Assembly: GCA_018060845.1 (NCBI GenBank)
Contig: JAGOVG010000004.1
Coordinates: 12,118-76,117, forward strand
Reading direction: 5' to 3'
DNA length: 64,000 nucleotides
Origin: Candidatus Woesebacteria bacterium
GTDB lineage: Bacteria > Patescibacteriota > Microgenomatia > UBA1400 > UBA12108
The notes beneath the pieces were generated by a model. It was not told where the DNA came from and did no database searches. It saw only the letters and a list, made by a program, of their open reading frames with translations. How positions within the stretch are numbered: position 1 is the stretch's first letter; each line of letters begins with the position of its first letter. This document shows, piece by piece, positions 1-64,000 of this stretch. The translations under genes and the position numbers were made by a program.

Positions 1-27
1 GTAATTCCACCCGACGCATGCGAAACG

Positions 28-651
28 ATGTTTTGGATAGCTTATGCCAAACTACATCAAATGGAGTTATCATTAGATTTTCCTTATTGGAGCGAGCGCG
101 TGACTCCTAAAACATTTGGACCTCTTTACGATATGAGCGGTTTCATGAGGCATACACATGCCATAATTAGTGGAAAGGGTATAAGAGGCTTAATAAATAA
201 GCAAGACATACGACAACTAGAGCCAGCAGATATCGTATTTTTTGATGACAAAAAGGGGATGCCTCGTGACGCAGCTCCCGCGTTAGCCGTTCTTTGGGGT
301 GCTCTAGATGCAATCAGTACCTATCATGATGATAAATATGGTATACGTCGTGTAGAGTGGATGAAAGAACTACGAAAAGTTGGAGCAAAAGTAGAATACT
401 ATTATCAAGAAAATCCTGCCAGAGCGACAATTCATGGTAATAAAATGTATGGTTACAAACCTGTACATAGTCACGTTGTGTTAAATGGTACAGATATCCG
501 TTCTGCAGCGTCACTAGCTCTGGCCGCTTCAACATGCGAAACCCCAGTCGGAGTAACTGGTTTGAGTCATATTCTAAGATCATATACAAAGCTGCCCGAA
601 AAAATGAGCCAATTAGGAACGAAATTACACCACATAAGCAGTCAACAATAA
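28..651 (+). CDS. hypothetical protein; reading frame is open back to position 1, so may be 5'-truncated by the window edge
   Basis: 207-aa ORF with no recognisable motifs. Frame 1 has no stop between nt 1 and 28. Confidence 0.4.
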   Translation: MFWIAYAKLHQMELSLDFPYWSERVTPKTFGPLYDMSGFMRHTHAIISGKGIRGLINKQDIRQLEPADIVFFDDKKGMPRDAAPALAVLWGALDAISTYHDDKYGIRRVEWMKELRKVGAKVEYYYQENPARATIHGNKMYGYKPVHSHVVLNGTDIRSAASLALAASTCETPVGVTGLSHILRSYTKLPEKMSQLGTKLHHISSQQ

Positions 652-668
652 ATACTCCAAACCTATAG

Positions 669-2696
<2,028 letters not shown>

Positions 2697-2748
2697 TTAT
2701 TTCGTAGGGGCGGACCCCTGTGTCCGTCCGAATACACAAGGAGACCAT

Positions 2749-3252
2749 ATGTCAGATCAAAATCCAATGCAAATCAAAGTTTTTATCGAGATCCCAGAAA
2801 ACTCTCGCGTAAAGTACGAGCGAGACGAAGAAACCGGCATGCTCATGGCCGATCGCATCCTTCACACCCCCATGAACTTTCCTTTTAACTACGGTTTTGT
2901 CTTGGGGAGCAAGGGTCAGGATGGTGACCCAACCGACATCGTCCTCTTAGCCTCCGAGCAGTTTGCACCAGGTGTTGGCATCAAAGCACAGCTAATTGGC
3001 ATGCTCGAAATGGAAGACGAAGAGGGGATAGATACCAAACTAATCGCAGTCCCAGTCAAAAAAGTAGACCCCTTGTTTGGCAACTGGATGGATATCACCG
3101 ATGTCCCAGAGCACACCAAGAATAAAATCAAACACTTCTTTGATCACTACAAAGATCTAGAACCCGGCAAATTTGTCAAAACCGGCAAATTCTTAAGCGC
3201 CAAAGAGGCAGCAGCTATATTAGAAGAGGATATGAAAAGAGGAGAAAACTAA
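2749..3252 (+). CDS. ppa: inorganic pyrophosphatase
   Basis: Family I PPase signature (KVFIEIPENSRVKYE…DGDPTDIVLL). AAGGAG RBS 6 nt upstream. Confidence 0.9.
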   Translation: MSDQNPMQIKVFIEIPENSRVKYERDEETGMLMADRILHTPMNFPFNYGFVLGSKGQDGDPTDIVLLASEQFAPGVGIKAQLIGMLEMEDEEGIDTKLIAVPVKKVDPLFGNWMDITDVPEHTKNKIKHFFDHYKDLEPGKFVKTGKFLSAKEAAAILEEDMKRGEN

Positions 3253-6006
3253 GTGTCCGACGATAAGCTACTCAAACCACTAGATCTATCCGACGAGACT
3301 ACCGAGTCTTCGTCAGAACTAAGTGATTCTGCGCCGAGCTCTGACGCACCAGAATCAGCAGTCGTCATGCCAACTGGCACCAACATGACTGTCAATCACA
3401 ATCAGGTCTGGGAGATCGAGAACACTCAGTTTGGCCGGATTGCTAAAGTCCCAATCGTTGAAGAGATGAAAAAGAGTTATCTCGATTACGCTATGAGCGT
3501 TATCGTCTCTCGTGCGCTACCTGACGTACGTGATGGCCTAAAACCGGTCCATCGCCGTATCCTCTATGGCATGAAGGAGCTCTCGCTCCTCCCACCAGCC
3601 AAATACAAAAAATGTGCTCGTATCGTCGGTGAAGTCCTAGGTAAATATCACCCTCATGGCGATACAGCCGTCTACGACGCACTCGCTCGTTTGGCTCAAG
3701 ACTTCTCTATGCGCTACATGCTAGTCGATGGCCAGGGTAACTTTGGTAGTGTCGATGGTGACTCACCAGCCGCCATGCGTTATACCGAAGCTAGACTTGC
3801 CAAAATAACTGGCGAGATCCTCTTTGACCTCGATCGCGACACAGTCGATTGGGTCGACAACTTTGATGGCACTTTCCAGGAGCCGACAGTCATGCCAGCC
3901 CGCCTCCCCAACCTCCTCCTCATGGGTAGCGATGGTATTGCGGTCGGTATGGCTACCAAGATCCCGACTCACAACCTAAGCGAAGTTGTAGCCGCAATTA
4001 ATACATTAATCAAAAAAGGCGACGTCAAAACCGCCGACAACTCTCATCTCAACGATGATACTATCTCAACCGCACCATACCAGAGCCTGATTGGCGACTT
4101 TAGTTCCGAAGCTAATATTGATGATTTGATGGAGAGCGTCCAGGGTCCCGATTTCCCAACTGGTGGTGTCATCTATGATGCCGAGGCCATCCGCGAAGTC
4201 TACGCAACCGGTAAGGGTCGGGTAGTAACCCGCGCCGTTGCTGAGATCGAAGAGACCAAGAGTGGCCGTTTCCAGATCATAGTTACCGAGATCCCATACC
4301 AGGTCAACAAATCCAAACTAATCCAAAAAATAGCTGATCTCGTAAGAGACAAAAAGATTGAGGGGATTAGTGACCTCCGTGACGAATCAGATCGCGAGGG
4401 TATGCGTATAGTGATCGAGCTCAAAAAAGCCAGTAAGCCTAAGAGCGTCTTAAACAATCTCTACAAACACACCGAACTCCAAAACAGCTTCCCCGCCAAT
4501 ATGGTGGCGCTCGACGAGACCGGTACTCCCCACCTCATGAACCTCAAAACCATCCTCACTCACTATGTTAAGCATCGCCAGGGCGTGATAGTTCGTCGTT
4601 CCCAGTTTGAACTCAAAGAGAGTCGGGCACGCATCCACATCTTAGAGGGATACCTCAAAGCCCTAGATCATCTAGACGAAGTCATCAAAACTATTAGATC
4701 AAGTAAAGACACTGATGAAGCCAAAAAGAACCTGATCGAGAAGTTTGGCTTTAGCGAAATCCAAGCCGTTGCTATCCTCGATATGCAGTTGCGTAAGCTG
4801 AGCGCACTCGAGCGTCAAAAGATCCAGGATGAATACGACGAGCTAATGAAGAGGATCACGTTCCTCCTCGAACTACTGCGTAACCCACAGGCAGTCCTCA
4901 AAACAATTCTAGCCGAACTCAAAGAACTCGAGAGTATCTACGGCGATCCACGTAAAACCAAGGTCATCAAAGGCAAGCTAGGCGAATTTAGCGAAGAAGA
5001 TCTAGTCGCCAAAGAAGACAATCTGATCGCCATAACTCGTGACGGCTACGTCAAGCGTATGCCACTCTCGACCTATCGCACCCAGAGGCGCGGCGGCAAA
5101 GGCGTTGTCGGCATGACTACCAAAGAAGAGGATGAGATCCTACACATGAGTGTGGGTAACACTCACGATGTCGTCATGTTCTTTACAGATCTAGGCAAAG
5201 TCTACGCCAGTCGCGTATTCGAACTACCAGAGGGTAGTCGAACCGCCAAAGGTCAAGCTATTATCAACTTAATTAGCATTACTTCAGACGAAAAAGTCCT
5301 GGCGCTCTTAACAGTTCCCAAAGAAGTGCTAGAGAGTGATAAGAACTTTATTTTCTGTGCGACCAAAAATGGGCTAGTTAAAAAGACTCCGATTGTCGAA
5401 TATAGCAATATCAGAAACTCCGGCAAGATCGGGATCGTCCTCAAAGACAACGACAGTCTCATCAAAGCCCAGGTCACAGACGGTAGTAATTACATCCTCT
5501 TGGTCACCCACCAGGGCAAATCAATCAAATTTAAAGAAGCCGATGTCAACCCAACCGGTCGTGCCAGTCAGGGTGTCAAAGGGATCTCACTCAAAAAAGA
5601 TGATGCCGTGATCGCCGCCTCAACATTTGAGATAAATCCTGTGAGGCCTGATGACAAGAGGAAGAAGTTCTTCCGCGAGATCTTGGTTGTCACCGAACAC
5701 GGGTTAGGCAAAAGGACCGACGTCGAGGAATATCCAGAGCAGGGTAGGGGAGGCCAAGGGGTCAAGGTAGCTGAGCTATCAGACAAAACCGGCAACCTTG
5801 CAGCAGCCAGATTGATCACCGAAGCCGATGAGCAAGCAGTGATCACCACCAAAGCCGCCCAGGTCATCAAGCTACCAATCAAGAACATCAAAGTACTTGG
5901 TCGCTCAACTCAGGGTGTCATCCTCATGCGACCCGCCAAAGGCGATGTTGTAACCTCCGTCACCACACTGCAAGAGTCCGAAGACGAAGAAGACTCGTTA
6001 GCCTGA
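3253..6006 (+). CDS. gyrA: DNA gyrase subunit A
   Basis: GTG start abutting the ppa stop. Conserved [23 protein letters not shown], active-site region and C-terminal beta-pinwheel repeats; 917 aa. Confidence 0.95.
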
Positions 6007-6058
6007 TACATACTACAACCACATATACAGCTACATCTCATAGTTTTATGATACGTAC

Positions 6059-6697
6059 ATGACGTATAGTCGTATTGATACTGCCCGTACCTACGAAACA
6101 GCCATCAAGATCATACCCGAAGTAACAGTAGAGCACGGAATATATTTCCTACAATCCACTCTCGCAAGATTAATCGCAACGCTAGGTGAAGTCTCGATTG
6201 TACCCATCGAGAGTGGGGGACATCTGCTCGGCGAAAAACTCGCCGAGACATCGAGGATGCAACTTAATTCTATGCGCATGTCACACACCGAAAAGGGCAA
6301 ATATCTCCCAGAAGCCAAGCATATCTATGGTCCTAATATGGATCAAATAATAGTACAGGGCAAAGTACTTCCCGTCGTTCTTGTCGATTGTGTAGTCGAG
6401 AGCCAGGCATCTATTTTAGGTGCAGTAGCGCACATTAATAGGGAAGTATCAGAACGTGGCCATGCTCCTCCCTTAATCCACACACTAGCTTTGATCTCTA
6501 AGATTTCGAAAGACTCTCAACGTCAAGTCCCTAATCTTGTCTACTCGTTTACGGTACCCACACCAATCTGGGTTCATGGGATTGGGTGTGATGAGAGAAA
6601 TGAATCAGATAGACTTAAGCCTGCAATCTGGGGTAGATTGCGAGATGGATATGATGACGTCTTGCCTAATCCTCCATATTTCGTAAAAAGTTTCTAG
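6059..6697 (+). CDS. phosphoribosyltransferase-like protein (type I PRTase fold, degenerate PRPP motif)
   Basis: IVPIESGGHLLGEKLAE and GKVLPVVLVDCVVESQASILGA resemble the PRTase PRPP-binding loop, but the acidic dyad is replaced. Confidence 0.4.
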   Translation: MTYSRIDTARTYETAIKIIPEVTVEHGIYFLQSTLARLIATLGEVSIVPIESGGHLLGEKLAETSRMQLNSMRMSHTEKGKYLPEAKHIYGPNMDQIIVQGKVLPVVLVDCVVESQASILGAVAHINREVSERGHAPPLIHTLALISKISKDSQRQVPNLVYSFTVPTPIWVHGIGCDERNESDRLKPAIWGRLRDGYDDVLPNPPYFVKSF

Positions 6698-6729
6698 CCC
6701 AATCCTGATCGATCTGTTAAGATTTTAGA

Positions 6730-7002
6730 ATGACATTACTAAGCTTTCACATCATAACAGCATTACTAACTCTAACTCTCTGCGCGCTCATCTGGGTCAG
6801 GCCTATATCCAAATTATTTACCCCGCTACTAATATCTTCTCTCGTTTCGATCATAACTGGCATCATGGTCTCACTAGACTCCCCAATCCTCACCACCTGT
6901 GCCAAGCTCGGTGTTTACTCATTAGTCATCACCGCTTCGCTCTATAAACTAAAATCCAACCAGGCTACTTCTTCGCTAGATGCTCATCAAAGAACTCAAT
7001 AG
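6730..7002 (+). CDS. small hydrophobic membrane protein, hypothetical
   Basis: 90 aa with 2-3 predicted TM helices. Overlaps the 3' end of the downstream minus-strand gene. Confidence 0.3.
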   Translation: MTLLSFHIITALLTLTLCALIWVRPISKLFTPLLISSLVSIITGIMVSLDSPILTTCAKLGVYSLVITASLYKLKSNQATSSLDAHQRTQ

Positions 7003-8023
7003 TCCTATTCATCGCTACACCAAAATTCTGTGAGATATTATGATCATCTCCAGGGTATTCATAAAGCTCGACCTGTTTATTAACTGTAGTCATCTTTTCT
7101 TTTAGGGTGCGCGAAAAAGCAATTGGCACCGAGGTATCCGCTGTCCCATGATGGAGCTCTAGCGGTCCAGAGATATCGCCGAGGCACGAGGTGGCCGAGA
7201 TGCTATTCCAAAACTCAGGATTTTGCTCTGGTGTGCCATACTTCTCCTGTAGTAGGTTGCGCCACCGCCTACCAGGATAACTAGGCGAGGGTAGGGGACT
7301 GCTACTTGTTCGCCGCCAGTTGTTTAGCAGATCAGGGTAAGACGCCACCACTCCTGCCCAGATAACACCTGCCTTAACATCATTTGAGCTAACCATAGTC
7401 CGTAGAGTAATATGTCCTCCCATCGAGTGTCCCCACATACCTATCCGCTCAGGGTCCACCCCAGGGTACTTTTTCATACTTGCAACTAGCTGCCTCACAT
7501 CTCGCACATACCCATCCGACCCATATCCTCCCTCAGCAGACCCCTCGCTGCTACCATGCCCACGATAATCAGATTTGACTACTATATATCCGGCTAACAC
7601 TAACCGGTCAAAATATGCCACATACTTTTCGTTGGTACGATAAATCTTTGGATCAATATAGCCGTGGTTAAAGATGATGACTGGCCACCCACCATCAGGA
7701 GTTACACCTTTTGGCACGCCTAGTAACGCATTAATTTTGTACCCATCAGATAAATACGACACTATAGATTTTTGATATCGACTCTCGCCAGTTATTATTT
7801 CAACACTCTTTATCTCACCAGGGTCAAACTCAGTCTTTTTTAATGCTTCTATCGAGAGCATAGACCCCGCACTATCAATCTGCATCTCACCCATCTCTAA
7901 CTCAGCTCTCTCATCTGTTTGTAGTGGGTTATTCAGCGTACTATCTGCCTTATTCAGAGAGTAAAAATATAGTCCTACTAGAACAAGGGTAATCACTAAA
8001 AATGGTTGTAAATACTTTCTCAT
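6965..8023 (-). CDS. secreted or membrane-anchored alpha/beta hydrolase (S9 / dienelactone-hydrolase-like)
   Basis: N-terminal TM/signal segment. GHSMGG nucleophile elbow and C-terminal DH motif. Paralog of 48064..49155. Confidence 0.6.
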   Translation of the reverse strand: MRKYLQPFLVITLVLVGLYFYSLNKADSTLNNPLQTDERAELEMGEMQIDSAGSMLSIEALKKTEFDPGEIKSVEIITGESRYQKSIVSYLSDGYKINALLGVPKGVTPDGGWPVIIFNHGYIDPKIYRTNEKYVAYFDRLVLAGYIVVKSDYRGHGSSEGSAEGGYGSDGYVRDVRQLVASMKKYPGVDPERIGMWGHSMGGHITLRTMVSSNDVKAGVIWAGVVASYPDLLNNWRRTSSSPLPSPSYPGRRWRNLLQEKYGTPEQNPEFWNSISATSCLGDISGPLELHHGTADTSVPIAFSRTLKEKMTTVNKQVELYEYPGDDHNISQNFGVAMNRTIEFFDEHLAKK

Positions 8024-8046
8024 ACTAACTAGTATATAGTAAAGCC

Positions 8047-9213
8047 ATGATCCGCAAAGTAATCCCTCTAATAATTCTCACGCTCTCACTAGGTTATTAC
8101 GCATGGTCTAAACTCCCATATTCTCAGGATCATACTACTCCACCGACTAGTCTCCAAAATGACAGGGCAGGGGACACCAACCAAAAACCAGAGGGCATCC
8201 AAGGTCTAACCACTCCAGATGGTTTCGTGATCTCCTACTTTGCCAAAGATGTAGCAGGAGCACGCTCCATGACAAGCAACGCCGACGGGACCATCATCTA
8301 CGTAGGTACTAGGCATAATTCTCTTTATGCATTAGTTGACCAAAACAAGGATGGGATTAGTGAAAAGATAGTCACAATTAGCAGTAGCCTAGACACCCCA
8401 AACGGCGTGGCTTACAAAGACGGCGACCTTTATGTAGCTGAGGTTAGCCGGATCATTAGATTCAAAGATATAGATAATAACTTTGATCAAAATCCCAGCT
8501 ACGAAGTCGTTTATGATCAGTTACCCAAGGACAAGCATCATGGGTGGAAATACATAGCCTTTGGGCCTGACGGACTACTCTACATCCCGATTGGTGCACC
8601 ATGCAACGTCTGTGAAGATCGGGGGATTTACTCGCGGATACTTACACTTAATATCGAGACTAGCGTAGTAAAAACATTTGCAACAGGCATCAGAAATACT
8701 GTGGGCTTTGACTGGTCGCCTATCGATAATACCCTCTACTTTACTGACAATGGCCGCGACTTGTTGGGTGATGACTTACCTCCCGATGAGCTCAATCATG
8801 CACCAAGCACTGGACTCGATTTTGGCTTCCCTCGCTGCCACGGGAATAATGTGCTGGATCCTCAATTTGGCACTACAGACAGCTGTCCGACCCACACCAA
8901 GCCGGTTATCGAACTGGGTCCACATGTAGCCGCTCTTGGGATGAAATTCTATCGTGGAGATATGTTCCCAGCCGAGTACAATAATCAGACCCTGATAGCC
9001 GAACATGGATCCTGGAATAGACGCGATCCAATCGGTTACAAAGTATCTCTGGTTAATCCAGATAAGCGTAGCTACACTGACTTAGTCTCAGGCTGGCTAG
9101 TTGCGGGCGAGTCTTGGGGTAGGCCAGTCGATATCCTAGAGCTCCCAGATGGATCTGTCTTAATTAGCGATGACCTAAACGATGCGATCTACCGACTCGC
9201 ATACTATCCGTAA
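8047..9213 (+). CDS. PQQ-dependent sugar dehydrogenase-like beta-propeller protein (SGDH / sorbosone dehydrogenase family)
   Basis: N-terminal signal/TM. Motifs typical of soluble quinoprotein glucose/sorbosone dehydrogenases (…PDGFVISYFAKDVAGARSMT…, repeated propeller blades). Confidence 0.65.
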   Translation: MIRKVIPLIILTLSLGYYAWSKLPYSQDHTTPPTSLQNDRAGDTNQKPEGIQGLTTPDGFVISYFAKDVAGARSMTSNADGTIIYVGTRHNSLYALVDQNKDGISEKIVTISSSLDTPNGVAYKDGDLYVAEVSRIIRFKDIDNNFDQNPSYEVVYDQLPKDKHHGWKYIAFGPDGLLYIPIGAPCNVCEDRGIYSRILTLNIETSVVKTFATGIRNTVGFDWSPIDNTLYFTDNGRDLLGDDLPPDELNHAPSTGLDFGFPRCHGNNVLDPQFGTTDSCPTHTKPVIELGPHVAALGMKFYRGDMFPAEYNNQTLIAEHGSWNRRDPIGYKVSLVNPDKRSYTDLVSGWLVAGESWGRPVDILELPDGSVLISDDLNDAIYRLAYYP

Positions 9214-9292
9214 GATTTTTGATCTTTTATAATTAATCTCAAATATTTCTCAATAAATTTGACTTATCAACTCATAGTTGTATTATTAGACT

Positions 9293-10429
9293 ATGTCGCT
9301 GAATACTTACAAGGTTCTTAACGAGATAACGATCAACAAGCAAGCTCTTACCAACAACTACCGGTATTTTGTGTCTGAAAATCCGCAAGCCAAGGTGGCA
9401 GTGGTAGCCAAAGCTAACGCATACGGACACGGTTTGGAGGAGATAGCTAGATTTTTAGATACAAATATCCATCCGCCATTCATTTGTGTGGACTCACTCT
9501 ATGAGGCGTACGAACTGTTAAAACTCGGGATCAAAAACCAAATACTCATAATGGGTTACACCAATCCAGAAAATTATGCAGTCTGGAAAAAACTCCCTTT
9601 TAGTTTTTCTGTTTTTGATAAAGAGACGCTAATTGCTCTCAACAAGCATCAGCCCGGCGCCAAAATTCACATCAAGTTAGATACAGGCATGTGTCGACTC
9701 GGCTTACAACCAGAAGAATTGCCAGAGCTTATTAAAACCCTAAAAACATGTAATAATCTAGTCGTAGAAGGCGTTTTTTCGCATTTCTCTCAGGCCGACA
9801 ACCCAAGTAAAATTACTTTTACCAAACGTCAGATAGCCAGGTTCAAGATGATGGCAGGAGAACTAGAAGCAGAGGGATTTGAGTTCAAATGGAAGCATAT
9901 TGCAGCTTCCTCTGGCTCTAGTTTTTTGCGTGACCCCTACTTCAACCTCATCCGCTTAGGACTCGGTTTTTACGGATATACACCTTTTGGTCCTCACACC
10001 AAAGAGGGGAGACATGGACGTAAAAATCTAAAACCTGCCCTAAAATTAACAACTCATATAGCACAAATCAAGAATGTTTCTCTAGGTTCAGAAGTTGGCT
10101 ATAGTGGGACCTATCGCACAAAACAAAAAGAAGTTTTAGCGATCATTCCTCTAGGATACAACGAAGGCCTAACCAGACGGCTGTCTAACAAAGGATCAGT
10201 TACTCTGGTTGATAATAGTGTTTGCCAAATAGTAGGTAACATCTCTATGGATATGACTACACTACGCCTCCCTCGAGGATCAAAAGCCAAAGTTGGTGAT
10301 GAAGTAGTAGTAATATCAGATATCCCAAGTGACCTCAACTCTCTTTCTCACCATTGCCAAATAATTAAAGATCTAGAATATTCGCTACTTACTGGACTAC
10401 ACCCCAGTATCAGAAGGAGATTGGTTTAA
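9293..10429 (+). CDS. alr: alanine racemase
   Basis: PLP-binding motif VVAKANAYGHG and alanine racemase C-terminal domain; 378 aa. Immediately upstream of ddl. Confidence 0.85.
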   Translation: MSLNTYKVLNEITINKQALTNNYRYFVSENPQAKVAVVAKANAYGHGLEEIARFLDTNIHPPFICVDSLYEAYELLKLGIKNQILIMGYTNPENYAVWKKLPFSFSVFDKETLIALNKHQPGAKIHIKLDTGMCRLGLQPEELPELIKTLKTCNNLVVEGVFSHFSQADNPSKITFTKRQIARFKMMAGELEAEGFEFKWKHIAASSGSSFLRDPYFNLIRLGLGFYGYTPFGPHTKEGRHGRKNLKPALKLTTHIAQIKNVSLGSEVGYSGTYRTKQKEVLAIIPLGYNEGLTRRLSNKGSVTLVDNSVCQIVGNISMDMTTLRLPRGSKAKVGDEVVVISDIPSDLNSLSHHCQIIKDLEYSLLTGLHPSIRRRLV

Positions 10430-10430
10430 T

Positions 10431-11609
10431 ATGTCCAAACTTAAGATCGTATTCATGTATGGTGGTCGTAGCCCTGAACACGAGGTCAGCATTATTACTG
10501 CAGTTCAAGCCATGGCTAGTCTACCCAAAGAATACGAGGCGATCCCCGTCTATGTTAGTAAGGATGGCAAACTCTTAACAGGGGACCATTTCAAGTCGAT
10601 TGATAGCTATCAAAACATGCCGCTCCTTGAAAAAATGGCCCAAGCCATTGCCTTGCCCAACTCACCACAAAGTATTGCACTAACGCCACTGACTACATCT
10701 TTTTTTAACAAATCACAAAAACCTTTTGATGTAATATTCCCATGTTTTCATGGTGGGGTAGGGGAGGGAGGTTGGATCCAGGGACTAGCAGAGTTTTATG
10801 GCATACCAATGGTCGGAACTGGCTTAACTGGTGCTGCGCTCGGCATGGACAAGGTGGCGATGAAAACCGCATTCGACGGCGCCGATATTAACCAGGCACC
10901 TTACATCTGGTTTTACAGTCACGACTGGTATGCCAAGCAGGCGACCTTTACAACTACTATCGAAAACTGTCTTAAGTATCCCATCTTCGTCAAACCTAGT
11001 CGTGGCGGCTCCTCAATCGGCACTACCTGTGCCAAAAACCGGGTAGAGCTCATCCGTGCCATAGAATTAGCTGCTGCCATGGACACACGCATTGTGGTCG
11101 AGGAGGGGATAGTGGGGGCTCGGGAGATCAATATCTCAGTTATGGGCAATGCTGGTCACGAACTCAAAGTATCAGCGTGCGAAGAAGTTTTTCACGAGGG
11201 CTCCGATTTCCTCGATTTCAAAGATAAATATCTCGCATCAGGCAAGACCGAGGGCATGGCCGCAGCCGATCGGATGATTCCTGCAAATATCCCCAAATCA
11301 GTAACTGACAAAATAGCAACAACAGCCAAACTAGTCTTTAACCTCCTTGATTGTGCTGGTCTGGTCAGGCTAGATTTCCTAATCAAAGGCAAAGATGTTT
11401 ACTGCATCGAGATTAACACCATCCCCGGCTGTCTTAGTTTTTTCCTCTGGGATAAGGTGGGTTACCCTTATCCAAAACTCCTAGATCATCTCATTAAGCT
11501 CGCTCTATCCAAACACGAAGAGAAAAAACTACTCAAGACCGACTTTGCCTCACCAATACTCGAAAACATAAGTCAGGGCGGCAAACTAGGCAAGAAGTTA
11601 TCTAACTAA
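10431..11609 (+). CDS. ddl: D-alanine--D-alanine ligase
   Basis: KIVFMYGGRSPEHEVSI N-terminus and ATP-grasp C-terminal region. Start 2 nt after the alr stop. Confidence 0.9.
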   Translation: MSKLKIVFMYGGRSPEHEVSIITAVQAMASLPKEYEAIPVYVSKDGKLLTGDHFKSIDSYQNMPLLEKMAQAIALPNSPQSIALTPLTTSFFNKSQKPFDVIFPCFHGGVGEGGWIQGLAEFYGIPMVGTGLTGAALGMDKVAMKTAFDGADINQAPYIWFYSHDWYAKQATFTTTIENCLKYPIFVKPSRGGSSIGTTCAKNRVELIRAIELAAAMDTRIVVEEGIVGAREINISVMGNAGHELKVSACEEVFHEGSDFLDFKDKYLASGKTEGMAAADRMIPANIPKSVTDKIATTAKLVFNLLDCAGLVRLDFLIKGKDVYCIEINTIPGCLSFFLWDKVGYPYPKLLDHLIKLALSKHEEKKLLKTDFASPILENISQGGKLGKKLSN

Positions 11610-12598
11610 AGACCTTCGGGGATATCATTCTCGATTAAGACTAGCGGCTCTTTCTTAAGCTTTAGTCCTTTGACTAACGCTACAAACTCCAGAGTCTTAT
11701 CTATTTTTAAGACTTTAACTCTGCCATTTATCGCAACATGCAGCGATCTAGTCCTATCATTATCACCAACCAAGATAGCATAATCTACATTTTCTGCGAT
11801 TACTCTGCCTAGTTCTGTATGTATCTTATCGCTTTCATCCCCCAGCTCTAGTAGCCCTGGTGTCACGATTATTCTCGAATACTTTTTTTGTTTACCTAGA
11901 TGCTTGACCGCTTCCTGCATGCTCTTTTCATTACTGTTGTAACTATCATCAATTACTCGCATACCATAGCGATTTGTCGTAATTTCAAACCTAGATGGGA
12001 CAGCGCGAAAGAGCTTTTCAGACTTCTTAATCTCACTCTCGCTCATCCCTAGTGCTCGCGCAATATCTTTAGCTGCTGCTTTATTTATCTCCTCTCTCGT
12101 CTCACCCTCATACCAGCTAGCATGCGTAACTAACTCTCGTACTGTCTCATCACTTCCATTAGCAACTAGCACCCCGCCAAATTTTGCGATGTATCTCGCA
12201 AGCTCAGTCTTGGCTATTTTTATTTGATCCCATCCTCCAAAGCGAGTTAAGTGTTGCCTGGCAATACCCGTAATTACTCCTACATCAGGCTTTATCCAGC
12301 CCGCAAATCTAGATATTTCTCCCACATGATACGCTCCCACTTCGAGGATCAACACTTCGGTATTATCCATCACTTCATGTCTGAGAGTCTTGGTTATCCC
12401 AACAGCAGTATTGTAATTGCGGCCAGTTAAAACAGTTCGATATTTACGACGCACTAGGTCATAGGTCAGATCTTTGACCGATGTTTTGCCATAGCTACCC
12501 GTAACCATAATCACCTTGGTCCCACGAGCATGTAACTTTTTCATCTCATGCTTGATCCACAAGCCATATAGATAATCTCTTATATCTCTCAGATCCAT
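11606..12598 (-). CDS. murF: Mur ligase family protein, MurF-like (lacks the usual N-terminal domain)
   Basis: Mur ligase P-loop VTGSYGKTS and central/C-terminal Mur ligase domains. Only 330 aa. Convergent with ddl. Confidence 0.55.
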   Translation of the reverse strand: MDLRDIRDYLYGLWIKHEMKKLHARGTKVIMVTGSYGKTSVKDLTYDLVRRKYRTVLTGRNYNTAVGITKTLRHEVMDNTEVLILEVGAYHVGEISRFAGWIKPDVGVITGIARQHLTRFGGWDQIKIAKTELARYIAKFGGVLVANGSDETVRELVTHASWYEGETREEINKAAAKDIARALGMSESEIKKSEKLFRAVPSRFEITTNRYGMRVIDDSYNSNEKSMQEAVKHLGKQKKYSRIIVTPGLLELGDESDKIHTELGRVIAENVDYAILVGDNDRTRSLHVAINGRVKVLKIDKTLEFVALVKGLKLKKEPLVLIENDIPEGL

Positions 12599-13353
12599 AC
12601 TTCCTCCACTATTCGCGATAAGTCACGAAAATGAGTCAGGTGCGGATCGTGTCCTGCCTCCCAAACCACCCTCGCTCTCGCATTCGACAAATGTTTTTTA
12701 TATATCGAGAGTAAGCCTAAGGGGAGGATTGGATCTCGCTCACCCCAGACTACGAGTGTCGAGGATTTAACCTTTGGTAGCTCGTTTGTTAAGTCATACT
12801 TAACCACGGCTTTATACAGGTCCCTGAGTTTAATGTTCTGTCCATCAACATCGCTCACACTTTTCGAAAGAATGTCACGTATTTTCCTTGGCATCAATCT
12901 CGTGATAGTGCGTAGTGGACGCAGAATTATCCGCCTCAATGTCATCGGCTTAACAGCCGCCGGTGCGATCAAGACTAAGCTCTCAACCAGCTCTGGATAC
13001 TTAGCACCCAGCACTACCCCCATCCGTCCACCGAGAGAGTGGCCGACGACACTAGCCTGTTTAATATCGAGATACTTCATCCAGGCAACTAATACTTTTG
13101 TGTAATCATAGATATTAGTAATATTTTGATACATTCCAGTCCCACCAAACCCTGGTAGATCGGGGATCAACACTGTTCTCCCAGTCTTTTCATGTAGGTA
13201 TTTACCCATTATCTCCCACTCAGCGCCGCTGCGTCCCCAGCCATGCAAGATTACAATCGGGACACCGCTACCTTTAATCTCTCGATAATTCCATATCACG
13301 CGATCAACAGCTACTTGCGCCATCAGCTCATTATACAGATTCATATTCGACAA
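12589..13353 (-). CDS. alpha/beta-fold hydrolase
   Basis: HGWGRSG … GHSLGG nucleophile elbow. Overlaps the murF-like start by 10 nt (operon). Confidence 0.6.
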   Translation of the reverse strand: MSNMNLYNELMAQVAVDRVIWNYREIKGSGVPIVILHGWGRSGAEWEIMGKYLHEKTGRTVLIPDLPGFGGTGMYQNITNIYDYTKVLVAWMKYLDIKQASVVGHSLGGRMGVVLGAKYPELVESLVLIAPAAVKPMTLRRIILRPLRTITRLMPRKIRDILSKSVSDVDGQNIKLRDLYKAVVKYDLTNELPKVKSSTLVVWGERDPILPLGLLSIYKKHLSNARARVVWEAGHDPHLTHFRDLSRIVEEVWI

Positions 13354-13402
13354 TATCTAATAATATTCAATAACATTAGCTAATATCTGATAATATTAGA
13401 CT

Positions 13403-13651
13403 ATGACTGATATATCATCGATCAAACTACAGCTCGAACTTGCCGAAAAAGCCTCACGACTTCTCCCGCGCCGCCAAGCAATTTATCAAACCATACTCGA
13501 GCAAAAAATGATCAGCGCCGATTACCTCTATCGCAATTTTGCCGGGACCCCAGCTAGCACTATCCGCTATGATCTTAAAGAGCTCCAAAACGCAGGACTT
13601 ATCAAAAAGCTCGGTGCTACCAGGGGATCTTTATATATCCCTACCAACTAA
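13403..13651 (+). CDS. small DeoR-N-type HTH protein (stand-alone winged-helix)
   Basis: 82 aa. …ADYLYRNFAGTPASTIRYDLKELQNAGLIKKLGATRGS resembles a DeoR-family N-terminal HTH. Confidence 0.45.
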   Translation: MTDISSIKLQLELAEKASRLLPRRQAIYQTILEQKMISADYLYRNFAGTPASTIRYDLKELQNAGLIKKLGATRGSLYIPTN

Positions 13652-13654
13652 TTA

Positions 13655-13963
13655 CTAGACACGCACTATCTCCACATGACTACTGCCATCATCCAACATG
13701 ACAGTCTCACCTATAAACTGCATAACTTTCTCACGTTCAAATCTAACTATTCGATCAAAGTCATCTTCTCCTTCAGTAACAGTTATGATTAGGTCATGAA
13801 AAAATCTAATTAGAGCGAATAGCTCTCCGCCAGCGGTAAAACTAACTTCACTCCCAGGCTGTGCCATTGCGATCCCATCTCTAGTTATATGCACTAGATC
13901 AGGCGTTGTGGTCGTATACACTAATTTAGTATTAAACTTGTAGTTAAATATTACTTCGTACAT
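13655..13963 (-). CDS. hypothetical protein co-transcribed downstream of the recombinase
   Basis: 102-aa ORF whose start overlaps the recombinase stop (ATGA). Confidence 0.35.
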   Translation of the reverse strand: MYEVIFNYKFNTKLVYTTTTPDLVHITRDGIAMAQPGSEVSFTAGGELFALIRFFHDLIITVTEGEDDFDRIVRFEREKVMQFIGETVMLDDGSSHVEIVRV

Positions 13964-14925
13964 TATTCCTCTTCATTCCCGCTATGATACTTCTCATGTA
14001 TCGTCCTAAGCTGTGGGTTAGTTACATGGGTATAGATCTGGGTAGTCGCAATGTTCTTGTGTCCTAGCATCTCCTGCACCTCGCGCAGTCCAGCTCCGTG
14101 TGACAGCAGGTCAGTCGCAAAGCTATGTCGCATCACGTGAGGAGTTATAGAGACTGGTAGATGGGCTAGGCGGCCATAGTGACCAATAATCCTCTGTACA
14201 CTCCGTGTGGTTAATCGCAGCTTTTCTCCTGCCTTGGGATCAGCGATATCCATCTTCTTGCCATGGTGGCTAATAAAGATCGGGTGATAGTGATCGTTTC
14301 GCTCCCTCAGATATTTCTCGATCCACCCAGCCGCTCTCGGGGATAAAAACACAACCCTGATCTTACGACCTTTACCAACGACCCCAAACTCCCTGGTCTC
14401 TAGGTTTACCGTCGTCTTATTAAGGGACACCAGCTCCGATACACGCAGTCCCGTCGAAAAGAGCACCTCCATTAGCACTCTATCTCTTAGTCCTCTAATG
14501 GTAGTAGTATCGACCTTTGCTATCATCGACTCTACATGTGTATAGTCGAGGAATTTGATCGAGTGCTCCTTACCTTTGGGTAGCTCTAACTTGTCGGGAG
14601 ACACCACCTCATAGTCCTGTCTGATCAGGTAGCGCAACAGGGACCTGATTGCGATCGCATAATAGCTCTGAGTCACAGGTGAGAGATATTGGCCTTTGTC
14701 GTCCTTGTGTTGAGCGAGGTAAGCGCGATATGTCTTTAGCAACTTAGCCGTAATATCGGCCAAGTTAGTCTGGGGATAGTATTGGTTTAGCCAGGAGGCA
14801 AACTTCCCTAGATAAAAGCGATAGTTACGAATCGTAAATGGTGATACCTGTCGCTCCACAGATAGGTACTCGAGGTACTCCAAGATTGCATCCTCTAACT
14901 TAGGGGCTTTGGCATTAGCAGTCAT
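13963..14925 (-). CDS. tyrosine site-specific recombinase, XerC/XerD family
   Basis: C-terminal catalytic region RHSFATDLL…LGHKNIATTQIYTHV with a Xer-like N-terminal core-binding domain; 320 aa. Confidence 0.85.
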   Translation of the reverse strand: MTANAKAPKLEDAILEYLEYLSVERQVSPFTIRNYRFYLGKFASWLNQYYPQTNLADITAKLLKTYRAYLAQHKDDKGQYLSPVTQSYYAIAIRSLLRYLIRQDYEVVSPDKLELPKGKEHSIKFLDYTHVESMIAKVDTTTIRGLRDRVLMEVLFSTGLRVSELVSLNKTTVNLETREFGVVGKGRKIRVVFLSPRAAGWIEKYLRERNDHYHPIFISHHGKKMDIADPKAGEKLRLTTRSVQRIIGHYGRLAHLPVSITPHVMRHSFATDLLSHGAGLREVQEMLGHKNIATTQIYTHVTNPQLRTIHEKYHSGNEEE

Positions 14926-14982
14926 AGACAGGGGAGTGATAAGAGTCTCGAATTAAACTGGGGAGCGATATATCCATCCTTT

Positions 14983-15621
14983 TTGCACATACACACTACA
15001 CGCACATATCTGTTATTAGATATATGTCCTATAAGGCGATATAGTATATATCCTATAGTTAGTAAGCGTATATTCGGAGAAGAGGGGAGATATCAGTTAC
15101 TAACCTTGTCACCATTGTGCGACATTACTCGCGCTCTGTCAACTAAGGTAAAATATGCAGTACAAATAATCATGCTTATGACTAAAGAAATCCCAGTACA
15201 TCAACAGATACAGCCACAGGAATATGTAGATGAAAGATACCACTTAAGTACTGGCGAAGTCATACATGATCCACATCAGCGTGGAATGGTTGGGTGGTTA
15301 GATCAAACCGAATCTGAGCCTGGTTCCGTCAAGACAGCCAAAATGGAGTTGGTTAAAGCCAAGTATGCACTCTACGTATATCCTAAGTTTCGTATATCAG
15401 AATTAAAGGTTGGTTCAGAACTCTTTGAACGACTCCTCCATAGATTAAAAACAAAAAACTATCAGGTCTTAACCATTAATATGGTAACCCCCGAGCTTTA
15501 TGATTTCTATTTAAACAACATGCGTGCCGCAGTAGCACTTGGTCTCGTTAGTAGCTATATTTTAACGCCAGTTAGCTACGACAACGTGTTTAGTCATCAC
15601 AAAGTCCAAATATATCTATAA
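14983..15621 (+). CDS. hypothetical protein (true start possibly near 15172)
   Basis: 212-aa ORF. A TAAAAT -10-like box near 15148 suggests a shorter product starting MLMTKE. Confidence 0.4.
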   Translation: MHIHTTRTYLLLDICPIRRYSIYPIVSKRIFGEEGRYQLLTLSPLCDITRALSTKVKYAVQIIMLMTKEIPVHQQIQPQEYVDERYHLSTGEVIHDPHQRGMVGWLDQTESEPGSVKTAKMELVKAKYALYVYPKFRISELKVGSELFERLLHRLKTKNYQVLTINMVTPELYDFYLNNMRAAVALGLVSSYILTPVSYDNVFSHHKVQIYL

Positions 15622-16225
15622 CCTCAGGGTAAAACGTAGATGCTACCAGAGGTAGAGGCCGTAGAATGGCTTTTAAACTGTCAACACCAGGTCAAATGGG
15701 TAAGCATATGTCCAAAATACGTATATTTTTACGGGTAAGCTTTGGAAAGCAGGAAAACAGGAAGTTAGCATAGGTGGGGGACGAAATAACAATCTAAAAC
15801 GGCAGCAAATCAATTAATTGGTAATTAGTGAATGATAACTGGTAATTAATCTAATAAACTCAGCCCCCTCTCGATTCTTGACTAAGTGTCATAAAAGATA
15901 TATTGTGCGACGCTCAATAGATGACTCCTCCACAGGAGATGCACATCAATAAAAGGGGTTTGAGGCTTCACCTACGATATTCACTACTATCACACAATTA
16001 ACCCTCTATTCACATTGCATCAGTCCGTTAAAGAATTTATCTGCGCTATCCACTATAAAGTCGTCCTGCTCTACTAGCGCTCTAGCACCAGATCTGATAT
16101 CTGGACCCGTAGCTTACCCTACCAGGCTATACCCCTGGGAATGTACGTAACTATATCAAACCATACAAAGTCGTTCACATATCCTACTCGCAAGGATCGG
16201 ATACTTTTTATCCACATTCGTGAAA

Positions 16226-16290
16226 ATAATTATAGGATATTGTGAAAAGACCTATAATTATTATAGGACATCCCTAAATATTATAGGACT
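16226..16290. repeat. cluster of ATTATAGGA direct/inverted repeats with TATAAT boxes inside a long non-coding region
   Basis: AATTATAGGA (16228-37), near-palindrome CCTATAATTATTATAGGA (16251-68) and ATTATAGGA (16280-88). Confidence 0.6.
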
Positions 16291-16328
16291 CTCCCCTGCC
16301 CTCTGCACATCAAGTTACGCAGTAACAT

Positions 16329-16364
16329 GAGAAATGCCTCCAGATACGTAGTAATCTGGGAGAC
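16329..16364. repeat. hairpin repeat GAGAAATGCCTCCAGA-N10-TCTGGGAGAC, copy 1
   Basis: Near-identical to 27462..27497. The stem arms are conserved and the 10-nt loop differs. Confidence 0.6.
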
Positions 16365-16416
16365 GGCACATCAATCCCGCCTTGGCGGGAATGAGAAATA
16401 CATCAAGTTCCGATTT

Positions 16417-17331
16417 CTAGTTCATCCATCTAATGACTGTCGTCACAATAACTACCAAAAAGACAATCGACGAAAAGCCAGCAAACTCTTGTACTGTCCT
16501 CGGGAACAGCCGACCCTCAGCCTCATGCTGGAATAGCCCCATGATCACGTATGTTGCCATCGACAACATCACAGATGCCAGAGGTGGGTCAATCAGCCAA
16601 AAGCTAATGGCAAGTGCCAGCTCAGCAACAACCAGTGCGCCTATTGCCGCCGACAACAAGTCGCGCGAAATGTCAGCATGCAGTGTATATGACCATATCC
16701 CCTGCAACAGGATTGGGTAAGTTACCAAGAACACCAGTCCCACTACGACTAATAGTGGTAAGTGCAGCGAATAGATTACATGGAAAAATAATGCAGAGGT
16801 AAATATTGATAGTAAAAAACCGACTGCACGGGCAGCTCTCAGGAGCTGGATCGTACGGATCGCCGCAACGGCAAATATATTAGCTGTCAGTAGTAGTCCG
16901 TACATCGAGATGGTAAACAAGAGTAGTACTACCCAGCGTGTAACCGAAGCCTGAGGCAAGAGGAAGTAAAAAACTGCTACCACTGTCGGGTATAGCGTCG
17001 GCAAGATTAGATCTAGTACCCAGGCTACACCACGTAGATCTTTGATCAGAGACCATCCAGTCAGAGTTGCAGAGACGAGTGCGAGGATAACGATAGCTAG
17101 ATATCGCGCCTCGACCGACAAGCTCTGTATTATCCAGAGACCGAGTGTCAGAACTAACGATACGATTAAGAACTTGCGCCGCTTGGTAAGTGATGCCCCT
17201 CTCGCAACCTTCGACGCACCAACGACTCGACTCCGCCTTGGTACGACGCGCGCTCTCGCATCTTCTGTCTCTTTTTTCTTAAACCAAGTTAACATATACC
17301 TCCTGTACGTCAGGGTGATCGGCCACGGCAC
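16417..17331 (-). CDS. polytopic membrane protein, hypothetical
   Basis: 304 aa with about 8 hydrophobic helices and a basic N-terminal region. Confidence 0.5.
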   Translation of the reverse strand: MPWPITLTYRRYMLTWFKKKETEDARARVVPRRSRVVGASKVARGASLTKRRKFLIVSLVLTLGLWIIQSLSVEARYLAIVILALVSATLTGWSLIKDLRGVAWVLDLILPTLYPTVVAVFYFLLPQASVTRWVVLLLFTISMYGLLLTANIFAVAAIRTIQLLRAARAVGFLLSIFTSALFFHVIYSLHLPLLVVVGLVFLVTYPILLQGIWSYTLHADISRDLLSAAIGALVVAELALAISFWLIDPPLASVMLSMATYVIMGLFQHEAEGRLFPRTVQEFAGFSSIVFLVVIVTTVIRWMN

Positions 17332-17815
17332 CTAATAATTCGCTAGCCCTATCTCGCTCGCTAATTTCTACAGGATATAGTGCGGTATATCCATCACTTT
17401 CGTGCTTAAATAAATACGCAGCACTTCCCATTTCGCCCATTCGCCACCCATGCTTTTCGAGTATCAGGCGAACTTCGTTCACCGTGCGATTACGGTTGTC
17501 TGTAATGCACTCTATCATACAAGCGAGGCCAAAAGCACCGTGTCCCTCTATCAAGAGTTCCACCATCTCTGCCTCACCGCTCTTCCCCATGCCTCGTGCA
17601 ATAGCTCGATCTATAATCTCCTTTGGCATCGAGACAGCGCGTGCTTTTTCGACCGCGAGCCTGAGTGCAAAGTTTTTATCTGTGTCCCCTATTCCCCCAC
17701 CTTTTCGAACAGCGACCACTATAGCAGCAGCTAGTTTGGTAAAGATCCCACTACGAACTTTATCGTTAGCTTCTTTTTTTCGATGAATATTGCTCCACTT
17801 GCTATGACCCGACAT
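17279..17815 (-). CDS. YebC/PmpR-family transcriptional regulator, short form
   Basis: MSGHSKWSNIHRKKEANDKVRSGIFTKL… N-terminus is diagnostic of the YebC family. 178 aa is shorter than the usual ~240. Confidence 0.75.
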   Translation of the reverse strand: MSGHSKWSNIHRKKEANDKVRSGIFTKLAAAIVVAVRKGGGIGDTDKNFALRLAVEKARAVSMPKEIIDRAIARGMGKSGEAEMVELLIEGHGAFGLACMIECITDNRNRTVNEVRLILEKHGWRMGEMGSAAYLFKHESDGYTALYPVEISERDRASELLGAVADHPDVQEVYVNLV

Positions 17816-17845
17816 ACTTGTATTTTACACTCAACTTAACTACAA

Positions 17846-18469
17846 TTGGGAAAATTCATGACAACACTAATCCAACAAGCAATCGATTGTTCTCTCAAGT
17901 GTCTCTGGGACGAGGCTATCGATCTTAACCTCGAGATTTTAAAACAAACCCCAAATGATATCGCAACTCTTAATAGGCTAGCCAAATGCTACCTCCAACT
18001 CGGTGACAAAAAGAGCGCCAAATCAACTTATCAAAAAGTCTTAGAGCAAGACAAATACAACTCCGTAGCACTCAAGAACTTAAAAACTCTCAACCTCGCA
18101 GTTGCGACATCTCCCAACGAACTAGTCCGCGAAGATTTTATCGAGAACCCCGGGCTCACTCGCACGAGCACTCTCATCAAAGTCGCCGGTCGCGAAGTCC
18201 TAGCGACCCTAAGCTGCAAGCAGATCCTCATCCTCAAACCCAAGGTGAGGTTAATCGGTGTCTCTACCACCAAGGGTACGTATGTCGGCACACTGCCCGA
18301 TGATCTCTCGCTCAAACTCAAGAAACTTCTCGACCTTGGCTATGAGTACCAGGTCTGTCTCAAATCAGCCACCGACAACATGGCGAGTATCTTTATTAGA
18401 GAGATCAAAAGACCCAACAAAAAGAACGTCCTCCCGAGCTTTAACCGCGCTCACATTAAGTTTGTTTAA
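17846..18469 (+). CDS. TPR-repeat protein
   Basis: Tetratricopeptide-like repeats (…LNRLAKCYLQLGDKKSAKSTYQKVLEQD…). Confidence 0.5.
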   Translation: MGKFMTTLIQQAIDCSLKCLWDEAIDLNLEILKQTPNDIATLNRLAKCYLQLGDKKSAKSTYQKVLEQDKYNSVALKNLKTLNLAVATSPNELVREDFIENPGLTRTSTLIKVAGREVLATLSCKQILILKPKVRLIGVSTTKGTYVGTLPDDLSLKLKKLLDLGYEYQVCLKSATDNMASIFIREIKRPNKKNVLPSFNRAHIKFV

Positions 18470-19372
18470 TTAAAAAAGCTCTAGTGCGTCTTTTCCTACC
18501 CACATCACTATCCCTGCTCTATACTCGGCCGTATCGCCAATTTCATATGGCTTAAATCTAAACACTCGCTCCATCAGGGTCAGTGTCATCAAGGCATTCT
18601 TTGGCTCTGCTACCGTCATCCGGGTCACATCACTCACCTGGGTCCCACTCCTGACAGTTATAACGTCCAACCCCATATTGTCTAAGAACTGCGCCATATC
18701 ACTCCCTAGCCCACTCTCCCCGCTCTCATTAATAATAGAGACTGTTACCCCCTCTTTGCCCACACCCCAATCAAAAAAAGATTTACCTACATAGTTAGAA
18801 AGCGCCAAAGGCGCATACTCTAATTTAGATTTTTCTCCTGTCACAATAACGCCAGCACGCACCAAGTCCTCGCGAGCAACGAGCCGCCCGCCGTAGCTAC
18901 GCAGCGACTGGATCAGTCGGTATGCATCAAAGAGTGTCAGGTTATCTTCACTATTTCTCCTCCACATCGCCCGGTAAAGTGAAGATGATAGTGAAGAGTC
19001 CACCGGTCCCTCGCCCTCCAAGTTAACTAGGTAGCCAACAATTGGTAGCTTCATAAATCCCTGCACTTTGCGACGCGCAAACTCGCCTCCTTGATTTTTA
19101 TACGAGCCGAGCTTATACAAACTCCCTATCTCGTACTCCCCGACGCTGCGAGAGGTAATGGCTAAGGTCTCAGGGTAAGTTATGATCATTACCTTTTCTT
19201 CGACCGGGTCAAAAGTAGCTACACTCACTCGGCTCCCTCCCTGATCTATATACACCAAGTTAAACCGAGCCTCAGGCGAGACAACGCTCTCTTTCATCAC
19301 TTTTGCAACCGTCCCGACTACAATCAACCCAATCATTACTATTACTAGATAAGATAGCCACTTAAGATGCAT
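18470..19372 (-). CDS. membrane-anchored LytR_C / LCP-like protein
   Basis: N-terminal TM. C-terminal GVTVSIINESGESGLGSDMAQFLDNMGLDVITV resembles a LytR C-terminal domain. Confidence 0.4.
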   Translation of the reverse strand: MHLKWLSYLVIVMIGLIVVGTVAKVMKESVVSPEARFNLVYIDQGGSRVSVATFDPVEEKVMIITYPETLAITSRSVGEYEIGSLYKLGSYKNQGGEFARRKVQGFMKLPIVGYLVNLEGEGPVDSSLSSSLYRAMWRRNSEDNLTLFDAYRLIQSLRSYGGRLVAREDLVRAGVIVTGEKSKLEYAPLALSNYVGKSFFDWGVGKEGVTVSIINESGESGLGSDMAQFLDNMGLDVITVRSGTQVSDVTRMTVAEPKNALMTLTLMERVFRFKPYEIGDTAEYRAGIVMWVGKDALELF

Positions 19373-20452
19373 CCTTTTATGCTACCATATAGAGCTATGC
19401 AACTTAGTGATTTTTACTACGATCTACCAAACGAGTTAATAGCGCAGGAACCTGCTCATCCTCGCGACCATAGCCGCCTAATGTTAATTAATCGAACGAC
19501 TGGCAAGATCTCGCACCACCACTTCTATGATTTGCCCCAGCTACTGCCATCTAACTATCATCTGGTCGCCAATAACACCAAGGTCTTCCCCGCGCGGTTA
19601 ATTGGCAATAAAATCACTGGTGGGCATGTCGAAGTACTCTTACTCAAAAAACTCCCAAACTCGCAGTTTGAGGCGATTGTCTCACCCGGCCTCAAGGTTG
19701 ATCAGACAGTCATATTTACTGATCAGCTAAGTGCGACGGTCGTCAGTGTCGAAGATCGAATCAGGCTGCTCCAGTTCTCTATTCCTGACCCGGTGCTAAC
19801 TGAGCAGATCAGTCACATCGGCTCCATGCCTACCCCACCATATATCAAAAAAATGCTAGAGAACAACGAAGACTACCAGACAGTCTATGCCAAGTATGGC
19901 CCGCCTGCCGGCGAGGCAGGCTTTTCTGCAGCCGCCCCCACTGCCGGGTTACACTTTACCCCCGAGCTATTAGAGATCGTCAAAGAAAAATACGGCTGGA
20001 GTGAGCTAACACTCGATGTCGGGCTCGGCACTTTCCTGCCAGTCAAAGTAGATGATGTAAAAACCCACCACATGCACCGGGAGGCCTACCGACTCGATGC
20101 AGCTACTGCCAATGAGCTGCAACAGCTAGACCATGTCTCTCACAAGTTATGCGTCGTCGGAACCACTACCCTCCGAGCACTAGAGAGTAATCCCACCCTA
20201 ACCCCAGGTGAGTCAGAAACAGAAATCTTCATCTACCCCCCCTACCAGTTCTGTCATGCTGATGCACTCATTACCAACTTTCACTTGCCTGGGAGCACCC
20301 TACTTATGTTAGTCTCTGCATTCTGTAGCTCACCTCAGACTAGTACTCCTTTTACCACATTCAATGACTCCCTCCTCGGCCGTGCCTACACCGAGGCTGT
20401 TGCCAAAAAATATCGGTTCTTTAGTTTTGGTGATGCAATGCTAATTATCTAA
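19367..20452 (+). CDS. queA: S-adenosylmethionine:tRNA ribosyltransferase-isomerase
   Basis: MQLSDFYYDLPNELIAQEP… is a QueA N-terminus. The real start is probably at the MQLSDF methionine, about 19397. Confidence 0.85.
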   Translation: MHPFMLPYRAMQLSDFYYDLPNELIAQEPAHPRDHSRLMLINRTTGKISHHHFYDLPQLLPSNYHLVANNTKVFPARLIGNKITGGHVEVLLLKKLPNSQFEAIVSPGLKVDQTVIFTDQLSATVVSVEDRIRLLQFSIPDPVLTEQISHIGSMPTPPYIKKMLENNEDYQTVYAKYGPPAGEAGFSAAAPTAGLHFTPELLEIVKEKYGWSELTLDVGLGTFLPVKVDDVKTHHMHREAYRLDAATANELQQLDHVSHKLCVVGTTTLRALESNPTLTPGESETEIFIYPPYQFCHADALITNFHLPGSTLLMLVSAFCSSPQTSTPFTTFNDSLLGRAYTEAVAKKYRFFSFGDAMLII

Positions 20453-20462
20453 GTAGTAATGA

Positions 20463-20858
20463 CTACTCAGTAAAACTATGTAAATTTATATCTCCTCTGA
20501 AATTGACGTGTGTCTCTACATACTTCTGTAATTCAATCAGTTTTTGAATGCGTTCGGCATCACTCGCTACTCCACCCTCCTCAGTACTCCCATATAACGG
20601 ACATCTAGTTGCTTCGCCACTTAACACTACACATTGAATATCTTTGTTATCATCTGTGGTCGCTCTCCTAGTCAACTCTTTACATACTACTCCATACGGT
20701 AAAAGTAGCCCACCACCAATAACTGCTAAAACTGAACTATACGTAATTGGCATATCTATGCTTTCTCCACATCCAACCTGTTCTGAAATAATTTTATTGA
20801 CACGCTGTGCAGATCCACCATCTAGATTGATTAGTTCAAGTTCTCTTTTGACGCCCAT
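20463..20858 (-). CDS. hypothetical Cys-containing protein
   Basis: 131-aa ORF with several Cys residues and no confident family assignment. Confidence 0.3.
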   Translation of the reverse strand: MGVKRELELINLDGGSAQRVNKIISEQVGCGESIDMPITYSSVLAVIGGGLLLPYGVVCKELTRRATTDDNKDIQCVVLSGEATRCPLYGSTEEGGVASDAERIQKLIELQKYVETHVNFRGDINLHSFTE

Positions 20859-20883
20859 ATTTACTCCATATTATTTATATAAA

Positions 20884-21630
20884 TTATCTCATAGCCGTCA
20901 AGTCTAACTCTAGCTTACTCATCCACATCACCCTCTCTTTAGTGATAGGGTGGGTCAGCTCCAGTGACTTAGCTTGCAGCATGACATGTCCACACCACTT
21001 ACGGTCCTCCCGACTCCTCTTCCGTCCTCCGTACTGCTCATCGCCTACGATCGGATGTCCCATATGTCTAGAGTGGACTCTTATCTGGTGCATCCTCCCT
21101 GTCTTAGGCTTAAACTCAACCAGGGTAAAGCCAGTGTACCCACGCTCTTCAACTCGCAGTTCCCGGGGAAAATCCCATTTTTTGTACTCGCTAATTACCC
21201 TGTACCCAGTCACACTCTCCCGCCCCGATTCAACCACTCCCATTTTTTGTCTATCATCCCGGCGACGACCAATAGGTAGCGCGATCTCGCCATGCTTAAC
21301 CTTCCAGATGCCGTGTGTGAGCGCGACATAACTCTTTTGGACCTCTCGCTCCTTAAACTGGCGCAGGAGCTCCACAAACGCAGCTGCAGTCTTAGCCATG
21401 ATCATGACACCACTAGTCTCTTTGTCTAGTCTATGCACGAGCCCACTGCGCTCTATAAAATATCTTTCGTCCTCCCCCTGTCCGCCTCCATGCGAGCTAA
21501 TAGCGAGCTTGGGGAGGAACCAGTCCTGCAGTGTCTCGACCTTCACTGTTTCTGCTCTATTGCAGATTATCCCCACTGGCTTATCTATCACTACGATGTC
21601 CTGGTCTTCGTACAAAATAGCTATATCCAT
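20884..21630 (-). CDS. RluA-family 23S rRNA/tRNA pseudouridine synthase
   Basis: Catalytic motif HRLDKETSGVMIMAKT. Likely start at MDIAILYEDQ (21630); the ORF track extends it to 21645. Confidence 0.85.
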   Translation of the reverse strand: MDIAILYEDQDIVVIDKPVGIICNRAETVKVETLQDWFLPKLAISSHGGGQGEDERYFIERSGLVHRLDKETSGVMIMAKTAAAFVELLRQFKEREVQKSYVALTHGIWKVKHGEIALPIGRRRDDRQKMGVVESGRESVTGYRVISEYKKWDFPRELRVEERGYTGFTLVEFKPKTGRMHQIRVHSRHMGHPIVGDEQYGGRKRSREDRKWCGHVMLQAKSLELTHPITKERVMWMSKLELDLTAMR

Positions 21631-21904
21631 ATAAAAATATACCAAAAAATATCAAATAATCTGCTAGGTTATTATAACCTAGTCCAAACATAGGCAGGTT
21701 ATCTACTACTCCACCGAGGTACACTCGCTGGTAAGTATTAACCAATCCCCCAGTGATCACGAGTCCTAATCCAATACGTCCATATAATTCCCGCGTTTTT
21801 ACCGCACAAAACATTAACAAACAAAGTGTCAGTATCCCTACCCAATCAGGTAAACCCTCTGCCCAGCCAAAAGCTATTCCCTTATTTAGCATTTTTCTTA
21901 GCAC
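21581..21904 (-). CDS. lspA: lipoprotein signal peptidase II, N-terminally short
   Basis: Contains the LspA NKGIAFG and YNNLADY(FNxAD-like) motifs. Only 107 aa / 3 TM. A stop codon lies immediately upstream of the GTG start. Confidence 0.6.
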   Translation of the reverse strand: MLRKMLNKGIAFGWAEGLPDWVGILTLCLLMFCAVKTRELYGRIGLGLVITGGLVNTYQRVYLGGVVDNLPMFGLGYNNLADYLIFFGIFLYGYSYFVRRPGHRSDR

Positions 21905-22241
21905 AGCTTAAGCAAAGTTCGGCTGTCGGGTCGATCCCTAGTCGATCAGTGTCGATCATCGCGCCACACGCTACACATTTGCCGTATGTTCCATCATCCA
22001 CCCTCTTCATAGCACTTCGTACTCTCAAAAGTGATCGGTCAGTCTCTTCGCTCATCGCGGCAGATTGCTCGTGCCCAAACTGCTCTGATGCCTCTCCTGC
22101 TTGGTCTGCGTTGTCATCTAGTCGTGACGGGTCAGCAAATGGGTCTTCAGTCGCGAGCTTGCTGCGACGTGACATGAGCTGAGCCTCTAGTTTTTTAAAA
22201 TACTCGTAGATTGGGGACAATAGCTGCTGAGGATACTTCAT
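21882..22241 (-). CDS. DksA/TraR-family C4 zinc-finger protein
   Basis: C-terminal CVACGAMID…CLSCAKK four-cysteine finger and an acidic coiled-coil N-terminal region. Confidence 0.7.
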   Translation of the reverse strand: MKYPQQLLSPIYEYFKKLEAQLMSRRSKLATEDPFADPSRLDDNADQAGEASEQFGHEQSAAMSEETDRSLLRVRSAMKRVDDGTYGKCVACGAMIDTDRLGIDPTAELCLSCAKKNAK

Positions 22242-22246
22242 ATGGA

Positions 22247-23071
22247 TTAACCTTTCCGACCGGGTCGTAAACGGGCAAGTAAATTCTCACCCCTGTTTTT
22301 ACCGCTCCGGTAATAAATCACTAAGATACTAATAATGATAATCGAGACCCCGATCAAGCTCAGTCTCGGTATCACCCAGATTCTTTGACCCTCTAAGATC
22401 AGTCCACTAACTGTAGCATAAAGTCCTGTCAGAGTGATCATAACTAGTGCAGCGAGGCCATCTTTGGCGACGCTCGCCTCCCCTTTGTACCATGAATAAA
22501 AGCGAAAGTTTTTGCGCACCCGTGACACGACTCCAAACGTAATGAGTGACCACACAAAAGTCCATAGATCCCCACTGAGTCTCGGCACTGTATCTCCAGG
22601 GTGGATATATCCGAGCATGCTCGACTGCAGGCCTGGCATACTGCCGTTTAGAATAGCCCCGATACTACCGATTACAAATACTATTGAAACTACGACTGTC
22701 CAGGCGTCTAGTACTTTCCACAGCTCTAGCTCCGCTCTCCTTGCAAAAAGTGTCGTAGTAATGAGCGCCGCTAGAATCCCGGCAATTGTTAATATCCCTG
22801 GGTGCGACAGTAGAGACATTGCGCGACCTAGGTTATGCAGATCGGGGTTAAGTAGAACGTAGCTGAGCCGCCCAAATATTAGGTACATCGCTACACTCGC
22901 AAAGTAGGTATCAAATATCCAGGTTTCGTCCCAGTGCTCGTCCCTCCCCATCTTCCAAAACCAGTACAAGCCAGTAAAGAGTCCTAGTGTCAAAAAAACT
23001 CCGTAGGAATAAATGGTGATTGGACCTAACTTAAGTAAGATCGGCAACATATGCTCCCAATTATACTTCAT
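22247..23071 (-). CDS. lgt: probable prolipoprotein diacylglyceryl transferase
   Basis: Polytopic membrane protein with an Lgt-like N-terminus (…ITIYSYGVFLTLGLFTGLYWFWKMGR…). Sits immediately downstream of lspA as in many bacteria. Motif match is partial. Confidence 0.45.
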   Translation of the reverse strand: MKYNWEHMLPILLKLGPITIYSYGVFLTLGLFTGLYWFWKMGRDEHWDETWIFDTYFASVAMYLIFGRLSYVLLNPDLHNLGRAMSLLSHPGILTIAGILAALITTTLFARRAELELWKVLDAWTVVVSIVFVIGSIGAILNGSMPGLQSSMLGYIHPGDTVPRLSGDLWTFVWSLITFGVVSRVRKNFRFYSWYKGEASVAKDGLAALVMITLTGLYATVSGLILEGQRIWVIPRLSLIGVSIIIISILVIYYRSGKNRGENLLARLRPGRKG

Positions 23072-23081
23072 TCGACTTTAA

Positions 23082-23108
23082 ACTTTATACTTTATACTTT
23101 ATACTTTT
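23082..23108. repeat. heptanucleotide tandem repeat (ACTTTAT)x~4 in a divergent promoter region
   Basis: aACTTTATACTTTATACTTTATACTTTt lies between the lgt start (23071) and the 23112 ORF start. Confidence 0.8.
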
Positions 23109-23111
23109 CCC

Positions 23112-23576
23112 ATGCTCTCTATCGCTCATGCAGCAACCGGCGCAGTCATCGCTACACACCTAAGTGCTCCCATCGCCATCCCTCTTATTTTGGCTTCACA
23201 TTACGCGCTCGACACAGTAGCTCATCACGATGCAGGAACAGGACTAAGCAGTGGTAAAAAAACTCGGCGTACTGCCCTTATTCTGGGAATCATCGACCTA
23301 CTCATAGCAGCGATCGTTGTTCTGTTAATGTATCCTCCCATTTCATTAAACTTCCCCGACCTTGCTCAGCACCTATCCCACCCTTCAGTTTGGGGTGCGT
23401 TCATTGGTCTTCTCCCCGATTTTCTCGAATCCCCTCGCAACTTCCTCAAATACGAGCCCTCGTGGCTGCGCCCTCTTAATCGCTTCCATGCCTCATTCCA
23501 CCACTCTACTCCAGACATCCTAGCCGGCCTCGCGCCACAGGTTATCCTCCTCACTCTCCTCTGGCTTGCTCGCTAA
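23112..23576 (+). CDS. membrane protein, hypothetical
   Basis: 154 aa with 4 predicted TM helices. Confidence 0.4.
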   Translation: MLSIAHAATGAVIATHLSAPIAIPLILASHYALDTVAHHDAGTGLSSGKKTRRTALILGIIDLLIAAIVVLLMYPPISLNFPDLAQHLSHPSVWGAFIGLLPDFLESPRNFLKYEPSWLRPLNRFHASFHHSTPDILAGLAPQVILLTLLWLAR

Positions 23577-23803
23577 CCTCCTGCTTCTGTCTGTTTTGCC
23601 AACAATTCGAGTACAGCTTGCGTCCCTCCATACATGTCGGCATTAGCTAACATTTCTGCGGCTGTCGCATAGCGTGGTTTCAGCAGCTTAAAACTTCCTG
23701 GTGGCTTTTTCTTAGTCGGATACCTTAGAGAATCAGCTTCTGCTGACTTAGACACAGCCAGAGTTTGAGCCCTACAATTTTCACATTCACCACTTAAGCA
23801 CAT
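23573..23803 (-). CDS. small hypothetical protein
   Basis: 76-aa ORF with a CxxC pair. Weak evidence. Confidence 0.2.
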   Translation of the reverse strand: MCLSGECENCRAQTLAVSKSAEADSLRYPTKKKPPGSFKLLKPRYATAAEMLANADMYGGTQAVLELLAKQTEAGG

Positions 23804-23899
23804 TAAAAATATATTCTCTACTTTTATCCATTACATGACCATACGCACATACTGCACACTAGTTAAAAAGAATAAGCGGTAAGATATAATAACTGTATA

Positions 23900-23911
23900 G
23901 CCTGGGTGGCG
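23900..23911 (+). other. partial duplicate of the tRNA-Leu 5' end (GCCTGGGTGGCG) in the tRNA leader
   Basis: 12/12 identity to tRNA positions 1-12. A second matching block ATGGTATA lies at 23948-23955. Confidence 0.6.
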
Positions 23912-23971
23912 CCGTGTCCCTCCGAAGCTGACTGCGAAGGAGGAGAATGGTATAGCTACCTGAGTATATAA

Positions 23972-24055
23972 GCCTGGGTGGCGGAATGGTATACGCGCGA
24001 GTCTCAAAAACTCGTGGTTGTAATGACCTTGAGAGTTCGAGTCTCTCCCCAGGCA
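23972..24055 (+). tRNA. tRNA-Leu (anticodon CAA)
   Basis: Hand-folded cloverleaf: 7-bp acceptor GCCTGGG/CCCAGGC, 3-bp D-stem, anticodon stem CGAGT/ACTCG with loop CTCAAAA, long variable arm, T-arm GAGAG-TTCGAGT-CTCTC, discriminator A. No encoded CCA. Confidence 0.85.
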
Positions 24056-24057
24056 CT

Positions 24058-24339
24058 ATGGTTAAAAAAGAAGATCCTATAAAAAAATATCTTACAGAAA
24101 TACCAAAGATTGTAAGAAAAAAAATAGGTCACCAATACATGCCTTTAGCAGTATATGCGGTAGTGGTATACACACTCGTGCCTGGTACTGGCTACTATGA
24201 AGAAAAATATGCTGATGATGTTGAAATTAGGGGATTGTTTGAAGATGCACTTACAAAACTGCTCTTGTTAGATCCTGATTTACCTTCCAAATATGACACC
24301 TATCTATCAGAGTTAGAGGAGTTACGAAAAAATTTATAG
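24058..24339 (+). CDS. hypothetical small membrane-associated protein
   Basis: The ORF track starts it at 23986, inside the tRNA. The first plausible start after the tRNA is ATG at 24058 (MVKKED…). Confidence 0.3.
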   Translation: MVKKEDPIKKYLTEIPKIVRKKIGHQYMPLAVYAVVVYTLVPGTGYYEEKYADDVEIRGLFEDALTKLLLLDPDLPSKYDTYLSELEELRKNL

Positions 24340-24344
24340 TATTA

Positions 24345-25655
24345 TTACCGACTCCGATCCACACCATAAAACCGAACGCGGTCACCACGGAACTTAAGAT
24401 CTATTGTTCGGAGTCCACCATTACGATGCTTGGCAATATTTAGCTTCACACTCTCGATATCTTCTGGATCCTCGCGATACAGGAACATTACTACGTCTGC
24501 ATCCTGCTCGATGCTCCCCGACTCACGTAGGTCGGACAGTTGCGGTGAGCTACCACTCCCTCGGTTCTCGATCGCACGCGATAGCTGAGATAATGCGAGG
24601 ACTGGCACCTTTAGCTCACGCGCTAGGTTCTTGAGTCCCTGGCTGATCTCTGCCACCTCCTGCACCCTATTATCCATCGTCCTGCCCTTTACGAGCTGCA
24701 GGTAGTCGACCACGATTAGTCCTAGGTCGTGCTCAGATTTGAGCCTCCTAGCCTTGGTCCTCATCTCCAGGATGCTCATACCCGGCGTATCATCAATATA
24801 AAGAGGCGCCTCAGCTAGTACCCCCATCGCTTCGGACAGCTTGCCAAAATCATCTTGGGTTAGCTTGCCTGTTTTTAGTCTCCATGCGTCAATATCGGCT
24901 TGCGAAACCAGCATACGATCGACTAGCTCTTCTTTGCTCATTTCGAGCGAAAAGTAACCAACTGGCACCTTAGACACTGCTGCTGCATACTGCACTATAT
25001 TCAATGAAAATGCGGTCTTGCCCATACCAGGCCGCGCCGCCAGGATGAGCAGGTTAGAGTCCTGCATACCTGCCAAGCAGCTATCTAGGTCACCAAAACC
25101 AGTCGAGACACCGCGTAGTGACCCAGATTTTTTAGATAGCTCGTCTAGTCGGTCAAAAGATTCGGAGAGTACTGAGCGCAGAGGTATAAAGCCCTGCTTA
25201 AGATTGGCTTGCGACAGTGAAAATACTTTTTGCTCTGCAGTATCTAAGAGGTCTTTTACCTCTAACCCCTCATCAAACGATTTTTCAATCAAGACTGACG
25301 CGTCAGATATTAGCTTCCGCCTCGTTGCATACTCCTGGATAATTTCGCCGTAGTGGCGTACGTTAGCGGAGCTCGGCACCCCTTCGACTAGTCCAGAGAT
25401 ATACGCTATCCCTCCGATACTATCTAGATATTTCTTTTCTTTGAGCTTTTGTGGGAGCGTTACTAAGTCTATCGGCGAGCGCTCTTCGTAGAGGGCAAGC
25501 ATCGCCTCATAGATCATGCCGTGGTGATCATCATAAAAATACTCAGGGAGTAAGATCTCAGAGACCTGCACTATTGCATCACGATCCATCAGGATCGAGC
25601 CTAGCACACTCTTTTCGGCTTCTTCGCTATGTGGTGGGACCTTGGATACTGCCAT
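24345..25655 (-). CDS. dnaB: replicative DNA helicase
   Basis: DnaB N-terminal domain (…EAEKSVLGSILMD…), Walker A GMGKTAF, and the RecA-like C-terminal domain; 436 aa. Confidence 0.9.
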   Translation of the reverse strand: MAVSKVPPHSEEAEKSVLGSILMDRDAIVQVSEILLPEYFYDDHHGMIYEAMLALYEERSPIDLVTLPQKLKEKKYLDSIGGIAYISGLVEGVPSSANVRHYGEIIQEYATRRKLISDASVLIEKSFDEGLEVKDLLDTAEQKVFSLSQANLKQGFIPLRSVLSESFDRLDELSKKSGSLRGVSTGFGDLDSCLAGMQDSNLLILAARPGMGKTAFSLNIVQYAAAVSKVPVGYFSLEMSKEELVDRMLVSQADIDAWRLKTGKLTQDDFGKLSEAMGVLAEAPLYIDDTPGMSILEMRTKARRLKSEHDLGLIVVDYLQLVKGRTMDNRVQEVAEISQGLKNLARELKVPVLALSQLSRAIENRGSGSSPQLSDLRESGSIEQDADVVMFLYREDPEDIESVKLNIAKHRNGGLRTIDLKFRGDRVRFYGVDRSR

Positions 25656-25693
25656 GAAATAATTTTACCTCTTTAACAAAACAATAAAACTAG

Positions 25694-25721
25694 GTACTAA
25701 GTACTAAGTACTAGGTACTAG
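25694..25721. repeat. heptanucleotide tandem repeat (GTACTAA/GTACTAG)x4
   Basis: GTACTAAGTACTAAGTACTAGGTACTAG lies between the dnaB start and the stop of the upstream gene. Confidence 0.8.
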
Positions 25722-26212
25722 TCTGTCAAAACAACCACATCGGTGATATCAGAGTTGAGTGTCGCCTTAGAAAGACTAAGTTTGTTGGTTTCGCGTGATG
25801 CATGCTCAAAATCTTTTACGAATACAGCAATGTTGGTAGCGTCACCTGCAGGCACTACGCAACTGGGTTCAATTTTGCCGATCATGGCAACACTTGCTTT
25901 ACTGTTCATTTTGTCAGTATTTACTATTACTACGTCGATTGTATCTAGGTCGTCTATTAACGAATCAGAAAGTTCACTCGCTAAAGCAAGTACTTTTAGA
26001 TCCTCGACATGGATCACACTAGCTAGCGTTTCTCCTGTCTGGTATGCAAAGACGCTAATCCCCTCTACCTCGTATTCACCAGGCTGTGTAATCACAAAAG
26101 GAGTCTTACTAACTGTCCCCTGGATCTCAACATCCACTCCCACATTTACCACAGCAACGCCGCGTTTTACTTTGATACGATATTTGTTTTCGGCTATTCG
26201 TGCGATGTCCAT
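25718..26212 (-). CDS. hypothetical protein
   Basis: 164-aa ORF with no confident family. Confidence 0.4.
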   Translation of the reverse strand: MDIARIAENKYRIKVKRGVAVVNVGVDVEIQGTVSKTPFVITQPGEYEVEGISVFAYQTGETLASVIHVEDLKVLALASELSDSLIDDLDTIDVVIVNTDKMNSKASVAMIGKIEPSCVVPAGDATNIAVFVKDFEHASRETNKLSLSKATLNSDITDVVVLTD

Positions 26213-26267
26213 AACCTACATATAGTATCACAAATCTCCAAAAAGCTGTGCTAAACTATCATTAATC

Positions 26268-26708
26268 ATGAAAGCCCGCAAAGAAGTCACTCTTGCCATA
26301 ATTATAGGTTTGATAATCGCATTAATTATTGCGGGTGGTATCTACCGTGCCAAAACAGCCATCCAAAATTTTGACCCCCAATCTCTCATACCAAAAAAAC
26401 AATCCAAAGATGGAGCAAATCAAGATCAAAAAACAGAGCAAAAACTCTTCGTTGAGTTGGATACTGCCGACAATTCTGTAACCGACAAAGCAACATTTAC
26501 TATTTCCGGCAAAACATTACCAAAGACCTATATAGCGATCACCACTGAAAGCAACGATTATCTTATAGTGCCCAACGACGTCGGGAGCTTTAGTCAAGAG
26601 GTCAATTTGATCAAAGGTGCCAACCGACTTACGATCACTGTCTATACCCAGGATGGTGTCAAAGTCGAGGATGCTCTCAGTGTGGTGTACACTACAGCTG
26701 CTCTATGA
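26268..26708 (+). CDS. membrane-anchored hypothetical protein
   Basis: N-terminal TM helix followed by a hydrophilic domain. Confidence 0.4.
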   Translation: MKARKEVTLAIIIGLIIALIIAGGIYRAKTAIQNFDPQSLIPKKQSKDGANQDQKTEQKLFVELDTADNSVTDKATFTISGKTLPKTYIAITTESNDYLIVPNDVGSFSQEVNLIKGANRLTITVYTQDGVKVEDALSVVYTTAAL

Positions 26709-26733
26709 TAGAGTGTAATCTTCACATTTATCT

Positions 26734-27456
26734 ATGCAGAAAAAATACACATTTTTATCACTCCTCACCATACTCGCTACTTTTACCTTTGTCCTAACCT
26801 CCGCTTCTGCTGCCTCACCTAGCCCTTCACCTAAGGTTAGTGCTTCCCCCTCACCATCTCCATCCCCGATTAGCGACGAGACAGTCACCGAGAATATCAA
26901 AAAACGACTACAGGAATCCCTCTCAGGCGATGCAGAGGCACAGGACGTCAACTACAAGAGTTTTGTCGGTGTCATTAGAGACGTTATCAAAGACACGCTC
27001 GTTATCGAAGACAAAGATGGCAAAAAGAAGATCGTGATCAAAGATGACGCTTCGATCGTCAGATCCCCTGGCAACAAAACCATACCAGTCGACAGCATCA
27101 GGATCGATGATTACATTATTAGTATCGGAACGCTCAAAGAGAGCGACGAGCTAGAAGCAGTGCGTATTATCGTGAGTGCTGACCCACTAACTGCAACCTC
27201 AAAAACTAGTGCCCTAGCACGCATAACCAAAATATCCAAAAACGCAATAACTACTAGTAGCGTAGCTACTGGTGAGACCAAAGTTATTAACCTAACCACC
27301 AAAACTGCTCTTAAGTCGAGTCTAGGCGAATCCATGGAAGCGACCGACTTAAGTGTTGGTGACTCAATCATCTATACAGCTACGCTCAGCAAAGATGTGC
27401 TGACTGTCACCAGTCTAATGCGGATCGGCTTTGCAGACGCACCTCAAGAGCAATAG
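26734..27456 (+). CDS. secreted protein with a Ser/Pro-rich linker
   Basis: Signal-peptide-like N-terminus then an SPSPSPKVSASPSPSPSP low-complexity linker. Confidence 0.45.
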   Translation: MQKKYTFLSLLTILATFTFVLTSASAASPSPSPKVSASPSPSPSPISDETVTENIKKRLQESLSGDAEAQDVNYKSFVGVIRDVIKDTLVIEDKDGKKKIVIKDDASIVRSPGNKTIPVDSIRIDDYIISIGTLKESDELEAVRIIVSADPLTATSKTSALARITKISKNAITTSSVATGETKVINLTTKTALKSSLGESMEATDLSVGDSIIYTATLSKDVLTVTSLMRIGFADAPQEQ

Positions 27457-27461
27457 CTCCT

Positions 27462-27497
27462 GAGAAATGCCTCCAGACGCGCAGCAGTCTGGGAGAC
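27462..27497. repeat. hairpin repeat GAGAAATGCCTCCAGA-N10-TCTGGGAGAC, copy 2
   Basis: Six nt downstream of the preceding stop. Arms identical to copy 1 (16329..16364), loop diverged. Confidence 0.6.
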
Positions 27498-27579
27498 CCC
27501 AGATGCCATTGCGTCTCCTTTAGCTTCTCCTAAAGAATAATTACTCCCATACAAGATTTTTGCTAAGAAGACAGTTATA

Positions 27580-28827
27580 ATGTCTAGATATATGCAAAAA
27601 CAAAATCTACAAACTCTAAAGGGTTTCCGCGACTTTTTACCAGCCGAAAAAAGACAACGCGACCTGGTAGCTAACAAAATCAAGCGCGCGTTCGAACGCT
27701 ATGGCTTTGAACCACTAGAGACGCCTACTCTCGAATACGCTGAACTACTCCTTGGCAAATATGGCGACGAAGCCGACAAACTAGTCTACAGCTTTACCGA
27801 CCGCGGCGAGCGCTCAGTCGCCCTGCGCTACGACCAAACAGTCCCGACAGCCCGCGTCCTCGCCCAGTATCAAAACGAATTAGGCAAAGGTTTTCGACGT
27901 TACCAGATCCAAAATGTCTTCCGTGCCGACAAACCCCAAAAAGGTCGCTACCGTGAGTTTACTCAGTGTGATGCCGACATCTTTGGTAGTACCTCCCCTC
28001 TCGCTGACGCTGAGATCTTGGCCGTCTACTCCTCTATCTACCAAGACTTAGGTTTAACCGATCTAGTTATCGAATTAAACGATCGCGAGACTTTAATCAA
28101 CACTCTCTCGCCATTCTCTAGTTCAGTAATCAGTGTTGCCTCGATCATCCAGTCCATCGACAAACTCGACAAACTAAGTGAAGAAGACGTTATCAAAGAA
28201 CTTGAATCTAAAGGGTTATCAAACGACAAGGCTAGTGAGGCTCTCTCTGCAATCAAAAATGCTAAGCCATCCAGCAACCTTGCCGAAATCATAGAATCAG
28301 CAAAGAACCTTGGTGTTTCTGACTCTACTCTGCGCTTTAACCCAGCCCTTGCTCGCGGTCTCGATTACTACACCGGGATGATTTTTGAAGGCAAGATCCC
28401 AGGCGAGTCAGGATCCGTTGGTGGTGGTGGTCGCTATGATCGACTAATTGAGTCATTGGGTGGGCCTAGTATCCCCGCTGTCGGTTTTGGTCTAGGTTTT
28501 GATCGGACAGTCGAAGTAATGCAGACCAAGGGTCTCCTATCTGCCACACAGTCCACCCAGGTCCTCGTCACTATCTTTAGTCCCACTTTACTGGTTCAGA
28601 CCCTGAACGTAGCTCAGTCACTCCGCAGCTCAGGGATCAATACCGAGCTCTATCCAGATGCTAGCGACAAACTAGAGAAGCAGCTTAAGTATGCCGACAA
28701 AAAAGGGATATCTTACGCACTAGTGTTAGGTCAGGATGAGATAGATCAGGGGGTCGTTAATCTCAAAAACCTCTCGACTCGAGAACAGCGTACTCTCCCT
28801 CTCGAGCAAGTAATAGCAATTTTATAA
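27580..28827 (+). CDS. hisS: histidine--tRNA ligase
   Basis: Class II aaRS motifs: KGFRDFLP N-terminus, GGGRYD motif 3 region, and C-terminal anticodon-binding domain. Confidence 0.9.
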   Translation: MSRYMQKQNLQTLKGFRDFLPAEKRQRDLVANKIKRAFERYGFEPLETPTLEYAELLLGKYGDEADKLVYSFTDRGERSVALRYDQTVPTARVLAQYQNELGKGFRRYQIQNVFRADKPQKGRYREFTQCDADIFGSTSPLADAEILAVYSSIYQDLGLTDLVIELNDRETLINTLSPFSSSVISVASIIQSIDKLDKLSEEDVIKELESKGLSNDKASEALSAIKNAKPSSNLAEIIESAKNLGVSDSTLRFNPALARGLDYYTGMIFEGKIPGESGSVGGGGRYDRLIESLGGPSIPAVGFGLGFDRTVEVMQTKGLLSATQSTQVLVTIFSPTLLVQTLNVAQSLRSSGINTELYPDASDKLEKQLKYADKKGISYALVLGQDEIDQGVVNLKNLSTREQRTLPLEQVIAIL

Positions 28828-28861
28828 ATTTGAGAATTTGAGAATTTATGATTTGAGAATT
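28828..28861. repeat. solo copy of the dispersed repeat ATTTGAGAATTTGAGAATTTATGATTTGAGAATT
   Basis: Three TTTGAGAATT units directly after the hisS stop. The same family flanks the four-helix-bundle gene at 56466..56840. Confidence 0.7.
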
Positions 28862-28875
28862 ACATGCCATAATAC

Positions 28876-29784
28876 ATGTTAATGTCCAAATCACGCAAGC
28901 TTGCCTATGCTGCCCTACTCTATAATGCCGTGATCTGGGGTGCCGCCTTCCCTATCGTCAAGCCAGCCTTTGAGTTCCTGACTCCCCTCCAGTTTTTATT
29001 CTTCAGATATTTAACCTCAGGGATTTTCGCACTACCTATTTTTATTACTTTTTATATCAAAAAGCATCCAAAAGTATCTAATATTATCAAACCAGTGCTC
29101 TTAGAGCTGGCAGGCTTGGCACTCCCGATCTACCTCCTATACGAAGGCATGAGCAGGACCAGTGCCCTCGAGGCTTCCCTAATCGGCTCGACCGGTCCCC
29201 TCTTTGTCATCTTGGGCGGGATTATCTTTCTCAGAGAACGTGAGAGCAAGAGAGAATGGCAAGGCTTAGCCTTATCATTCATTGGTTCATTTATCCTTAT
29301 CCTCGAGCCACTATGGAATGGGCATGGTTTTATTGGTAGTAGCCTGACAGGCAACCTACTCATCCTCTCGCACAATATTCTCTTTGCCATATACGCAATC
29401 ACAGCCAAAAAACTATACAAAAAGAAGCCACCCCTATCCCTTGGTTCGCTTTATTACCTCGGTACTGCTGGTGTATATGCCCTCATCTTGTCTGGACAAC
29501 AACAACTCCCAAGCTTAAACCTTTTACTCAACTACAGTGTAGTATTACCAATTCTCTACATGGCAGTACTCGGCGGGATCATCGCTAATATCTTCTATCT
29601 GTTTGCCGCGAGTCGCATCGAAGTCTCCGAAGCCAATCTCTTTACTTATCTCAATGGTATTTTTGCTATACCTGCAGCATTTTTATTACTAGGTGAAAAG
29701 CCAAGCCTTACCACTATCATTGCAATCGCTATCATCGCCTACGGCGTCTATCGGGCAGAAGTTAATTCCCGAATAACTGGATAA
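28876..29784 (+). CDS. EamA/DMT-family transporter
   Basis: 302 aa with ten hydrophobic helices in a duplicated 5+5 pattern. Confidence 0.6.
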   Translation: MLMSKSRKLAYAALLYNAVIWGAAFPIVKPAFEFLTPLQFLFFRYLTSGIFALPIFITFYIKKHPKVSNIIKPVLLELAGLALPIYLLYEGMSRTSALEASLIGSTGPLFVILGGIIFLRERESKREWQGLALSFIGSFILILEPLWNGHGFIGSSLTGNLLILSHNILFAIYAITAKKLYKKKPPLSLGSLYYLGTAGVYALILSGQQQLPSLNLLLNYSVVLPILYMAVLGGIIANIFYLFAASRIEVSEANLFTYLNGIFAIPAAFLLLGEKPSLTTIIAIAIIAYGVYRAEVNSRITG

Positions 29785-30250
29785 ATGGCACCTCTCCAGG
29801 GACTTTAATTATTCTCGGCTTACTGTCCACGCTATCATCTTGAACAGTAACGTCATACAACCATATTCCATTCCAGCTAGGATCCTCTCTAACACTTTTT
29901 GCCCAATCTGGATTAGCCGCAATAGATAATACTAAACATGAGACTGCTCCAACAAGAGAGTGATGGGATGTCGAGGGGTCGTCCCCATCAAGTACAACTC
30001 TGAGCTTACCATCCCATATTATCATTTCGCCACTATCTCCATGAGCGTATCCGAAGCTCATGTGTGCTGATTGATCAGTACTTCGAGCCTCAACTTTATG
30101 AGATTTTAACAACTTGTCTGCCAGCTCTTCAATGGAGTATCTTTTTGCTTCTAACCCTAGGATTAGCATATTATAACCATATAATGTAATCCCATAATTA
30201 TACTCTTTTTTGTCAAGTTTCGGTTTTCCCGCCTGGAAAGGCACTATCAT
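29762..30250 (-). CDS. hypothetical protein (the ORF track extends it to 30409)
   Basis: The internal Met at 30250 avoids antisense overlap with rpmE. Confidence 0.3.
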   Translation of the reverse strand: MIVPFQAGKPKLDKKEYNYGITLYGYNMLILGLEAKRYSIEELADKLLKSHKVEARSTDQSAHMSFGYAHGDSGEMIIWDGKLRVVLDGDDPSTSHHSLVGAVSCLVLSIAANPDWAKSVREDPSWNGIWLYDVTVQDDSVDSKPRIIKVPGEVPFIQLFGN

Positions 30251-30296
30251 CCAGCATCTTCCCTCATCTCCCCTCTTCGTGTTACAATATCCCTCT

Positions 30297-30581
30297 ATGA
30301 AAGCCAACTTGCATCCAAAATACAACCAGCTAAACGTCACCTGCAGTTGTGGTGCCAGCTTTACCACTGGTTCGACCCGCGACAGCATAGTCGTTGATAT
30401 CTGCAGCAAATGTCACCCCTTCTTCACTGGTGAGCAGCGTTTTGTCGACAAAGTAGGTCGCGTGCAGAAATACCAGGCCAAAGCAGCCGCAGCCACTGGT
30501 AAAAAAGCCAAAAAAGATCGCAAATCCACCCAGTCTGGCCCAGCCTCCCTCACCGAACTTCGCGCATCTCAAGCCAAATAG
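30297..30581 (+). CDS. rpmE: 50S ribosomal protein L31 with C-terminal basic extension
   Basis: MKANLHPKYN…CSCGASF…CSKCHPFFTG is the L31 zinc-ribbon signature. The ORF-track start at 30210 is an over-extension. Confidence 0.8.
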   Translation: MKANLHPKYNQLNVTCSCGASFTTGSTRDSIVVDICSKCHPFFTGEQRFVDKVGRVQKYQAKAAAATGKKAKKDRKSTQSGPASLTELRASQAK

Positions 30582-30632
30582 ATATCCTACCCCACACTAG
30601 GTTCTTTATACTCGGTACTTTATACTAAATTC

Positions 30633-31661
30633 ATGCCAGTCGATTACCAACAAATAGTCAAAGCCTACGATACTCTGGTAACAGAGTCCTCTGAGCCTGG
30701 CAATGTCGATAGACTGGGCGAGATTGGCGAAGCCTTATCTGATCTCGAAGAAAAAATTTCTTTAGCCAGACAGTTAGTAAAGATCGACGAGGATCTAAGT
30801 GGCAACGAGAGTCTACTTAGTGACCCCGAGATGCGCTCTATGGCGCAGGACGAGATTTACCGTCTCAATGCCGAAAAAAGCGCTGTCTTAGAGGAACTCC
30901 AGAACCTGGAGCGTGCCACAGAAAATACCGAGGACAAAAGGCCCGCTATTATCGAGTTCCGCCCCGGTGCCGGTGGCGAAGAAGCTAAGATTTGGGTCAA
31001 TGACCTCTTCCGCATGTATACCCGCTTTGCCGAGCTCATGGGGATCAAATACGAGCTACTAGATGAGAACACCTATCTCTTTACAGGCCGCCCTAATGAC
31101 CCCTCCCTCCCTCAGGGCTCCTATGGCCTATTCAAGTGGGAGAGCGGCGTCCACAGGGTCCAGCGAGTCCCAGCAACAGAAGCTCAAGGGCGTATCCACA
31201 CTAGTACCGCAAGCCTTGCAGTCCTCCCAAAAGTCGATGCCCAAAAACTAGTGATTCGAGAAGAAGAGTTAGAGTGGCAGTTCTTCCGCGCTGGCGGCCA
31301 CGGTGGTCAGAACGTAAATAAGGTTAGCACAGCGGTCCGCCTGATCCATATCCCGACAGGCATTGCTGTCGTTAGTACTCAGGAGAGGTATCAGCAAAGA
31401 AACCGCGAGATCTGTCTAGATCTTTTGCGTTCTCAGCTCTGGGAAAAACAAGAGGAGGAGCGACTAGCCAAGCTAGATAGTCAAAGAAAGAGTGCCGTCG
31501 GTCGCGGCATGCGAGCCGAGAAGATCAGGACCTACAACTATCCCCAAAACCGGGTGACCGACCACCGTATCAACATTAGTTGGCACAACCTTAGCGGTAT
31601 CCTCGAAGGTGATATTACAGATCTCATCAAGACCGTAGGCATCGAAATGACCAAAGATTAA
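30633..31661 (+). CDS. prfA: peptide chain release factor 1
   Basis: GGQ motif ([11 protein letters not shown]) and the PAT tripeptide region ([17 protein letters not shown]) typical of RF1. Confidence 0.9.
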
Positions 31662-31672
31662 TTTATTAGTAA

Positions 31673-31726
31673 CTACTCACCCCGCAGCTCCACTTTCACC
31701 CGCTCAATCTTTTCATCTCTCCAGAC
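31673..31726 (-). pseudogene. duplicated 3'-terminal fragment of htrA (encodes VWRDEKIERVKVELRGE-stop)
   Basis: The reverse complement translates to an 18-codon paralog of the htrA C-terminus (VWRDEKTEKLSVELRGE-stop). The first 19 nt are near-identical to 32853..32871. Confidence 0.6.
31708..31726. repeat. direct repeat TCTTTTCATCTCTCCAGAC (left copy)
   Basis: 18/19 identical to 32853..32871 (TCTTTTCATCCCTCCAGAC). The pair brackets the 31767..32843 gene. Confidence 0.75.
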
Positions 31727-31766
31727 ATCGTAGCGAGCTAACATCTTTCATTAGTATCCTATAACA

Positions 31767-32843
31767 TTGACAGTCAATAACAATTATGTTACTATTTCGA
31801 GTATTATGACGAACCGACCAGATTTATTATTAGTAAATAGTGCAATCCCAGAATTAAAAAAGGACTACACCCCCGAAACACCTATCGGCTTAGCTGTCAA
31901 AGCTGCATCAAGCTTTCTCAATCAACGGTGGAACAAGGAGAAGCATGCTTTATACATCTACCCTAGAGATCTAACACCCGAAGTTAGTACACCATCTATG
32001 TCTAAAGACGATGTTGTCAACGAGACCACAACAAGAATCGCCGGCTTACTAAACGCATATGAAGTCGCTAATATTACACGACCAACTCCAGAAAATGAAA
32101 CTCAATCCTATATGGAAGATGCTCTAAGAGCCTTAGGTAAGGTAGTAGCAACGGGTCATAATAGTACATCTATGGAAGATAGGGAAAGAGCAAGTATAAT
32201 CCAAAATGCACTGGGAATAGAAATAGGAACAGATAGGAGTAATCAGCTCATTCTAGAGAGTCAAATAAACCTCGCATTAAATCATGAATCAAAAAGCACA
32301 CTCAGAGACTTGCAAAATAGTACTCTAGAGATTGTCGTCAATGACGCTGTGTTGGAAAATGGAGGATTAGTCGTAGAAGAAGATAAATCTACAGGTGCAG
32401 TTTTACATCGGACCCAAGACGTAAGAGATCTTCTTAAAAAATCAATGGGAGAAACTGCTTATACTAGACTAGAAAACTCTGGATTAATCAAAAATAAAGA
32501 GGCACTAACTTTGGCTTTAAAACAAGCTATAAATCACCAAATTGAAAAAAGAGGAATAGGATCGGTTGAAGACAAAAAAGCCTCGATTCTCGAAGATGCT
32601 TTCAAAAGTGCCTATCTGCTCCCCTTTGCAAGCATTTTTAGCTTATCCTGCCTGGGATATGGAATGGCGATGTTAGGAGGTAACCCTGAGTCAGCTATAG
32701 ATCAATTTGGCGCTCTATTTCATGGATTTATAGGGATATCTAGCGGTACGACCGTGGCAGTTATATATAGTCTAACTGGTGGCAAAAAGTTAGTAGATTC
32801 ATTTCGTGAATACAACTCACTCTCCTCTGAGTTCGACACTTAA
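31767..32843 (+). CDS. hypothetical protein with C-terminal hydrophobic Gly-rich segment (cassette gene)
   Basis: 358-aa ORF, AT-richer than its neighbours by eye. Flanked by 19-bp direct repeats. Confidence 0.45.
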   Translation: MTVNNNYVTISSIMTNRPDLLLVNSAIPELKKDYTPETPIGLAVKAASSFLNQRWNKEKHALYIYPRDLTPEVSTPSMSKDDVVNETTTRIAGLLNAYEVANITRPTPENETQSYMEDALRALGKVVATGHNSTSMEDRERASIIQNALGIEIGTDRSNQLILESQINLALNHESKSTLRDLQNSTLEIVVNDAVLENGGLVVEEDKSTGAVLHRTQDVRDLLKKSMGETAYTRLENSGLIKNKEALTLALKQAINHQIEKRGIGSVEDKKASILEDAFKSAYLLPFASIFSLSCLGYGMAMLGGNPESAIDQFGALFHGFIGISSGTTVAVIYSLTGGKKLVDSFREYNSLSSEFDT

Positions 32844-34037
32844 TTTCTCCGTCTTTTCATCCCTCCAGACCTCTACCTCCACTTTATCTCCTATTTTCTT
32901 TTTCCCCAGTAGCTCAGCTAACCCGGTACGTCCTGAGCTTGCCGAAGGATCTATTTCACTTAACTTCTTGCCATCAAAACTCACAATAATGTCTCCTTTT
33001 TTAATCCCAGCTGAGTCGGCGCTCGAGTCTTTGACTACCTCGACCACATATCCCCCAGCCGGTACCCCGTTTAGTATCCCCTGCTCTTTCGTAATCGTCT
33101 GGTAGCGTACGCCAAAGAATGGTCTATCAAATGCCCCAGTCTCGTTAAAATTCTTCATAGATTCTTTGACCAGGTTGATCGGCAGTGCAAAACCAATATT
33201 GTTAGCTCCCTGCGAAACCGCCACATTCACCCCAATCACTTGTCCGAGCGAGTTAAGTAGTGGCCCACCAGAATTACCTGGATTAATTGCAGCATCTGTC
33301 TGGATTACATTATCTAGCTTCTCAGCAAAAGAGTACCCATCACCTGCAGTGATCCCTCGACCGAGTCCTGATATAACTCCAGTCGTCACGGTATGGCGAA
33401 ACTCCCCGAGCGCCGTCCCGATCGCAATTACAAAGTTTCCTACCTTTAGCCTGTCCGAGTCACCCATCTCGATCGCTCTATACACCTCTTGCCCTTCCGA
33501 AGCCGTAGGCGAAGGAGGGTCTATTTTTAATATTGCCAAATCATTAGCTGGATCTCGCCAGATCTTCTCGACCTGGTGCTCACTCTCATCCTTTAGCACC
33601 ACTTTGTAGTCACTAGGCGACCCTGATGAGACTACATGCTTGTTGGTAACTACCAGCCCTGCCTCATCTATGACAAATCCGCTCCCGATATCTACCTGCT
33701 CAGACTCTACCTCTCCCGATGGGCGCGACCCGCGGAACATCCCAAATGGGTCGAGGAAATATTGCTCGAGTATCGGTGTCTCTCGCTTAAAAGTGACTGT
33801 GACTACTCCAGCCGATACCTTTTCGGCAACCTCTGTTACCACATTCTCTTCGTTAACAACCCGCTGGTTAATTACCTCGGATGCACCACTTCCACTCCCC
33901 AGATTTAGATTCCTCAAAAATGGCAGCCCCCAGATCTGCTCAGATACTGCCCCGCCAATAAATACGGAAACCAAAAATATCCCCGACATAAGTCCTATGA
34001 CAAAAGTTGACAAGCTCTTACTTTTCATAACAATCAA
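32817..34037 (-). CDS. htrA: HtrA/DegP-family serine protease with PDZ domain
   Basis: N-terminal TM anchor. Trypsin-like catalytic motifs (…VVTNKHVV…, GNSGGPL) and a C-terminal PDZ domain. Confidence 0.85.
   Translation of the reverse strand: MIVMKSKSLSTFVIGLMSGIFLVSVFIGGAVSEQIWGLPFLRNLNLGSGSGASEVINQRVVNEENVVTEVAEKVSAGVVTVTFKRETPILEQYFLDPFGMFRGSRPSGEVESEQVDIGSGFVIDEAGLVVTNKHVVSSGSPSDYKVVLKDESEHQVEKIWRDPANDLAILKIDPPSPTASEGQEVYRAIEMGDSDRLKVGNFVIAIGTALGEFRHTVTTGVISGLGRGITAGDGYSFAEKLDNVIQTDAAINPGNSGGPLLNSLGQVIGVNVAVSQGANNIGFALPINLVKESMKNFNETGAFDRPFFGVRYQTITKEQGILNGVPAGGYVVEVVKDSSADSAGIKKGDIIVSFDGKKLSEIDPSASSGRTGLAELLGKKKIGDKVEVEVWRDEKTEKLSVELRGE
32853..32871. repeat. direct repeat TCTTTTCATCCCTCCAGAC (right copy, inside the htrA 3' coding end)
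   Basis: See 31708..31726. Confidence 0.75.
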
Positions 34038-34103
34038 AATTTACTAAATATCATCGATAATTTCAAGTTCATGATTTTTAATCGTACCTATGACTATGCG
34101 TAT

Positions 34104-34424
34104 TTAGTTTTTTTCCCACAGTTCAATTACTTTAGTACAAGTCTCATTCTTAATTTCTAACACCACAAGTAACGCCTTTAACATCTCAACGTCAACAACA
34201 CCAGCATCTCTAGTATGCATAATGTCTACTTGAAATTTATCCAAACTATCATTACGACTACCCATTGCTAGCTCAAAAAATACTACCAAGTGACTTTTTA
34301 ATACGTCTCTATCACCGTCAAAGTTAGGATAGTTATTCGCAAACTGCAAAATAGTTAGCTCTATTTCTTTATGCTTAGAAATAAGCATAGGATCACCGTT
34401 ATACCACTCAGTATCATTACTCAT
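34104..34424 (-). CDS. hypothetical small protein (AT-rich islet)
   Basis: 106-aa ORF with no family assignment. Confidence 0.35.
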   Translation of the reverse strand: MSNDTEWYNGDPMLISKHKEIELTILQFANNYPNFDGDRDVLKSHLVVFFELAMGSRNDSLDKFQVDIMHTRDAGVVDVEMLKALLVVLEIKNETCTKVIELWEKN

Positions 34425-34475
34425 AAATATTCGAAGTGTATACCATGTTTATTATCATGTCTGCGGCCAAAATAC

Positions 34476-34793
34476 TTAGAGTGATATTGTTCTTATCTTC
34501 CCAATAGATGCATACTTTCTGAGTAATACTTCATAATTAGCATTGATTCCACTACTACTATTAGCAGCAATACCATTGACTACATCATCTACGCTGAGAA
34601 CTATGTCTAACATCTCAGCTATATAGCTAGGATCTGCTGAACCAGATATGTATGTGATCAATAAAGGTTTAAAACCTACAATTCCTAATGTCTCAAAATT
34701 AGCATCAGGGCTATCATCTCCTACATCAACCACTACCCGTTTCTGTCCATCCGTGCTTTTAAAAACAGTACCAAATTCAATAGACGTCATCAA
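34476..34793 (-). CDS. hypothetical small protein (AT-rich islet)
   Basis: 105-aa ORF with no family assignment. Confidence 0.35.
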   Translation of the reverse strand: MMTSIEFGTVFKSTDGQKRVVVDVGDDSPDANFETLGIVGFKPLLITYISGSADPSYIAEMLDIVLSVDDVVNGIAANSSSGINANYEVLLRKYASIGKIRTISL

Positions 34794-34827
34794 AATATTT
34801 TCTCACACCCGTCAACCTAAAGAAATA

Positions 34828-36069
34828 TTAGAAAGACTCTAGCGCCTTATTTAGCTGCTCATCCACTTCTGTCTCGTCCTCTTTTGCAAGTATATCTTCC
34901 ACTACCACATCTGGCGTTACCCCTTTTTCGCCGATCCAGGATCCTGATGGGAGTATCCACTTGGCAACAGTCACATGCAAGCTCGATCCATCAGATAGGT
35001 CCTGCACTTCCTGCACCGTCCCCTTGCCAAAACTCTGCTCACCCACTATCTTAGCCCGTTTATTGTCCTGCAGCGCTCCTGCCACGATCTCAGAGGCCGA
35101 GGCAGATCCTTTGTTAACCAGAACAACTAGTGGGATCTTGATCAGGCTCCCGTTACGATTAACACTATATGTCTCTCCATCATTTCTACCTTCTTGCTTA
35201 ACTATCACTCCATTCTCCAAAAACTCACTCGCCACATATACCGCTCCATCCAGATATCCTCCTGGGTTATTACGAAGGTCCAAAACTACTCCTGCAGGCC
35301 TCTTAGCTATGATCTCGGCCACCTTTTCGCTCCATTCCCGGTCAGTCCTACCCCCAAAACGATGAAGCTCTAGGTGCGCATAGCTCTTCCCTGCTTTTTC
35401 GACATATGCTAGTTCGACCGATGGTACCACGATCTCATCACGAGTTAGAGTTAGGTCAAAAGATTTTGTAACACCCTCACGATAAATAGTCAGGATAACA
35501 TCTGTCCCCTTATCACCCCTGATATGAGACACGGCTGTCGGTAGACTCATCCCTCTGGTATCCAGGTCTACCCCCTTTTTCTCGTCTTTGATATGTAAGA
35601 TAAAATCGCCTGCTTTTACCCCAGCTCGCTCCGCAGGCGAGTTGGCAATCGGCGCTATTGCAGTTAGTGTCTGCTCTTTGTACCCTAGCTCTATCCCAAC
35701 GCCATAAAACGTTCCGTTCAGATCTTCATTTGCTGCTTTGTTCTCTTTGGGTGGCAGATATTGGGTATAGGGGTCCCCTAGTGACTGGGCTAGTCCTGCC
35801 ATGGCTCCCCAGGTCATCTGCGCATAATCGAGCTTACTCGGATCTACATAAGACTTCTCTAATCTCTTCCACACTTCCCAGAACTTGCCAAAATCAGCTG
35901 CATCTACTGCTTCGCCATTTGGCGTCTCAACAAATCTCTTAACAACATTTGGTGCAGCCGAGCGGCCACTGCGCCAGTCAGAGACCTGGTAACCTGCCGC
36001 AAAGACTAGGACGGCTAGCGCCAAAGTCACAAAAAAATTGCGCAATCCACGATAAGTCAGCTTAACCAT
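34828..36069 (-). CDS. ctpA: carboxyl-terminal processing protease (S41 family)
   Basis: N-terminal TM anchor, PDZ domain, and the S41 catalytic region GSASASEIVAGALQD…GKGTVQ. Confidence 0.85.
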   Translation of the reverse strand: MVKLTYRGLRNFFVTLALAVLVFAAGYQVSDWRSGRSAAPNVVKRFVETPNGEAVDAADFGKFWEVWKRLEKSYVDPSKLDYAQMTWGAMAGLAQSLGDPYTQYLPPKENKAANEDLNGTFYGVGIELGYKEQTLTAIAPIANSPAERAGVKAGDFILHIKDEKKGVDLDTRGMSLPTAVSHIRGDKGTDVILTIYREGVTKSFDLTLTRDEIVVPSVELAYVEKAGKSYAHLELHRFGGRTDREWSEKVAEIIAKRPAGVVLDLRNNPGGYLDGAVYVASEFLENGVIVKQEGRNDGETYSVNRNGSLIKIPLVVLVNKGSASASEIVAGALQDNKRAKIVGEQSFGKGTVQEVQDLSDGSSLHVTVAKWILPSGSWIGEKGVTPDVVVEDILAKEDETEVDEQLNKALESF

Positions 36070-36129
36070 TGCTAAATCTTACACGAAAATATCTCTTACG
36101 GCTATACGGGTTAACGGATTTACTAGAAT

Positions 36130-36351
36130 TTAGTTAGCAAAAGGAAGAAGGGCGAGCATGCGAGCGCGCTTTACTGCTTTCATGAGTGCTCTCTGACTCT
36201 TTGCAGATAGTCCGGTACGTGCGCGGGACAAGATGCGACCCTTTTCTGTGACAAATCTGGATAGCGTAGCGCTATCTTTGTAATCAAAACTCATTCCAGC
36301 ATCAGCTTTACCAACTACTGGTTTCTCTAATCTTACTTTTTTCTTTTGCAT
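36130..36351 (-). CDS. rpsR: 30S ribosomal protein S18
   Basis: …[51 protein letters not shown] is the S18 signature. Confidence 0.9.
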
Positions 36352-36393
36352 TTTATGTCCTTACTTTAGACTTTATAAACTTTTAACTTTAAA

Positions 36394-36954
36394 CTAAAAA
36401 GGAATATCCTCAACATTCACCTCATCAGAGAGTGATGTCTCGACTTTTTCCTCTTCTTTAACTGCTTTTTTGGTAGTTTTTTTGGCTGGGGCATCAGCAG
36501 GAGCCGCGACAGCTGGAGCTTGGGCCATATCACCACCATTTGATGAGCCTTGATCTTCGCCTGCACCGACAAAATCGTCTTCACTGTAGTTACCGCCTCC
36601 GTTACCATCGCGGTTGCGGGTGTCGAGAATCATCATATTTTCGGCGACTATCTCGGTTACCTCGCGCTGCTGTCCATCTTGGCCAGTGAATTTGCGAGTC
36701 TGGAGACGCCCCTCTATATAGATGCGGCGACCCTTAAACAGTAGCTGTCCGCAGATCTCTGCTAGCTTACTCCAGGCGACAATACGGTGGAACTGAGTTT
36801 CTTCTTGGCGTTCTCCTCCGTCACCTGCACTCCAACTACGGTTAGTAGCGAGACCAAAGGTGGCAACAGCTGTACCACTAGGGGTATAGCGCACGTCCAC
36901 GTCGCGGGTTAAGTTACCGATTATCATTACTTTGTTAAGTGATCTTGATGACAT
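36394..36954 (-). CDS. ssb: single-stranded DNA-binding protein
   Basis: OB-fold SSB core (…NKVMIIGNLTRD…) and the acidic C-terminal DIPF tail. The ORF track extends the start to 36987. Confidence 0.9.
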   Translation of the reverse strand: MSSRSLNKVMIIGNLTRDVDVRYTPSGTAVATFGLATNRSWSAGDGGERQEETQFHRIVAWSKLAEICGQLLFKGRRIYIEGRLQTRKFTGQDGQQREVTEIVAENMMILDTRNRDGNGGGNYSEDDFVGAGEDQGSSNGGDMAQAPAVAAPADAPAKKTTKKAVKEEEKVETSLSDEVNVEDIPF

Positions 36955-37000
36955 ATCCCCTCCCTTATCGTTTTGCGGTAATACCAATACTATACAAGAA

Positions 37001-37279
37001 TTATACCCTCACAAATAGATATCTAACTATTGATTCGTCTAGTTTGAGGATGCGGTTTAGCTCTACTTGTGATTCTGGAGCTAGACTTAGGATAAAGTGC
37101 TCGTAGACAAAAATACCCTGCTTGTTAATAGGATAAGCAGCGTGCTTGGCACCCCAAGATTCGGCTTTGTTAATATCACCTTTATGCTTTTTGGCAAAGT
37201 CGGCGATTAGTTTGATCACTCGCTCACGGTCAGTATCGTTATTTTCGGCAAACAAAAGTGTTAGTTCGTATGTATTCAT
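37001..37279 (-). CDS. rpsF: 30S ribosomal protein S6
   Basis: MNTYELTLLF… is an S6 N-terminus. Forms the classic rpsF-ssb-rpsR operon. Confidence 0.85.
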   Translation of the reverse strand: MNTYELTLLFAENNDTDRERVIKLIADFAKKHKGDINKAESWGAKHAAYPINKQGIFVYEHFILSLAPESQVELNRILKLDESIVRYLFVRV

Positions 37280-37392
37280 ATCTAGGTATTGTACCAATCA
37301 ACGAATATTTTCACAATCCCCACAAGTCCTAGACTATTTACCTATCACCTGCCCGCAATGCTGCGCATAGCTCTGCAGGCGGGTAAACTCAA

Positions 37393-38490
37393 CTACTTAC
37401 CGATCATGAATTCTATGACGTCCCCTTCCTGTAGAACATAGTTTCGTCCCTCTGTCCTCACTTTGCCTTTTTCTGCCGCCCCTTTCCACCCATTATACTC
37501 TACAAAATCAGCATATGAACAAGTCTTAGCCGAGATAAAGTGTTTAACAAAGTCGGTATGGATCACCCCTGCTGCATCCGGTGCCAAAGTTCCTTTGTTG
37601 ATTGTCCAGGCTCTCACTTCCAGTTCGCCCGCAGTCAGAAACGACTGTAGTCCCAGTCGCTTATAAGCTGCAGCAATCAGTGTTTCTAGTCCAGTACGAC
37701 TGATCCCTGCTGACTCTAGATATTCCTTTTTCTCAGATTCATCAAATCCTGCCAGCTCTTCTTCTAGCTTGGCAACTATGGCAACGCAATCTGACTCTTG
37801 TATCTCTACCCCTTTTGCTCTTAGTCTCGAAACAAAATCTGCAATCAACGTCCCGCTCTTCGCAACTCCAGTTTCATCAGTATTTAGACAGAACATTTGA
37901 GGCTTGGCTGTGAGTAAAAAGAGCTCACGATCTACGATCAACTGCTCGTCCTCAGTCAGATCTAGCTGTCGCACACTACGACCTTCTTCTAAATGTTTGT
38001 ATATTTTCTCGATTGCCGCATCCCTTTTCTCATCTTTAACCTTCGACCTTGTTCCTTTTACCTTCTCAACTGTAGCGAGGTCAGCTAGTTGCAACTCTGT
38101 CTCGATAGTCAAATAGTCCTCAACACTATCTCCACTACCGGTCTGCACTACATTGGGATCTGCAAATGCTCGCACAACATGGAGTATTACCGACGCCTCG
38201 CGTATGTGAGAGAGGAATTTGTTCCCCAGTCCCTCACCTTGTGCTGCCCCCTTAACTAGTCCTGCGATATCCAGAAATGTGACGGTGGCTGGCACTAACT
38301 TGGTGGTATTAACAATCGGCGCGAGTGTAGCAAGTCTTTCGTCTGGTACCGGGACCACCCCCACATTAGGCTCAATCGTGGCAAAAGGATAGTTGGCAGC
38401 AAATGCCTGCTGCTTGGATAGTAGTGCATTAAATAGCGTGCTCTTGCCTACGTTTGGCAAACCTACAATACCAACTGAGAGTGATGTCAT
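37393..38490 (-). CDS. ychF: redox-regulated ribosome-binding ATPase YchF
   Basis: GIVGLPNVGKSTLFNAL G1 motif, Obg-like GTPase domain, coiled-coil insert and C-terminal TGS domain; 365 aa. Confidence 0.9.
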   Translation of the reverse strand: MTSLSVGIVGLPNVGKSTLFNALLSKQQAFAANYPFATIEPNVGVVPVPDERLATLAPIVNTTKLVPATVTFLDIAGLVKGAAQGEGLGNKFLSHIREASVILHVVRAFADPNVVQTGSGDSVEDYLTIETELQLADLATVEKVKGTRSKVKDEKRDAAIEKIYKHLEEGRSVRQLDLTEDEQLIVDRELFLLTAKPQMFCLNTDETGVAKSGTLIADFVSRLRAKGVEIQESDCVAIVAKLEEELAGFDESEKKEYLESAGISRTGLETLIAAAYKRLGLQSFLTAGELEVRAWTINKGTLAPDAAGVIHTDFVKHFISAKTCSYADFVEYNGWKGAAEKGKVRTEGRNYVLQEGDVIEFMIGK

Positions 38491-38510
38491 ATGAGCATTT
38501 TATCACCAGA

Positions 38511-39089
38511 TCATTCATTTCTTTCATTCTCAATTTCTCTTCCCAAAACCTTATCTTCTAGACATTCCATCATGAGTTCCCACAAATAATAACTACTCGA
38601 TCCTGTACCATGCGCGTCATATGCCTCGGATACTGGATCCATCACATCTTCGAAGGTTTTATTTTTACCAAAACCTAGCATTACTCCGTGTCCATATTTT
38701 TGTATTGTCCTCAACAGCTTAACCATGTTACCTAGTTTCTGGTCAGTCTCTAAATTATCAACAAATGATGAAGTAAGAAATGTATCAAAATTTCTAGCTA
38801 TTAGATATTTTCCGCTCTGACTCCACGCTGTTGGATCCCAATCAACTATTCCTGTTAATTTTTCTAAGTCTGCTTGGGTCGGTAAATCGTTAAAATCTAC
38901 TGTTAATATTTCTTTATCAGTTATTTTTGAAATCGATTCAATAAATGTAGGTGTTAAATATTGATCGCTATGCAAAGCTAGTGCACATCTTCCTAAATTC
39001 ACTTGATGGACAGCATATGCTCTATCCTTGGTTGGCTCAAAACCAGCAGCTAAGAGTTCTTGAATGACAATCTCGTGGTTAGTTTGCAT
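38511..39089 (-). CDS. hypothetical protein (AT-rich island)
   Basis: 192-aa ORF with no motif recognised. Confidence 0.4.
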   Translation of the reverse strand: MQTNHEIVIQELLAAGFEPTKDRAYAVHQVNLGRCALALHSDQYLTPTFIESISKITDKEILTVDFNDLPTQADLEKLTGIVDWDPTAWSQSGKYLIARNFDTFLTSSFVDNLETDQKLGNMVKLLRTIQKYGHGVMLGFGKNKTFEDVMDPVSEAYDAHGTGSSSYYLWELMMECLEDKVLGREIENERNE

Positions 39090-39264
39090 ATGAGTATTCT
39101 ATCAAATCAGGTACTCTAGATACTACTATTCGGCCAAGTGAATCACGCAACGCAATAAATCGTTCTTTACGTAGCTTAGGTAAAACAAATTGAAATTGGA
39201 ATTCTAAGAATGGTACTGTAAATCTGGCGTTCCTACAGATAAAGACATGACATGATTTTATCAT
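39079..39264 (-). CDS. small hypothetical ORF
   Basis: 61-aa ORF. Weak evidence. Confidence 0.2.
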   Translation of the reverse strand: MIKSCHVFICRNARFTVPFLEFQFQFVLPKLRKERFIALRDSLGRIVVSRVPDLIEYSYAN

Positions 39265-39285
39265 GCATATCCTCTATCAGGATTA

Positions 39286-39723
39286 TTATTGTTTTTTTCT
39301 ACTATTATTTACAACATGAATTGCAACATCAACCATTCCCTTCAATCCTCTCATTCCAATACCTAACTCGAACCCTGTAATATACCCAGCTAGAGACAGG
39401 TTTAAAACATCTGGGTTATTCATTGCTGTAGTAGTAATGGGTGATGTTAACAAAACGAGTGTTGGAGGTAGTAAAAATACTGCTAAAGAGAGCAATGCTT
39501 CAGCCATTATATTATCTACACCAGTAGACGTTTCGTCATATGCATCTTCAACTAAATGAGGTTTAACAGCAGATATAGTTCGATCAGCAACGTACGCTCC
39601 AGAAAACATGCCTAAAAACAAAGACGTTATTGGTGCATATTTCAATAGGTCATGAAAGTTTTCTAAACGACTCATGGCAACTAGACTATAGCATATTTCT
39701 GATAAAATATACCTATGGGACAT
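39286..39723 (-). CDS. hypothetical membrane protein
   Basis: 145 aa with hydrophobic segments. Its start overlaps the divergent 39715 ORF start. Confidence 0.35.
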   Translation of the reverse strand: MSHRYILSEICYSLVAMSRLENFHDLLKYAPITSLFLGMFSGAYVADRTISAVKPHLVEDAYDETSTGVDNIMAEALLSLAVFLLPPTLVLLTSPITTTAMNNPDVLNLSLAGYITGFELGIGMRGLKGMVDVAIHVVNNSRKKQ

Positions 39724-40182
39724 CCTATTAAAGATAATCTTATAGCCTTAGGTTTAGGCGCATCTTCTATCATAGGGATTGGTAGCGACGTTGTTTCACA
39801 GAGTCCTTACAGAGAACTATTGCCAGATATCTACCAAGAGCAAGCAGGCAATTTCGGCATACCATGGTGTTTAGGAGTGATCATCAATTTAACTGGCAGA
39901 TTTCTAGAACTACGAGGAAACAATGAAAATAGTCAGGATACTCTAGAGCTTGGTCAAAAAATCAGAAACTACGGCAATGTATTCATAATCGGTGTGTTGT
40001 TTGGAGTCGAAGGACAGTTTATTAATAACATAGAACTACTAAAAGAAAATTCACTCGATTTCGCTATGGGCATTCTCGCAATCACAATTGGGATTAGTGC
40101 TGGAAAGAAAATAGCAGAAGCAGTAATGGGCCAGTCAAATACAAATTCCAGCCCTCCAAGTTCTTCAATAAATACACGATAA
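39715..40182 (+). CDS. hypothetical protein with Gly-rich hydrophobic segments
   Basis: 155-aa ORF, divergent from 39286..39723. Confidence 0.35.
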   Translation: MGHPIKDNLIALGLGASSIIGIGSDVVSQSPYRELLPDIYQEQAGNFGIPWCLGVIINLTGRFLELRGNNENSQDTLELGQKIRNYGNVFIIGVLFGVEGQFINNIELLKENSLDFAMGILAITIGISAGKKIAEAVMGQSNTNSSPPSSSINTR

Positions 40183-40247
40183 AGTGAGAAACATATCTAC
40201 ATCTCCCCACCCAGACGAGATATTTTTCATCTGCTATAGTATCCCCT

Positions 40248-41870
40248 ATGCTAGTAGACGCACGCAATCTCAGTAAACACATTGGTAGCAAGATCCTTTT
40301 TGAGGGTCTGGAGCTATTTATCGATAATGGCGAAAAGGTCGCGCTCATTGGTCGTAACGGCCAGGGCAAATCAACCCTCCTAAATATCCTCGCAGACATA
40401 GACCAAGATTTTCTAGGTAACATTAGCCGCCAAAAAAACCTGCGCACAGTCTTAACCAGCCAGGAGCATTTAAATACTAAGGAATTAACTGTTCTAGATT
40501 ACATTCTCGGTAGTGTCCCCCATTATTTAGAGTATGAACAAGTCATCAAAGAATACGAAGAAGGCATCCATACTAACCACGACCACTTCTCCGACGCTGT
40601 CGAATACTTTTCTAACAACAACTACTGGCAGATCAAAGACCTGATTATCGAAACACTCTCTAGCTTTCAGCTAAGCGCGGATCACGCCACGGCTCCCCTT
40701 AGCATCCTCTCGGGTGGCGAAAAACGTTTTGTCGAACTCACTCGCATGATGTACTCTCAGGCTGATCTCCTATTAATCGACGAGCCCACCAACCATATGG
40801 ACTACATCGGCAAGGAGCGTTTTATCTCCTGGCTGGACTCAGTCAAACAGGGGTGTCTCGTTGTCACTCACGATCGTGACGTCCTCGGTCATGTCAATCG
40901 AATACTCGAACTCAAAGATAACAAGCTCTATTCCTACCCTGGTAACTATAGCAACTACTTAAAACAAAATACACTCAGTACCACTAGCTCTGTTGTACTC
41001 TACCAAAATCAGCTCAAAAGGCTGGCCGAGGCCAAGAAAAAAGTAGACTGGGGTCTCGCCATGCGCGCTAAAAGTAAGGCCTGGAAAATCCGCTATGATC
41101 ACTGGCAAAGAGACTACGACAAAATCAAGGCAGAGACAGTCAAGCCCTCTTTCTGGATCGACCAGGACTCTGTTGCGGATCTAGACAAGAGTGTCACCGA
41201 CTCTTACCACCAGTTTAAAGAAAAGAATGTCATCATCAAAACAAAGAGTGAGAAAGTAAAGCTCTCTCAACTCCTCAAGATTGAGCGACTCTCGCTAGGA
41301 TATGATGCTCCATTGTTTAAAAATATTAACTTTAGTATAGGCTCAGGCGATCGGGTTTTTATCAAAGGCCGTAATGGTGCAGGCAAAAGCACACTGGTCA
41401 AAACTATCCTCAGCCAGTATACAAATCATCCCTGCTCCTCAACTATCTATGATGGTGCTATCACGCTCAATAAAAAAATAAAAATTGGCGAATATAACCA
41501 AGAGTTTGACAAGGAACTTCTTCACCTCACACTCGAAAAGGCAGTTAGTCATGCCTACCTAGAACATGGTATTACCATCGACGATCGTGAAGTCAAAAAA
41601 ATACTCTCCCAATACTTATTCAATCCAAGTAGCGATGGCAAGTTAAGTCTGAGCAGTCTCTCTGGTGGTCAAAAAGCACGCTTCCAACTAATACGGATGT
41701 TAATCGGCGATCCCAATCTCCTCATCCTCGACGAGCCCACTAACCACCTCGACCTCCCCTCAATCGAGGAGCTAGAAAACGCGCTTCTTTCATATCACGG
41801 AGGTCTTCTCTACATCTCCCACGACACCAACTTTATCAATCACATGAGTGGTGAAGTGATCAAGATTTAA
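40248..41870 (+). CDS. ABC-F family ATPase (tandem ABC domains, no TM)
   Basis: Two Walker A sites (GRNGQGKST, GRNGAGKST) and two ABC signatures (LSGGEKRF, LSGGQKARF) with an interdomain linker. Confidence 0.85.
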   Translation: MLVDARNLSKHIGSKILFEGLELFIDNGEKVALIGRNGQGKSTLLNILADIDQDFLGNISRQKNLRTVLTSQEHLNTKELTVLDYILGSVPHYLEYEQVIKEYEEGIHTNHDHFSDAVEYFSNNNYWQIKDLIIETLSSFQLSADHATAPLSILSGGEKRFVELTRMMYSQADLLLIDEPTNHMDYIGKERFISWLDSVKQGCLVVTHDRDVLGHVNRILELKDNKLYSYPGNYSNYLKQNTLSTTSSVVLYQNQLKRLAEAKKKVDWGLAMRAKSKAWKIRYDHWQRDYDKIKAETVKPSFWIDQDSVADLDKSVTDSYHQFKEKNVIIKTKSEKVKLSQLLKIERLSLGYDAPLFKNINFSIGSGDRVFIKGRNGAGKSTLVKTILSQYTNHPCSSTIYDGAITLNKKIKIGEYNQEFDKELLHLTLEKAVSHAYLEHGITIDDREVKKILSQYLFNPSSDGKLSLSSLSGGQKARFQLIRMLIGDPNLLILDEPTNHLDLPSIEELENALLSYHGGLLYISHDTNFINHMSGEVIKI

Positions 41871-41904
41871 GTCGTGCTATAATATAGGATATTGTCTCAC
41901 TTCG

Positions 41905-43095
41905 TTGGTCGGATTGTCTTACTCTCCCTTTTGTCGTGTCTCAGTTCTCTCTATGACCACAGCCACTCGCCTCGATCTCCTCATCCTCTACAACGGTAAT
42001 ACCGCCTGGAGTGCTGCATCAAAAACTAAACAACCATTTCCTCTCAAATCTATTAATAATCCTTGCAATATCGCTTATAGCTACTTTTTAGATTACTGTC
42101 GCTCTATAGGGTTTAACGCAGGTTTCTCTACCTCTAGCGACATCATAGGTCCAGGACTCTGCTCTAGTTACTGGATCTACCAAGGCAATACCTGGCAAAA
42201 AGTAAATAAACCATGCCAGAGTAACGTAGTCTACGACAAGTTTAGTCCAAAAAATGAAGCTGACTTATCACGCCAATCACTCTTCTTTTCCAGGGGTATA
42301 AAGAGATACAACTCCGAGCAGATCTCACAGATTTTCTTTGACAAAAACAATACTCACTCTAGCCTCCTCTCGCATACTATTCCAACTGTCGCCATTACCA
42401 AACCCACGCTTAGCGCCATAAAATTAGCCACCACCCTACTCACCGGTTTAGCCAAAACTGGAATACTCGCCGGCGATTTTGGCCAAGACTTTATCCTCAA
42501 AGACCGCTACGGTGCTGGTGGCTGGCACGTCTACAAAATCAGTAGTGTTAATAGCACCAAAGAGATCCAAAAGGTTATGTATGCTAACCAAAAAACTTCA
42601 TTTATTCTACAGCCCTTCGCCCTGTTTGATCGCGGTTTTGTCTATGACAATGCAGCAGTTCCGACCGATATCCGTATGATCTATCTAGGAGGGCAGTTCT
42701 TATTCAGCTATCTCCGTTTCCCCAAGAGTGGCGACTTTCGCTGCAACGAACACCAAGGTGGATCATCTGTTTATATCAAAGAAAGTGAGATCCCACTAAA
42801 CATCAAGGTAAAAGCCGACCTAATCGCCGATAGTCTCAAAACCAAGGCGCTCATAGCTCTAGATTTTATCGTAACCAACTCTGGTACTCCTTATTTAATC
42901 GAGGGCAATACTGGCCCAGGCCTAAGCTGGGACCAGAATAACAAAAAAGAAGTTTTTAAGGGCAAAAAGTTAATCCGCGGTATAGTAGACCAGTTGGCTG
43001 GTAGAATTGGCGTCTCAAAAACAAATTCTAACAATAACTCCACACGTCCCAACCGCTACACCCCTACTGCACTGTCTATTTTGCAATCTGTATAG
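41905..43095 (+). CDS. ATP-grasp-fold protein of unknown specificity
   Basis: …ILKDRYGAGGWHVYKI… and C-terminal …ALDFIVTNSGTPYLIEGNTGPG resemble ATP-grasp (RimK/GshB-like) motifs. Confidence 0.45.
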   Translation: MVGLSYSPFCRVSVLSMTTATRLDLLILYNGNTAWSAASKTKQPFPLKSINNPCNIAYSYFLDYCRSIGFNAGFSTSSDIIGPGLCSSYWIYQGNTWQKVNKPCQSNVVYDKFSPKNEADLSRQSLFFSRGIKRYNSEQISQIFFDKNNTHSSLLSHTIPTVAITKPTLSAIKLATTLLTGLAKTGILAGDFGQDFILKDRYGAGGWHVYKISSVNSTKEIQKVMYANQKTSFILQPFALFDRGFVYDNAAVPTDIRMIYLGGQFLFSYLRFPKSGDFRCNEHQGGSSVYIKESEIPLNIKVKADLIADSLKTKALIALDFIVTNSGTPYLIEGNTGPGLSWDQNNKKEVFKGKKLIRGIVDQLAGRIGVSKTNSNNNSTRPNRYTPTALSILQSV

Positions 43096-43802
43096 CATTT
43101 TATTGTTCCTGCAGTTTTTCTGTACCACCTAGCAGGTGTTTCTAAGTGACTGCCATCTTCGCTTGCCAACTTCTTCATCGCCTTCATCTTGCCCTCACCC
43201 ATCACCACCATAACTCCATATGCAATCATCGCCAAAAAGTTAAATGTAGTTGTTACTCTTTCACGCGCCCCATCGAGCTGAGTTGGGACCACCAACTCTT
43301 CTACCCACCTTGTATTAGTCGGACTAAATATCTGTTCAAAATTATTCCCACTTGGGATAAGGCCAGCCGTATGTCCGTCATCACCCATCCCAATTGTCGC
43401 GACAATTTTCCCAAGTGGATTATTTTCGTGCCATCTATGGAGTGCGAGGTCGAAGCTCGTTCTCAGATCACTGCTTGTTTCACCATTTTTTACTCTTGTA
43501 TCAATAAACTCGCGACATCCAGCTTCTATAGCTTTGCCAATAAATCCTGACTTAACTAATTGTGCATAGTTGCTAAAGTTTTCATCGTCGGTATACCTCT
43601 CGTCTAATACTCCAATCTTTACATGAGACCCAAGTACGCTAAAATCAAAACCAGATTCAAGTATTTTTAGTGCGGAACCTCCAGACAATAATAGAAGTAC
43701 GTTAAGTCCCAGCATTTTATATTCACCTAGTTTTGAAAGTAAATCATGCTGAACCTCTGCAATAACTTGGTCACCTGACTCTTTATAGTTAATTTCCAAC
43801 AT
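43056..43802 (-). CDS. pgl: 6-phosphogluconolactonase / NagB-fold sugar-phosphate isomerase family
   Basis: …LLLSGGSALK… motif and the fold pattern of the DevB/Pgl family. Adjacent to zwf. Confidence 0.6.
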   Translation of the reverse strand: MLEINYKESGDQVIAEVQHDLLSKLGEYKMLGLNVLLLLSGGSALKILESGFDFSVLGSHVKIGVLDERYTDDENFSNYAQLVKSGFIGKAIEAGCREFIDTRVKNGETSSDLRTSFDLALHRWHENNPLGKIVATIGMGDDGHTAGLIPSGNNFEQIFSPTNTRWVEELVVPTQLDGARERVTTTFNFLAMIAYGVMVVMGEGKMKAMKKLASEDGSHLETPARWYRKTAGTIKCYTDCKIDSAVGV

Positions 43803-43850
43803 TACTTAATTTTACCACTCCTACAGCCAGCTACATGTTAAACTACCCGT

Positions 43851-45278
43851 ATGGACAACTTTACCCTCGTCATTGTCGGAATCACTAGCAATCTAGCTCA
43901 GCTTAAGCTCATCCCGACGCTTTATGATCTAGTGGCTAGTGGCCATATGCCCTCTGACTATCGCCTTATCGGGATCGGCCGCACTCAGATGGATCATGCT
44001 GGCTTTGCCGAGTTTGTCGACCGCGTCCTACACACCCCCAATCGCCATCACACGCACGATATCGACCCAAAAATCCAGGCAGAGCTAATGTCTCACCTAA
44101 CCTACCTGCCTGCCGACTTAACTAGTCCTGATAGCTATACTCTCCTCGCTGAGACGCTAAAAGATACTCCCTCCAACCGCCTGTTCTACCTCGCTACCTT
44201 CCCCTCCCTTTACGAATCAATTTTTAATAATCTAAAAACTGCCGGCCTAATCCACGAATCTAAGGGTAGCTGGGTCAGGTTAATGATCGAAAAGCCAATC
44301 GGTCACGACGAAGATAGTGCCAGGGAGCTAAATACCCTACTAACCTCGCATTTTCGCGAAGATCAGCTCTTCCGCCTCGATCACTACCTCGGCAAAGAAA
44401 CACTCCAGAACATACTCACCTTCCGCTTTGGCAACGGTCTGCTCGAACCCCTCATGAACGCTCAGTACATCGACCACATCCAGGTAACTGCCGCGGAGGA
44501 CTTTGGGATCGGCGCACGAGGTAGCTACTATGACCAAAATGGGGCGTTAAAGGACGTGGGTCAAAACCACCTACTCCAGATGATCGCACTAGCCACCATT
44601 GACGCGCCAATTAGCTACAAAACCCAAGATATTATGGCAAAAAGAGTCGAGGCCATTGAGTCGCTAGTCCCAGAGCCCAGTAGCTTGGTATTAGGCCAGT
44701 ATGACGGGTATCTCAAAGAGCAAGATGTCTCCCCTCTCTCCGTCAAAGACACTTACTTTGCTTTTCGCACCCATCTCACTAGCACCCGATTTGCCGGTGT
44801 GCCGATCTATGTTAGAGGTGGCAAAAAACTAGCTCGCACAGCGACCGAGATCTCAATAGTTTTTAAAAATAGCGCCGAGCGAGTACTCTCTCATCTCCCA
44901 GGCGGCTCGGCTCCCAATGTCTTAATTTATCGTATCCAGCCCAACGAGGGGATCGTGCTTAAGATGCTAACCAAAGTCCCAGGTCACGAACTAAAAGTCG
45001 AAGAGGCCTACATGCAGTACTGCTACCCGAGGGATAAGGATCTGCCTGACGCCTACGAGCGACTCATAATCGATGCTATCCGCGGTGACCAGACATTCTT
45101 TAACGACAGTCGTGAGGTCGAGGCACAGTGGCGCTTTACCGACGAGCTTTATACCGCAGTTACAGGTACTCCAGAACTCTATCTACCTGGGTCCTGGGGA
45201 CCCACTGGGGCTGACGCAATGATCCAAAAAGATGGCCGCACCTGGCTCGAGCCGTCTATCGCTTTCTGCAACTTTTGA
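43851..45278 (+). CDS. zwf: glucose-6-phosphate 1-dehydrogenase
   Basis: N-terminal dinucleotide-binding motif and the G6PD signature RLDHYLGKE. Confidence 0.85.
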   Translation: MDNFTLVIVGITSNLAQLKLIPTLYDLVASGHMPSDYRLIGIGRTQMDHAGFAEFVDRVLHTPNRHHTHDIDPKIQAELMSHLTYLPADLTSPDSYTLLAETLKDTPSNRLFYLATFPSLYESIFNNLKTAGLIHESKGSWVRLMIEKPIGHDEDSARELNTLLTSHFREDQLFRLDHYLGKETLQNILTFRFGNGLLEPLMNAQYIDHIQVTAAEDFGIGARGSYYDQNGALKDVGQNHLLQMIALATIDAPISYKTQDIMAKRVEAIESLVPEPSSLVLGQYDGYLKEQDVSPLSVKDTYFAFRTHLTSTRFAGVPIYVRGGKKLARTATEISIVFKNSAERVLSHLPGGSAPNVLIYRIQPNEGIVLKMLTKVPGHELKVEEAYMQYCYPRDKDLPDAYERLIIDAIRGDQTFFNDSREVEAQWRFTDELYTAVTGTPELYLPGSWGPTGADAMIQKDGRTWLEPSIAFCNF

Positions 45279-45443
45279 TTATTTTCTAATATATTTGTAT
45301 CCGTAAACAAAGCTAACTACACCTAGTATCACGAGTACCCACAGAGATGGGCTAGTTATTATGTAGCTAAAATCTGTAATAACTACGAACACAAAATAGA
45401 ACAGTGAAAAATAATACAATGCAGGGTGTATCTTGTTTTTCAT
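45279..45443 (-). CDS. unannotated small hydrophobic peptide (54 aa)
   Basis: Not in the ORF track. ATG at 45443 is preceded by AGGAGG 8 nt upstream. MKNKIHPALYYFSLFYFVFVVITDFSYIITSPSLWVLVILGVVSFVYGYKYIRK. Confidence 0.4.
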   Translation of the reverse strand: MKNKIHPALYYFSLFYFVFVVITDFSYIITSPSLWVLVILGVVSFVYGYKYIRK

Positions 45444-45464
45444 CAACTATCCTCCTAGTATTTA

Positions 45465-46346
45465 TTATTTCGTTTTCCTAACTGGGTGTCCCCCAAACTT
45501 CCCACGCATGGCGGATACCACTTTGTCCCTGTAGTCCTCACTATCTGCAGTAGATCTTTTTCGGACCTCCAGCGACTCTTCAATTATTGGTACATCGATT
45601 TCTAACTCTTTTGCAGCTTGGATAGTCCACTCCCCCTCGCCCGTATGATCAATTTTTGATGAGATATCAGTTAGCTCTGGATCTTCGGCTAATGCCTCTT
45701 GCGTCCAGCCGACCAGTCGCGACTCAATCACCGAGCGGTTGTTATAAATCTCAAATACCTTGGCCATATCAATATTAAACTCACTCTTTTTAAGGACTGC
45801 AGCCCCCTCCGCAATCGCCTGCATCATGCCGTACTCTATCCCGTTATGTACCATCTTGGCAAAGTGACCAGCACCAACCGACCCCATTAGCCCATATGCA
45901 CCAGTGGCTGCCATCGCCTCCCAGATAGGTTTTAAGCGCTCGTAAGTAGTTCTATCTCCCCCGATCATCAGACATGCTCCGTTTCTTGCACCCTTTGGCC
46001 CACCAGACACACCAACATCCATATAGCCAATACCATTCGCTTCTAGCTCTTTTGCGCGGCGCAGAGTATCACTATAGCGACTGTTACCTCCGTCAATTAT
46101 CAGATCTCCCTTGGCGAGCAATGGCTTAATTTTGGCAATAAACTCATCAACTATCTGCCCGGCAGGCAGCATGAGCCAGATTATGCGCTCCCCTGCTGTT
46201 AATCCCGCAATCATTGTGTCAACACTCTCCACATTTTTTAGTGCATGATCGCTCCTATTCCAGGCTAGTACTTCATGTCCTTTTTCTTGGAGCTGGGCGA
46301 CCAGTCCTGCACCCATTTTCCCTAGACCTAAAAATCCGATTTTCAT
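45465..46346 (-). CDS. gnd: 6-phosphogluconate dehydrogenase, short NAD(P)-binding form
   Basis: MKIGFLGLGKMGAGL Rossmann N-terminus and …DVGVSGGPKGARNGACLMIGG… typical of the 6PGDH family; 293 aa. Confidence 0.7.
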   Translation of the reverse strand: MKIGFLGLGKMGAGLVAQLQEKGHEVLAWNRSDHALKNVESVDTMIAGLTAGERIIWLMLPAGQIVDEFIAKIKPLLAKGDLIIDGGNSRYSDTLRRAKELEANGIGYMDVGVSGGPKGARNGACLMIGGDRTTYERLKPIWEAMAATGAYGLMGSVGAGHFAKMVHNGIEYGMMQAIAEGAAVLKKSEFNIDMAKVFEIYNNRSVIESRLVGWTQEALAEDPELTDISSKIDHTGEGEWTIQAAKELEIDVPIIEESLEVRKRSTADSEDYRDKVVSAMRGKFGGHPVRKTK

Positions 46347-46363
46347 ATCACGCCTTTCAAATA

Positions 46364-48040
46364 TTAATAGTTTATTATTTGGCCAGATGTATCACGATCA
46401 AAATCTGTGTTACGCTCACTCGCCGGCTGTCGAGACATGCGTTCGATTAGGTCTCTTGACATTACCATATACTTTTCCAACTCAGCATGGGGCAGTTCCG
46501 ATTGCATTCTCTGCATATAGGCTTTAGCCGCATAATTACTTGCCCAAATCCCATTTTCACCACTATTATTTTTGTTGATGTAGTAAAACGACAAGTTGCT
46601 AATAATCCAGCTCGCATACCAGACTTCACGCCTCTGTTCGAGTTTAATAACTTCAGTATTCTTAGTAGCCTCGTCTAGCGTTTTAGTCGCCCAAGCATAT
46701 GATGATTTCATACCATCGTATCCATCAAATCCTAGTTTTGACATATATAGATAATCAACGCGTCCGTTGACTGTTGGTGGATTTTTTACGACTATTCTCT
46801 CTGGTTTTAGCCAAATAAATCCAAATATCACAATCAAGCTCCAGACTACTTCAACAGTTACTAATCCGCTTCTTCGAACATATCTGAGCGCTTGCCAGAT
46901 CAACATCCCTGTAAGCCAGATTAAGAACGCGACTCCATAAATTCTTGACAACGTCTGTCCATGATATTGCTGATAAAGCCAGACTCTACGAAAAATGGAG
47001 ATGATAAATATTAAAAGCTCAATTCCTAATATAATATGTAACATCTGGAGGACTTTTTGCATTCTTGCCGACGTATATTTGTATGTCAAAATTGCCATCC
47101 ATGACACAGCCCACAGTAAGCCAACAACTGCCAGCAGTTCCCCAAACCCACGTGTCACATATTCCGAATATGTCGCTACCCCAAACTGAGACAAATCTGT
47201 TTCTTTGACCACATTGGCAAAAACATACGGCCACTGCACAGCCAAAAACACTCCCAACACCACAACAATCATAGAAACGACAACACTCACCTCGCTCGTC
47301 CATGTCATTTTTTCCAACATCACAACTGGGCTAACAAATCTTCGCTTTATCTCTGCAAATACCACAGGTATAAGTAGTACAAATAGAATACTCGAGATCA
47401 TGATCCTCGTGAGCGTCTCACCTTCCAATTCAAACTTTAGTAATCGATGAACATAATCAGCAAATACAGGGTCGCCCTGCGTCAGGAGTGATGTGAGAAC
47501 GACTACGACTGGCACACCCAACACTACTCCGATCAGCAGAGCTCTGTAGCTCCCTGCCTGCCCCACACTCTTTACCTTACCGGTACTACCCACAATGCTT
47601 AGAATGCTTGTTGAGACAACATTGATCATTCCCATGATATATCCCCCGAACAATCTGGGAACAATCATCATTAACTCAAAAATACCGCCAAAAGATCTCT
47701 CAATCAAGCCAGAGTAATAGAGTACAAGGGTAGATGAGAGCGACACCATAATAAGAAGTGAGGTTTTTATCGCATCCGTCACAAAAATGAGACAGATCGC
47801 AGACGCTAGAACTACAATCCCAGTCCCAACTTTTAGCTTGTAAATATTCTTAGCTTTATTACCAATCAGTAAGAATGTATACAACCACAAGCCAACCAAG
47901 AGTGTAGCGATCCCACTAGACCAAAACGGATGAAAGAAAAAAAGATTAAAGAATAAAACTAATAAGAGACTAAGTATTATTCCTCGTCTAGTAGAAAAAC
48001 CCATGTAGTCACTAGTAAATTTCATCAATTTGTTCTGCAT
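46364..48040 (-). CDS. large polytopic membrane protein, hypothetical
   Basis: 558 aa with about 12 or more TM helices and a C-terminal soluble domain. Confidence 0.55.
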   Translation of the reverse strand: MQNKLMKFTSDYMGFSTRRGIILSLLLVLFFNLFFFHPFWSSGIATLLVGLWLYTFLLIGNKAKNIYKLKVGTGIVVLASAICLIFVTDAIKTSLLIMVSLSSTLVLYYSGLIERSFGGIFELMMIVPRLFGGYIMGMINVVSTSILSIVGSTGKVKSVGQAGSYRALLIGVVLGVPVVVVLTSLLTQGDPVFADYVHRLLKFELEGETLTRIMISSILFVLLIPVVFAEIKRRFVSPVVMLEKMTWTSEVSVVVSMIVVVLGVFLAVQWPYVFANVVKETDLSQFGVATYSEYVTRGFGELLAVVGLLWAVSWMAILTYKYTSARMQKVLQMLHIILGIELLIFIISIFRRVWLYQQYHGQTLSRIYGVAFLIWLTGMLIWQALRYVRRSGLVTVEVVWSLIVIFGFIWLKPERIVVKNPPTVNGRVDYLYMSKLGFDGYDGMKSSYAWATKTLDEATKNTEVIKLEQRREVWYASWIISNLSFYYINKNNSGENGIWASNYAAKAYMQRMQSELPHAELEKYMVMSRDLIERMSRQPASERNTDFDRDTSGQIINY

Positions 48041-48063
48041 TAGATCTCCTAATTCTATTCTCT

Positions 48064-49155
48064 TTAATCTTGTGTCGCAACAGAGTTAAACCATTCTACA
48101 TCCCTGCCGACTACTGTATTCCAAGTGGCCTGTCCGCCTGACTGCCTGCCCACAGTGCTACGCTCAGCGTTGTAGGCGGGCGCAGCTGTCGGCTGGAGCC
48201 TCATATTGTGGTCAGCTCCAGGATACTCATAGTACGTGTAACTTTTATTTTGTTCCTTTAACCTCGTTTCTAGCTCGCGGCTCCATTCGACTGGTACTGC
48301 ATCATCCACTGTCCCCTGGTGAACAACGAGCGGGATCTGGATCCAGTCCAAGTGGCGATCAATCGAGTATTTATATACGTCATAGTCTGCTTCAAACTTT
48401 GCTATCTCACTCCGCAGCCACTTACCCTGATCGTCTGCCTCGTCAGTATAAAAAAGAATGTTGTAAGGAAACGGCTTGGACACCGGCGCCCAGAGTGTTG
48501 CTCCCAATACCCCAACTTGCCCACTCGACCCTTTTATCTTTAACCTTTGACCTAGCACTTCTGCCACCGATAACATGATCTGCCCGCCGTTAGAGTGCCC
48601 CCATAAGTAGACTCGGGTTAAATCAACTTGTGGTAGCGATGATAGACTGGCTATTAAATCTAGCATTTCGACCGGCTTTACTAGCCTGGCCCCAAGCGCG
48701 TTAGGATCTTCAGGATCAGATTGCCCATATCCCGAAAAATCAGGAGCTATCGTGATATACCCATTCTTTGCATAGACCGCTGCCGCATTACGAGTCCCAG
48801 TACCTGTGGTATAGCCATCTTTCTCAACGTAGCCTCGGGCCATTACTATTACTCCCATGAGCCGCGATAAATTCGGTAGGTTAAGCTGTCCTGAGATCCT
48901 CCTCCCCTCACTACTATAGTAAAAAATATAACTTGAGTACTCAGGAGTCGTTGCGATCTCCTCCCCGAGCTCAATTACACTAGCTTTATCAACACGGGAT
49001 ACCAGCCGCTCAAAACTATATTTGTCGTATGGCTTCTCAACAATTGCCACCTCCCCCTTAGGATCTACCATCTCCTGGGTATTCCATGTTTTGGAATACA
49101 AAAAACCTGCTATCACTAGCACTAGTACCGAGATCACTATCCACAGCTTCTTCAT
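48064..49155 (-). CDS. secreted or membrane-anchored alpha/beta hydrolase (paralog of 6965..8023)
   Basis: N-terminal TM. GHSNGG nucleophile elbow and conserved C-terminal YEYPGADH. Confidence 0.6.
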   Translation of the reverse strand: MKKLWIVISVLVLVIAGFLYSKTWNTQEMVDPKGEVAIVEKPYDKYSFERLVSRVDKASVIELGEEIATTPEYSSYIFYYSSEGRRISGQLNLPNLSRLMGVIVMARGYVEKDGYTTGTGTRNAAAVYAKNGYITIAPDFSGYGQSDPEDPNALGARLVKPVEMLDLIASLSSLPQVDLTRVYLWGHSNGGQIMLSVAEVLGQRLKIKGSSGQVGVLGATLWAPVSKPFPYNILFYTDEADDQGKWLRSEIAKFEADYDVYKYSIDRHLDWIQIPLVVHQGTVDDAVPVEWSRELETRLKEQNKSYTYYEYPGADHNMRLQPTAAPAYNAERSTVGRQSGGQATWNTVVGRDVEWFNSVATQD

Positions 49156-50616
49156 TTAGATTTTGGTAGCTCTAGTTTTGCCACCCTTATCCTCCAGCTT
49201 ATAACCTAGCTTCTCGATATCCATTCGTATTTTGTCTGCTTGTGCGTAGTCTTTTTTGACTCTTGCCTCGTCTCGCTGTGAGATCAGTTCTTTGATCTGC
49301 TCTGGCGTCTCTGTATTTAGCTCAAAATTTGCATATCCTAGATTTAGTCCTAGCACCTTATCCCACTCCCGCATTAGATCTAATTTGTCATAGTTTGGTA
49401 TATTACTCTTGACCATGTCCCAGAGTGTGGCAATAGCGCGTGGTAAGTCGAGATCGTTCTCGAGCGCCGCTTTAAAGCTATTCTGATATTCTTCGATCTG
49501 TGCCGCTTTTTCACTTGATAACTCTGTACGGTTAGCCTGATCGCCCGCAAAGCTCTGGTAGTACCCCCTAAGCTTTCCTAGTGCAACCGACGCGCCTTTG
49601 AGCGACTCCCACGTAAAGTTAAGCTGACGGCGGTAATGTCCAGTCATATAAAAGTAACGTAGCGATAATGGGTCATATCCGCGACTCTCAATATCTGAGA
49701 CCGTATAGGCATTCCCCAGGCTCTTACCCATTCTCCCGCCATCAACGAGTAGAAATGCTCCATGCACCCATGTCGTAACGAATGGCTTTTTGCCAGTCGC
49801 TCCCTCGGCCTGTGCAATCTCGTTGGGGTGGTGGGTACTGCGCAAGTCCTCTCCACCCACGTGGATATCAAATTGGTCACCCAGGTATTTCGTACTCATC
49901 GCCGAACACTCTATGTGCCAGCCAGGGAATCCAGTCCCCCAGGGCGACTCCCACTCCATGTCGCGCTTTCCACTAGCCTGTCCTGAGCCTGCCGAAGGAT
50001 TAGGACTAAATTTCCAGAGAGCAAAATCACGTGGGTCTTTCTTTTCTTTGTTTGGCTCGAGCCGCGCCCCAAACTTGATTTGGTCTAGTGTCGATAACTC
50101 TCCATATTTATTGCCTGCTGCATCATAGGCTGCTACATCAAAATAAAGTCCGTCGGAGATGGTATAGACTAACCCCCGAGCCTGTAATGCCTCAACCATT
50201 TTGATCTGCTCTGGGATGTGTTCGGTAGCTAGGCAGACCACGCTCGGCCGCTTAATCCCGAGTCTCTGCATATGGTCAAAGAACTCTTTGGCATATGCCT
50301 CACTGATCTCCCATGCCGTCTTACCCTCTTTTTTGGCCGCTTTCTCGAGCCTGTCCTCACCTTGACTAGAGTCCCCTTCGTTATCACCCGTGAGGTGTCC
50401 TACGTCTGTTAAGTTCATCACATGCGTAACGTCATACCCTAGATACTCAAGCGATCGAGCTAGGATGTCAGACAGAGTATAAGTACGAAAGTTGCCAATG
50501 GTAGGCGTCGAGTACACAGTCGGTCCACAGGTATACATCCCGATCTTGCCGCTCTCTCTTGGTGTTACTTCTTCAACAGTCCGGCTTAGTGAGTTAAATA
50601 GCTTCATAAACCACAT
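49156..50616 (-). CDS. cysS: cysteine--tRNA ligase
   Basis: Class I HIGH region (CGPTVYSTPTIGN), zinc-binding Cys, and KMSKS-like KMGKSLGN. Probable true start is the second Met (about 50607). Confidence 0.9.
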   Translation of the reverse strand: MWFMKLFNSLSRTVEEVTPRESGKIGMYTCGPTVYSTPTIGNFRTYTLSDILARSLEYLGYDVTHVMNLTDVGHLTGDNEGDSSQGEDRLEKAAKKEGKTAWEISEAYAKEFFDHMQRLGIKRPSVVCLATEHIPEQIKMVEALQARGLVYTISDGLYFDVAAYDAAGNKYGELSTLDQIKFGARLEPNKEKKDPRDFALWKFSPNPSAGSGQASGKRDMEWESPWGTGFPGWHIECSAMSTKYLGDQFDIHVGGEDLRSTHHPNEIAQAEGATGKKPFVTTWVHGAFLLVDGGRMGKSLGNAYTVSDIESRGYDPLSLRYFYMTGHYRRQLNFTWESLKGASVALGKLRGYYQSFAGDQANRTELSSEKAAQIEEYQNSFKAALENDLDLPRAIATLWDMVKSNIPNYDKLDLMREWDKVLGLNLGYANFELNTETPEQIKELISQRDEARVKKDYAQADKIRMDIEKLGYKLEDKGGKTRATKI

Positions 50617-50620
50617 GATA

Positions 50621-50675
50621 CCAGAAAACTCCGAAAACTCTGATTATCCAGAATTTCGGAAAACCTGATAATATC
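50621..50675. repeat. upstream flank of four-helix-bundle cassette 1: (GAAAACTC)x2-CTGATTATCCAG…
   Basis: Inverted relative to 51053..51081. Homologous to the 63460..63520 flank of copy 3. Confidence 0.65.
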
Positions 50676-50680
50676 AAACT

Positions 50681-51046
50681 ATGATTAGAGATGTCACAAA
50701 TTTAGACGTCTACCAACTCTCATTTGAAGCGCTAGAAATTTTATATAAACTTGTGATCAAAATCCCGCATTCCGAGAGAGATACCATAGATCAATTGAAA
50801 CGTGCAAGCGAATCTGTGCCCGCAAATATTGCCGAAGGCTTTGCCAAAAGATCATCAGAAAAAGAATTTAAACGTTTTCTTAAAATAGCAATCGGATCTA
50901 GTGATGAGGTAGTGACTCACCTTAGAATGGTCTGCATTACAGTCCCAAATTTACAACCACAAGCAATACAAGTTGCAGACACTTTCACAGTCCTATCCAA
51001 AAGATTAAACAAATTGCATTCAGTCTGGCGAACAGGTAATTTCTAA
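50681..51046 (+). CDS. four-helix-bundle protein, 23S rRNA intervening-sequence protein family (PF05635/TIGR02436-like)
   Basis: …SVPANIAEGFAKRSSEKEFKRFLKIAIGSSDEVVTHLRM… is the family signature. One of three paralogs in the window. Confidence 0.75.
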   Translation: MIRDVTNLDVYQLSFEALEILYKLVIKIPHSERDTIDQLKRASESVPANIAEGFAKRSSEKEFKRFLKIAIGSSDEVVTHLRMVCITVPNLQPQAIQVADTFTVLSKRLNKLHSVWRTGNF

Positions 51047-51052
51047 GTCATT

Positions 51053-51081
51053 AGAGTTTTCCGAGTATTCCGAGTCTTCCG
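51053..51081. repeat. downstream flank of cassette 1: GAGTTTTCCGAGTATTCCGAGTCTTCCGA
   Basis: Reverse complement of the upstream GAAAACTC tandem units. Confidence 0.65.
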
Positions 51082-51084
51082 ACC

Positions 51085-51588
51085 TCACCCCGCCCCCCAT
51101 GCCTTATTTTCTGCACTCGACCCCTGCGTCGCCGCCTTAAGGCCAATATCTTCCTGTTTTTTCTTTTGAAACTCAAACTCTTTTTTCTGCTCCTCTTTCT
51201 TCTCTTCGACCTGCTTACGCTGTTGTTCTTTTTGCTCAAACTCCATCCGGGCGCGTTGCATGCCGTCCTCTACACTCGAGTCTAACCCCCACTCACGGAC
51301 TAGCTGCTTACGCAACATCTCGATCTCCATCTGGTCTTTTTGACCAGACAGACCACTGTATTTGGTAAAGTCGTCTTGAGTCTTGAACCCTGCCTTAGCG
51401 ATGTCTTGCATCGGGTCATCATTCTGCCGCGCCCCTACCGTAGCACCTTGTGCGGAGGGGGGGTTACCTTGCTCTAGCTGCACCCCGACGGCGTCTTTGA
51501 CTATCTCCACAGGCTCAGACACCACTGATTTAACTACATGCTTAGCGAGCCCTGCCAGGTTTTGTCCTACTTGTTTCCAAACACTCAT
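51085..51588 (-). CDS. hypothetical charged coiled-coil protein
   Basis: 167 aa with a Lys/Glu-rich C-terminal half. Confidence 0.4.
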   Translation of the reverse strand: MSVWKQVGQNLAGLAKHVVKSVVSEPVEIVKDAVGVQLEQGNPPSAQGATVGARQNDDPMQDIAKAGFKTQDDFTKYSGLSGQKDQMEIEMLRKQLVREWGLDSSVEDGMQRARMEFEQKEQQRKQVEEKKEEQKKEFEFQKKKQEDIGLKAATQGSSAENKAWGAG

Positions 51589-51600
51589 CGATACAGTATG

Positions 51601-52092
51601 TTATATTTTCAGAACCTCTGCAACAACGTCATTAATATTTCTAGTAGCATCCACTCTTTTTACTTCAAAACTCGGCTCTTCAAACATCTCATATATTTCC
51701 ATCGCAAATTCAGGAGTTAAGATGTGACCAGGTCGATCTACTCGTTGCTTTAAAGTTTCAGAGTCAGTAGTGAGGTAAACCCATCTCAGAGAAGGAATCA
51801 TCTTGTATAACTGCAACCTATATCTATCCAACATAAAGTCGTAGGACATTACAAATTTGTTGTGCTTCTCTGTCAAATATGAAACTCTCTCAAAAATTGC
51901 TTCGTGCTGTCTGTCTCTCAGTTCTGGAGTTAGTCCTTTATTATTGCGATTTAGTTCTATTACTTCTGGCAACAAGTCATCATCTGCTTCGTAATAATGG
52001 TACCCAAAATTCTGCATTAACTTAGCTACACTAGTCTTACCTACCCCTGGAGTACCGAATAATATTACCCAATCAGATTCTTGTTTACCCAT
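51601..52092 (-). CDS. P-loop kinase, gluconokinase/shikimate-kinase-like (AAA_33-type)
   Basis: Walker A LFGTPGVGKTS, followed by the EADDDL… pattern seen in GntK-family kinases. Confidence 0.5.
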   Translation of the reverse strand: MGKQESDWVILFGTPGVGKTSVAKLMQNFGYHYYEADDDLLPEVIELNRNNKGLTPELRDRQHEAIFERVSYLTEKHNKFVMSYDFMLDRYRLQLYKMIPSLRWVYLTTDSETLKQRVDRPGHILTPEFAMEIYEMFEEPSFEVKRVDATRNINDVVAEVLKI

Positions 52093-52312
52093 TTAGGTAT
52101 TGTTTGGCAACTATTAATAGTACAAGAATAATCAAAGAATACAATAGGGTTTTGGTAAGATCCTTAACCACATAATGGCTCGATAGATATCCAAATTCGT
52201 TGCGATCTTTTTCGATCTGTTTCTCTTTGATCTTAAGACTAAAGTTCTGCAGTCTGTATGCAGATTTAACTTTTTCTTCCCGTGTCTTTTGCCTACTCAT
52301 ATTATTCAACAC
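52085..52312 (-). CDS. small TM protein
   Basis: 75 aa with a C-terminal TM helix. Overlaps neighbours by a few nt (operon). Confidence 0.3.
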   Translation of the reverse strand: MLNNMSRQKTREEKVKSAYRLQNFSLKIKEKQIEKDRNEFGYLSSHYVVKDLTKTLLYSLIILVLLIVAKQYLNG

Positions 52313-52320
52313 ACCTTAAC

Positions 52321-52890
52321 TCAATTGGAATCTTTGTATTCTCCATTATTATTCATATCTTCTTCGATTAATCTTCTTAAGTAGACAGCTCTAGGTATCC
52401 TCCTATTTTTGGAAATCCAGTCTAGATAAGTACCAATATTTGGAGATATGAAGAAATTAAACCTCACATCCTGGGCAGAGGCAACATAGTCAAGTCCACT
52501 ACTTAATACAGACTCTAAATCAGAATTTTTATATGACAACAGTGTGAGGCGCTCATCAATTCTACCTTGGAGAAACAATGGCTCTCTATCTTCGTGATAT
52601 AAAGCTACGACTGGCTTACCTATATCGAGGGCATAGGTCAAGATATGTCCAACATTGGCCGTAGAGGGATATGATATCTCGATTACTACAAAATCTGCAC
52701 TTTTTACATTGTTTAGAACTTCTCTATACCACGCTTCACGTTTATTTGCCGTAACATCACCTTTGTCATCATTAAATAAACTACCACTAAAAACCTTATG
52801 GCCTGCCTTAATTAGTAATTCATTAATTTTGCTGTAATAAATTCCTAAGTCAGACTTTTGAGTATGTGATGCTATAAATACTACTTTCAT
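52321..52890 (-). CDS. nucleoside 2-deoxyribosyltransferase-like Rossmann-fold protein
   Basis: MKVVFIASH…ADFVVIEISYPSTANVGHILTYALDIGKPVVAL resembles the NDT fold, but with His where the catalytic Glu is expected. Confidence 0.4.
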   Translation of the reverse strand: MKVVFIASHTQKSDLGIYYSKINELLIKAGHKVFSGSLFNDDKGDVTANKREAWYREVLNNVKSADFVVIEISYPSTANVGHILTYALDIGKPVVALYHEDREPLFLQGRIDERLTLLSYKNSDLESVLSSGLDYVASAQDVRFNFFISPNIGTYLDWISKNRRIPRAVYLRRLIEEDMNNNGEYKDSN

Positions 52891-53405
52891 AAAGTTTTAC
52901 ACTCCTTATATTTACTGAACTTAGATATTATTCTATCATCATGCAACTCATCATTTACAAAATCATCATGCTGAACGCTTGGGAGCTCAAATAAACTCCA
53001 CACATACTCAAAAGCATTCTCATCTATAATATGATCTAGATTTTTTATGCGATCCATGACCCTATTATGTGCAAGGGTTTTTGGGGCATGTACTAACACA
53101 AACTTCACTTGATTATCAAATCTATGTAGAAAATCTATCCTATTCTTGTCCTTAGCAAATGCTTGAGCTACTACTAGGACTTCGTCGTTCTTTAGTTTTG
53201 TTAGTATGTTTTCAACAGTACTAGACAACTTCTCAAAAAATTTATCTCTCATGTCATCACTATAATTACCCGATCGTATAGAGCGTCGATATTCATCATC
53301 AAACAGCACATCAGCATCAAAGAAATGCATTGATAGTTTCGACTCTAATACACCACCTATGTACGTTTTACCAACACCAGGTGGTCCAAACAGAACTATT
53401 ATCAT
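52887..53405 (-). CDS. P-loop kinase, gluconokinase-like
   Basis: Walker A LFGPPGVGKTY, then FFDADVL…DD…R and LVVAQAF…R pattern similar to GntK/IdnK. Confidence 0.55.
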   Translation of the reverse strand: MIIVLFGPPGVGKTYIGGVLESKLSMHFFDADVLFDDEYRRSIRSGNYSDDMRDKFFEKLSSTVENILTKLKNDEVLVVAQAFAKDKNRIDFLHRFDNQVKFVLVHAPKTLAHNRVMDRIKNLDHIIDENAFEYVWSLFELPSVQHDDFVNDELHDDRIISKFSKYKECKTL

Positions 53406-53414
53406 AAGAAAATT

Positions 53415-54011
53415 TTACACTGCTCGTCTAGTGAGCAGTGCCTGGTGTAATGTAACTTCGTCGGCATATTCTATCTCAATTCCCGTCGGGAGTCCACGCC
53501 CAATACGCGTAATTGTCACATCGCATCCGTCCAAAGCTTGTTTTATATATAGCGCTGTTGCCTCCCCCTCCAAGCTAGTGTTGGTCGAAAGTATCACTTC
53601 TTTGATATCTCCCACCCGCACACGCTTGATCAACGTATCAATAAATAGCTCTTCAGGTCCGACATTGTTAAGAGGTGAAATAGAGCCATGGAGCACGTGG
53701 TATAGCCCTTTATAACTACCAGATTTCTCGAGGGCGATCACGTCCTGAAAAGATTCAACCACACACACCATAGTGGCATCACGACTCGGGTCGCCACACA
53801 CACTACACTGCTCCTGATCTGTTAGATTGTGGCAGATACTACACAACTTAGTCATTTTCTTGAGATTAGCTAGACCCTGAGCAAACATCTCTAGGTCACG
53901 CTGAGGCATGCGAAGGAGGTAAAATGCTAGACGTAGTGCACTCCGCCGGCCGATCCCAGGGAGTTTCTCAAAACTAGACGCTACATCCTCTACGATCTTA
54001 GGTAATTTCAT
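53415..54011 (-). CDS. recR: recombination protein RecR
   Basis: HhH N-terminus (LPGIGRRSALRLAF), C4 zinc finger (CSICHN…CSVC), and Toprim domain. Confidence 0.9.
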   Translation of the reverse strand: MKLPKIVEDVASSFEKLPGIGRRSALRLAFYLLRMPQRDLEMFAQGLANLKKMTKLCSICHNLTDQEQCSVCGDPSRDATMVCVVESFQDVIALEKSGSYKGLYHVLHGSISPLNNVGPEELFIDTLIKRVRVGDIKEVILSTNTSLEGEATALYIKQALDGCDVTITRIGRGLPTGIEIEYADEVTLHQALLTRRAV

Positions 54012-54080
54012 AAGACAATTATAGTTTAGCTGAACTATCGAGCGTAAGGGTGCAGGAGTATTTTGTAGTTAAAAAATTTA

Positions 54081-54110
54081 TCGCAAGGCGGGTAGCCTGA
54101 GATCGAGGTC
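54081..54110. repeat. 30-nt conserved intergenic motif TCGCAAGGCGGGTAGCCTGAGATCGAGGTC (copy A)
   Basis: About 22/30 identical to 55969..55998. Both lie in intergenic regions of the dnaX-ybaB-recR operon. Confidence 0.5.
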
Positions 54111-54176
54111 GCTGCGACACCTGTCGCAGACAGACCGCTTTTTTACACAAAGTACTCCGAACCCGTAAAGCGAGTA

Positions 54177-54491
54177 TTACTGCTGAGGTGCTCCCCCACC
54201 CATGCCACCTAGTAGCCCCTTAAGACCACCTGACATCTCCTGTAGCTTCTTAGCAGCAATCTGCTGAGACTTCTTGATTGCGTCGTTTAAGACCTTAACT
54301 AGTCGCTCTTCGTACTTGCCATCAATCGTCACTGTCTGTACTTTTTGATCAGCTGTCATCACTACTCGGATTCCATCTTCTTCAACCTCGATCACTTCGG
54401 CCTGTAGCTGCTTCTGCATCTGGATCGCTTGATCGCGGATCTGTTTTAACTGACTCACCTGACTACCCATTTGTTTAAATTTATCGAACAT
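54177..54491 (-). CDS. ybaB: nucleoid-associated protein YbaB/EbfC
   Basis: 104 aa. The …MQKQLQAEVIEVEEDGIRVVMTADQKV… family pattern and the dnaX-ybaB-recR context. Confidence 0.85.
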   Translation of the reverse strand: MFDKFKQMGSQVSQLKQIRDQAIQMQKQLQAEVIEVEEDGIRVVMTADQKVQTVTIDGKYEERLVKVLNDAIKKSQQIAAKKLQEMSGGLKGLLGGMGGGAPQQ

Positions 54492-54502
54492 ATATTCCTT
54501 TC

Positions 54503-55909
54503 TTAACTAAATATCGCTATTGCTTCGTCAATTGTATCACCCAGATCAACCGGCGGCACTCCTGCTTGCGGCTTTGCAGCCGCAGGATTAGATGCAACTT
54601 CGCAAACAACTCTAATTTTTCGCCCTACCACATCTGATAGGTGAGATTCGAGCTTAGACAGTACTTTTTCACCCATGATCTGATCACGATGAAAACCATA
54701 TGCCACGTGGATAGTGAGCTCGTCCCCTGCTAGCTGGGCTGGACTAGCTTTGGATAATAGCGCACCCATCGTAATGCTGTCGCCGTTTAGACTCGACATT
54801 AACTTCTGCCATACACTCTTGTGATCGCTAGTAGGTTCTACTTGGTTAACTACTTTTTCAGTATCTTTTTTTTCGGGTTTACGAGGTGACGAGTCGACAG
54901 GGTTAGCAGTAATACTCGAGCCCCACTCAATTATCACCATCTCCAGTAGTAACTCAGGTACAGGGCTAATCGCGATGCGACGCGCTACGTCATCTAGACT
55001 AAACACTAGCTTAACCAGTTCTTTACTACCACCTGCTATTATCCTGTTTCGCAGCTCTTTCATGAGCGCTACCGTCAGATATACTAGGTCAACCCCTCGC
55101 GAGACTGCTTGATGGAACTCTTCGAGTGCCAACTTACTATCTCTAGATACCATATGATCAGCGAGAGCAGCGACACTATATCCAGCTACCCCCATGATTG
55201 CCTGCTCTATATCAGATAGAGTTACATCACTCGAGTTGGCTAGTACTTTGTCCAAGATCTTGACCCCATCACGAAAAGAACCATCCACGCTACTCGCTAG
55301 GTAGGTTAACGCTTCATCGCTTACTTTCTTTTTTTCGCCAGTTATCACCCGACCAAAACTCCTCTTCATCTCCTCTGGGTTGGCCTTAGTAAAGCCTATG
55401 CTTACGCAGCGACTCTGGATGGTCTCGGGGACTTTGTGGGTCTCTGTCGTACAGAGGATGAAGATTGCGTGCTCTGGTGGCTCCTCTAGAGTCTTGAGGA
55501 GCGCATTAAATGCCTCAGTTGTTAACATGTGTACTTCGTCAATTATATAAACTTTGTACTTAAGCTCAGATGGGGCTAACCTAATCTTTTCTTTTAGCTC
55601 GCGAATGTCATCAATTCCTCGGTTAGAGGCGGCATCTATCTCAACAAAATCTAAGCTCCCACCGTTTAATATCCCGAGGCACGCGGAACATTCATTGCAT
55701 GGTTCACCTAGATTTTTTGAGTTCTTCTCACAGTTTACGATCCTCGCTAGTATCCGGGCAGAGCTCGTCTTGCCAGCACCTCGAGGGCCAGTAAAAAGAT
55801 ATGCATGAGAGACCAAATTGGATTGAATTAGCTTGTTAAATGCATCGCGTACACCAGTCAAATCGAGCTCGTCTACAGTTTTTGGGCGGTATTTAAGATA
55901 CAAACTCAT
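54503..55909 (-). CDS. dnaX: DNA polymerase III subunit gamma/tau
   Basis: YRPKT…HAYLFTGPRGAGKTS Walker A, a zinc module CxxC, and clamp-loader domain III. Confidence 0.9.
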   Translation of the reverse strand: MSLYLKYRPKTVDELDLTGVRDAFNKLIQSNLVSHAYLFTGPRGAGKTSSARILARIVNCEKNSKNLGEPCNECSACLGILNGGSLDFVEIDAASNRGIDDIRELKEKIRLAPSELKYKVYIIDEVHMLTTEAFNALLKTLEEPPEHAIFILCTTETHKVPETIQSRCVSIGFTKANPEEMKRSFGRVITGEKKKVSDEALTYLASSVDGSFRDGVKILDKVLANSSDVTLSDIEQAIMGVAGYSVAALADHMVSRDSKLALEEFHQAVSRGVDLVYLTVALMKELRNRIIAGGSKELVKLVFSLDDVARRIAISPVPELLLEMVIIEWGSSITANPVDSSPRKPEKKDTEKVVNQVEPTSDHKSVWQKLMSSLNGDSITMGALLSKASPAQLAGDELTIHVAYGFHRDQIMGEKVLSKLESHLSDVVGRKIRVVCEVASNPAAAKPQAGVPPVDLGDTIDEAIAIFS

Positions 55910-55968
55910 GTAACTACTTTATCACGACCGAGCGTAGTGTACAGTCGTATCTCACAACAAAAAAATAT

Positions 55969-55998
55969 TCGCAGAGCGGGTAGCTCGAGACATAGATC
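55969..55998. repeat. 30-nt conserved intergenic motif TCGCAGAGCGGGTAGCTCGAGACATAGATC (copy B)
   Basis: See 54081..54110. Followed at 56009..56031 by AAATTTATGAT, which is shared with the TTTGAGAATT repeat family. Confidence 0.5.
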
Positions 55999-56067
55999 AA
56001 AATTTCAGCAGAAATTTATGATCGGTTTTTTGTGTGATGGTACAACGAAACACTAAAAGCGAGCGCT

Positions 56068-56460
56068 CTATTCGTGATGAAAACCTAACAAATGCATCAG
56101 CCCATGCTCTGCCAAAAACTGGATCTGGTCATCTAGCTTGATCTGCTTCTCTAGTGCCTCCTCTACCGCCACCGGATAACACACCACTATATCGCCGAGT
56201 CGAAGCATCCCATCTGGTGATGCCACAAAAGGCCTATCATCGGTCTGATCGTTTAAAGGAAAAGAGAGGACGTCCGTAGGACCTGGCAGCTGCATATAAT
56301 CCATGTGCAACTGGGTCATCTTGCGTGCGCCGACCACCTGCACCTCAACCACCACATTATCCGTTAGTCTATGTCGGGCGAGTACTTTGGTTAAATGTGC
56401 GCGTAATGCGGCTCGGTCAAACGGAAATTTAGCATCAGCGATGATATCAATATTAATCAT
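56068..56460 (-). CDS. ybeY: endoribonuclease YbeY
   Basis: Metal-binding HGLMHLLGFHHE motif. The ORF-track TTG start at 56469 is probably an over-extension; ATG at 56460. Confidence 0.8.
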   Translation of the reverse strand: MINIDIIADAKFPFDRAALRAHLTKVLARHRLTDNVVVEVQVVGARKMTQLHMDYMQLPGPTDVLSFPLNDQTDDRPFVASPDGMLRLGDIVVCYPVAVEEALEKQIKLDDQIQFLAEHGLMHLLGFHHE

Positions 56461-56489
56461 AAATCTCAAATTCTCAAATTCTCAAATTT
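56461..56489. repeat. AAATCTCAAATTCTCAAATTCTCAAATTT: inverted copy of the TTTGAGAATT repeat, downstream flank of cassette 2
   Basis: Three tandem AAATTCTCA units. The last 8 codons and stop of the four-helix-bundle gene are encoded by this repeat. Confidence 0.7.
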
Positions 56490-56840
56490 AGAAGATCCAA
56501 ATTTAATTTTCTTAATAATGGCACTAAGTATTAATGTTATTTCTCTGACTTCCTTTCTCAGGTCTGAATTATCTATACCTAAGACCTCCTCAGATATTCT
56601 CAGCCAATAACTAGTTTCTTTAGCTTCCTTTTTTGCTATAGAAAATCTATGGATAAATTCAGCTTTAGATTCAGACCCGTCTGCTTCTTGAGCATTAGCG
56701 CCTATAGATGTAGCAGATCTAATTAGTTGTTTAGCAATAACACTAGCCTCGAGAGTTTTAGGAAATTTTCGAATATATAGTATTGTGTTTACTGCAAATT
56801 TATAGATTCTCTCGTATATATCACGCTTGCTCTGATCCAT
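56466..56840 (-). CDS. four-helix-bundle protein, 23S rRNA IVS protein family (divergent paralog)
   Basis: …QLIRSATSIGANAQEADGSESKAEFIHRFSIAKKEAKETSYWLRI… matches the TIGR02436-type signature. Confidence 0.75.
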   Translation of the reverse strand: MDQSKRDIYERIYKFAVNTILYIRKFPKTLEASVIAKQLIRSATSIGANAQEADGSESKAEFIHRFSIAKKEAKETSYWLRISEEVLGIDNSDLRKEVREITLILSAIIKKIKFGSSKFENLRI

Positions 56841-56850
56841 AATTTGTGAA

Positions 56851-56886
56851 GATTTGAGAATTTATGATTTAAGATTGAAGAATTTC
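56851..56886. repeat. GATTTGAGAATTTATGATTTAAGATTGAAGAATTTC: upstream flank of cassette 2
   Basis: Inverted with respect to 56461..56489. Near-identical to the solo copy at 28828..28861. Confidence 0.7.
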
Positions 56887-57306
56887 TTTTACTATCTTCG
56901 AGATCACTCCCCCATCCGCCTTACCTTGCATTAGTGGCAGCGCGATCTTCATGGCTGCACCAATATTACCGGCAGTTACTAGCTGGTCTTTTATCTTCGA
57001 TAGCTCTTCACGGACCTGATCTTCGGTAAGCATGGTTGGTAGATACTTGGCAATTAGCTCGAGCTCAAATTCTTCACCCTTTGCTAGCTCTTCTCTCCCA
57101 CCACTTCTGTATGCGAGCGCTGACTCTCGCCTCTTCTTGGCCTCTTTGGACAATATGGCTACAACCCCTACCTCATCGAGGTCTGGGTTGTCTACCATTG
57201 CGTACTTGATTGCAGAGATAAGCATACGGATAGCCGACAGTCGCACCGAATCCTGGGCTTTCATGCTAGCCTTCATGTCTTCGGTTAACTGCGACAGTAT
57301 CGTCAT
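56869..57306 (-). CDS. GatB/YqeY-domain protein
   Basis: 145 aa. The …RLSAIRMLISAIKYAMV… family pattern. Downstream of rpsU as commonly seen. Confidence 0.8.
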   Translation of the reverse strand: MTILSQLTEDMKASMKAQDSVRLSAIRMLISAIKYAMVDNPDLDEVGVVAILSKEAKKRRESALAYRSGGREELAKGEEFELELIAKYLPTMLTEDQVREELSKIKDQLVTAGNIGAAMKIALPLMQGKADGGVISKIVKEILQS

Positions 57307-57308
57307 TC

Positions 57309-57521
57309 TTATTTTTTCTTGGCCGCTGCGCGCTGCATGCGATCCACGTATTTTTTACGACGGATTTCGTTGTTACGTTCTTTGCGCTTCATTGCATCAG
57401 TCTTGTGAAACTCGCGGTCTCTGACTTCATCAATGATATTTTCGTTCAGAACTTTTTTCTTAAATCGTTTGATCAAAGAATCAGCTGATTCGTCTTTTTT
57501 TGCTTTTACTATGATTGGCAT
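57309..57521 (-). CDS. rpsU: 30S ribosomal protein S21
   Basis: MPIIVKAKKDESADSLIKRFKKKV…EIRRKKY is the S21 signature; 70 aa. Confidence 0.85.
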   Translation of the reverse strand: MPIIVKAKKDESADSLIKRFKKKVLNENIIDEVRDREFHKTDAMKRKERNNEIRRKKYVDRMQRAAAKKK

Positions 57522-57526
57522 AAAGA

Positions 57527-58372
57527 TTAAAACACCTCCTTAACGAGACTCACCACCTCTTGTAAAGCGAGGTTGGTAGGGTCTTTAGGACTCGATTTGT
57601 CTGACCCATTGAGTAGCATCTGTTTAGACGGATGCAAAAACCATTGGTCAGGTCGATCGTGCTCTAGTATTTTATCATAAAGTACCGTTAGATCGATGTT
57701 TTTCTCTGGTACTGCTTTAATTCGCATATGCCCGTAGTCTGGGTGTTTGAGGATGACCAAGGTAAAACCCTGTTTTTGGGCGATCTTTATCACTTCGCTA
57801 TTGGCAGATAGGATTGCAATTCCCTTCCCCACTGCCCAGCTAAATTCTTCGCCTGTTTTAATCTCCTCTTCCGCTTTAACTACCTGTTTAAGTCGCTGGT
57901 ACACCCCATCTAGATATAAGAAAACGTATCTTGCCACTGCCTCGTTATCGATGACGCCCAGTGAATGTAGAGGTGGGATAACCTCGTGTAAGGTGTAGGC
58001 GTAGCGGACCGCCAGTGGCTCATCCCAGCCTGAGTCTTCAAACCGGTCTATCGAGAGCGCAAATTCAGTCATTTGTCTCAGTGCGGTATCGCTAGGTGGT
58101 ACTAGTCCCTGCGCTACCAAATGTTCATACACTAGCTTTGAACCGCAGGTTGTATATCCACCTGGCATATGATGATCAAAGCGGCCAAAGCCAACGTCAA
58201 CATGCACCACATCAGGATCAGAGTCGACTGGGAGGTTTTTGTAGGTCGTACTCGCCGGGATAAACTCTAAGTGCGCATCACCATAATGGGACTGATCAAA
58301 ACGAATAAATAGCCACAGCGACGTAATCGCATCAAGATCTGGGTTTTTGTGGGTAACGAGAGTCTTTGTCAT
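57527..58372 (-). CDS. DHH-family phosphoesterase (NrnA-like)
   Basis: …HKNPDLDAITS… and …VDVGFGRFDHH… DHH motifs. Probable start at the MTKTLVTH Met (58372); the track extends it to 58453. Confidence 0.5.
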   Translation of the reverse strand: MTKTLVTHKNPDLDAITSLWLFIRFDQSHYGDAHLEFIPASTTYKNLPVDSDPDVVHVDVGFGRFDHHMPGGYTTCGSKLVYEHLVAQGLVPPSDTALRQMTEFALSIDRFEDSGWDEPLAVRYAYTLHEVIPPLHSLGVIDNEAVARYVFLYLDGVYQRLKQVVKAEEEIKTGEEFSWAVGKGIAILSANSEVIKIAQKQGFTLVILKHPDYGHMRIKAVPEKNIDLTVLYDKILEHDRPDQWFLHPSKQMLLNGSDKSSPKDPTNLALQEVVSLVKEVF

Positions 58373-58391
58373 AATAATATTGTAGCATTGA

Positions 58392-59480
58392 CTAGTAGAG
58401 ATACTCTTCAACTTCCCAATCAAATCTCCCAATCCCAAGCATTTTAGCCACATTACCTAATGCACTCATAGACATGTCATATTTATCCCCCATAGTTGAA
58501 TGGATCAACACATTTAACTCACTAATGTCTAGAGGGGAATCCAAGTTTTCAAATACTTTATATTTAGCAACTATTTCATTAAAGAAAGGAAAAACAGCAT
58601 GCATATCAAAAGCAATAACTAAGTTTGTAAACAATTTTGGGTTGATTAAAAAGCTCGCCATCATTCTCTGTCTGAACTCTCTAATGTCTTGTTCATCTAC
58701 TACTACTCGCTTTATATAATCTGGAATGCATTGAGCTAATGATAGAAATTGATGCATTTCAGCAACTCCCACATCAGGCATCCAGTCACCTGCCGGGTGG
58801 ATATTCACAAAATGTATGCCTCTTACCAAGTTCAAAATGTATCTACTCATATAAACCATCAACTCGCCTGGTTCATCCCCTACTAGGTCATAATTTGGCA
58901 TTTCCTCTCTAAGTAAGTGTTTATTGGTAACCAACAGTCCCGAAGTAGTATCAACATGCTTATCATCAGGGGTTAGTGCTATTTGCTGGAGTCTGTTTGT
59001 CCTGCCAGGTTCAGTAGTATATCTGCGATCTTTTGCCAGTTCAGGACTAATATGTATTTTGGTAGCGATGTCCGCTCCATTTCGAGCTGTAATTGTTATC
59101 ACTTTACTGAGTCTCTCATCTTCCGGACGAGACGGGCAACCTTGGACGACCTCTAGATCGAGATCGTCTAGATCCAAATCTCTCAAAAAATGTTCAACCT
59201 CATCTTTAGTTGGAGGCTTGCAGTGAATAGATTTCAGATCACTATTTAATGCCTCATGCCTAGTAAAGTCGACAAAACTGGCAGCTACTCTTTCCCATCG
59301 ATTATCTGATGATTCTAAGATACGAGGGTCATCACCCAGCTGCAAGATCATAGTCTTTGTGTTCGTTAGTTCCTCGACTCTTTTTGAGTCGACCAGTCCT
59401 CTTATTGACTCGCCACCCACACTGATCAGTCCCCAGTGTTGACGAACTATTGCTGGTAATTGCTCTACTGAGACTGCCAT
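58392..59480 (-). CDS. hypothetical protein, co-transcribed with the upstream wHTH protein
   Basis: 362-aa ORF, AT-rich. Its start overlaps the upstream gene's stop by 16 nt. Confidence 0.45.
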   Translation of the reverse strand: MAVSVEQLPAIVRQHWGLISVGGESIRGLVDSKRVEELTNTKTMILQLGDDPRILESSDNRWERVAASFVDFTRHEALNSDLKSIHCKPPTKDEVEHFLRDLDLDDLDLEVVQGCPSRPEDERLSKVITITARNGADIATKIHISPELAKDRRYTTEPGRTNRLQQIALTPDDKHVDTTSGLLVTNKHLLREEMPNYDLVGDEPGELMVYMSRYILNLVRGIHFVNIHPAGDWMPDVGVAEMHQFLSLAQCIPDYIKRVVVDEQDIREFRQRMMASFLINPKLFTNLVIAFDMHAVFPFFNEIVAKYKVFENLDSPLDISELNVLIHSTMGDKYDMSMSALGNVAKMLGIGRFDWEVEEYLY

Positions 59481-60598
59481 ATCAATCCTTGTCCTCGCTT
59501 TGTTATGAGGTGCTTACTACTAATACCTAGATCAGTTAGACGCTGTCTAAGTCTATTTACCTGACTATCTAGCGCCCAGTCGCTCCCTAACGTACTATCA
59601 CCCCAAAGAGCATCGATTAAGTCTTCTCTTTTTACAAATGTTCCTGGCGATGCAAGGACTAGTTTTAGTATTTGTTTTTGCTTGCCCGTAAACTTGTCAG
59701 AATAATTTGCTCCTCCTATCAATATCATCTCTTCGCTAGCCTTCACTTCTAGCGGGTTCCCAACATACTTTTTTATGTATTCGGCTAGTAATGGGACTTT
59801 TGTGTATCCCATATCGTTAATATATTTATCGACCATCACGCTCTCTTCCCCGATTCGTGTACCATAAATACGATCAGTCATAATTTTTCGTTCATTGATG
59901 TTGAGTTTGTGCCAGATAGCTCTTAATTGCCAGATCACTTCGTGAGATTCCAAAACAACTTTGTAATCGGGATCTTTCTGGTCTCTCAACTTCCACATCA
60001 CTGATTTGATCAGTCTCAACGATGGTCCGACCGCATGCACAATTTCTGCTATCAACTCTGGCTTAAGATTCATTTTCCACTTTATAGATAGGTATATCGC
60101 AAACTCAACTGCTAATTTTTCATCATAAAATCCATGTATAACTACACTTGGTTCAAAACTAGGAATACTCAACAAAAAATTCTCAAACTGAGGATCATAG
60201 TAATTAGCCTCGCAAACCAATAATAATTTAGTTCTCTGGTTTCTATAAATATCTTGTAACGCAATAATTAAATCTGACCTTCGATCAGCAAGTATACTCT
60301 CAAACCCTAAGAGGCAAATCAAATTGTCATCTGTCTTAGTGTCTAAAATACTACGAATCATCTCTCCAGCCGTACTCCATCGCTCAATACGATAGTCAAC
60401 GATTCTTAATGATAGTTTGGTTGATCCAACTGCTTTTTGTATGAACCTGATATTCTCTAATAGCTGTTCAAACCTACGAATAATATCGCTACTAGGGTAA
60501 GTTACTATCATGCATGGCTCGCCATACCTGAGGGGAGCAAGCCAATAACTCCACATTTCTTCAATGTTTGATGGTTTCCAGTATGAACTAGTTTTCAT
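59465..60598 (-). CDS. atypical OmpR/PhoB-type winged-helix DNA-binding protein (C-terminal wHTH, no receiver domain)
   Basis: C-terminal …REDLIDALWGDSTLGSDWALDSQVNRLRQRLTDLGISSKHLITKRGQGLIW matches the trans_reg_C wHTH. The 280-aa N-terminal region has no REC or Walker motifs. Confidence 0.55.
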   Translation of the reverse strand: MKTSSYWKPSNIEEMWSYWLAPLRYGEPCMIVTYPSSDIIRRFEQLLENIRFIQKAVGSTKLSLRIVDYRIERWSTAGEMIRSILDTKTDDNLICLLGFESILADRRSDLIIALQDIYRNQRTKLLLVCEANYYDPQFENFLLSIPSFEPSVVIHGFYDEKLAVEFAIYLSIKWKMNLKPELIAEIVHAVGPSLRLIKSVMWKLRDQKDPDYKVVLESHEVIWQLRAIWHKLNINERKIMTDRIYGTRIGEESVMVDKYINDMGYTKVPLLAEYIKKYVGNPLEVKASEEMILIGGANYSDKFTGKQKQILKLVLASPGTFVKREDLIDALWGDSTLGSDWALDSQVNRLRQRLTDLGISSKHLITKRGQGLIWQSQ

Positions 60599-60616
60599 CC
60601 TATAATTATACTCCGC

Positions 60617-60642
60617 CTGTCAATCTTTCAATAGATTAACAG
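60617..60642. promoter_or_regulatory. imperfect palindrome CTGTCAATCT-TTCAAT-AGATTAACAG in a divergent promoter region
   Basis: 10-bp arms (9/10 complementary) separated by 6 bp. Lies between the divergent 59465..60598 and 60711..61427 genes. Confidence 0.5.
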
Positions 60643-60710
60643 GTAACGTGACAAGCTAAAAAGAGATTTGCACTATAAGATACACCAAAATATTAGATAG
60701 GAGCCCATTT

Positions 60711-61427
60711 ATGAGTAAATACGAATACCTTGATGCCTTATCAAACACCATCACGGATCCAGAAAAACTTAGACTGTTGCTTGATATTCCAGAGAGTGTC
60801 TTAGCTATAGCCGCTAGTAAGTTCCATATCAGCGAAGAGGAAGGAATAAAGCTAGATCGCTACCCACTCGCACGCATTGTGAGAGTGATCAACTATAATC
60901 ATTTAGTAGATTATGCTTCCAAGGAGCATAAAATATGGCAAAGAACAGAAGAGAAGTTTTGTAGTAACCCTAACTTTATCCCATTTTCTAAGTTATCTGA
61001 CAGTGATAGGGTGCTAAGAATGGTCAAAACTGAAGTACCATCAGGTCAGATGAATCCTATTTACGACTCTCTAAGTATTGAGGGTATCGGAGTTATTCCA
61101 AGAAGCAAAAATAGAGTCGAGCTTTTAGCTAGACATCATCAATACGGAGAGTATCCTCACCCCGGCTTCAGTCATCGTACAAGCATAGATCCATTCGATA
61201 GTAAAAAATATAAAATACCTAGTGCTGTAACAGTGGGAGAGTTAAAAAAATATGACACCAGTCATTCTATACTACGTTCTCTTGCTCATGATTTAGAAGT
61301 AATGAGAGGTGGTAAACAAGAGAATATAGAAAAAGATATCGATCTCTCAAATTATGAATTTTACTTCGCTATGCCTTTGTTCAATATAGCTATCGATTAC
61401 TGTGAAGTAGCGCTCACAATTAAATAA
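60711..61427 (+). CDS. hypothetical protein
   Basis: 238-aa ORF, AT-rich, with no motif recognised. Confidence 0.4.
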   Translation: MSKYEYLDALSNTITDPEKLRLLLDIPESVLAIAASKFHISEEEGIKLDRYPLARIVRVINYNHLVDYASKEHKIWQRTEEKFCSNPNFIPFSKLSDSDRVLRMVKTEVPSGQMNPIYDSLSIEGIGVIPRSKNRVELLARHHQYGEYPHPGFSHRTSIDPFDSKKYKIPSAVTVGELKKYDTSHSILRSLAHDLEVMRGGKQENIEKDIDLSNYEFYFAMPLFNIAIDYCEVALTIK

Positions 61428-61443
61428 TTAGGTAGAACTTATA

Positions 61444-61995
61444 ATGAATAAAACAGAAATTGTTTTTCAATCACAAGCCGAGTTAATAAATTTCGTCGGA
61501 GGAGAGAACCTTCTAATTTCAAGAATGCTATCAGATCATCCAGCTATATCGAGCGAACCAAGAATATCATTAACCAGCACCTTAGTTACTCTGTTAAGCG
61601 AAGACTTGATCAGAGCTGACGAGCAATGTGCACTAGAACTATCGATTCAAAAATTCCGTGAGCTATCTTTAGTCAATATCCCATCTAGAGCAGAAGACAT
61701 TCACCAATATTTATATCCAGATAGTGAGACATCATTACAAGACACTAAAACTTTAATAGAATTATTATCAAAAGCAGCATTAATCACATATAAGGATAAG
61801 GGATATCATCTTGATACAGGTATTAGACGTCTAGCGCTAGTTGAGTATGAGTTAACCCAACCAGAACAATATGCTCATAGTCACATAAGCCTACTAATCA
61901 CAGCAATAGATTTACAAACTAGATATCCGGAAGCCAGTAGTTGGTATGATAATATGCTACCCGATATTGAGATTAAACAATTTACTAATAGGTAA
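61444..61995 (+). CDS. hypothetical protein
   Basis: 183-aa ORF, 16 nt after the previous stop (operon). Confidence 0.4.
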   Translation: MNKTEIVFQSQAELINFVGGENLLISRMLSDHPAISSEPRISLTSTLVTLLSEDLIRADEQCALELSIQKFRELSLVNIPSRAEDIHQYLYPDSETSLQDTKTLIELLSKAALITYKDKGYHLDTGIRRLALVEYELTQPEQYAHSHISLLITAIDLQTRYPEASSWYDNMLPDIEIKQFTNR

Positions 61996-63025
61996 CAATA
62001 TCCACTAATACCTTCGCTAGTTTATCCGAATCATGCCTCACCATACTCCTAACTAGGTTGTCCCCTTTCTCTTTCCTTACCTTCCCCTTTGCCAACAACT
62101 TCTCTCTTATCACTTCAAAATTTATTTGAGAATTTGACCTGCCTGCGCAGGCAGGGAATTTATGTTTTGTGATTTCCGACGACACTAAGTCGTCGGTGAC
62201 CCACTCCGATCCCTCTTTCTGGTATGCCTTGGCTACTTTGGGGTCTATCGTCCTATCTGTGTTCACAATTACATGGGTCAGTCTTGTTAGAGGTAAATAT
62301 TTACCTAGGTCATTTAGGTAGTCAGAGGCCTTATATCCATAGCTCTCACCACTCTTCGTCATTACATTCATCACAAATGCCAGCTTGGCGTAGCTCTTAT
62401 TAATCGCCTCGACTACTCCCGAGATCACCAAGTTGGCAACAGTGTTGGTATACAGGTCACCTGGCCCGAGTACTATCAGATCAGCTTCCTGTATGGCTTT
62501 TTTTGCCTCAGGATCTACCTCTACTTGTGGTATGGTCCTAAAGCTAGTTATCCGCTCTCTGCCACTAGTCCCCTTACCCACATCTATCCCATGCTCTCCT
62601 AGCACTTCTGTGCCATCTGCATAGGTTGCCAAGAGTGACACAGTCTCATACGACACAGGCAGGATCTTGCCTCTCACGTCAAGTAGCTCGGCAGTTTGCT
62701 TAATCGCATCGCGCTGGCTACCTGTAATATCCGAAACAGCTGCCATAAAAAGGTTGCCAAAAGTCATTCCCGAGATCCCAACTCCCTGATAGTATCTATA
62801 CGAAAATAATTTACGTAGCAGTCCTTCGTTCTCCGATAGTGCCACCATACACTGCCTAACACCTGATGTTGGTAACAGTCCAAACTCATCCCTGAGCACC
62901 TTATTGCTGCCTCCATCATCCGCCATGGTAACAACCGCCGAGATATCTATGTCTGGATACTTCTTTAGTCCACGTAAAACTGTATATGTCCCAGTCCCAC
63001 CACCGATAACCACAATCTTTTTCAT
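61985..63025 (-). CDS. yvcK: gluconeogenesis factor YvcK (UPF0052 / CofD-like)
   Basis: MKKIVVIGGGTG…VVTMADDGGS…LPTSGVRQCMVAL is diagnostic. The C-terminal about 25 aa are encoded partly by a repeat/palindrome. Confidence 0.75.
   Translation of the reverse strand: MKKIVVIGGGTGTYTVLRGLKKYPDIDISAVVTMADDGGSNKVLRDEFGLLPTSGVRQCMVALSENEGLLRKLFSYRYYQGVGISGMTFGNLFMAAVSDITGSQRDAIKQTAELLDVRGKILPVSYETVSLLATYADGTEVLGEHGIDVGKGTSGRERITSFRTIPQVEVDPEAKKAIQEADLIVLGPGDLYTNTVANLVISGVVEAINKSYAKLAFVMNVMTKSGESYGYKASDYLNDLGKYLPLTRLTHVIVNTDRTIDPKVAKAYQKEGSEWVTDDLVSSEITKHKFPACAGRSNSQINFEVIREKLLAKGKVRKEKGDNLVRSMVRHDSDKLAKVLVDIVTY
62124..62164. repeat. ATTTGAGAATTTGA + perfect 18-nt palindrome CCTGCCTGCGCAGGCAGG + GAATTTATG inside the yvcK 3' coding end
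   Basis: Member of the TTTGAGAATT repeat family. The palindrome (62138..62155) is perfectly self-complementary. Confidence 0.7.
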
Positions 63026-63029
63026 ATTT

Positions 63030-63100
63030 ATCAGACAATCAGAATACTCAGATAATCGGTTGGTCAGATAGTCAGATTATCAGAATCTATCAGATCTCCA
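63030..63100. repeat. downstream flank of cassette 3: run of seven TCAGA(N) units incl. CAGATTATCAG
   Basis: ATCAGACAATCAGAATACTCAGATAATCGG…TCAGATAGTCAGATTATCAGAATCTATCAGATC. Its reverse complement resembles the cassette 1 downstream flank with C/T changes. Confidence 0.6.
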
Positions 63101-63445
63101 TATACTATGTAATTTGTTTATCCTTTTTGACAAAAGCTTATACAGATTTGCCAATTCTACTATTTCAGACTGTAATCGTGTCACTGCATAATATACCGTT
63201 CGAAAGTGGGTTACAACTTCATCACTCGACCCAATAGCTATCTTTAAAAATCGCTTAAATTCTTTTTCCGAAGATCTTTTAGCAAACCCTTCTGCAATAT
63301 TTGCAGATACTGATTTAGCAGCGCGCCTTAGCTGACTGATCGTATCCATCTCAGATTTTGGAAATTTCCGAAGCAAAGTATATAGTTTAGCTATTAGCTT
63401 TAATGATTCGTTATATACATCCAAGTCAGTGACATCTCGTATCAT
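63080..63445 (-). CDS. four-helix-bundle protein, 23S rRNA IVS protein family (close paralog of 50681..51046)
   Basis: …SVSANIAEGFAKRSSEKEFKRFLKIAIGSSDEVVTHFRT… Nucleotide sequence is diverged from copy 1 but the protein is conserved. Confidence 0.75.
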   Translation of the reverse strand: MIRDVTDLDVYNESLKLIAKLYTLLRKFPKSEMDTISQLRRAAKSVSANIAEGFAKRSSEKEFKRFLKIAIGSSDEVVTHFRTVYYAVTRLQSEIVELANLYKLLSKRINKLHSIWRSDRF

Positions 63446-63459
63446 AAAAACATCGTACC

Positions 63460-63520
63460 ACGTCCGATATTCAGGTTGCCTGATAATCTGGTTTTCCGAG
63501 TTTTCCGGTTGTCTGATTTC
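63460..63520. repeat. upstream flank of cassette 3: CTGATAATCTG-GTTTTCCGAGTTTTCCGG-TTGTCTGATTTC
   Basis: Its reverse complement GGAAAACTCGGAAAACCAGATTATCAG matches the cassette 1 upstream flank GAAAACTCCGAAAACTCTGATTATCCAG. Confidence 0.65.
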
Positions 63521-64000
63521 TAGCTAAAGAATATATCTTTAATCGTAATTACGATCAGCAAGAGGATGAGTAGTCCCATCCCGACAGCATTAACATACTG
63601 CTCTACTTTAGCCACCCTCTTCCTCCCCACTACTTTCTCTAGTCCTACCATGAGTAGTCTCCCGCCATCGAGCGCTGGGAATGGCAATAGGTTAAATATC
63701 GCTAGGTTTAGTGAGATTATGCCGACAAATCGTAGTGTTACATCCCATCCCATCTCAACCGCCTGCTGCCCTACCTTGACCACCTGCACTGGTCCACCCA
63801 CATTCTTAATTAGCTCAGACGGATGGCTAAATATCCGCAAAAACTCACGGCTCCACCCGATTGCTTCTTTAAATCCTTCTACTGTGCCTACGATCGGAGC
63901 CTGGTACCAGGGTAATTTTTTGTATTGAAAAATCGGGACAGTAGACACAGCTACACCTAGTGCTCCCTCACCCTCTGGCGGGTTCTCGCGTGGGATTACA
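63520..64000 (-). CDS. rseP: RseP/site-2 protease (M50) C-terminal part, 5'-truncated by the window edge
   Basis: …NLLPFPALDGGRLL… is an M50 C-terminal motif, followed by a final TM helix. The frame stays open to position 64000. Confidence 0.6.
   Translation of the reverse strand, partial: VIPRENPPEGEGALGVAVSTVPIFQYKKLPWYQAPIVGTVEGFKEAIGWSREFLRIFSHPSELIKNVGGPVQVVKVGQQAVEMGWDVTLRFVGIISLNLAIFNLLPFPALDGGRLLMVGLEKVVGRKRVAKVEQYVNAVGMGLLILLLIVITIKDIFFS

Follow-up and report, generated by a model that had tools for sequence, protein, structure and literature searches.

A 1.1-kb single-gene insertion in a Microgenomates bacterium carries a substitute htrA 3' end and leaves the native end beside prfA

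Some prophages and cryptic elements, classically phage 21 and e14 in the icd gene of Escherichia coli, insert themselves within the 3' end of a protein-coding gene and bring a replacement for it. CPR/Patescibacteria genomes are tiny, belong to uncultured organisms, and contain few recognisable mobile elements, and the gain of accessory genes is poorly documented in them. Units that have no recombination genes of their own have been described in other bacteria. Cis-mobilizable elements (CIMEs), a term used in two reviews (PMC5704250, PMC7563491), are by definition flanked by att sites and have neither recombination nor transfer genes; examples in Streptococcus thermophilus flank the ICESt1/ICESt3 site, which lies at the 3' end of the fda gene. 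The microcin H47 island of E. coli is reported to be a small island that moves without its own recombinase via short direct repeats (PMC3191183), the recombination being RecA-independent (PMC5426353). Here, we compare these systems with a locus that provides a base-pair-resolved example of accessory gene gain in the CPR, with both occupied and empty sites.

The locus belongs to an uncultured Microgenomates (CPR) bacterium and was analysed in a window of 64 kb, which is the whole stretch of DNA under study (Table 1). In Microgenomates, prfA is the conserved right-hand neighbour of htrA, and the order ctp-htrA><prfA-L31 is kept in most of 160 related loci. In the window, these two convergent genes are separated by a unit that consists of a 40-bp arm, a promoter, the cargo gene orf345, a substitute htrA tail, and a repeat, with a single ORF and no space for another gene. 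The htrA gene is full-length thanks to the substitute tail, the length of which equals that of the tails of relatives, and the target gene is therefore intact. The public gene calls place the htrA start at 33989 (390 aa), and P0002 is 100% identical to the HtrA of the window. An Rfam scan of positions 29000–36500 returned nothing relevant. The htrA–prfA junction is a hotspot, in that approximately half of the near relatives hold unrelated low-GC ORFan inserts of 0.1–2.5 kb there, most of them without a tail duplication. The ORFs in these inserts comprise ORFans, a weak PIN-domain match, a dCTP deaminase, an antitoxin, and a PEP carboxykinase (the last assigned by eye), and no recombinase was found among them. 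The ctp–htrA junction also holds unrelated low-GC ORFans in different relatives.

Table 1. Positions of the features at the htrA–prfA locus, numbered from the first base of the window
Feature	Coordinates	Strand	Remarks
prfA (peptide chain release factor 1)	30633..31661	+	Pfam PCRF and RF-1; convergent with htrA
Native spacer, 11 bp	31662..31672		TTACTAATAAA in htrA orientation; separates the prfA stop from the former htrA stop
tail_L, displaced native htrA 3' end	31673..31707	-	IERVKVELRGE-stop; now attached to no gene
Left 19-nt direct repeat	31708..31726		TCTTTTCATCTCTCCAGAC; attR-like in htrA orientation
Inserted unit	31727..32870		1144 bp counting one repeat copy; absent from empty-site relatives
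Predicted sigma-70-like promoter	31767..31795	+	TTGACA-17-TACTAT, TG before the -10; 10/12 hexamer matches; consensus match only
orf345, cargo ORFan	31806..32843	+	listed as a 358-aa ORF from TTG 31767
Hypervariable orf345 segment	32550..32800	+	hydrophobic hairpin; exchanged between alleles
tail_R, substitute htrA 3' end from the insert	32817..32851	-	TEKLSVELRGE-stop
Right 19-nt direct repeat	32852..32870		TCTTTTCATCCCTCCAGAC; attL-like; in htrA codons VWRDEK
htrA, trypsin-like serine protease with PDZ domain	32817..34037	-	Pfam Trypsin_2 and PDZ_2; NCBIfam HtrA/Do family

The earlier, sequence-only reading of this DNA had named the prfA–htrA junction of related genomes as the place to look for empty sites, and insert-free relatives were found there with one htrA tail and no upstream fragment. 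In the nearest relatives, P0003 at locus L161 and P0004 at locus L170, with HtrA identities of 90% and 87%, respectively, and in the accompanying L162 and L171, the htrA gene is followed by 11 bp and then by the prfA stop, with nothing else between them. The 11-bp spacer of the window is identical in L161/L162 and near-identical in L170/L171. L002, L003, and L082 likewise have a single htrA tail abutting prfA, with gaps of 0–9 bp; beyond the two nearest relatives, the gaps in five distinct ones are 0–23 bp. No extra htrA-tail fragment was found in the insert-free L161/L162, L170/L171, L002, L003, and L082. These comparisons demonstrate that the unit is an insertion. The occupied arrangement recurs in three more independent assemblies (L163, L172, and, partially, L164), which means that it is not an assembly artefact.

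The minus strand of positions 31673–31726 encodes VWRDEKIERVKVELRGE-stop, a second htrA C-terminus, and the working htrA gene ends in VWRDEKTEKLSVELRGE-stop. The two copies agree at 18 of 19 nt within the repeat and at 18 of 35 nt beyond it; in the final six codons (VELRGE), five differ, and all of the differences are synonymous. The proposal that the left fragment is a diverged htrA C-terminus with near-identical first 19 nt was thus borne out. A comparison of each ORF's C-terminus with the DNA downstream of the same ORF, made across the window, gave a score of 74 for the htrA pair and of 36 for the runner-up, and a scan for a duplicated prfA tail found none. tail_R overlaps the last nine codons of orf345 (27 bp) in a codon-aligned antisense arrangement.

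A comparison with L161 distinguishes the native tail from the foreign one. tail_L matches the intact L161 tail at 30/35 nt, followed by 25/25 nt in the downstream spacer and prfA end, whereas the corresponding values for tail_R are 21/35 and 10/25 nt. Between the window and L161, differences affect 35% of the same-amino-acid codons of the htrA body and 30% of those of prfA. Past the crossover point, tail_L differs from L161 at one of eight such codons and tail_R at five of six, the latter corresponding to roughly p = 0.02 against the 35% background; tail_R also has three of three adjacent residues replaced and a different stop codon. These synonymous-site counts indicate that tail_L shares its history with the htrA body and that tail_R does not. 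Together with the collinearity of L161, this demonstrates, at the level of sequence comparison, that the fragment beside prfA is the displaced native end and that the working end is foreign and came with the insert. The sequence-only reading had described foreign DNA entering the 3' end of htrA with a replacement end and displacing the original; the empty sites and the L161 collinearity uphold these parts, whereas its term "site-specific" goes further than they do.

The two repeat copies, which start 1144 bp apart, are the only matches to the 19-mer in the 64-kb window even when up to three mismatches are allowed (chance expectation, 0.07; two matches in none of 100 shuffles), so on this scale the 19-mer is not a common genomic word. 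The right copy lies within the 3' coding end of htrA, as had been read from the sequence, but one base to the left of the position first assigned to it (32853..32871); the position of the left copy was correct. Homology between the two sides extends over 31703–31726 (24 nt, three mismatches). In the left copy, the htrA homology stops abruptly at 31726/31727, as it should if a delimited htrA-like segment came in with the foreign DNA. At two informative sites, the right copy is of the L161/L170 type (AGG; ACG or ACC) and the left copy has AGA and ATT, which puts the crossover on or beside the following GAG and predicts an attP encoding VWRDEKIEKLSVELRGE. The 19-mer is conserved clade-wide at the nucleotide level (17–18/19 between different genomes), so its near-identity is not itself evidence of a recombination core, and for this reason we dropped the argument that near-identical repeats next to diverged tails prove homogenisation by a crossover. 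No inverted repeat was listed within the repeat, whereas simple recombinase core sites typically show dyad symmetry.

The GC content is 0.36–0.41 in the insert and 0.47–0.55 in the flanks. The insert is thus AT-richer than prfA and htrA, as previously noted, but an equally high AT content is found in many of the window's other ORFan genes, so that low GC marks the accessory genes of this genome generally and is not special to orf345. The TTG start of the listed 358-aa ORF is the -35 hexamer of the promoter-like site, which sits 10 nt upstream of the ATG at 31806; this ATG is most likely the start, giving the 345 aa of the public gene calls (P0001). The predicted protein is largely alpha-helical and has, close to its C-terminus, two hydrophobic helices rich in glycine (approximately residues 265–292 and 301–326, from hydropathy), and our guess is that it inserts into a membrane and is anchored by this C-terminal helical hairpin. 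No match to orf345 was found in Pfam, PHROG, PADLOC, NCBIfam, or the PDB sequences, and a word-indexed search of 5.8 billion proteins matched it to itself alone. An exhaustive HMMER search of 1.84 billion representatives added P0122, a 71%-identical allele beside htrA in L164, and P0123, which is 27% identical and encoded on an unrelated 1.8-kb contig; a profile search yielded no further homologues. The AlphaFold model, built from the three-sequence alignment, had a pLDDT of 55.6, and Foldseek found no PDB structure similar to it at E <= 0.001. The non-significant Foldseek matches include several ClyA-family alpha-pore-forming toxins (TM approximately 0.1–0.2), a weak lead.

The islet varies among strains in a mosaic manner. 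A block comprising orf345, tail_R, the repeat, and approximately 120 bp of htrA is 98–100% identical in the window, L163, and L164, and past approximately position 32990 the htrA bodies of these three differ by 10–20%. The hypervariable segment of orf345 has 51–71% nucleotide identity to L164, with 95–100% identity on both sides; its dS is approximately 0.97 and its dN/dS approximately 0.38, compared with a dS of 0.025 upstream. The mosaic flanks show that the islet has been exchanged between related strains by homologous recombination in the flanking genes.

The sequence-only reading held that the unit has no integrase of its own, and this proved correct: no recombinase was found in it, and its single ORF has no family match. 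Among twenty mid-sized ORFs annotated in the 64-kb window, the sole recombinase is an Xer-like housekeeping enzyme (13963–14925), 17 kb from the unit; nothing ties its product to the htrA junction. A tblastn search with the Xer-like protein across approximately 6 kb around htrA in 172 related loci gave no match, although such a query would miss very divergent integrases and all serine recombinases. In viral contigs, a protein scan and two DNA-pattern scans found no free or larger element, plasmid, or phage that shares the junction or the cargo. The insertion may have been made by an integrase acting in trans, the unit may be the stripped remnant of an element, or it may have entered by short-homology recombination.

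Several other types of element were rejected. An insertion sequence, transposon, or MITE does not fit a unit with no terminal inverted repeats and no transposase, and the 54-nt flanking copies are diverged orthologues, not a target duplication of the transposon type made on insertion. An integron gene cassette was set aside because the ends have no inverted repeat or structured element and the only tyrosine recombinase in the window is the distant Xer-like one. An IMEX at dif would show two inverted Xer-binding arms with a 6–8-bp spacer, whereas this junction falls in the VWRDEK codons and has no dyad symmetry.

We consider it probable that a circle of approximately 1.14 kb integrated at the end of htrA by a Campbell-type event, served by a recombinase encoded elsewhere or since lost, and subsequently spread by homologous recombination. 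The foreign DNA would have been circular or circularised, and a single reciprocal crossover would have occurred within 19–24 nt beginning 17 codons ahead of the htrA stop. The unit would have brought its own copy of these nucleotides and its own last 11 htrA codons, together with orf345 and the orf345 promoter. After such a crossover, the htrA body would read into the tail of the unit, yielding a full-length HtrA, and the native tail would be stranded beyond the unit as a 54-nt fragment, 11 bp from prfA. The catalyst was most likely a site-specific recombinase, which would make the unit a non-autonomous, CIME-like islet, and its later movement between related strains would have required only ordinary homologous recombination in the flanking genes. 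Active excision of the unit would give a circle junction that reads, in the htrA orientation, ...GCTCGCTACGAT-GTCTGGAGAGATGAAAAGATTGAG-AAATTAAGTGTCGAAC... (from the 31727 side through the repeat to the 32851 side) and a restored empty site that runs from the htrA body through the repeat to CGGGTGAAAGTGGAGCTG....

A site-specific recombinase may not have been involved at all. In this possible, although less likely, course of events, which has the same product and later history, a circularised fragment with an htrA 3' segment of another Microgenomates lineage and a neighbouring accessory gene would have recombined once through short or interrupted homology, by RecA acting on a short tract or by microhomology-mediated joining, and would then have been fixed. 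The absence of an integrase from the unit, from the window (the Xer-like enzyme aside), and from the vicinity of htrA in the 172 loci favours this explanation, as does the general attraction of the junction for inserts, mostly without tail duplication. Furthermore, no part of the htrA 3' end is more conserved in nucleotide sequence than the repeat, which is hence a natural place for diverged alleles to pair. However, the longest perfect identity between the repeat copies is 10 nt, which is short relative to the minimal homology lengths of RecA-dependent recombination, and the origin of a circle with exactly an htrA tail and one gene would have no explanation.

Two other Microgenomates lineages (L018 and L025) bear on the same question as possible further cases of a displaced htrA tail, with the position shifted in each. 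The homology starts at -54 relative to the stop in the window, at about -45 in L018, and at about -24 in L025, a misfit with a single fixed att site that speaks for short homology. Conversely, two or three independent duplicating events at one gene end would be a coincidence if nothing targeted them there. Tail–gap matches occurred in 5 of 6500 non-cognate pairs versus 2 of approximately 50 cognate pairs. No empty site was found among the contigs with the L018 HtrA, each of which has the island or ends too soon after htrA to be informative. It is conceivable, but doubtful, that Microgenomates gain single accessory genes through minimal, recombinase-free "tail-swap" cassettes, each with a short mimic of a conserved gene's 3' end, which recombine into that end at variable positions and are then spread by transformation and homologous recombination. 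If true, ultra-small genomes, which largely lack classical mobile elements, would have a separate and recurrent way of gaining genes.

The history could also be read in reverse, which we regard as improbable. tail_R would then be native and orf345 would lie in an ordinary downstream islet, and the segment from the repeat through tail_L and the spacer to the prfA end would have come in from an L161-like donor through homology-facilitated illegitimate recombination, anchored in prfA and joined at its other end upstream of orf345. Linear DNA with one homologous anchor would require no integrase, recombination tracts are evident in the region, and tail_R is closer than tail_L to the wider-clade consensus, TEK[LMI]SVEL[KR]GE, its best nucleotide match being L001 (27/35). 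The greater resemblance of tail_R to L001–L003 had indeed led us to consider reversing the model, and P0003/L161 and P0004/L170, as closer relatives, resolved this. L161 is the nearest match to the htrA body, and yet tail_R departs from it in the codons and residues counted above. Moreover, the divergence from L161 is the same for tail_L, prfA, and the htrA body (dS 0.69–0.79, uniform along prfA), which fits co-inheritance and leaves no sign of a recent import tract, and there is no reason for a donor fragment to end exactly where the htrA homology between the copies begins. A local duplication of the htrA 3' end that diverged with orf345 in between, or a chimeric assembly of two strains, is highly improbable despite the protein-level likeness of the tails, because the overwhelmingly synonymous differences require long independent evolution of both copies as working ends, not to be expected of an untranslated duplicate, because one tail is orthologous to that of the closest relative and the other is not, and because four independent assemblies, made from different samples, have this structure.

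Campbell-type integration of a small circle, the preferred reading, places the locus close to the systems described at the outset. As in phage 21 and e14 at icd, the crossover falls inside the coding region close to the 3' end, the junctions carry direct repeats, the substitute end differs mainly synonymously so that the protein remains intact, and the original end is left beyond the element. Those elements are 10–40 kb long with an integrase beside att, whereas the present unit is 1.14 kb long, has one ORFan and no recombinase, and resides in a CPR host. Among the features of 3'-end replacement, repeats at both junctions, a substitute end, and a displaced native end orthologous to the empty sites are therefore present, and an element-encoded integrase is absent. 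The resemblance to CIMEs lies in att-like repeats around an integrase-free cargo at the 3' end of a housekeeping gene and in a presumed reliance on the recombinase of another element; the unit has neither a recombination nor a transfer module and, if its repeats are att sites, as they appear to be, it is att-flanked in the same sense. CIMEs are, however, recognised via an autonomous ICE or IME at the same site, and no such partner was found in the 172 loci or the viral contigs. CPR bacteria are not known to carry ICEs. The microcin H47 island, as described, is likewise small, with short imperfect direct repeats and no site-specific recombinase of its own, but its repeats do not belong to a gene end that the island must replace, and its organism and cargo are unrelated to ours. 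Variable intergenic islets share with this locus a conserved junction that holds unrelated low-GC ORFans and their exchange through homologous recombination in the flanks; ordinary islet turnover involves no duplicated or displaced gene end, whereas the junction here lies inside a coding sequence. A recombinase-free entry, if right and general, would represent a new route of gene gain; as the evidence stands, the mechanism is a known one. The locus shows that an essential-type gene can receive foreign DNA at its coding end and stay undamaged, and for annotation, a stranded tail that has diverged synonymously from the working tail can date and orient an insertion even where no integrase is left. 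The locus is a clean case of a known insertion mode, unusual only in its small size and the absence of its own recombinase.

The host of the window is an uncultured CPR bacterium of the Microgenomates/Woesebacteria type. The database loci closest to the window are MAGs so labelled, and the window's HtrA protein (P0002) is encoded on a 95.9-kb NCBI contig. The C-terminus of htrA is present twice in the window. The working gene ends in VWRDEKTEKLSVELRGE-stop (tail_R), whereas the minus strand at 31673–31726, next to prfA, encodes VWRDEKIERVKVELRGE-stop (tail_L), in agreement with the second C-terminus reported in the sequence-only reading. Both copies of the 19-bp direct repeat described there are also present, although the right copy lies one base to the left of the position first assigned to it. 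The repeat has no further match in the window at ≤3 mismatches (0.07 expected by chance). Past the 19-mer, tail_L and tail_R agree at 18/35 nt, and five of the last six shared codons (VELRGE) differ, all synonymously. The homology of the left copy to htrA stops sharply at 31726/31727, and the DNA upstream (in the htrA orientation) is unrelated to htrA. When the C-terminus of each ORF in the window was compared with the 4 kb downstream of that ORF, the highest score, 74, went to the htrA pair, against 36 for the runner-up, so the tail duplication is real and far beyond chance.

Features of the htrA–prfA junction, other AT-rich parts of the window, and gaps in related loci
Feature	Position	Strand	Remarks
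L31		+	neighbour of prfA
prfA	30633–31661	+	
19-mer, left copy	31708–31726		TCTTTTCATC[T/C]CTCCAGAC
Unit	31727–32870		1144 bp, one repeat copy counted
Arm			40 bp; first part of unit, ahead of promoter
Sigma-70-like promoter	31767–31795		TTGACA-17-TACTAT; consensus match
358-aa ORF	31767–32843	+	
orf345 (cargo gene proper)	ATG at 31806	+	345 aa; agrees with public gene calls
tail_R			substitute htrA tail; last listed part of unit
19-mer, right copy	32852–32870		TCTTTTCATC[T/C]CTCCAGAC
htrA	32817–34037	-	trypsin and PDZ domains
ORFan ORFs in ctp–htrA slot	34104–34424, 34476–34793	-	two ORFs
ctpA-like S41 protease			beyond the two small ORFan ORFs next to htrA
AT-rich patches (examples)	38511–39723, 50681–53405, 56466–56840, 60711–61995, 63080–63445		
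L001 gap			1705 bp; three ORFs
L012 gap			1711 bp
L004 gap			596 bp
L018 gap			2464 bp; dCTP deaminase, Phd-like antitoxin, weak PIN-domain protein, ORFans
L018 18-nt repeat	5632–5649, 7856–7873		GATAAGGA[A/G]ATGAAGAAG; brackets island

The gene order ctp-htrA><prfA-L31 was kept in most of 160 loci from genome and metagenome collections, and in most of the loci with this order htrA and prfA abut or overlap. The tails of four related loci (L001–L003 and L082; HtrA 83–86% identical) are of the TEK[LI][SGN]VEL type and look closer to tail_R than to tail_L, which would make tail_R the native end; however, this reading is countered by closer relatives obtained by protein search. The closest HtrA, P0003 (90% identical), has the C-terminus ...IWRDEKTERVIVELRGE, and on its contigs L161 (JGI) and L162 (ENA) only 11 bp separate htrA from prfA. 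The gap is also 11 bp for P0004 (87% identical; L170 and L171). Neither locus carries an insert, and the empty sites expected for an insertion at this junction thus exist. Compared with L161, tail_L matches at 30/35 nt of the tail and at 25/25 of the next nt (the spacer TTACTAATAAA and the prfA end), whereas tail_R matches at 21/35 and 10/25, respectively. In a synonymous-site test, based on the share of same-amino-acid codons that differ between the window and L161, the values were 35% for the htrA body and 30% for prfA, with a dS of 0.69–0.79 that was uniform along prfA. Beyond the likely crossover point, 1/8 such codons differ in tail_L and 5/6 in tail_R, in which 3/3 adjacent residues are replaced and the stop codon is different. 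Because the collinearity with L161 and the synonymous-site test agree, we infer that the htrA body, tail_L, spacer, and prfA share one history, and that tail_R and the neighbouring low-GC gene have a history separate from that of the htrA body. This is the architecture originally proposed, in which a replacement end was brought in and the native end displaced. The same structure was found in three assemblies from other samples (L163, 98.6% identical over 2.9 kb; L172; and L164, partial) and is therefore no assembly artefact.

The two repeat copies share GTCTGGAG[G/A]GATGAAAAGA[CG/TT]GAG, and at both variable positions the htrA-internal copy has the residue of L161/L170 and the displaced copy the alternative. 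The most economical reading of this pattern is an exchange at or beside the final GAG of the repeat, in which case the incoming site would have encoded VWRDEKIEKLSVELRGE-stop and the native site VWRDEKTERV(K/I)VELRGE-stop. This placement is not secure, because there are only two informative sites and later mutation could yield the same pattern; in L163, a G/A polymorphism is already present in the right copy. Perfect identity between the two copies extends over at most 10 nt. The near-identity of the 19-mer beside a diverged tail was considered as a sign of homogenisation by recombination, but this was withdrawn, since the 19-mer is conserved at 17–18/19 among all members of the clade and the tail is variable everywhere.

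The 358-aa gene initially described stands as an ORF, but its TTG start is the -35 box of the predicted promoter and the gene proper (orf345) most likely begins at the downstream ATG. The final 27 bp of orf345 (32817–32843; nine codons) overlap in codon-aligned antisense with the final eight codons and the stop of tail_R, the TAA stop of orf345 being the antisense of a Leu TTA codon in tail_R. Transcription starting at the predicted cargo promoter would continue into htrA in the antisense direction. The insert is AT-richer than its flanks, as first noticed (GC 0.36–0.41 vs 0.47–0.55), but about 12 further ORFan genes of the window match or exceed orf345 in AT content, so that low GC is a general mark of this genome's accessory gene pool. 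The coding GC of the window is bimodal, with core genes at ~0.47–0.55 and at least 12 short ORFs at 0.33–0.39. Several of these AT-rich ORFs had no family match among those tested, which suggests that the AT-rich accessory/ORFan fraction of this genome is large. No Pfam or NCBIfam match was obtained for further sizeable minus-strand ORFs at 29762–30409, 57527–59480, and 18470–19372 (215, 308, 362, and 300 aa).

The protein encoded by orf345 matched nothing in Pfam, PHROGs, PADLOC, NCBIfam, or PDB sequences, and searches covering billions of proteins turned up no more than three relatives. One of these is 27% identical; its gene, just as AT-rich, lies on L165, a short contig unrelated to the window. 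The protein is predicted to be almost wholly helical with one small beta-hairpin, and its C-terminus consists of two long, glycine-rich, moderately hydrophobic helices (Kyte-Doolittle 1.2–1.5). Confidence in the structure model is low (pLDDT 55.6), and it gave no significant structural matches; no signal peptide was seen by eye. Our working guess is a protein made in the cytoplasm that may insert into the membrane via its C-terminal hairpin.

The unit also bears signs of later recombination. The window and L163 show 40 differences over 2905 bp, of which 33 fall in the part of the htrA body that lies rightward of 32987. The window, L163, and L164 share 98–100% identity over a block (up to ~32980) that starts at the end of orf345 and takes in tail_R, the repeat, and ~120 bp of htrA; past this block their htrA bodies are 10–20% divergent. 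These alignments place a recombination breakpoint inside htrA, at 32987–33320 in the comparison with L163 and L164. Either the islet was transferred from one diverged background to another or the body of htrA was exchanged, in both cases by homologous recombination. The orf345 segment at 32550–32800, which covers the hydrophobic hairpin, is 51–71% identical to L164 478–728 without gaps, with both flanks 95–100% identical; its dS is ~0.97 (dN/dS ~0.38), and upstream dS is 0.025. The variants of this segment are old alleles of a protein that is functional, and recombination has shuffled them. The pool of genes of this type must therefore be larger than is visible in the databases. The 5' end of the ENA contig L164 (1–90) is non-homologous to the window and translates to PPPPLFFFKQKTAYEI...MCIRDS, a pattern typical of sequencing-adaptor read-through, so this contig is chimeric; its cargo gene has an in-frame stop (NNTL*IVV).

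In near relatives, taken as those with an HtrA identity of at least 67%, the htrA–prfA gap is 0–60 bp in about half, and the remainder hold 0.1–2.5 kb of unrelated, low-GC, mostly ORFan genes, making the junction a hotspot. A scan for 18-mers (≤2 mismatches) common to the htrA end of a locus and its own gap retrieved only the window and L018. In L018, the repeat (DKEMKK) lies 45 nt before the htrA stop, and its second copy, 2.2 kb downstream, is followed by a decayed tail-like reading; L166 and L167 have the same repeat-bracketed structure. Non-cognate tail–gap pairs, used as a control (18-mers, ≤1 mismatch), matched in 5/6500 comparisons, one of which was the L005 tail on the same L018 fragment. 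Another fragment that surfaced via a control match, AAGCTGGAGAAGAAACAG-TGA (KLEKKQ-stop) in the L025 gap (3516–3536), matches the htrA tail of L036 exactly and differs only synonymously from the tail of L025 itself. L018 is listed as a likely, and L025 as a possible, further case of tail displacement, and both stay candidates because empty-site relatives were sought for each lineage and none was found. The ctp–htrA slot (34038–34827) is a second variable low-GC patch (GC 0.31–0.38), with an unrelated 124-aa ORF in L161 and L170 and a 92-aa ORF in L166; htrA thus has an accessory-gene slot on each side.

The 1144-bp unit, described in the sequence-only reading as having no integrase of its own, leaves no room for a recombinase. 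Annotation of twenty mid-sized ORFs across the window identified one tyrosine recombinase, the only recombinase found there (13963–14925, minus strand, 320 aa), with best matches to XerD/XerC models at scores below curated cut-offs; it is presumably a housekeeping Xer enzyme, a dimer resolvase. A tblastn search with this Xer-like protein over ~6 kb around htrA in 172 loci, which divergent integrases and all serine recombinases would escape, gave no match. Viral contigs gave nothing when scanned for the cargo protein, for the predicted attP tail, or for the arm–repeat junction, and the 19-nt repeat has no dyad symmetry. As read from the sequence, the product has the geometry left when a circular molecule is joined by one reciprocal crossover, most likely catalysed by a putative site-specific recombinase that acted in trans or has since been lost, a CIME-like state. 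A one-off short-homology event is a serious rival. If the candidates are real, the junctions of L018 and L025 differ in position inside the same 50-nt region, as would be expected from several recombinases whose cores differ or, equally, from a process driven by homology. The reverse history, with tail_L imported by anchored illegitimate recombination, is a minor rival that the synonymous-site test speaks against.

Phage 21/e14 in icd is the classic case of elements that insert at the 3' end of a protein-coding gene and bring a replacement end. The unit resembles this type in both respects but differs in having no integrase of its own. It is no transposon, integron cassette, or Xer-dependent element. 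In carrying no recombinase, it is like the CIMEs at the 3' end of streptococcal fda (PMC5704250, PMC7563491), although a partner element would be needed to class it with them. It is also like the microcin H47 island, which is small and recombinase-less (PMC3191183, PMC5426353). What sets the unit apart is its minimal size, the dual-coding tail, the CPR host, and a comparison of occupied and empty sites that is unusually clean.

Follow-up and report, generated by a model that had tools for sequence, protein, structure and literature searches.

It is some 30 years since intervening sequences (IVSs) of rRNA genes with a conserved S23p ORF became known, and we know of no explanation to date for the origin of the IVSs or the function of this ORF. 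In Leptospira, Coxiella burnetii, Brucella and Haemophilus, the ORF-bearing 23S IVSs encode proteins of the family PF05635, and the ORF is enclosed by terminal inverted repeats which form a stem of 20-30 bp. The IVS hairpins in 23S helices 25/45 of Salmonella and Yersinia are likewise stem-loops of inverted sequence, but they carry no ORF. Cyanobacterial genomes contain dispersed direct arrays of short repeats, the STRR heptamers, whose function is undescribed. It has been reported that RNase III excises the Coxiella IVS, whose stem has three to four tandem GACAGAT heptamers upstream of the S23p ORF (PMC4990558). Insertions in the 16S and 23S rRNA genes of CPR bacteria were also reported to encode 23S_rRNA_IVP (10.1101/2024.02.27.582315), and 70-75 paired convergent arrays of the heptamer GGGAATC were described in Xanthomonas (PMC4692102). 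No description of an ORF between inverted arrays outside rRNA was found in the literature.

The DNA analysed here, a stretch of 64,000 nucleotides from a Candidatus Woesebacteria contig (the window), contains exactly three ORFs of this family. They matched PF05635 with E values of 1e-20 to 3e-23 and 72-83 bits (cut-off 33.8), and also TIGR02436 with 73-87 bits (cut-off 24). A sequence-only reading had placed three such genes at these positions, next to cysS, ybeY and yvcK. The profile searches agreed with the genes, and the annotated orthologous loci agreed with the neighbours, which include yqeY beside ybeY and, for yvcK, the name CofD. None of the copies is in an rRNA gene, as Rfam detected only one tRNA in the window and all three copies are flanked by protein-coding genes. 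The features of the three loci, and of one related array elsewhere in the window, are as follows.

50622..50665, + strand: copy 1 upstream arm, degenerate tandem units of 8-9 nt (CAGAAAAC TCCGAAAAC TCTGATTAT CCAGAATT TCGGAAAAC), with an inverted match to 51038-51070
50666..50674, + strand: copy 1 extended -10-like box TGATAATAT, 6 nt before the ATG
50681..51046, + strand: copy 1 ORF, 121 aa, PF05635/TIGR02436 four-helix-bundle protein
51051..51084, + strand: copy 1 downstream arm, GAGTTTTCC GAGTATTCC GAGTCTTCC, inverse of the upstream units
56841..56888, - strand: copy 2 upstream arm, TCTCAAAT-type units in gene orientation
56466..56840, - strand: copy 2 ORF, 124 aa, divergent PF05635 subfamily
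56455..56490, - strand: copy 2 downstream arm, three units of ATTTGAGA, holding the copy 2 stop codon and the ybeY start codon
63461..63519, - strand: copy 3 upstream arm, CAGACAAC CGGAAAAC TCGGAAAAC CAGATTAT CAGGCAAC CTGAATAT in gene orientation
63452..63460, - strand: copy 3 extended -10-like box TGGTACGAT, 6 nt before the ATG
63080..63445, - strand: copy 3 ORF, 121 aa, PF05635
63026..63079, - strand: copy 3 downstream arm, about 6.8 TCTGA-type units of 8 nt
28828..28862, + strand: solo array ATTTGAGAATTTGAGAATTTATGATTTGAGAATT, the copy 2 arm unit, without a four-helix-bundle gene or an inverted partner

Copy 1 is antisense to both cysS (49156-50616, - strand) and a gene of 167 aa (51085-51588, - strand), and this orientation is shared by its orthologues and by an extra cassette in the relative L164. 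Copies 2 and 3 run in the same direction as both of their neighbours, those of copy 3 being an M50 peptidase fragment (63520-63948) and yvcK (61985-63025), whose start codon lies 5 nt beyond the end of the downstream arm. In non-rRNA metagenome loci, the upstream gene was co-oriented in 23/29. Copy 2 is tightly packed between its neighbours. Its upstream arm overlaps the final ~20 nt of yqeY (56869-57306), and its final ~8 codons are encoded by the downstream array, a tail that is missing from its homologues of 116 aa at <=73% identity. The true start of ybeY, set by YbeY homologues which are all 130 aa long, is the ATG complementary to 56458-56460 within the downstream arm, and the copy 2 stop codon is 5 nt ahead of it. 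The coding sequences were estimated beforehand to be about 80% identical, which proved too high: copies 1 and 3 share 65% of nucleotides and 64% of amino acids, and the protein of copy 2 is only 21% identical to that of copy 1.

Each gene was indeed bracketed by mutually reverse-complementary arrays of 7-9 nt units, as had been noticed from the letters alone. TRF detected period 9 (3.2 copies) at 51054-51082 downstream of copy 1, period 8 (3.1 copies, 100% matches) at 56464-56488 downstream of copy 2, period 7 (4.6 copies) at 56849-56881 upstream of copy 2, and period 8 (6.8 copies) at 63030-63084 downstream of copy 3. The arms pair imperfectly, with complementarity of 76% over 33 nt for copy 1, 83% over 30 nt for copy 2 and 80-84% over 19-20 nt for copy 3. 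The local inverted-alignment scores were 13.5, 19.5 and 13.5 for copies 1-3; the 95th percentile of the control genes was 9.0 and that of mismatched flank pairs 12.4. The unit GAAAACTCNGA / TCNGAGTTTTC is common to copies 1 and 3, which the motif search of the window corroborated: 7/9 matches at <=1 mismatch and 3/3 exact matches fall in the arms of these two copies. Copy 2 has a different unit, ATTTGAGA / TCTCAAAT. At least six further spacers of the window, none with a PF05635 gene, also contain similar tandem arrays. These solo arrays sit just upstream of -10-like boxes abutting start codons, and the one at 28828-28862 forms only a weak hairpin (z -2.0).

The architecture was then compared across the family using 76 non-redundant PF05635 loci from many lineages and GC contents, with 239 genes and mismatched flank pairs as controls. 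A composition-robust local inverted-alignment score was used as the metric; RNAduplex on 90-nt flanks separated cases from controls poorly because GC-rich controls also gave very negative energies. The median score was 14.5 for the 76 loci and 6.5 for both the control genes and the mismatched pairs (Mann-Whitney p ~1e-27), and 78% of the loci exceeded the 95th percentile of the controls, while direct, non-inverted flank similarity stayed at background level. The flanks were periodic, mainly with period 7. The purine fraction was 0.60 upstream and 0.43 downstream, so that the downstream side is pyrimidine-rich, and on the sense strand there was a modest excess of G.U over A.C (182 vs 128, p=0.003). 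The unit sequence differs between lineages. The sharing of arm 8-mers rises with protein identity (Spearman rho 0.26, p 7e-50), and 11-mers from a locus's own arms recur elsewhere in the same locus at 14.1 per 10 kb, compared with 1.44 for those from the arms of other loci. The inverted-array architecture is a hallmark of the whole PF05635 family. For example, PF05635 loci with the same kind of arms are present on finished plasmids of Nostoc, which dominated the matches of the plasmid search; these genes are flanked by the heptamers CAGGAGT x8 / ACTCCTG and GGGAACA / TGTTCCC x6. The STRR heptamers may belong to the same class of sequence as the cassette arms.

The same package was found inside rRNA genes. 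Among metagenomic homologues, those nearest to copy 1 (57-69% identity) have the same GAAAACTC-type arms as copy 1, and they include one in a 16S gene (L084) and two in 23S genes (L088 and L094). PF05635 cassettes are located at 23S helix 45 in L142, L147, L163, L140 and L094:617, elsewhere in 23S in L088 and L094:4001, and in 16S in L084, L097 and L103, the last two and those at helix 45 being more distant members of the family. All nine rRNA-resident cassettes whose orientation was seen are in the sense direction (9/9). The 23S gene of Azospirillum lipoferum 4B also holds a PF05635 ORF with arms, which is unannotated there. Since the same arms and ORF occur in rRNA and non-rRNA homologues, the ORF plus its arms is one unit in both settings. 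The window copies are similar to the ORF-bearing 23S IVSs in their protein family, in the inverted repeats enclosing the ORF and, as in Coxiella, in the tandem heptamer-type units upstream of it (GACAGAT x3-4 there; PMC4990558). They differ in lying in spacers between protein genes, with one of the three antisense to its neighbours, and in having ORFs with dN/dS of ~0.07, whereas the Coxiella ORF was reported as decaying and untranslated.

Folding of the flanks supported pairing of the arms. The arm-arm duplexes had predicted energies of -24.5, -25.9 and -38 kcal/mol (z -4.1 to -5.8 against shuffles), and in predicted folds of the full cassette RNAs each ORF is closed by a terminal stem of 19-23 bp. 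The window cassettes therefore share the predicted long terminal stem of an RNase-III-excised IVS, but not its location in rRNA. The closing stem was present in both the MFE and the centroid structures for copies 2 and 3, and in the centroid for copy 1, whose MFE uses the arm-arm stem partly. The z values of the whole-cassette folds were -1.7, -2.95 and -3.6 for copies 1-3, that of copy 1 being not significantly better than shuffles. RNAalifold gave the same closing stem for six cassettes of the copy-1/copy-3 type, with 16 pairs, only 3 of them compensatory. No RNase III (rnc) signature was found in the window.

The extended -10-like boxes of copies 1 and 3 are putative promoters of the cassettes' own, which, judging from their position, would give leaderless mRNAs. 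Of the AT-rich PF05635 loci, 23/29 have a TAnnnT box 5-10 nt ahead of the start codon, compared with 31/76 other genes of the window. The two-hexamer promoter scan reported no + strand promoter for copy 1 because a -35 box is absent. Terminator prediction gave no intrinsic terminator on the coding strand for the copy 1 downstream arm, and the copy 3 region lacked predicted terminators altogether. An mRNA started at a promoter beside the ATG would lack the upstream arm, and the stem would therefore form only in read-through RNA.

The orthologous sites were also compared in relatives. Synteny was obtained via YbeY and PF05635 homologues, as a DnaX search gave only distant relatives (<=47% identity). 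In close relatives, with 85-100% identity for most neighbouring proteins, both filled and empty states were found at all three sites, which answers the comparison of empty sites proposed with the sequence-only reading. The copy 1 site is filled in the window, L164, L165 and L170 and empty in L171/L172 and L173. The copy 2 site, between yqeY and ybeY, is occupied in L180-L186 as it is in the window. In L171-L175, yqeY and ybeY overlap by ATGA without a spacer, and in L164 the site holds a hairpin of 81 nt that has no ORF and is built from similar units (dG -24.1, z -3.2), resembling the ORF-less IVS and inverted-array class. The copy 3 site is filled in the window and L171/L172 and empty in L173 (20 nt) and L175 (78 nt). 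The extra cassette of L164 lies between recR and ybaB. The cassette has been gained or lost, or exchanged between alleles, among these close relatives. The copies are old and diverged, each having same-site orthologues at 66-94% identity, and no near-identical copies at different sites were found. Filled and empty junctions showed no target-site duplication, the host spacer being replaced and not split, and the gene tables of the orthologous loci contained no transposase or RT beside the cassettes. A tblastn search of the window's neighbour proteins against 80 metagenome loci gave no common synteny except for a ybeY-adjacent case in L112. The suggestion that these are discrete, IVS-like cassettes able to form an RNase-III-type stem is thus supported by the folds, the rRNA homologues, the filled and empty sites and the Coxiella parallel. 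For the accompanying term "copy-competent", the basis is the patchy distribution and the multiple contexts, and not an observed transposition.

The ORFs are under strong purifying selection, with dN/dS of 0.08 for copy 1 and 0.07 for copy 3. Orthologues of copy 1 at its own site (L164, L165 and L170) have 76-84% protein identity, compared with 67-73% for the flanking cysS and 165-aa genes, and the copy 3 orthologue in L171/L172 has 79% amino acid identity. The arms are conserved at least as strongly as the ORFs. For example, the copy 2 arms of the window and L184 are 83-88% identical (83% for the upstream arm), while the third codon positions of ybeY are 38% identical. Purifying selection, conservation of the arms and the tracking of subfamily by arm sequence together indicate that the ORF and its arms are inherited as one functional unit.

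The motif GxxRxxxSxxxNxxE has been reported for the protein family (PMC3936711), and RxxxSxxxNxxE is present in all three translations (R-ASE-S-VPA-N-IA-E in copy 1, R-SAT-S-IGA-N-AQ-E in copy 2 and R-AAK-S-VSA-N-IA-E in copy 3). An AF2 model of the copy 1 monomer (pLDDT 90.9) has helices at 2-25, 30-55, 60-87 and 89-115, an up-down four-helix bundle like 2GSC and 2RLD. These two were the best Foldseek matches, with TM 0.82-0.86 and rmsd 1.6 for 2GSC, which also matched in phmmer (E 5e-12) and comes from Xanthomonas; both are solved as pentamers (chains A-E). Next came Avd of the diversity-generating retroelements, which has the same fold (TM 0.74-0.80 to the Avd chains of 8UB7, with 4DWL also matched) at a sequence identity of 10-15%. 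Avd binds nucleic acid within an RT complex (PMC10053308). From its homology to Avd, our best guess is that the protein may be a pentameric, Avd-like nucleic-acid-binding ring acting on its own repeat arms or on the cassette RNA. The cassettes differ from diversity-generating retroelements in having no adjoining RT or template/variable repeats, their neighbours being housekeeping genes. Readings as a defence system or a phage protein were dropped, as the PADLOC and PHROGs matches were marginal and uninformative.

These results are probably best explained by the three loci being self-insulating cassettes of the IVS type, each a PF05635 ORF between inverted arrays of 7-9 nt units, residing in spacers between protein genes. 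Likewise, the element is likely to be of the same type as the ORF-bearing 16S/23S rRNA intervening sequences, here placed in the spacers of housekeeping genes that run in one direction. In a longer RNA that includes the spacer, whichever strand is transcribed, the arms would pair and a stem of ~20-30 bp would loop out the ORF. Judging from Coxiella, Leptospira and Salmonella, this stem may be an RNase III substrate, by which the cassette RNA would be cut out of the host transcript or insulated from it. Such cutting or insulation is proposed to make the insertion tolerable both in rRNA and in operons. The copy-1/copy-3 subfamily would use its own extended -10 box abutting the ATG to produce a leaderless mRNA. 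Copy 2 appears to be tied into the operon by translational chaining, given that its stop codon precedes the ybeY AUG by 5 nt and this AUG is itself inside the stem.

It is also conceivable, though we consider it unlikely, that the arms act as DNA, with the protein as their cognate factor, in the manner of a REP/RAYT system or a transposon, the arrays being the ends of a mobile element or binding sites of a PF05635 pentamer, and the solo arrays its products or targets. The arm sequence is conserved beyond the needs of pairing and follows the protein subfamily, and both observations are no less compatible with a sequence-specific protein-repeat or DNA-level role than with a generic RNase III stem; the covariation of arm and protein would, however, be equally expected from simple co-inheritance. 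The roughly tenfold excess of own-arm 11-mers in the same locus, the solo array of copy 2 units, the filled and empty alleles of relatives and the Avd-like fold, Avd being a nucleic-acid binder (PMC10053308), all point in the same direction, as does the presence of PF05635 genes in lineages rich in heptamer arrays (Nostoc, and Xanthomonas with 2GSC and inverted GGGAATC arrays; PMC4692102). On the other hand, the protein is a helical bundle of 120 aa in which no nuclease or recombinase motif is recognisable, the cassettes adjoin neither a transposase nor an RT gene, and target-site duplications and recent identical copies are absent. The sense-oriented residence in rRNA (9/9) and the documented excision by RNase III point instead to a role at the RNA level. 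REP/RAYT systems (REPtrons) likewise consist of a gene flanked by an inverted short repeat that is also dispersed in intergenic regions, but there the RAYT gene encodes an HUH/Y1 transposase and each REP is a single palindrome, whereas the cassettes have tandem arrays and a helical bundle without a known catalytic motif, so the likeness is one of analogy only. With DNA transposons and MITEs the cassettes share the inverted arms, without target-site duplication or a nearby transposase. The Xanthomonas arrays are similarly inverted sequence in transcribed spacers, but they have no ORF, and a link of these or of the Nostoc arrays to PF05635 was not drawn in their description (PMC4692102). The reading as integron cassettes was rejected, since neither intI nor a cassette array nor a single 3' attC is present. 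More doubtful, and put forward as speculation, is a two-part system in which the PF05635 ring would recognise its own 7-9 nt arrays, maybe with one unit per subunit, and maintain, spread or exploit arrays genome-wide; rRNA IVSs, ORF-less IVS hairpins, STRR heptamers and the Xanthomonas GGGAATC arrays would then be products of one family that is functionally REP/RAYT-like.

The arms could alternatively be ordinary expression signals of a stable resident gene without any cassette behaviour, with a promoter/UP element or operator upstream and a terminator or mRNA-stabilising hairpin downstream. The position of the solo arrays just before -10-like boxes at start codons, the same-site orthologues which indicate vertical inheritance in some relatives, and the low dN/dS are in line with this. 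We hold it to be very unlikely, as it leaves unexplained the locus-specific reverse complementarity (14.5 for own pairs and 6.5 for mismatched ones), the same package inside rRNA genes and the clean empty sites of close relatives, including the overlapping yqeY/ybeY, and coding-strand terminators were not predicted for copies 1 and 3. Coincidence, in which slippage-generated tandem repeats of AT-rich spacers, such as the arrays in at least six other spacers, happen to flank three genes, is effectively refuted by the inverted arrays on both sides of all three, by the 78% of 76 loci across unrelated lineages (5% of controls by construction) and by arm conservation where synonymous sites are saturated.

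The reading as self-insulating IVS-type cassettes has consequences for annotation, where the arrays may be taken for CRISPR-like or other simple repeats and an ORF within rRNA goes unannotated, as happened with the Azospirillum 23S gene. Copies in Nostoc and Xanthomonas, among them NPUN_RS33770 of Nostoc punctiforme, HUN01_RS02400 of N. edaphicum and XCC0516 of Xanthomonas campestris, which are cultivable, would be test systems for operon insulation by RNase III, for the target of the Avd-like pentamer and for the origin of heptamer arrays. If this reading is true, the IVS is not specific to rRNA: because the architecture is universal in the family, the ORF is strongly selected and filled and empty alleles coexist in close CPR relatives, rRNA would be one of the sites taken up by a general self-insulating cassette that fits into any transcribed spacer.

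The three loci of the window, a stretch of 44.5% G+C from the CPR bacterium Candidatus Woesebacteria (Microgenomates), are IVS-type cassettes, akin to the intervening sequences of rRNA but situated outside rRNA. The sequence-only reading placed three PF05635-family genes here, and all of them scored well over the curated cut-offs of both PF05635 and TIGR02436. Short-period arrays of 7-9 nt units, called arms, were found on both sides of each ORF:

Copy 1 (near cysS): ORF 50681-51046, plus strand; upstream arm (gene orientation) CAGAAAAC/TCCGAAAAC/TCTGATTAT/CCAGAATT/TCGGAAAAC; downstream arm GAGTTTTCC/GAGTATTCC/GAGTCTTCC
Copy 2 (near ybeY): ORF 56466-56840, minus strand; upstream arm (gene orientation) TCTCAAAT-type; downstream arm ATTTGAGA x3
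Copy 3 (near yvcK): ORF 63080-63445, minus strand; upstream and downstream arms of a unit family common with copy 1

NCBI entries named 'four helix bundle protein [Candidatus Woesebacteria bacterium]' are 100% identical to the copy 1 and copy 2 proteins, and a profile made from copies 1-3 found no fourth PF05635 copy in the 64-kb window. The family motif RxxxSxxxNxxE is kept in all three copies. Their coding sequences had been taken to be about 80% identical at the nucleotide level, which is wrong because copies 1 and 3 share only 65% identity in DNA (64% in protein) and protein identity between copies 1 and 2 is only 21%. AlphaFold predicts copy 1 with confidence (pLDDT 90.9) as a bundle of four helices, whose top structural matches are pentameric XCC0516 (2GSC) and BT_0352 (2RLD), followed by Avd, the accessory protein of the DGR ribonucleoprotein (8UB7, 4DWL).

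The genes are indeed bracketed by short inverted repeats of tandem motifs: in each copy the upstream and downstream flanks are mutually inverted, and duplexes of the two arms beat shuffled sequences by 4-6 sd. In whole-cassette RNA folds a terminal stem of 19-23 bp encloses the ORF, the helix that had been envisaged; it was seen in both MFE and centroid structures for copies 2 and 3 and only in the centroid for copy 1. Within the window, the GAAAACTCNGA unit is essentially an arm unit of copies 1 and 3 alone, and the ATTTGAGAATTT unit is present in the arms of copy 2, in one solo array (28828-28862) and as one exact match at 62124, inside the yvcK gene range.

Since other short tandem arrays are present in window spacers without a PF05635 gene, the association was tested on independent data, a metagenome scan of 80 loci encoding homologues. 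In nearly all of them a tandem array rich in purines lies upstream and is matched downstream by its reverse complement, with a unit that varies by lineage (for example GGAAGCT, GAGGTTA, GGAAGTA, AGCAACC and ATCAGCTA). Flanks were scored by local alignment of the 90 nt upstream with the reverse-complemented 90 nt downstream. The median score was 14.5 for 76 non-redundant PF05635 genes and 6.5 for 239 other genes of those loci used as controls (p ~1e-27); scores above the control 95th percentile were reached by 78% of PF05635 genes. Medians of 6.5 were also obtained when an upstream flank was aligned with another locus's downstream flank and for direct (non-inverted) similarity. Copies 1, 2 and 3 scored 13.5, 19.5 and 13.5, respectively. 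An energy-based flank test did not discriminate PF05635 loci because of GC effects. The inverted-array architecture is no MAG artefact, because it was seen in finished sequences of cultured organisms: Nostoc punctiforme pNPUN01 (arms CAGGAGT x8 / ACTCCTG), N. edaphicum pNe_5 (GGGAACA / TGTTCCC x6) and Azospirillum lipoferum 4B plasmid AZO_p2 (L178, 12907-16257), where a 23S rRNA gene contains a PF05635 ORF flanked by heptamer arms of GAGGACG type. Both this gene and its ORF are unannotated, no feature being listed under the match.

According to Rfam, many homologue loci (L-numbers denote comparison loci or contigs) lie inside rRNA genes:

Classical 23S helix-45 site: L140, L142, L147, L163, L094:617
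Other 23S positions: L088, L094:4001
16S: L084, L097, L103

L084 (16S) and L088 and L094:4001 (23S) are among copy 1's closest metagenomic homologues (57-69% identity), and GAAAACTC-type arm units of copy 1 are also found in L084 and L088. The proposal of an IVS-like element is supported by these homologues with inverted arms, including copy 1-type units, inside 16S and 23S rRNA. The ORF and its arms travel together, because the shared arm 8-mer fraction climbs with protein identity over all locus pairs (Spearman rho 0.26, p 7e-50), from ~0.004 at <45% identity to 0.12-0.29 at >70%; one and the same unit of ORF and arms occurs within rRNA and outside it. It has been reported that RNase III excises the Coxiella IVS, whose 28-bp stem has 3-4 tandem GACAGAT heptamers, in strain-dependent number, directly upstream of the PF05635 ORF, S23p (PMC4990558). 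CPR rRNA insertions were also reported to encode 23S_rRNA_IVP (10.1101/2024.02.27.582315). No description of the inverted tandem-array architecture for non-rRNA copies was found in the open full-text literature that was searched. The nearest approaches were a report of 23S_rRNA_IVP genes scattered in cas loci (PMC3936711) and one of 70-75 paired convergent GGGAATC arrays in Xanthomonas, whose authors did not link the arrays to the PF05635 protein (PMC4692102). A CPR-like 23S rRNA gene (L094, metagenome contig Ga0172374_1001551) holds two different PF05635 cassettes, at 617-964 (helix-45 site) and 4001-4363 (3' half of 23S), together with two group I introns (2583-2799 and 2850-3115).

Syntenic contigs, found via homologues of copy 1, YbeY and copy 2, have the conserved order M50 peptidase - (copy 3) - yvcK ... 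S21 - yqeY - (copy 2) - ybeY - dnaX - ybaB - recR ... 165-aa gene - (copy 1, antisense) - cysS. Identity of the neighbouring proteins is mostly 85-100% in L171-L175, the nearest genomes, with lower values for dnaX (72-92%), cysS (79-87%) and yqeY (61-93%). Both filled and empty states exist among relatives at the cysS, ybeY and yvcK sites:

Copy 1 site, filled: window, L164, L165, L170 (orthologues 76-84%)
Copy 1 site, empty: L171/L172 (50-nt spacer); L173 (unrelated 73-aa ORF)
Copy 2 site, filled: window, L180/L181 (94%), L182/L183 (90%), L184-L186 (66%)
Copy 2 site, empty: L171-L175 (yqeY and ybeY overlap by ATGA)
Copy 3 site, filled: window, L171/L172 (79%)
Copy 3 site, empty: L173 (20-nt spacer); L175 (78-nt spacer)

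In L164 the copy 2 site holds an 81-nt hairpin made of related units but lacking an ORF (dG -24.1, z -3.2), and the recR-ybaB spacer contains an extra cassette that is absent from all others. At the junctions, cassette and arms take up all the room between the stop codon upstream and the start codon downstream; the host spacer is replaced, and no target-site duplication was found between filled and empty junctions. Two divergent yqeY alleles each occur with filled and with empty copy 2 sites. Allelic exchange between relatives by homologous recombination is a plausible route for the cassettes. The alleles (window 56869-57306 compared with L171, L173, L175, L180 and L182) show 61-62% vs 93-97% protein identity, and in genomes with differing alleles the adjacent S21 and ybeY are 93-100% identical, which suggests recombination or replacement right beside the copy 2 site. 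The copy 1 spacer is a hotspot of small-gene turnover, because L173 has its unrelated ORF upstream of cysS (L173:15329-15718) and L171:15201-15250 keeps only sequence resembling the 3' end of that ORF. On an unrelated GC-rich metagenome contig (L112:732-1516) a PF05635 gene lies directly downstream of a ybeY homologue, a single case and possibly a coincidence.

Orthologues have synonymous sites near saturation and dN/dS of 0.07-0.08. Copy 1 orthologues are 76-84% identical vs 67-73% for cysS and the 165-aa gene on either side. The arms of copy 1 match its ORF in conservation (72-79% vs 46-47% at third positions), and the copy 2 arms of the window and L184 are 83-88% identical, ybeY third positions only 38%. 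The closing stem was recovered by RNAalifold from six copy-1/copy-3-type cassettes; of its 16 pairs the three outermost show compensatory changes, and the core is invariant. Among stem mismatches of 63 loci, sense-strand G.U exceeded A.C (182 vs 128, p=0.003), which hints at pairing in sense RNA, but weakly, since the count may be skewed by the purine richness of the upstream arm.

What we infer about expression comes from sequence signals. A TAnnnT box 5-10 nt before the ATG precedes 23/29 PF05635 genes in AT-rich (CPR-type) loci, 12 of the 23 with TGn; among 76 other window genes, 31 have such a box at this distance from the start codon (11 of these with TGn), and a motif of Shine-Dalgarno type was seen in only 17. 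Many genes of this genome may be transcribed and translated without a leader. In copies 1 and 3 the boxes TGATAATAT and TGGTACGAT stand 6 nt ahead of the ATG, suggesting that each copy is transcribed from a promoter of its own into a leaderless mRNA. No TAnnnT-type box is present at copy 2, whose ORF reads on across the downstream arm to a stop codon 5 nt short of the ybeY AUG. Because this AUG sits within the copy 2 stem, copy 2 is probably chained to the operon at the level of translation. The genuine start codon of ybeY, the ATG at 56460, yields a protein of 130 aa, the length found in all homologues. Read-through transcripts with both arms should be common, because 23/29 non-rRNA metagenome cassettes have a co-oriented gene upstream. 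At empty copy 3 sites (L175:7403-7480, L173:7477-7496) an extended -10-like box, TGGTATTAT or TGTTACAAT, lies 7-8 nt before the yvcK ATG; at the filled site L171:6125-6202 a near-identical TGGTATTAT box precedes the cassette ORF and the downstream arm abuts yvcK. There the cassette may have usurped the position of the promoter, or brought a promoter with it.

Further elements were observed in the window. Two paralogous ~150-nt intergenic elements (54012-54176, recR-ybaB spacer; 55910-56067, ybeY-dnaX spacer) have the common blocks CTCGCTTTTA, CTACCCGC..TGCGA, TTTTTT and TACGCTCG, and a shared fold with a long closing stem and two inner hairpins (z -3.3 to -4.8 on either strand), the hairpins differing by compensatory changes; neither matched Rfam even at E<=1. 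In relatives the spacer upstream of dnaX has a matching length of ~160 nt. Solo short tandem arrays, including ACTTTAT x4.7, ACTAGGT/ACTAAGT x4.7 and ACTAGGTACTTTAT x2.3, lie in spacers without a PF05635 gene or an inverted partner (13354-13402, 23072-23111, 25689-25721, 30596-30627, 36352-36393); they may form or overlap leaderless-type promoters, because a -10-like box, TATACT or TAAAAT, closes several of them 6 nt ahead of the next ATG. The hairpin motif GAGAAATGCCTCCAGA-N8-TCTGGGAGAC occurs twice (16329-16360, 27462-27495), the first ending a 795-nt stretch (15622-16416) with no long ORF and no Rfam match.

It is well supported that ORF and inverted tandem-array arms behave as a single unit, discrete as the sequence-only reading proposed, which is conserved, has homologues in rRNA IVSs and is patchy among relatives. 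In a less likely, more novel reading the Avd-like pentamer would recognise its own repeat arrays; this draws on the strong sequence conservation of the arms, their link to protein subfamily and the dispersal of same-unit arrays (14.1 vs 1.44 per 10 kb). Judging from this anatomy and from experiments on rRNA IVSs of other bacteria, the arms would pair in read-through RNA and RNase III would cut the paired arms, insulating host transcripts.

Follow-up and report, generated by a model that had tools for sequence, protein, structure and literature searches.

A four-helix-bundle gene between tandem-repeat arms: a probable intervening-sequence-like cassette outside rRNA in a Candidatus Woesebacteria bacterium

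Introduction

In a 64,000-nucleotide stretch of DNA from a Candidatus Woesebacteria bacterium (contig JAGOVG010000004.1, referred to here as the window), a small gene encoding a four-helix-bundle protein lies between two inverted arrays of short AT-rich units, and similar arrays recur elsewhere in the window with no such gene beside them. What are the gene and its flanking arms, and how did the solo copies of the arm-like sequence come to be where they are? A sequence-only reading of the same DNA, made without database searches, proposed a small dispersed repeat family of the REP/MITE type, and suggested that solo copies could be footprints of cassette excision or insertion. The analysis described here combines profile searches, RNA folding, comparison with related genomes, and metagenome scans. 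Considered as a whole, the region is best explained as an intervening-sequence (IVS)-like gene cassette located outside of rRNA, an explanation that is held with moderate confidence.

Anatomy of the Cassette

The cargo of the cassette is a gene at 56466..56840 (minus strand) that encodes a protein of 124 amino acids. In profile searches the product scores 72.2 bits against Pfam PF05635 (cutoff 33.8; E 4.9e-20) and 87 bits against TIGR02436 (cutoff 24), and it is a clear member of this family, which carries the name "23S rRNA intervening-sequence protein". The nearest solved structure is PDB 2RLD (E 3e-15), an entry that contains five chains. Comparison of orthologues gives dN/dS values of ~0.08-0.11 for the informative pairs, indicating that the gene is under purifying selection.

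The strings quoted in the sequence-only reading are present at the positions given for them, and the gene is indeed bracketed by an inverted pair (I5: 56455-56484 and 56847-56876), with arms that are 30 nt each, 83% complementary, and spaced 362 nt apart. Each arm is made up of 8-nt units repeated 3-4 times; read on the sense strand, A predominates in the upstream arm and T in the downstream one. The 5′ arm (56844..56877, minus strand), AATCTTAAATCATAAATTCTCAAATCTTCA, contains the stop codon of yqeY (56869-56871) and differs from the repeat-family consensus at 7 of 34 positions. The 3′ arm (56454..56489, minus strand) consists of three copies of ATTTGAGA followed by TTTATGAT. The bundle gene ends within this arm, which holds its final 7 codons and its stop codon and also supplies the start codon of ybeY (ATG at 56458-56460), consistent with both the orthologue in a close relative (L116) and the gene call in L001, a Logan contig of the same organism from an independent short-read assembly. 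The upstream neighbour, yqeY (56869..57306, minus strand; PF09424, E 2.6e-34), and the downstream neighbour, ybeY (56068..56460, minus strand; PF02130, E 3.3e-25), belong to an rpsU-yqeY-ybeY operon within the gene string rpsU-yqeY-ybeY-dnaX-ybaB-recR. As the stop codon of one neighbour and the start codon of the other have been absorbed into the arms, the operon stays intact. RNA folding of the cassette places the arms in the closing stem of both the MFE and the centroid structure (z = -2.95).

No transposase, recombinase or reverse transcriptase was found near any of the three cassettes of this family in the window, and the genes neighbouring them are housekeeping genes or lack an assigned function. 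An Rfam scan of the window returned one tRNA only, with rRNA absent and no known RNA family at any repeat copy, while PADLOC gave no credible match to a defence system. Two regulatory roles for the arms were considered and rejected. A promoter-like arrangement, TTGAGA-18-TATGAT, the -10 box of which includes the ybeY start codon, is found solely in the three-unit 3′ arm and has no counterpart in the solo consensus, which argues against promoter activity as a general function. A terminator role was set aside as well, as a GC hairpin with a T run after it is absent at repeat copies.

Two observations concern the flanking DNA. L001 stops ~50 nt beyond ybeY, in the intergenic stretch before dnaX that holds one copy of an ~80-nt repeat (described below), and breakage of the assembly by repeats may be the reason. 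On the other side, between rpsU and yvcK (57527-61995), lie five ORFs that mostly have no Pfam match, one of them containing a Trans_reg_C domain, with GC content falling to 0.36; this segment is a variable island, given that L116 has two different genes there.

Related Cassettes and Their Arms

There are three PF05635 cassettes in the window in total. The other two are of a first type that is distinct from the one at the yqeY-ybeY junction: one adjoins cysS (50622..51082, plus strand; gene 50681..51046, PF05635 E 1.4e-20) and has arrays of the CCGAAAAC/CTGATAAT type, and the other lies between rseP and yvcK (63028..63519, minus strand; gene 63080..63445, PF05635 E 2.7e-23) and has arrays of the TCAGATAA/CCGGAAAAC type. 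Both products also score above the Pfam and TIGR02436 cutoffs. The two first-type proteins are 64% identical to each other and their cassettes have arms in common, while both are 29% identical to the protein encoded at 56466..56840; this split in protein identity indicates that the arm type follows the gene subfamily. In all three cassettes, the arms pair as a closing stem around the whole ORF in the MFE or the centroid fold, with z = -1.7 for the cysS-adjoining cassette and z = -3.6 for the one between rseP and yvcK.

Comparison with relatives offers insight into the history of these cassettes. The closest relative containing the region is L116 (GCA_031972135.1), in which S21, YbeY and DnaX are 100%, 93% and 86% identical, respectively, to their counterparts in the window. 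The cysS-adjoining cassette is kept in L116 (92% amino acid identity between the two proteins), and the rseP-yvcK cassette is not at this site. At the yqeY-ybeY junction, the L116 site is empty: the two genes overlap at ATGA, with neither a cassette nor a remnant of one. The more distant L002, L066, L080 and L115 (S21 71-80%, DnaX 61%) do have a cassette at this junction, encoding a bundle protein that is 66-73% identical to that of the window. A cassette that is missing from the closest relative but present in distant ones must have been either lost very cleanly or inserted more than once at this junction. Vertical descent followed by a single clean loss is the simplest account, the alternative being repeated insertion. 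In L003, the dprA-pth junction holds a gene of the matching subfamily (63% identical) with the same arms, from which it follows that the cassette has moved as a unit. Taken together, the comparison of these genomes indicates that gene and arms travel and evolve as one unit. The bundle gene of L003 has a premature TAA (4298-4300) located ~20 codons short of the expected end, and may be decaying or contain a sequencing error.

The architecture is not confined to this lineage. A protein-based scan using one genome per species identified 46 PF05635 loci in candidate-phyla bacteria, Acidobacteria, Chloroflexi, Bacteroidota, Verrucomicrobia and others. Nearly all of the 46 loci have an A-rich tandem array of short units upstream and an inverse T-rich array downstream, with a unit sequence that is particular to each cassette and a number of units that differs from arm to arm. 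A flanking inverted-repeat score of at least 30 was obtained for 18 of 39 PF05635 genes from other genomes and for none of 102 control ORFs drawn from the PF05635 loci themselves (p = 3e-14). The flanks are also more periodic than random windows, the best lag being 7 in 18/18 strong cases. Furthermore, the similarity of the arms climbs with protein identity (Spearman 0.31, p = 5e-25), as the mean number of 9-mers shared between arms goes from 0.3 for proteins that are less than 35% identical to 30 for those that are more than 70% identical. This relationship, together with the joint movement of gene and arms to dprA-pth, bears out the earlier suggestion that the repeat is associated with the cassette. 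A search for solo copies of other arm types near other cassettes gave only 4 in 97 kb, a number too small to support a conclusion. No link between the PF05635 family and flanking tandem arrays outside of rRNA was found in the literature searched.

A Dispersed Element Related to the Arms

The copies in the window exceed what is expected for the composition of the DNA. The unit TTTGAGAATT has 8 exact matches in the window compared with 0.22 expected, a count that 0 of 100 shuffles reached, and when up to 3 mismatches are allowed a double unit matches 7 times compared with 0.13 expected. A single unit inside a gene at 60178-60187 looks like a chance match. The element itself is AT-rich and is made up of four 8-nt units with sharp ends, ATTTGAGA-ATTTGAGA-ATTTATGA-TTTGAGAATT. 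The block common to the aligned copies spans 34-36 nt, A-TTTGAGAA-TTTGAGAA-TTTATGAT-TTGrGAwT-t, and its left boundary is an A in 29/29 copies with unrelated sequence outside. The fourth unit is looser, leaving one end of the element fixed and the other ragged.

A metagenome scan with the pattern TTTGAGAATTTGAGAN{0,1}TTTATGAT returned 57 loci with 68 occurrences in at least 29 distinct, sharply bounded flanking contexts. Presence and absence differ between close relatives, and the description of a small dispersed repeat family holds. Only 3 of the 68 occurrences are linked to a cassette, all at one yqeY context, and the other 65 are solo. In syntenic DNA, the matching metagenome loci are 65-75% identical to the window. 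Orthologous copies have an identical 24-nt core between flanks that are 67-85% identical, a contrast that is partly circular as the copies were found by an exact pattern. Viral contigs were also scanned using an 18-mer; the 11 matches, none of which is near a four-helix-bundle gene, were regarded as noise, showing that the 18-mer alone is not specific. The element is described nowhere in the literature searched, and such repeats in candidate-phyla bacteria were likewise not found there.

Approximately half of the contexts are inside genes, where the element is read in frame in its A-rich orientation. The reading frame is kept in at least 14 contexts, giving the peptide KFSNHKFSNSQI (K-F-S-N-H-K-F-S-N-S-Q-I, with variants K(F/I)SNHKFSNSQ(I/M)) or NSQIINSQILK, the latter being the translation of the element's other open frame. 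The host genes are unrelated essential genes in which the peptide occupies variable linkers, and among their products are Dus, an ATP-dependent DNA ligase, MetRS, MnmA, a glycosyltransferase, a class II ribonucleotide reductase, RadA, Lgt and TruB. In the T-rich orientation, one or two copies lie within a membrane-protein ORF. A clean insertion of 12 residues was considered and rejected: alignment of TruB, RadA and Dus with solved homologues (PDB) revealed little or no length difference at the peptide. These near-equal lengths suggest that in many cases the element took the place of a comparably long linker and did not merely extend the protein by 12 residues. The remaining copies fill short gaps between co-directional genes and touch stop or start codons, as in atpD-atpC, rplU-rpmA and hisS-eamA.

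The hisS-eamA copy in the window (28828..28861, plus strand) lies between the hisS stop and the eamA start and is, as had been noted, a faithful member of the family, with 0/34 mismatches to a consensus that was derived from unrelated copies in metagenomes. The insertion that contains it is ~42 nt long, provides its own TAA stop and makes HisS about six residues shorter. In L121, L123 and L125 (HisS 93%, 93% and 88% identical, respectively), hisS and eamA overlap at TAATG with neither the element nor a bundle gene, and comparison with these relatives points to a complex insertion plus replacement.

The copy in yvcK (62124..62164, minus strand), supported by its sequence and by relatives, is real and in frame, encoding ITKHKF[PACAGR]SNSQI at amino acids 288-301. 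The sequence-only reading had called it near-identical to the others, which does not hold: it is diverged and is split by an 18-nt perfect palindrome, CCTGCCTGCGCAGGCAGG (62138-62155), that encodes PACAGR and sits exactly between AAATTC and TCAAAT. The YvcK proteins P0001 and P0002 (87-89% and 87-88% identical) read ITNHKFSNSQI and IINHKFSNSQI without PACAGR, P0009 (75-77% identical) has a decayed IINLKFSNSPI, and P0003 (87-90% identical) and P0004 are without the element. In L118 (~5540-5570), which contains the yvcK gene of P0003, another 7-mer array, GGTAAAAGGTGAAAGGTTAAAG, is found where the window has its TTTGAGAA-type copy. Based on these sequences, the yvcK site seems to exchange one array for another. 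A second GC-rich in-frame palindrome is found at 19904-19920, where it gives PPAGEAG in a QueA-like protein; the two sites (62138-62155 and 19904-19920) are the only matches to in-frame 17-18 nt palindromes of the form CCTGCC..GGCAGG, with 0.02 expected. In L015, L031 and L035, arrays are likewise broken up by comparable GC hairpins or lie beside them.

The string AAATTTATGAT at 56012..56022, upstream of dnaX, had been taken for a partial copy. It exists, but alignment A2 identifies it as one arm of a hairpin within the other, ~80-nt repeat, and it is not a member of the family. The ~80-nt repeat consists of an A6 run, one or two hairpins, GCTACCCGCC-TGCGA and a T7 run. Copies are located at 54085-54165 (ybaB-recR) and 55950-56040 (ybeY-dnaX) of the window, both on the minus strand, and at 9860-9950 of L116 (rseP-yvcK), and in one copy the inner hairpin has been swapped for a different sequence that is still self-complementary. 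It has no Rfam match; a bidirectional terminator and a small RNA are both possible identities.

Several other repeats were noted. Heptamer arrays of ACTTTAT, ACTAGGT and mixtures of the two (23075-23107, 25689-25721, 30596-30627 and 36363-36395) occupy short intergenic gaps by start codons with no four-helix-bundle genes nearby. A two-copy repeat at 16328-16371 and 27461-27504 contains a GC-rich hairpin, as does a second one at 23915-23943 and 33490-33518 (hairpins TGAGAAATGCCTCCAGA...TCTGGGAGAC and CCTCCGAAGC...GCGAAGGAGG). At ybaB-recR in L076 (1955-2045) and L077, a T-rich copy of the element directly abuts an A-rich array, giving a hairpin that contains no ORF, at a junction that holds the ~80-nt repeat instead in the window. 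L005 has a comparable ORF-less inverted pair at 2915/2961.

Proposed Mechanism and Alternatives

The explanation as an IVS-like cassette envisions the following. In the operon transcript, produced presumably by read-through into the cassette, the two arms should, according to the fold prediction, base-pair over ~27-30 bp, and the resulting stem would enclose the entire ORF. By analogy with the intervening sequences of rRNA, this stem may be a substrate of RNase III. Gene and arms would be mobile as one unit that is at times cleanly lost, and the protein may have a role in recognizing its own arms. Solo copies would be independent copies of one arm-like element rather than scars of a cassette, landing where a stop codon meets a start codon or in gene segments that encode permissive linkers, often overwriting a stretch of similar length, and afterwards either being kept uniform or decaying. 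One arm might be copied into sites of short homology such as ATGA junctions; the TTTATGAT unit is similar to the ATGA/ATGATT found at the start of ybeY. As the solo element has no hairpin partner, the stem model is silent on what the solo copies do.

A broader form of this explanation is put forward as a tentative extension that is more doubtful than probable. PF05635 genes with inverted tandem-unit arms may constitute a widespread class of mobile cassettes, of which the 23S rRNA IVS were only the first to be noticed. Each protein would recognize its own arms, and single arms would be copied into junctions and into coding sequence, where they overwrite in frame, possibly via RNA or cDNA. Such an RNA or cDNA intermediate is possible given that the copies are fixed at one end and ragged at the other.

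The mismatches within the arms bear on whether pairing itself is what is maintained. G-U pairs number 24 on the sense strand and 30 on the antisense strand, accompanied by 78 transversions, so there is no sense-strand excess, and a test of G-U versus A-C asymmetry for selection on an RNA stem detected no asymmetry. Given this result, the mismatches do not establish selection for RNA pairing, and the arms might instead act as binding-site arrays. In this alternative, which is possible but unlikely, the arrays are candidate RNA or DNA binding sites for a ring-forming four-helix-bundle protein, the two arms serve autoregulation, the solo copies are targets or decoys, and the identity of copies is kept by selection rather than reflecting recent copying. 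The apparent independence of arm mismatches from RNA pairing fits this proposal, as do the specificity of arm sequence for the protein subfamily and the tracking of protein identity by arm similarity. Furthermore, the arms of the window are nearly identical to those of L002 and L066 although synonymous sites are saturated (pS ~0.75), a comparison that is independent of the DNA-pattern search. The identical 24-nt core of orthologous copies points the same way, except that it is in part an artefact of searching with an exact pattern. The 3-5 tandem units per arm may be set beside the five chains of 2RLD, and many copies between genes lie right against stop or start codons. Binding sites are harder to reconcile with in-frame copies in the variable linkers of unrelated essential genes, with presence and absence that varies between close relatives, and with the decay of the orthologous yvcK copy.

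A classical non-autonomous transposon of the MITE or REP kind, with its transposase elsewhere in the genome and the bundle gene as a mere passenger, is improbable. Many sharp-ended copies in unrelated contexts, the insertion polymorphism at hisS-eamA, and the resemblance of a gene between two inverted copies to a composite element are all features that such a transposon could produce. The solo element, however, is a direct tandem array of 34-36 nt, and its aligned copies have no palindrome, terminal inverted repeats or inverted ends; no repeated flank indicative of a target-site duplication was found in 30 aligned copies. Several copies replace sequence instead of adding to it, no transposase lies near any cassette, and a chance passenger does not explain why differing inverted arrays flank PF05635 genes across many phyla. 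Consequently, the REP/MITE-like label originally attached to the family is not retained.

The proposal that solo copies are footprints of cassette excision or insertion is largely refuted. In its favour are the near-identity of solo copies to cassette arms and the A-rich and T-rich arrays that abut without an ORF in L076 and L077. The clean empty sites in close relatives leave the idea unsupported, however: the single documented empty cassette site (the ATGA junction of L116) bears no footprint, and hisS-eamA is empty, as a clean TAATG overlap, in three relatives. Moreover, 65 of the 68 occurrences are not beside a bundle gene, and in-frame copies in essential genes cannot be former cassette sites. 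Local replication slippage of AT-rich sequence, in the manner of a microsatellite and with likeness arising by convergence, is very unlikely; the units are short and tandem, arms vary in unit number and the window has other heptamer arrays, but sharp-ended arrays with one and the same order of four units, the odd TTTATGAT in third place among them, are found in at least 29 contexts, and the hisS copy has 0/34 mismatches to copies from genomes that are 65-75% identical in syntenic DNA.

Comparison with Known Systems

The closest described architecture to the IVS-like cassette is the 23S rRNA IVS of Coxiella burnetii, which contains an S23p ORF and a 28-bp terminal stem that is cut by RNase III (PMC4990558). 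Two or three tandem GACAGAT heptamers precede the ORF in this IVS, the number varying between strains, and ORF-bearing 23S rRNA IVS are regarded as selfish and possibly once-mobile (PMC4990558). The cassette resembles the Coxiella and Leptospira IVS in having an ORF of the PF05635 family between inverted ends built of tandem short repeats, and its 30-nt, 83% complementary arms are predicted to form a long stem that encloses the ORF. Tandem short repeats adjoin the ORF in both, as 8-nt units here and as heptamers at most of the other loci. An important distinction is location: the cassette lies at yqeY-ybeY and not in helix 25 or 45 of 23S rRNA, which is the defining position of an IVS. Additionally, purifying selection acts on the cassette ORF, in contrast to the decay of its Coxiella counterpart, and the cassette arms consist wholly of tandem units that are also numerous as solo copies.

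Other families of small repeats share single traits with the element. Rickettsia palindromic elements (RPE) are small dispersed repeats of roughly 100-150 bp that are palindromic and occur both between genes and in frame in protein-coding genes, where they add a peptide segment. Only the in-frame habit is comparable (at least 14 contexts, and the yvcK copy of the window too); the element described here is 34-36 nt long, non-palindromic, composed of four 8-nt units, and often replaces a stretch of similar length. Cyanobacterial STRR are dispersed tandem arrays of 7-nt units, and Vioque reportedly described STRR heptamers inside a structural RNA gene in 1997. The likeness is limited to the tandem-unit habit, the PF05635 flanks elsewhere being mostly heptameric; STRR belong to another lineage, while the element is constant in length and in the order of its units and has sharp ends, and the literature searched yielded no link between STRR and four-helix-bundle genes. 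Similar to REP/BIME and MITE sequences, the element is small, multi-copy, mostly located at gene ends, and variable in presence between strains. In contrast to REP/BIME, it is AT-rich rather than a GC-rich palindrome, with about half of its contexts intragenic, and in contrast to MITEs it lacks terminal inverted repeats and a target duplication, with no transposase near the cassettes.

The fold family of PF05635 also includes Avd, the accessory protein of diversity-generating retroelements, which forms pentamers, and a review of these retroelements is said to mention PF05635. The genomic context differs from that of Avd, as no reverse transcriptase, template repeat or variable repeat lies adjacent to the three window genes or in L116.

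Significance

The role of the ORFs in 23S rRNA IVS, and whether these intervening sequences were mobile in the past, have been open questions since the early 1990s (PMC4990558). The PF05635 family has now been found with repeat-built inverted ends outside of rRNA, at operon junctions where close relatives differ in whether the site is occupied. The presence of the same cassette at two loci and the conservation of arms past synonymous saturation offer a comparative system in which mobility and arm recognition can be studied. The element may also cause assembly breaks, which is of relevance to annotators. For the bacteria themselves, which have reduced genomes, one source of protein variation is a 34-36-nt element whose copies encode a 12-residue peptide within RadA, MetRS, ribonucleotide reductase and other core proteins.
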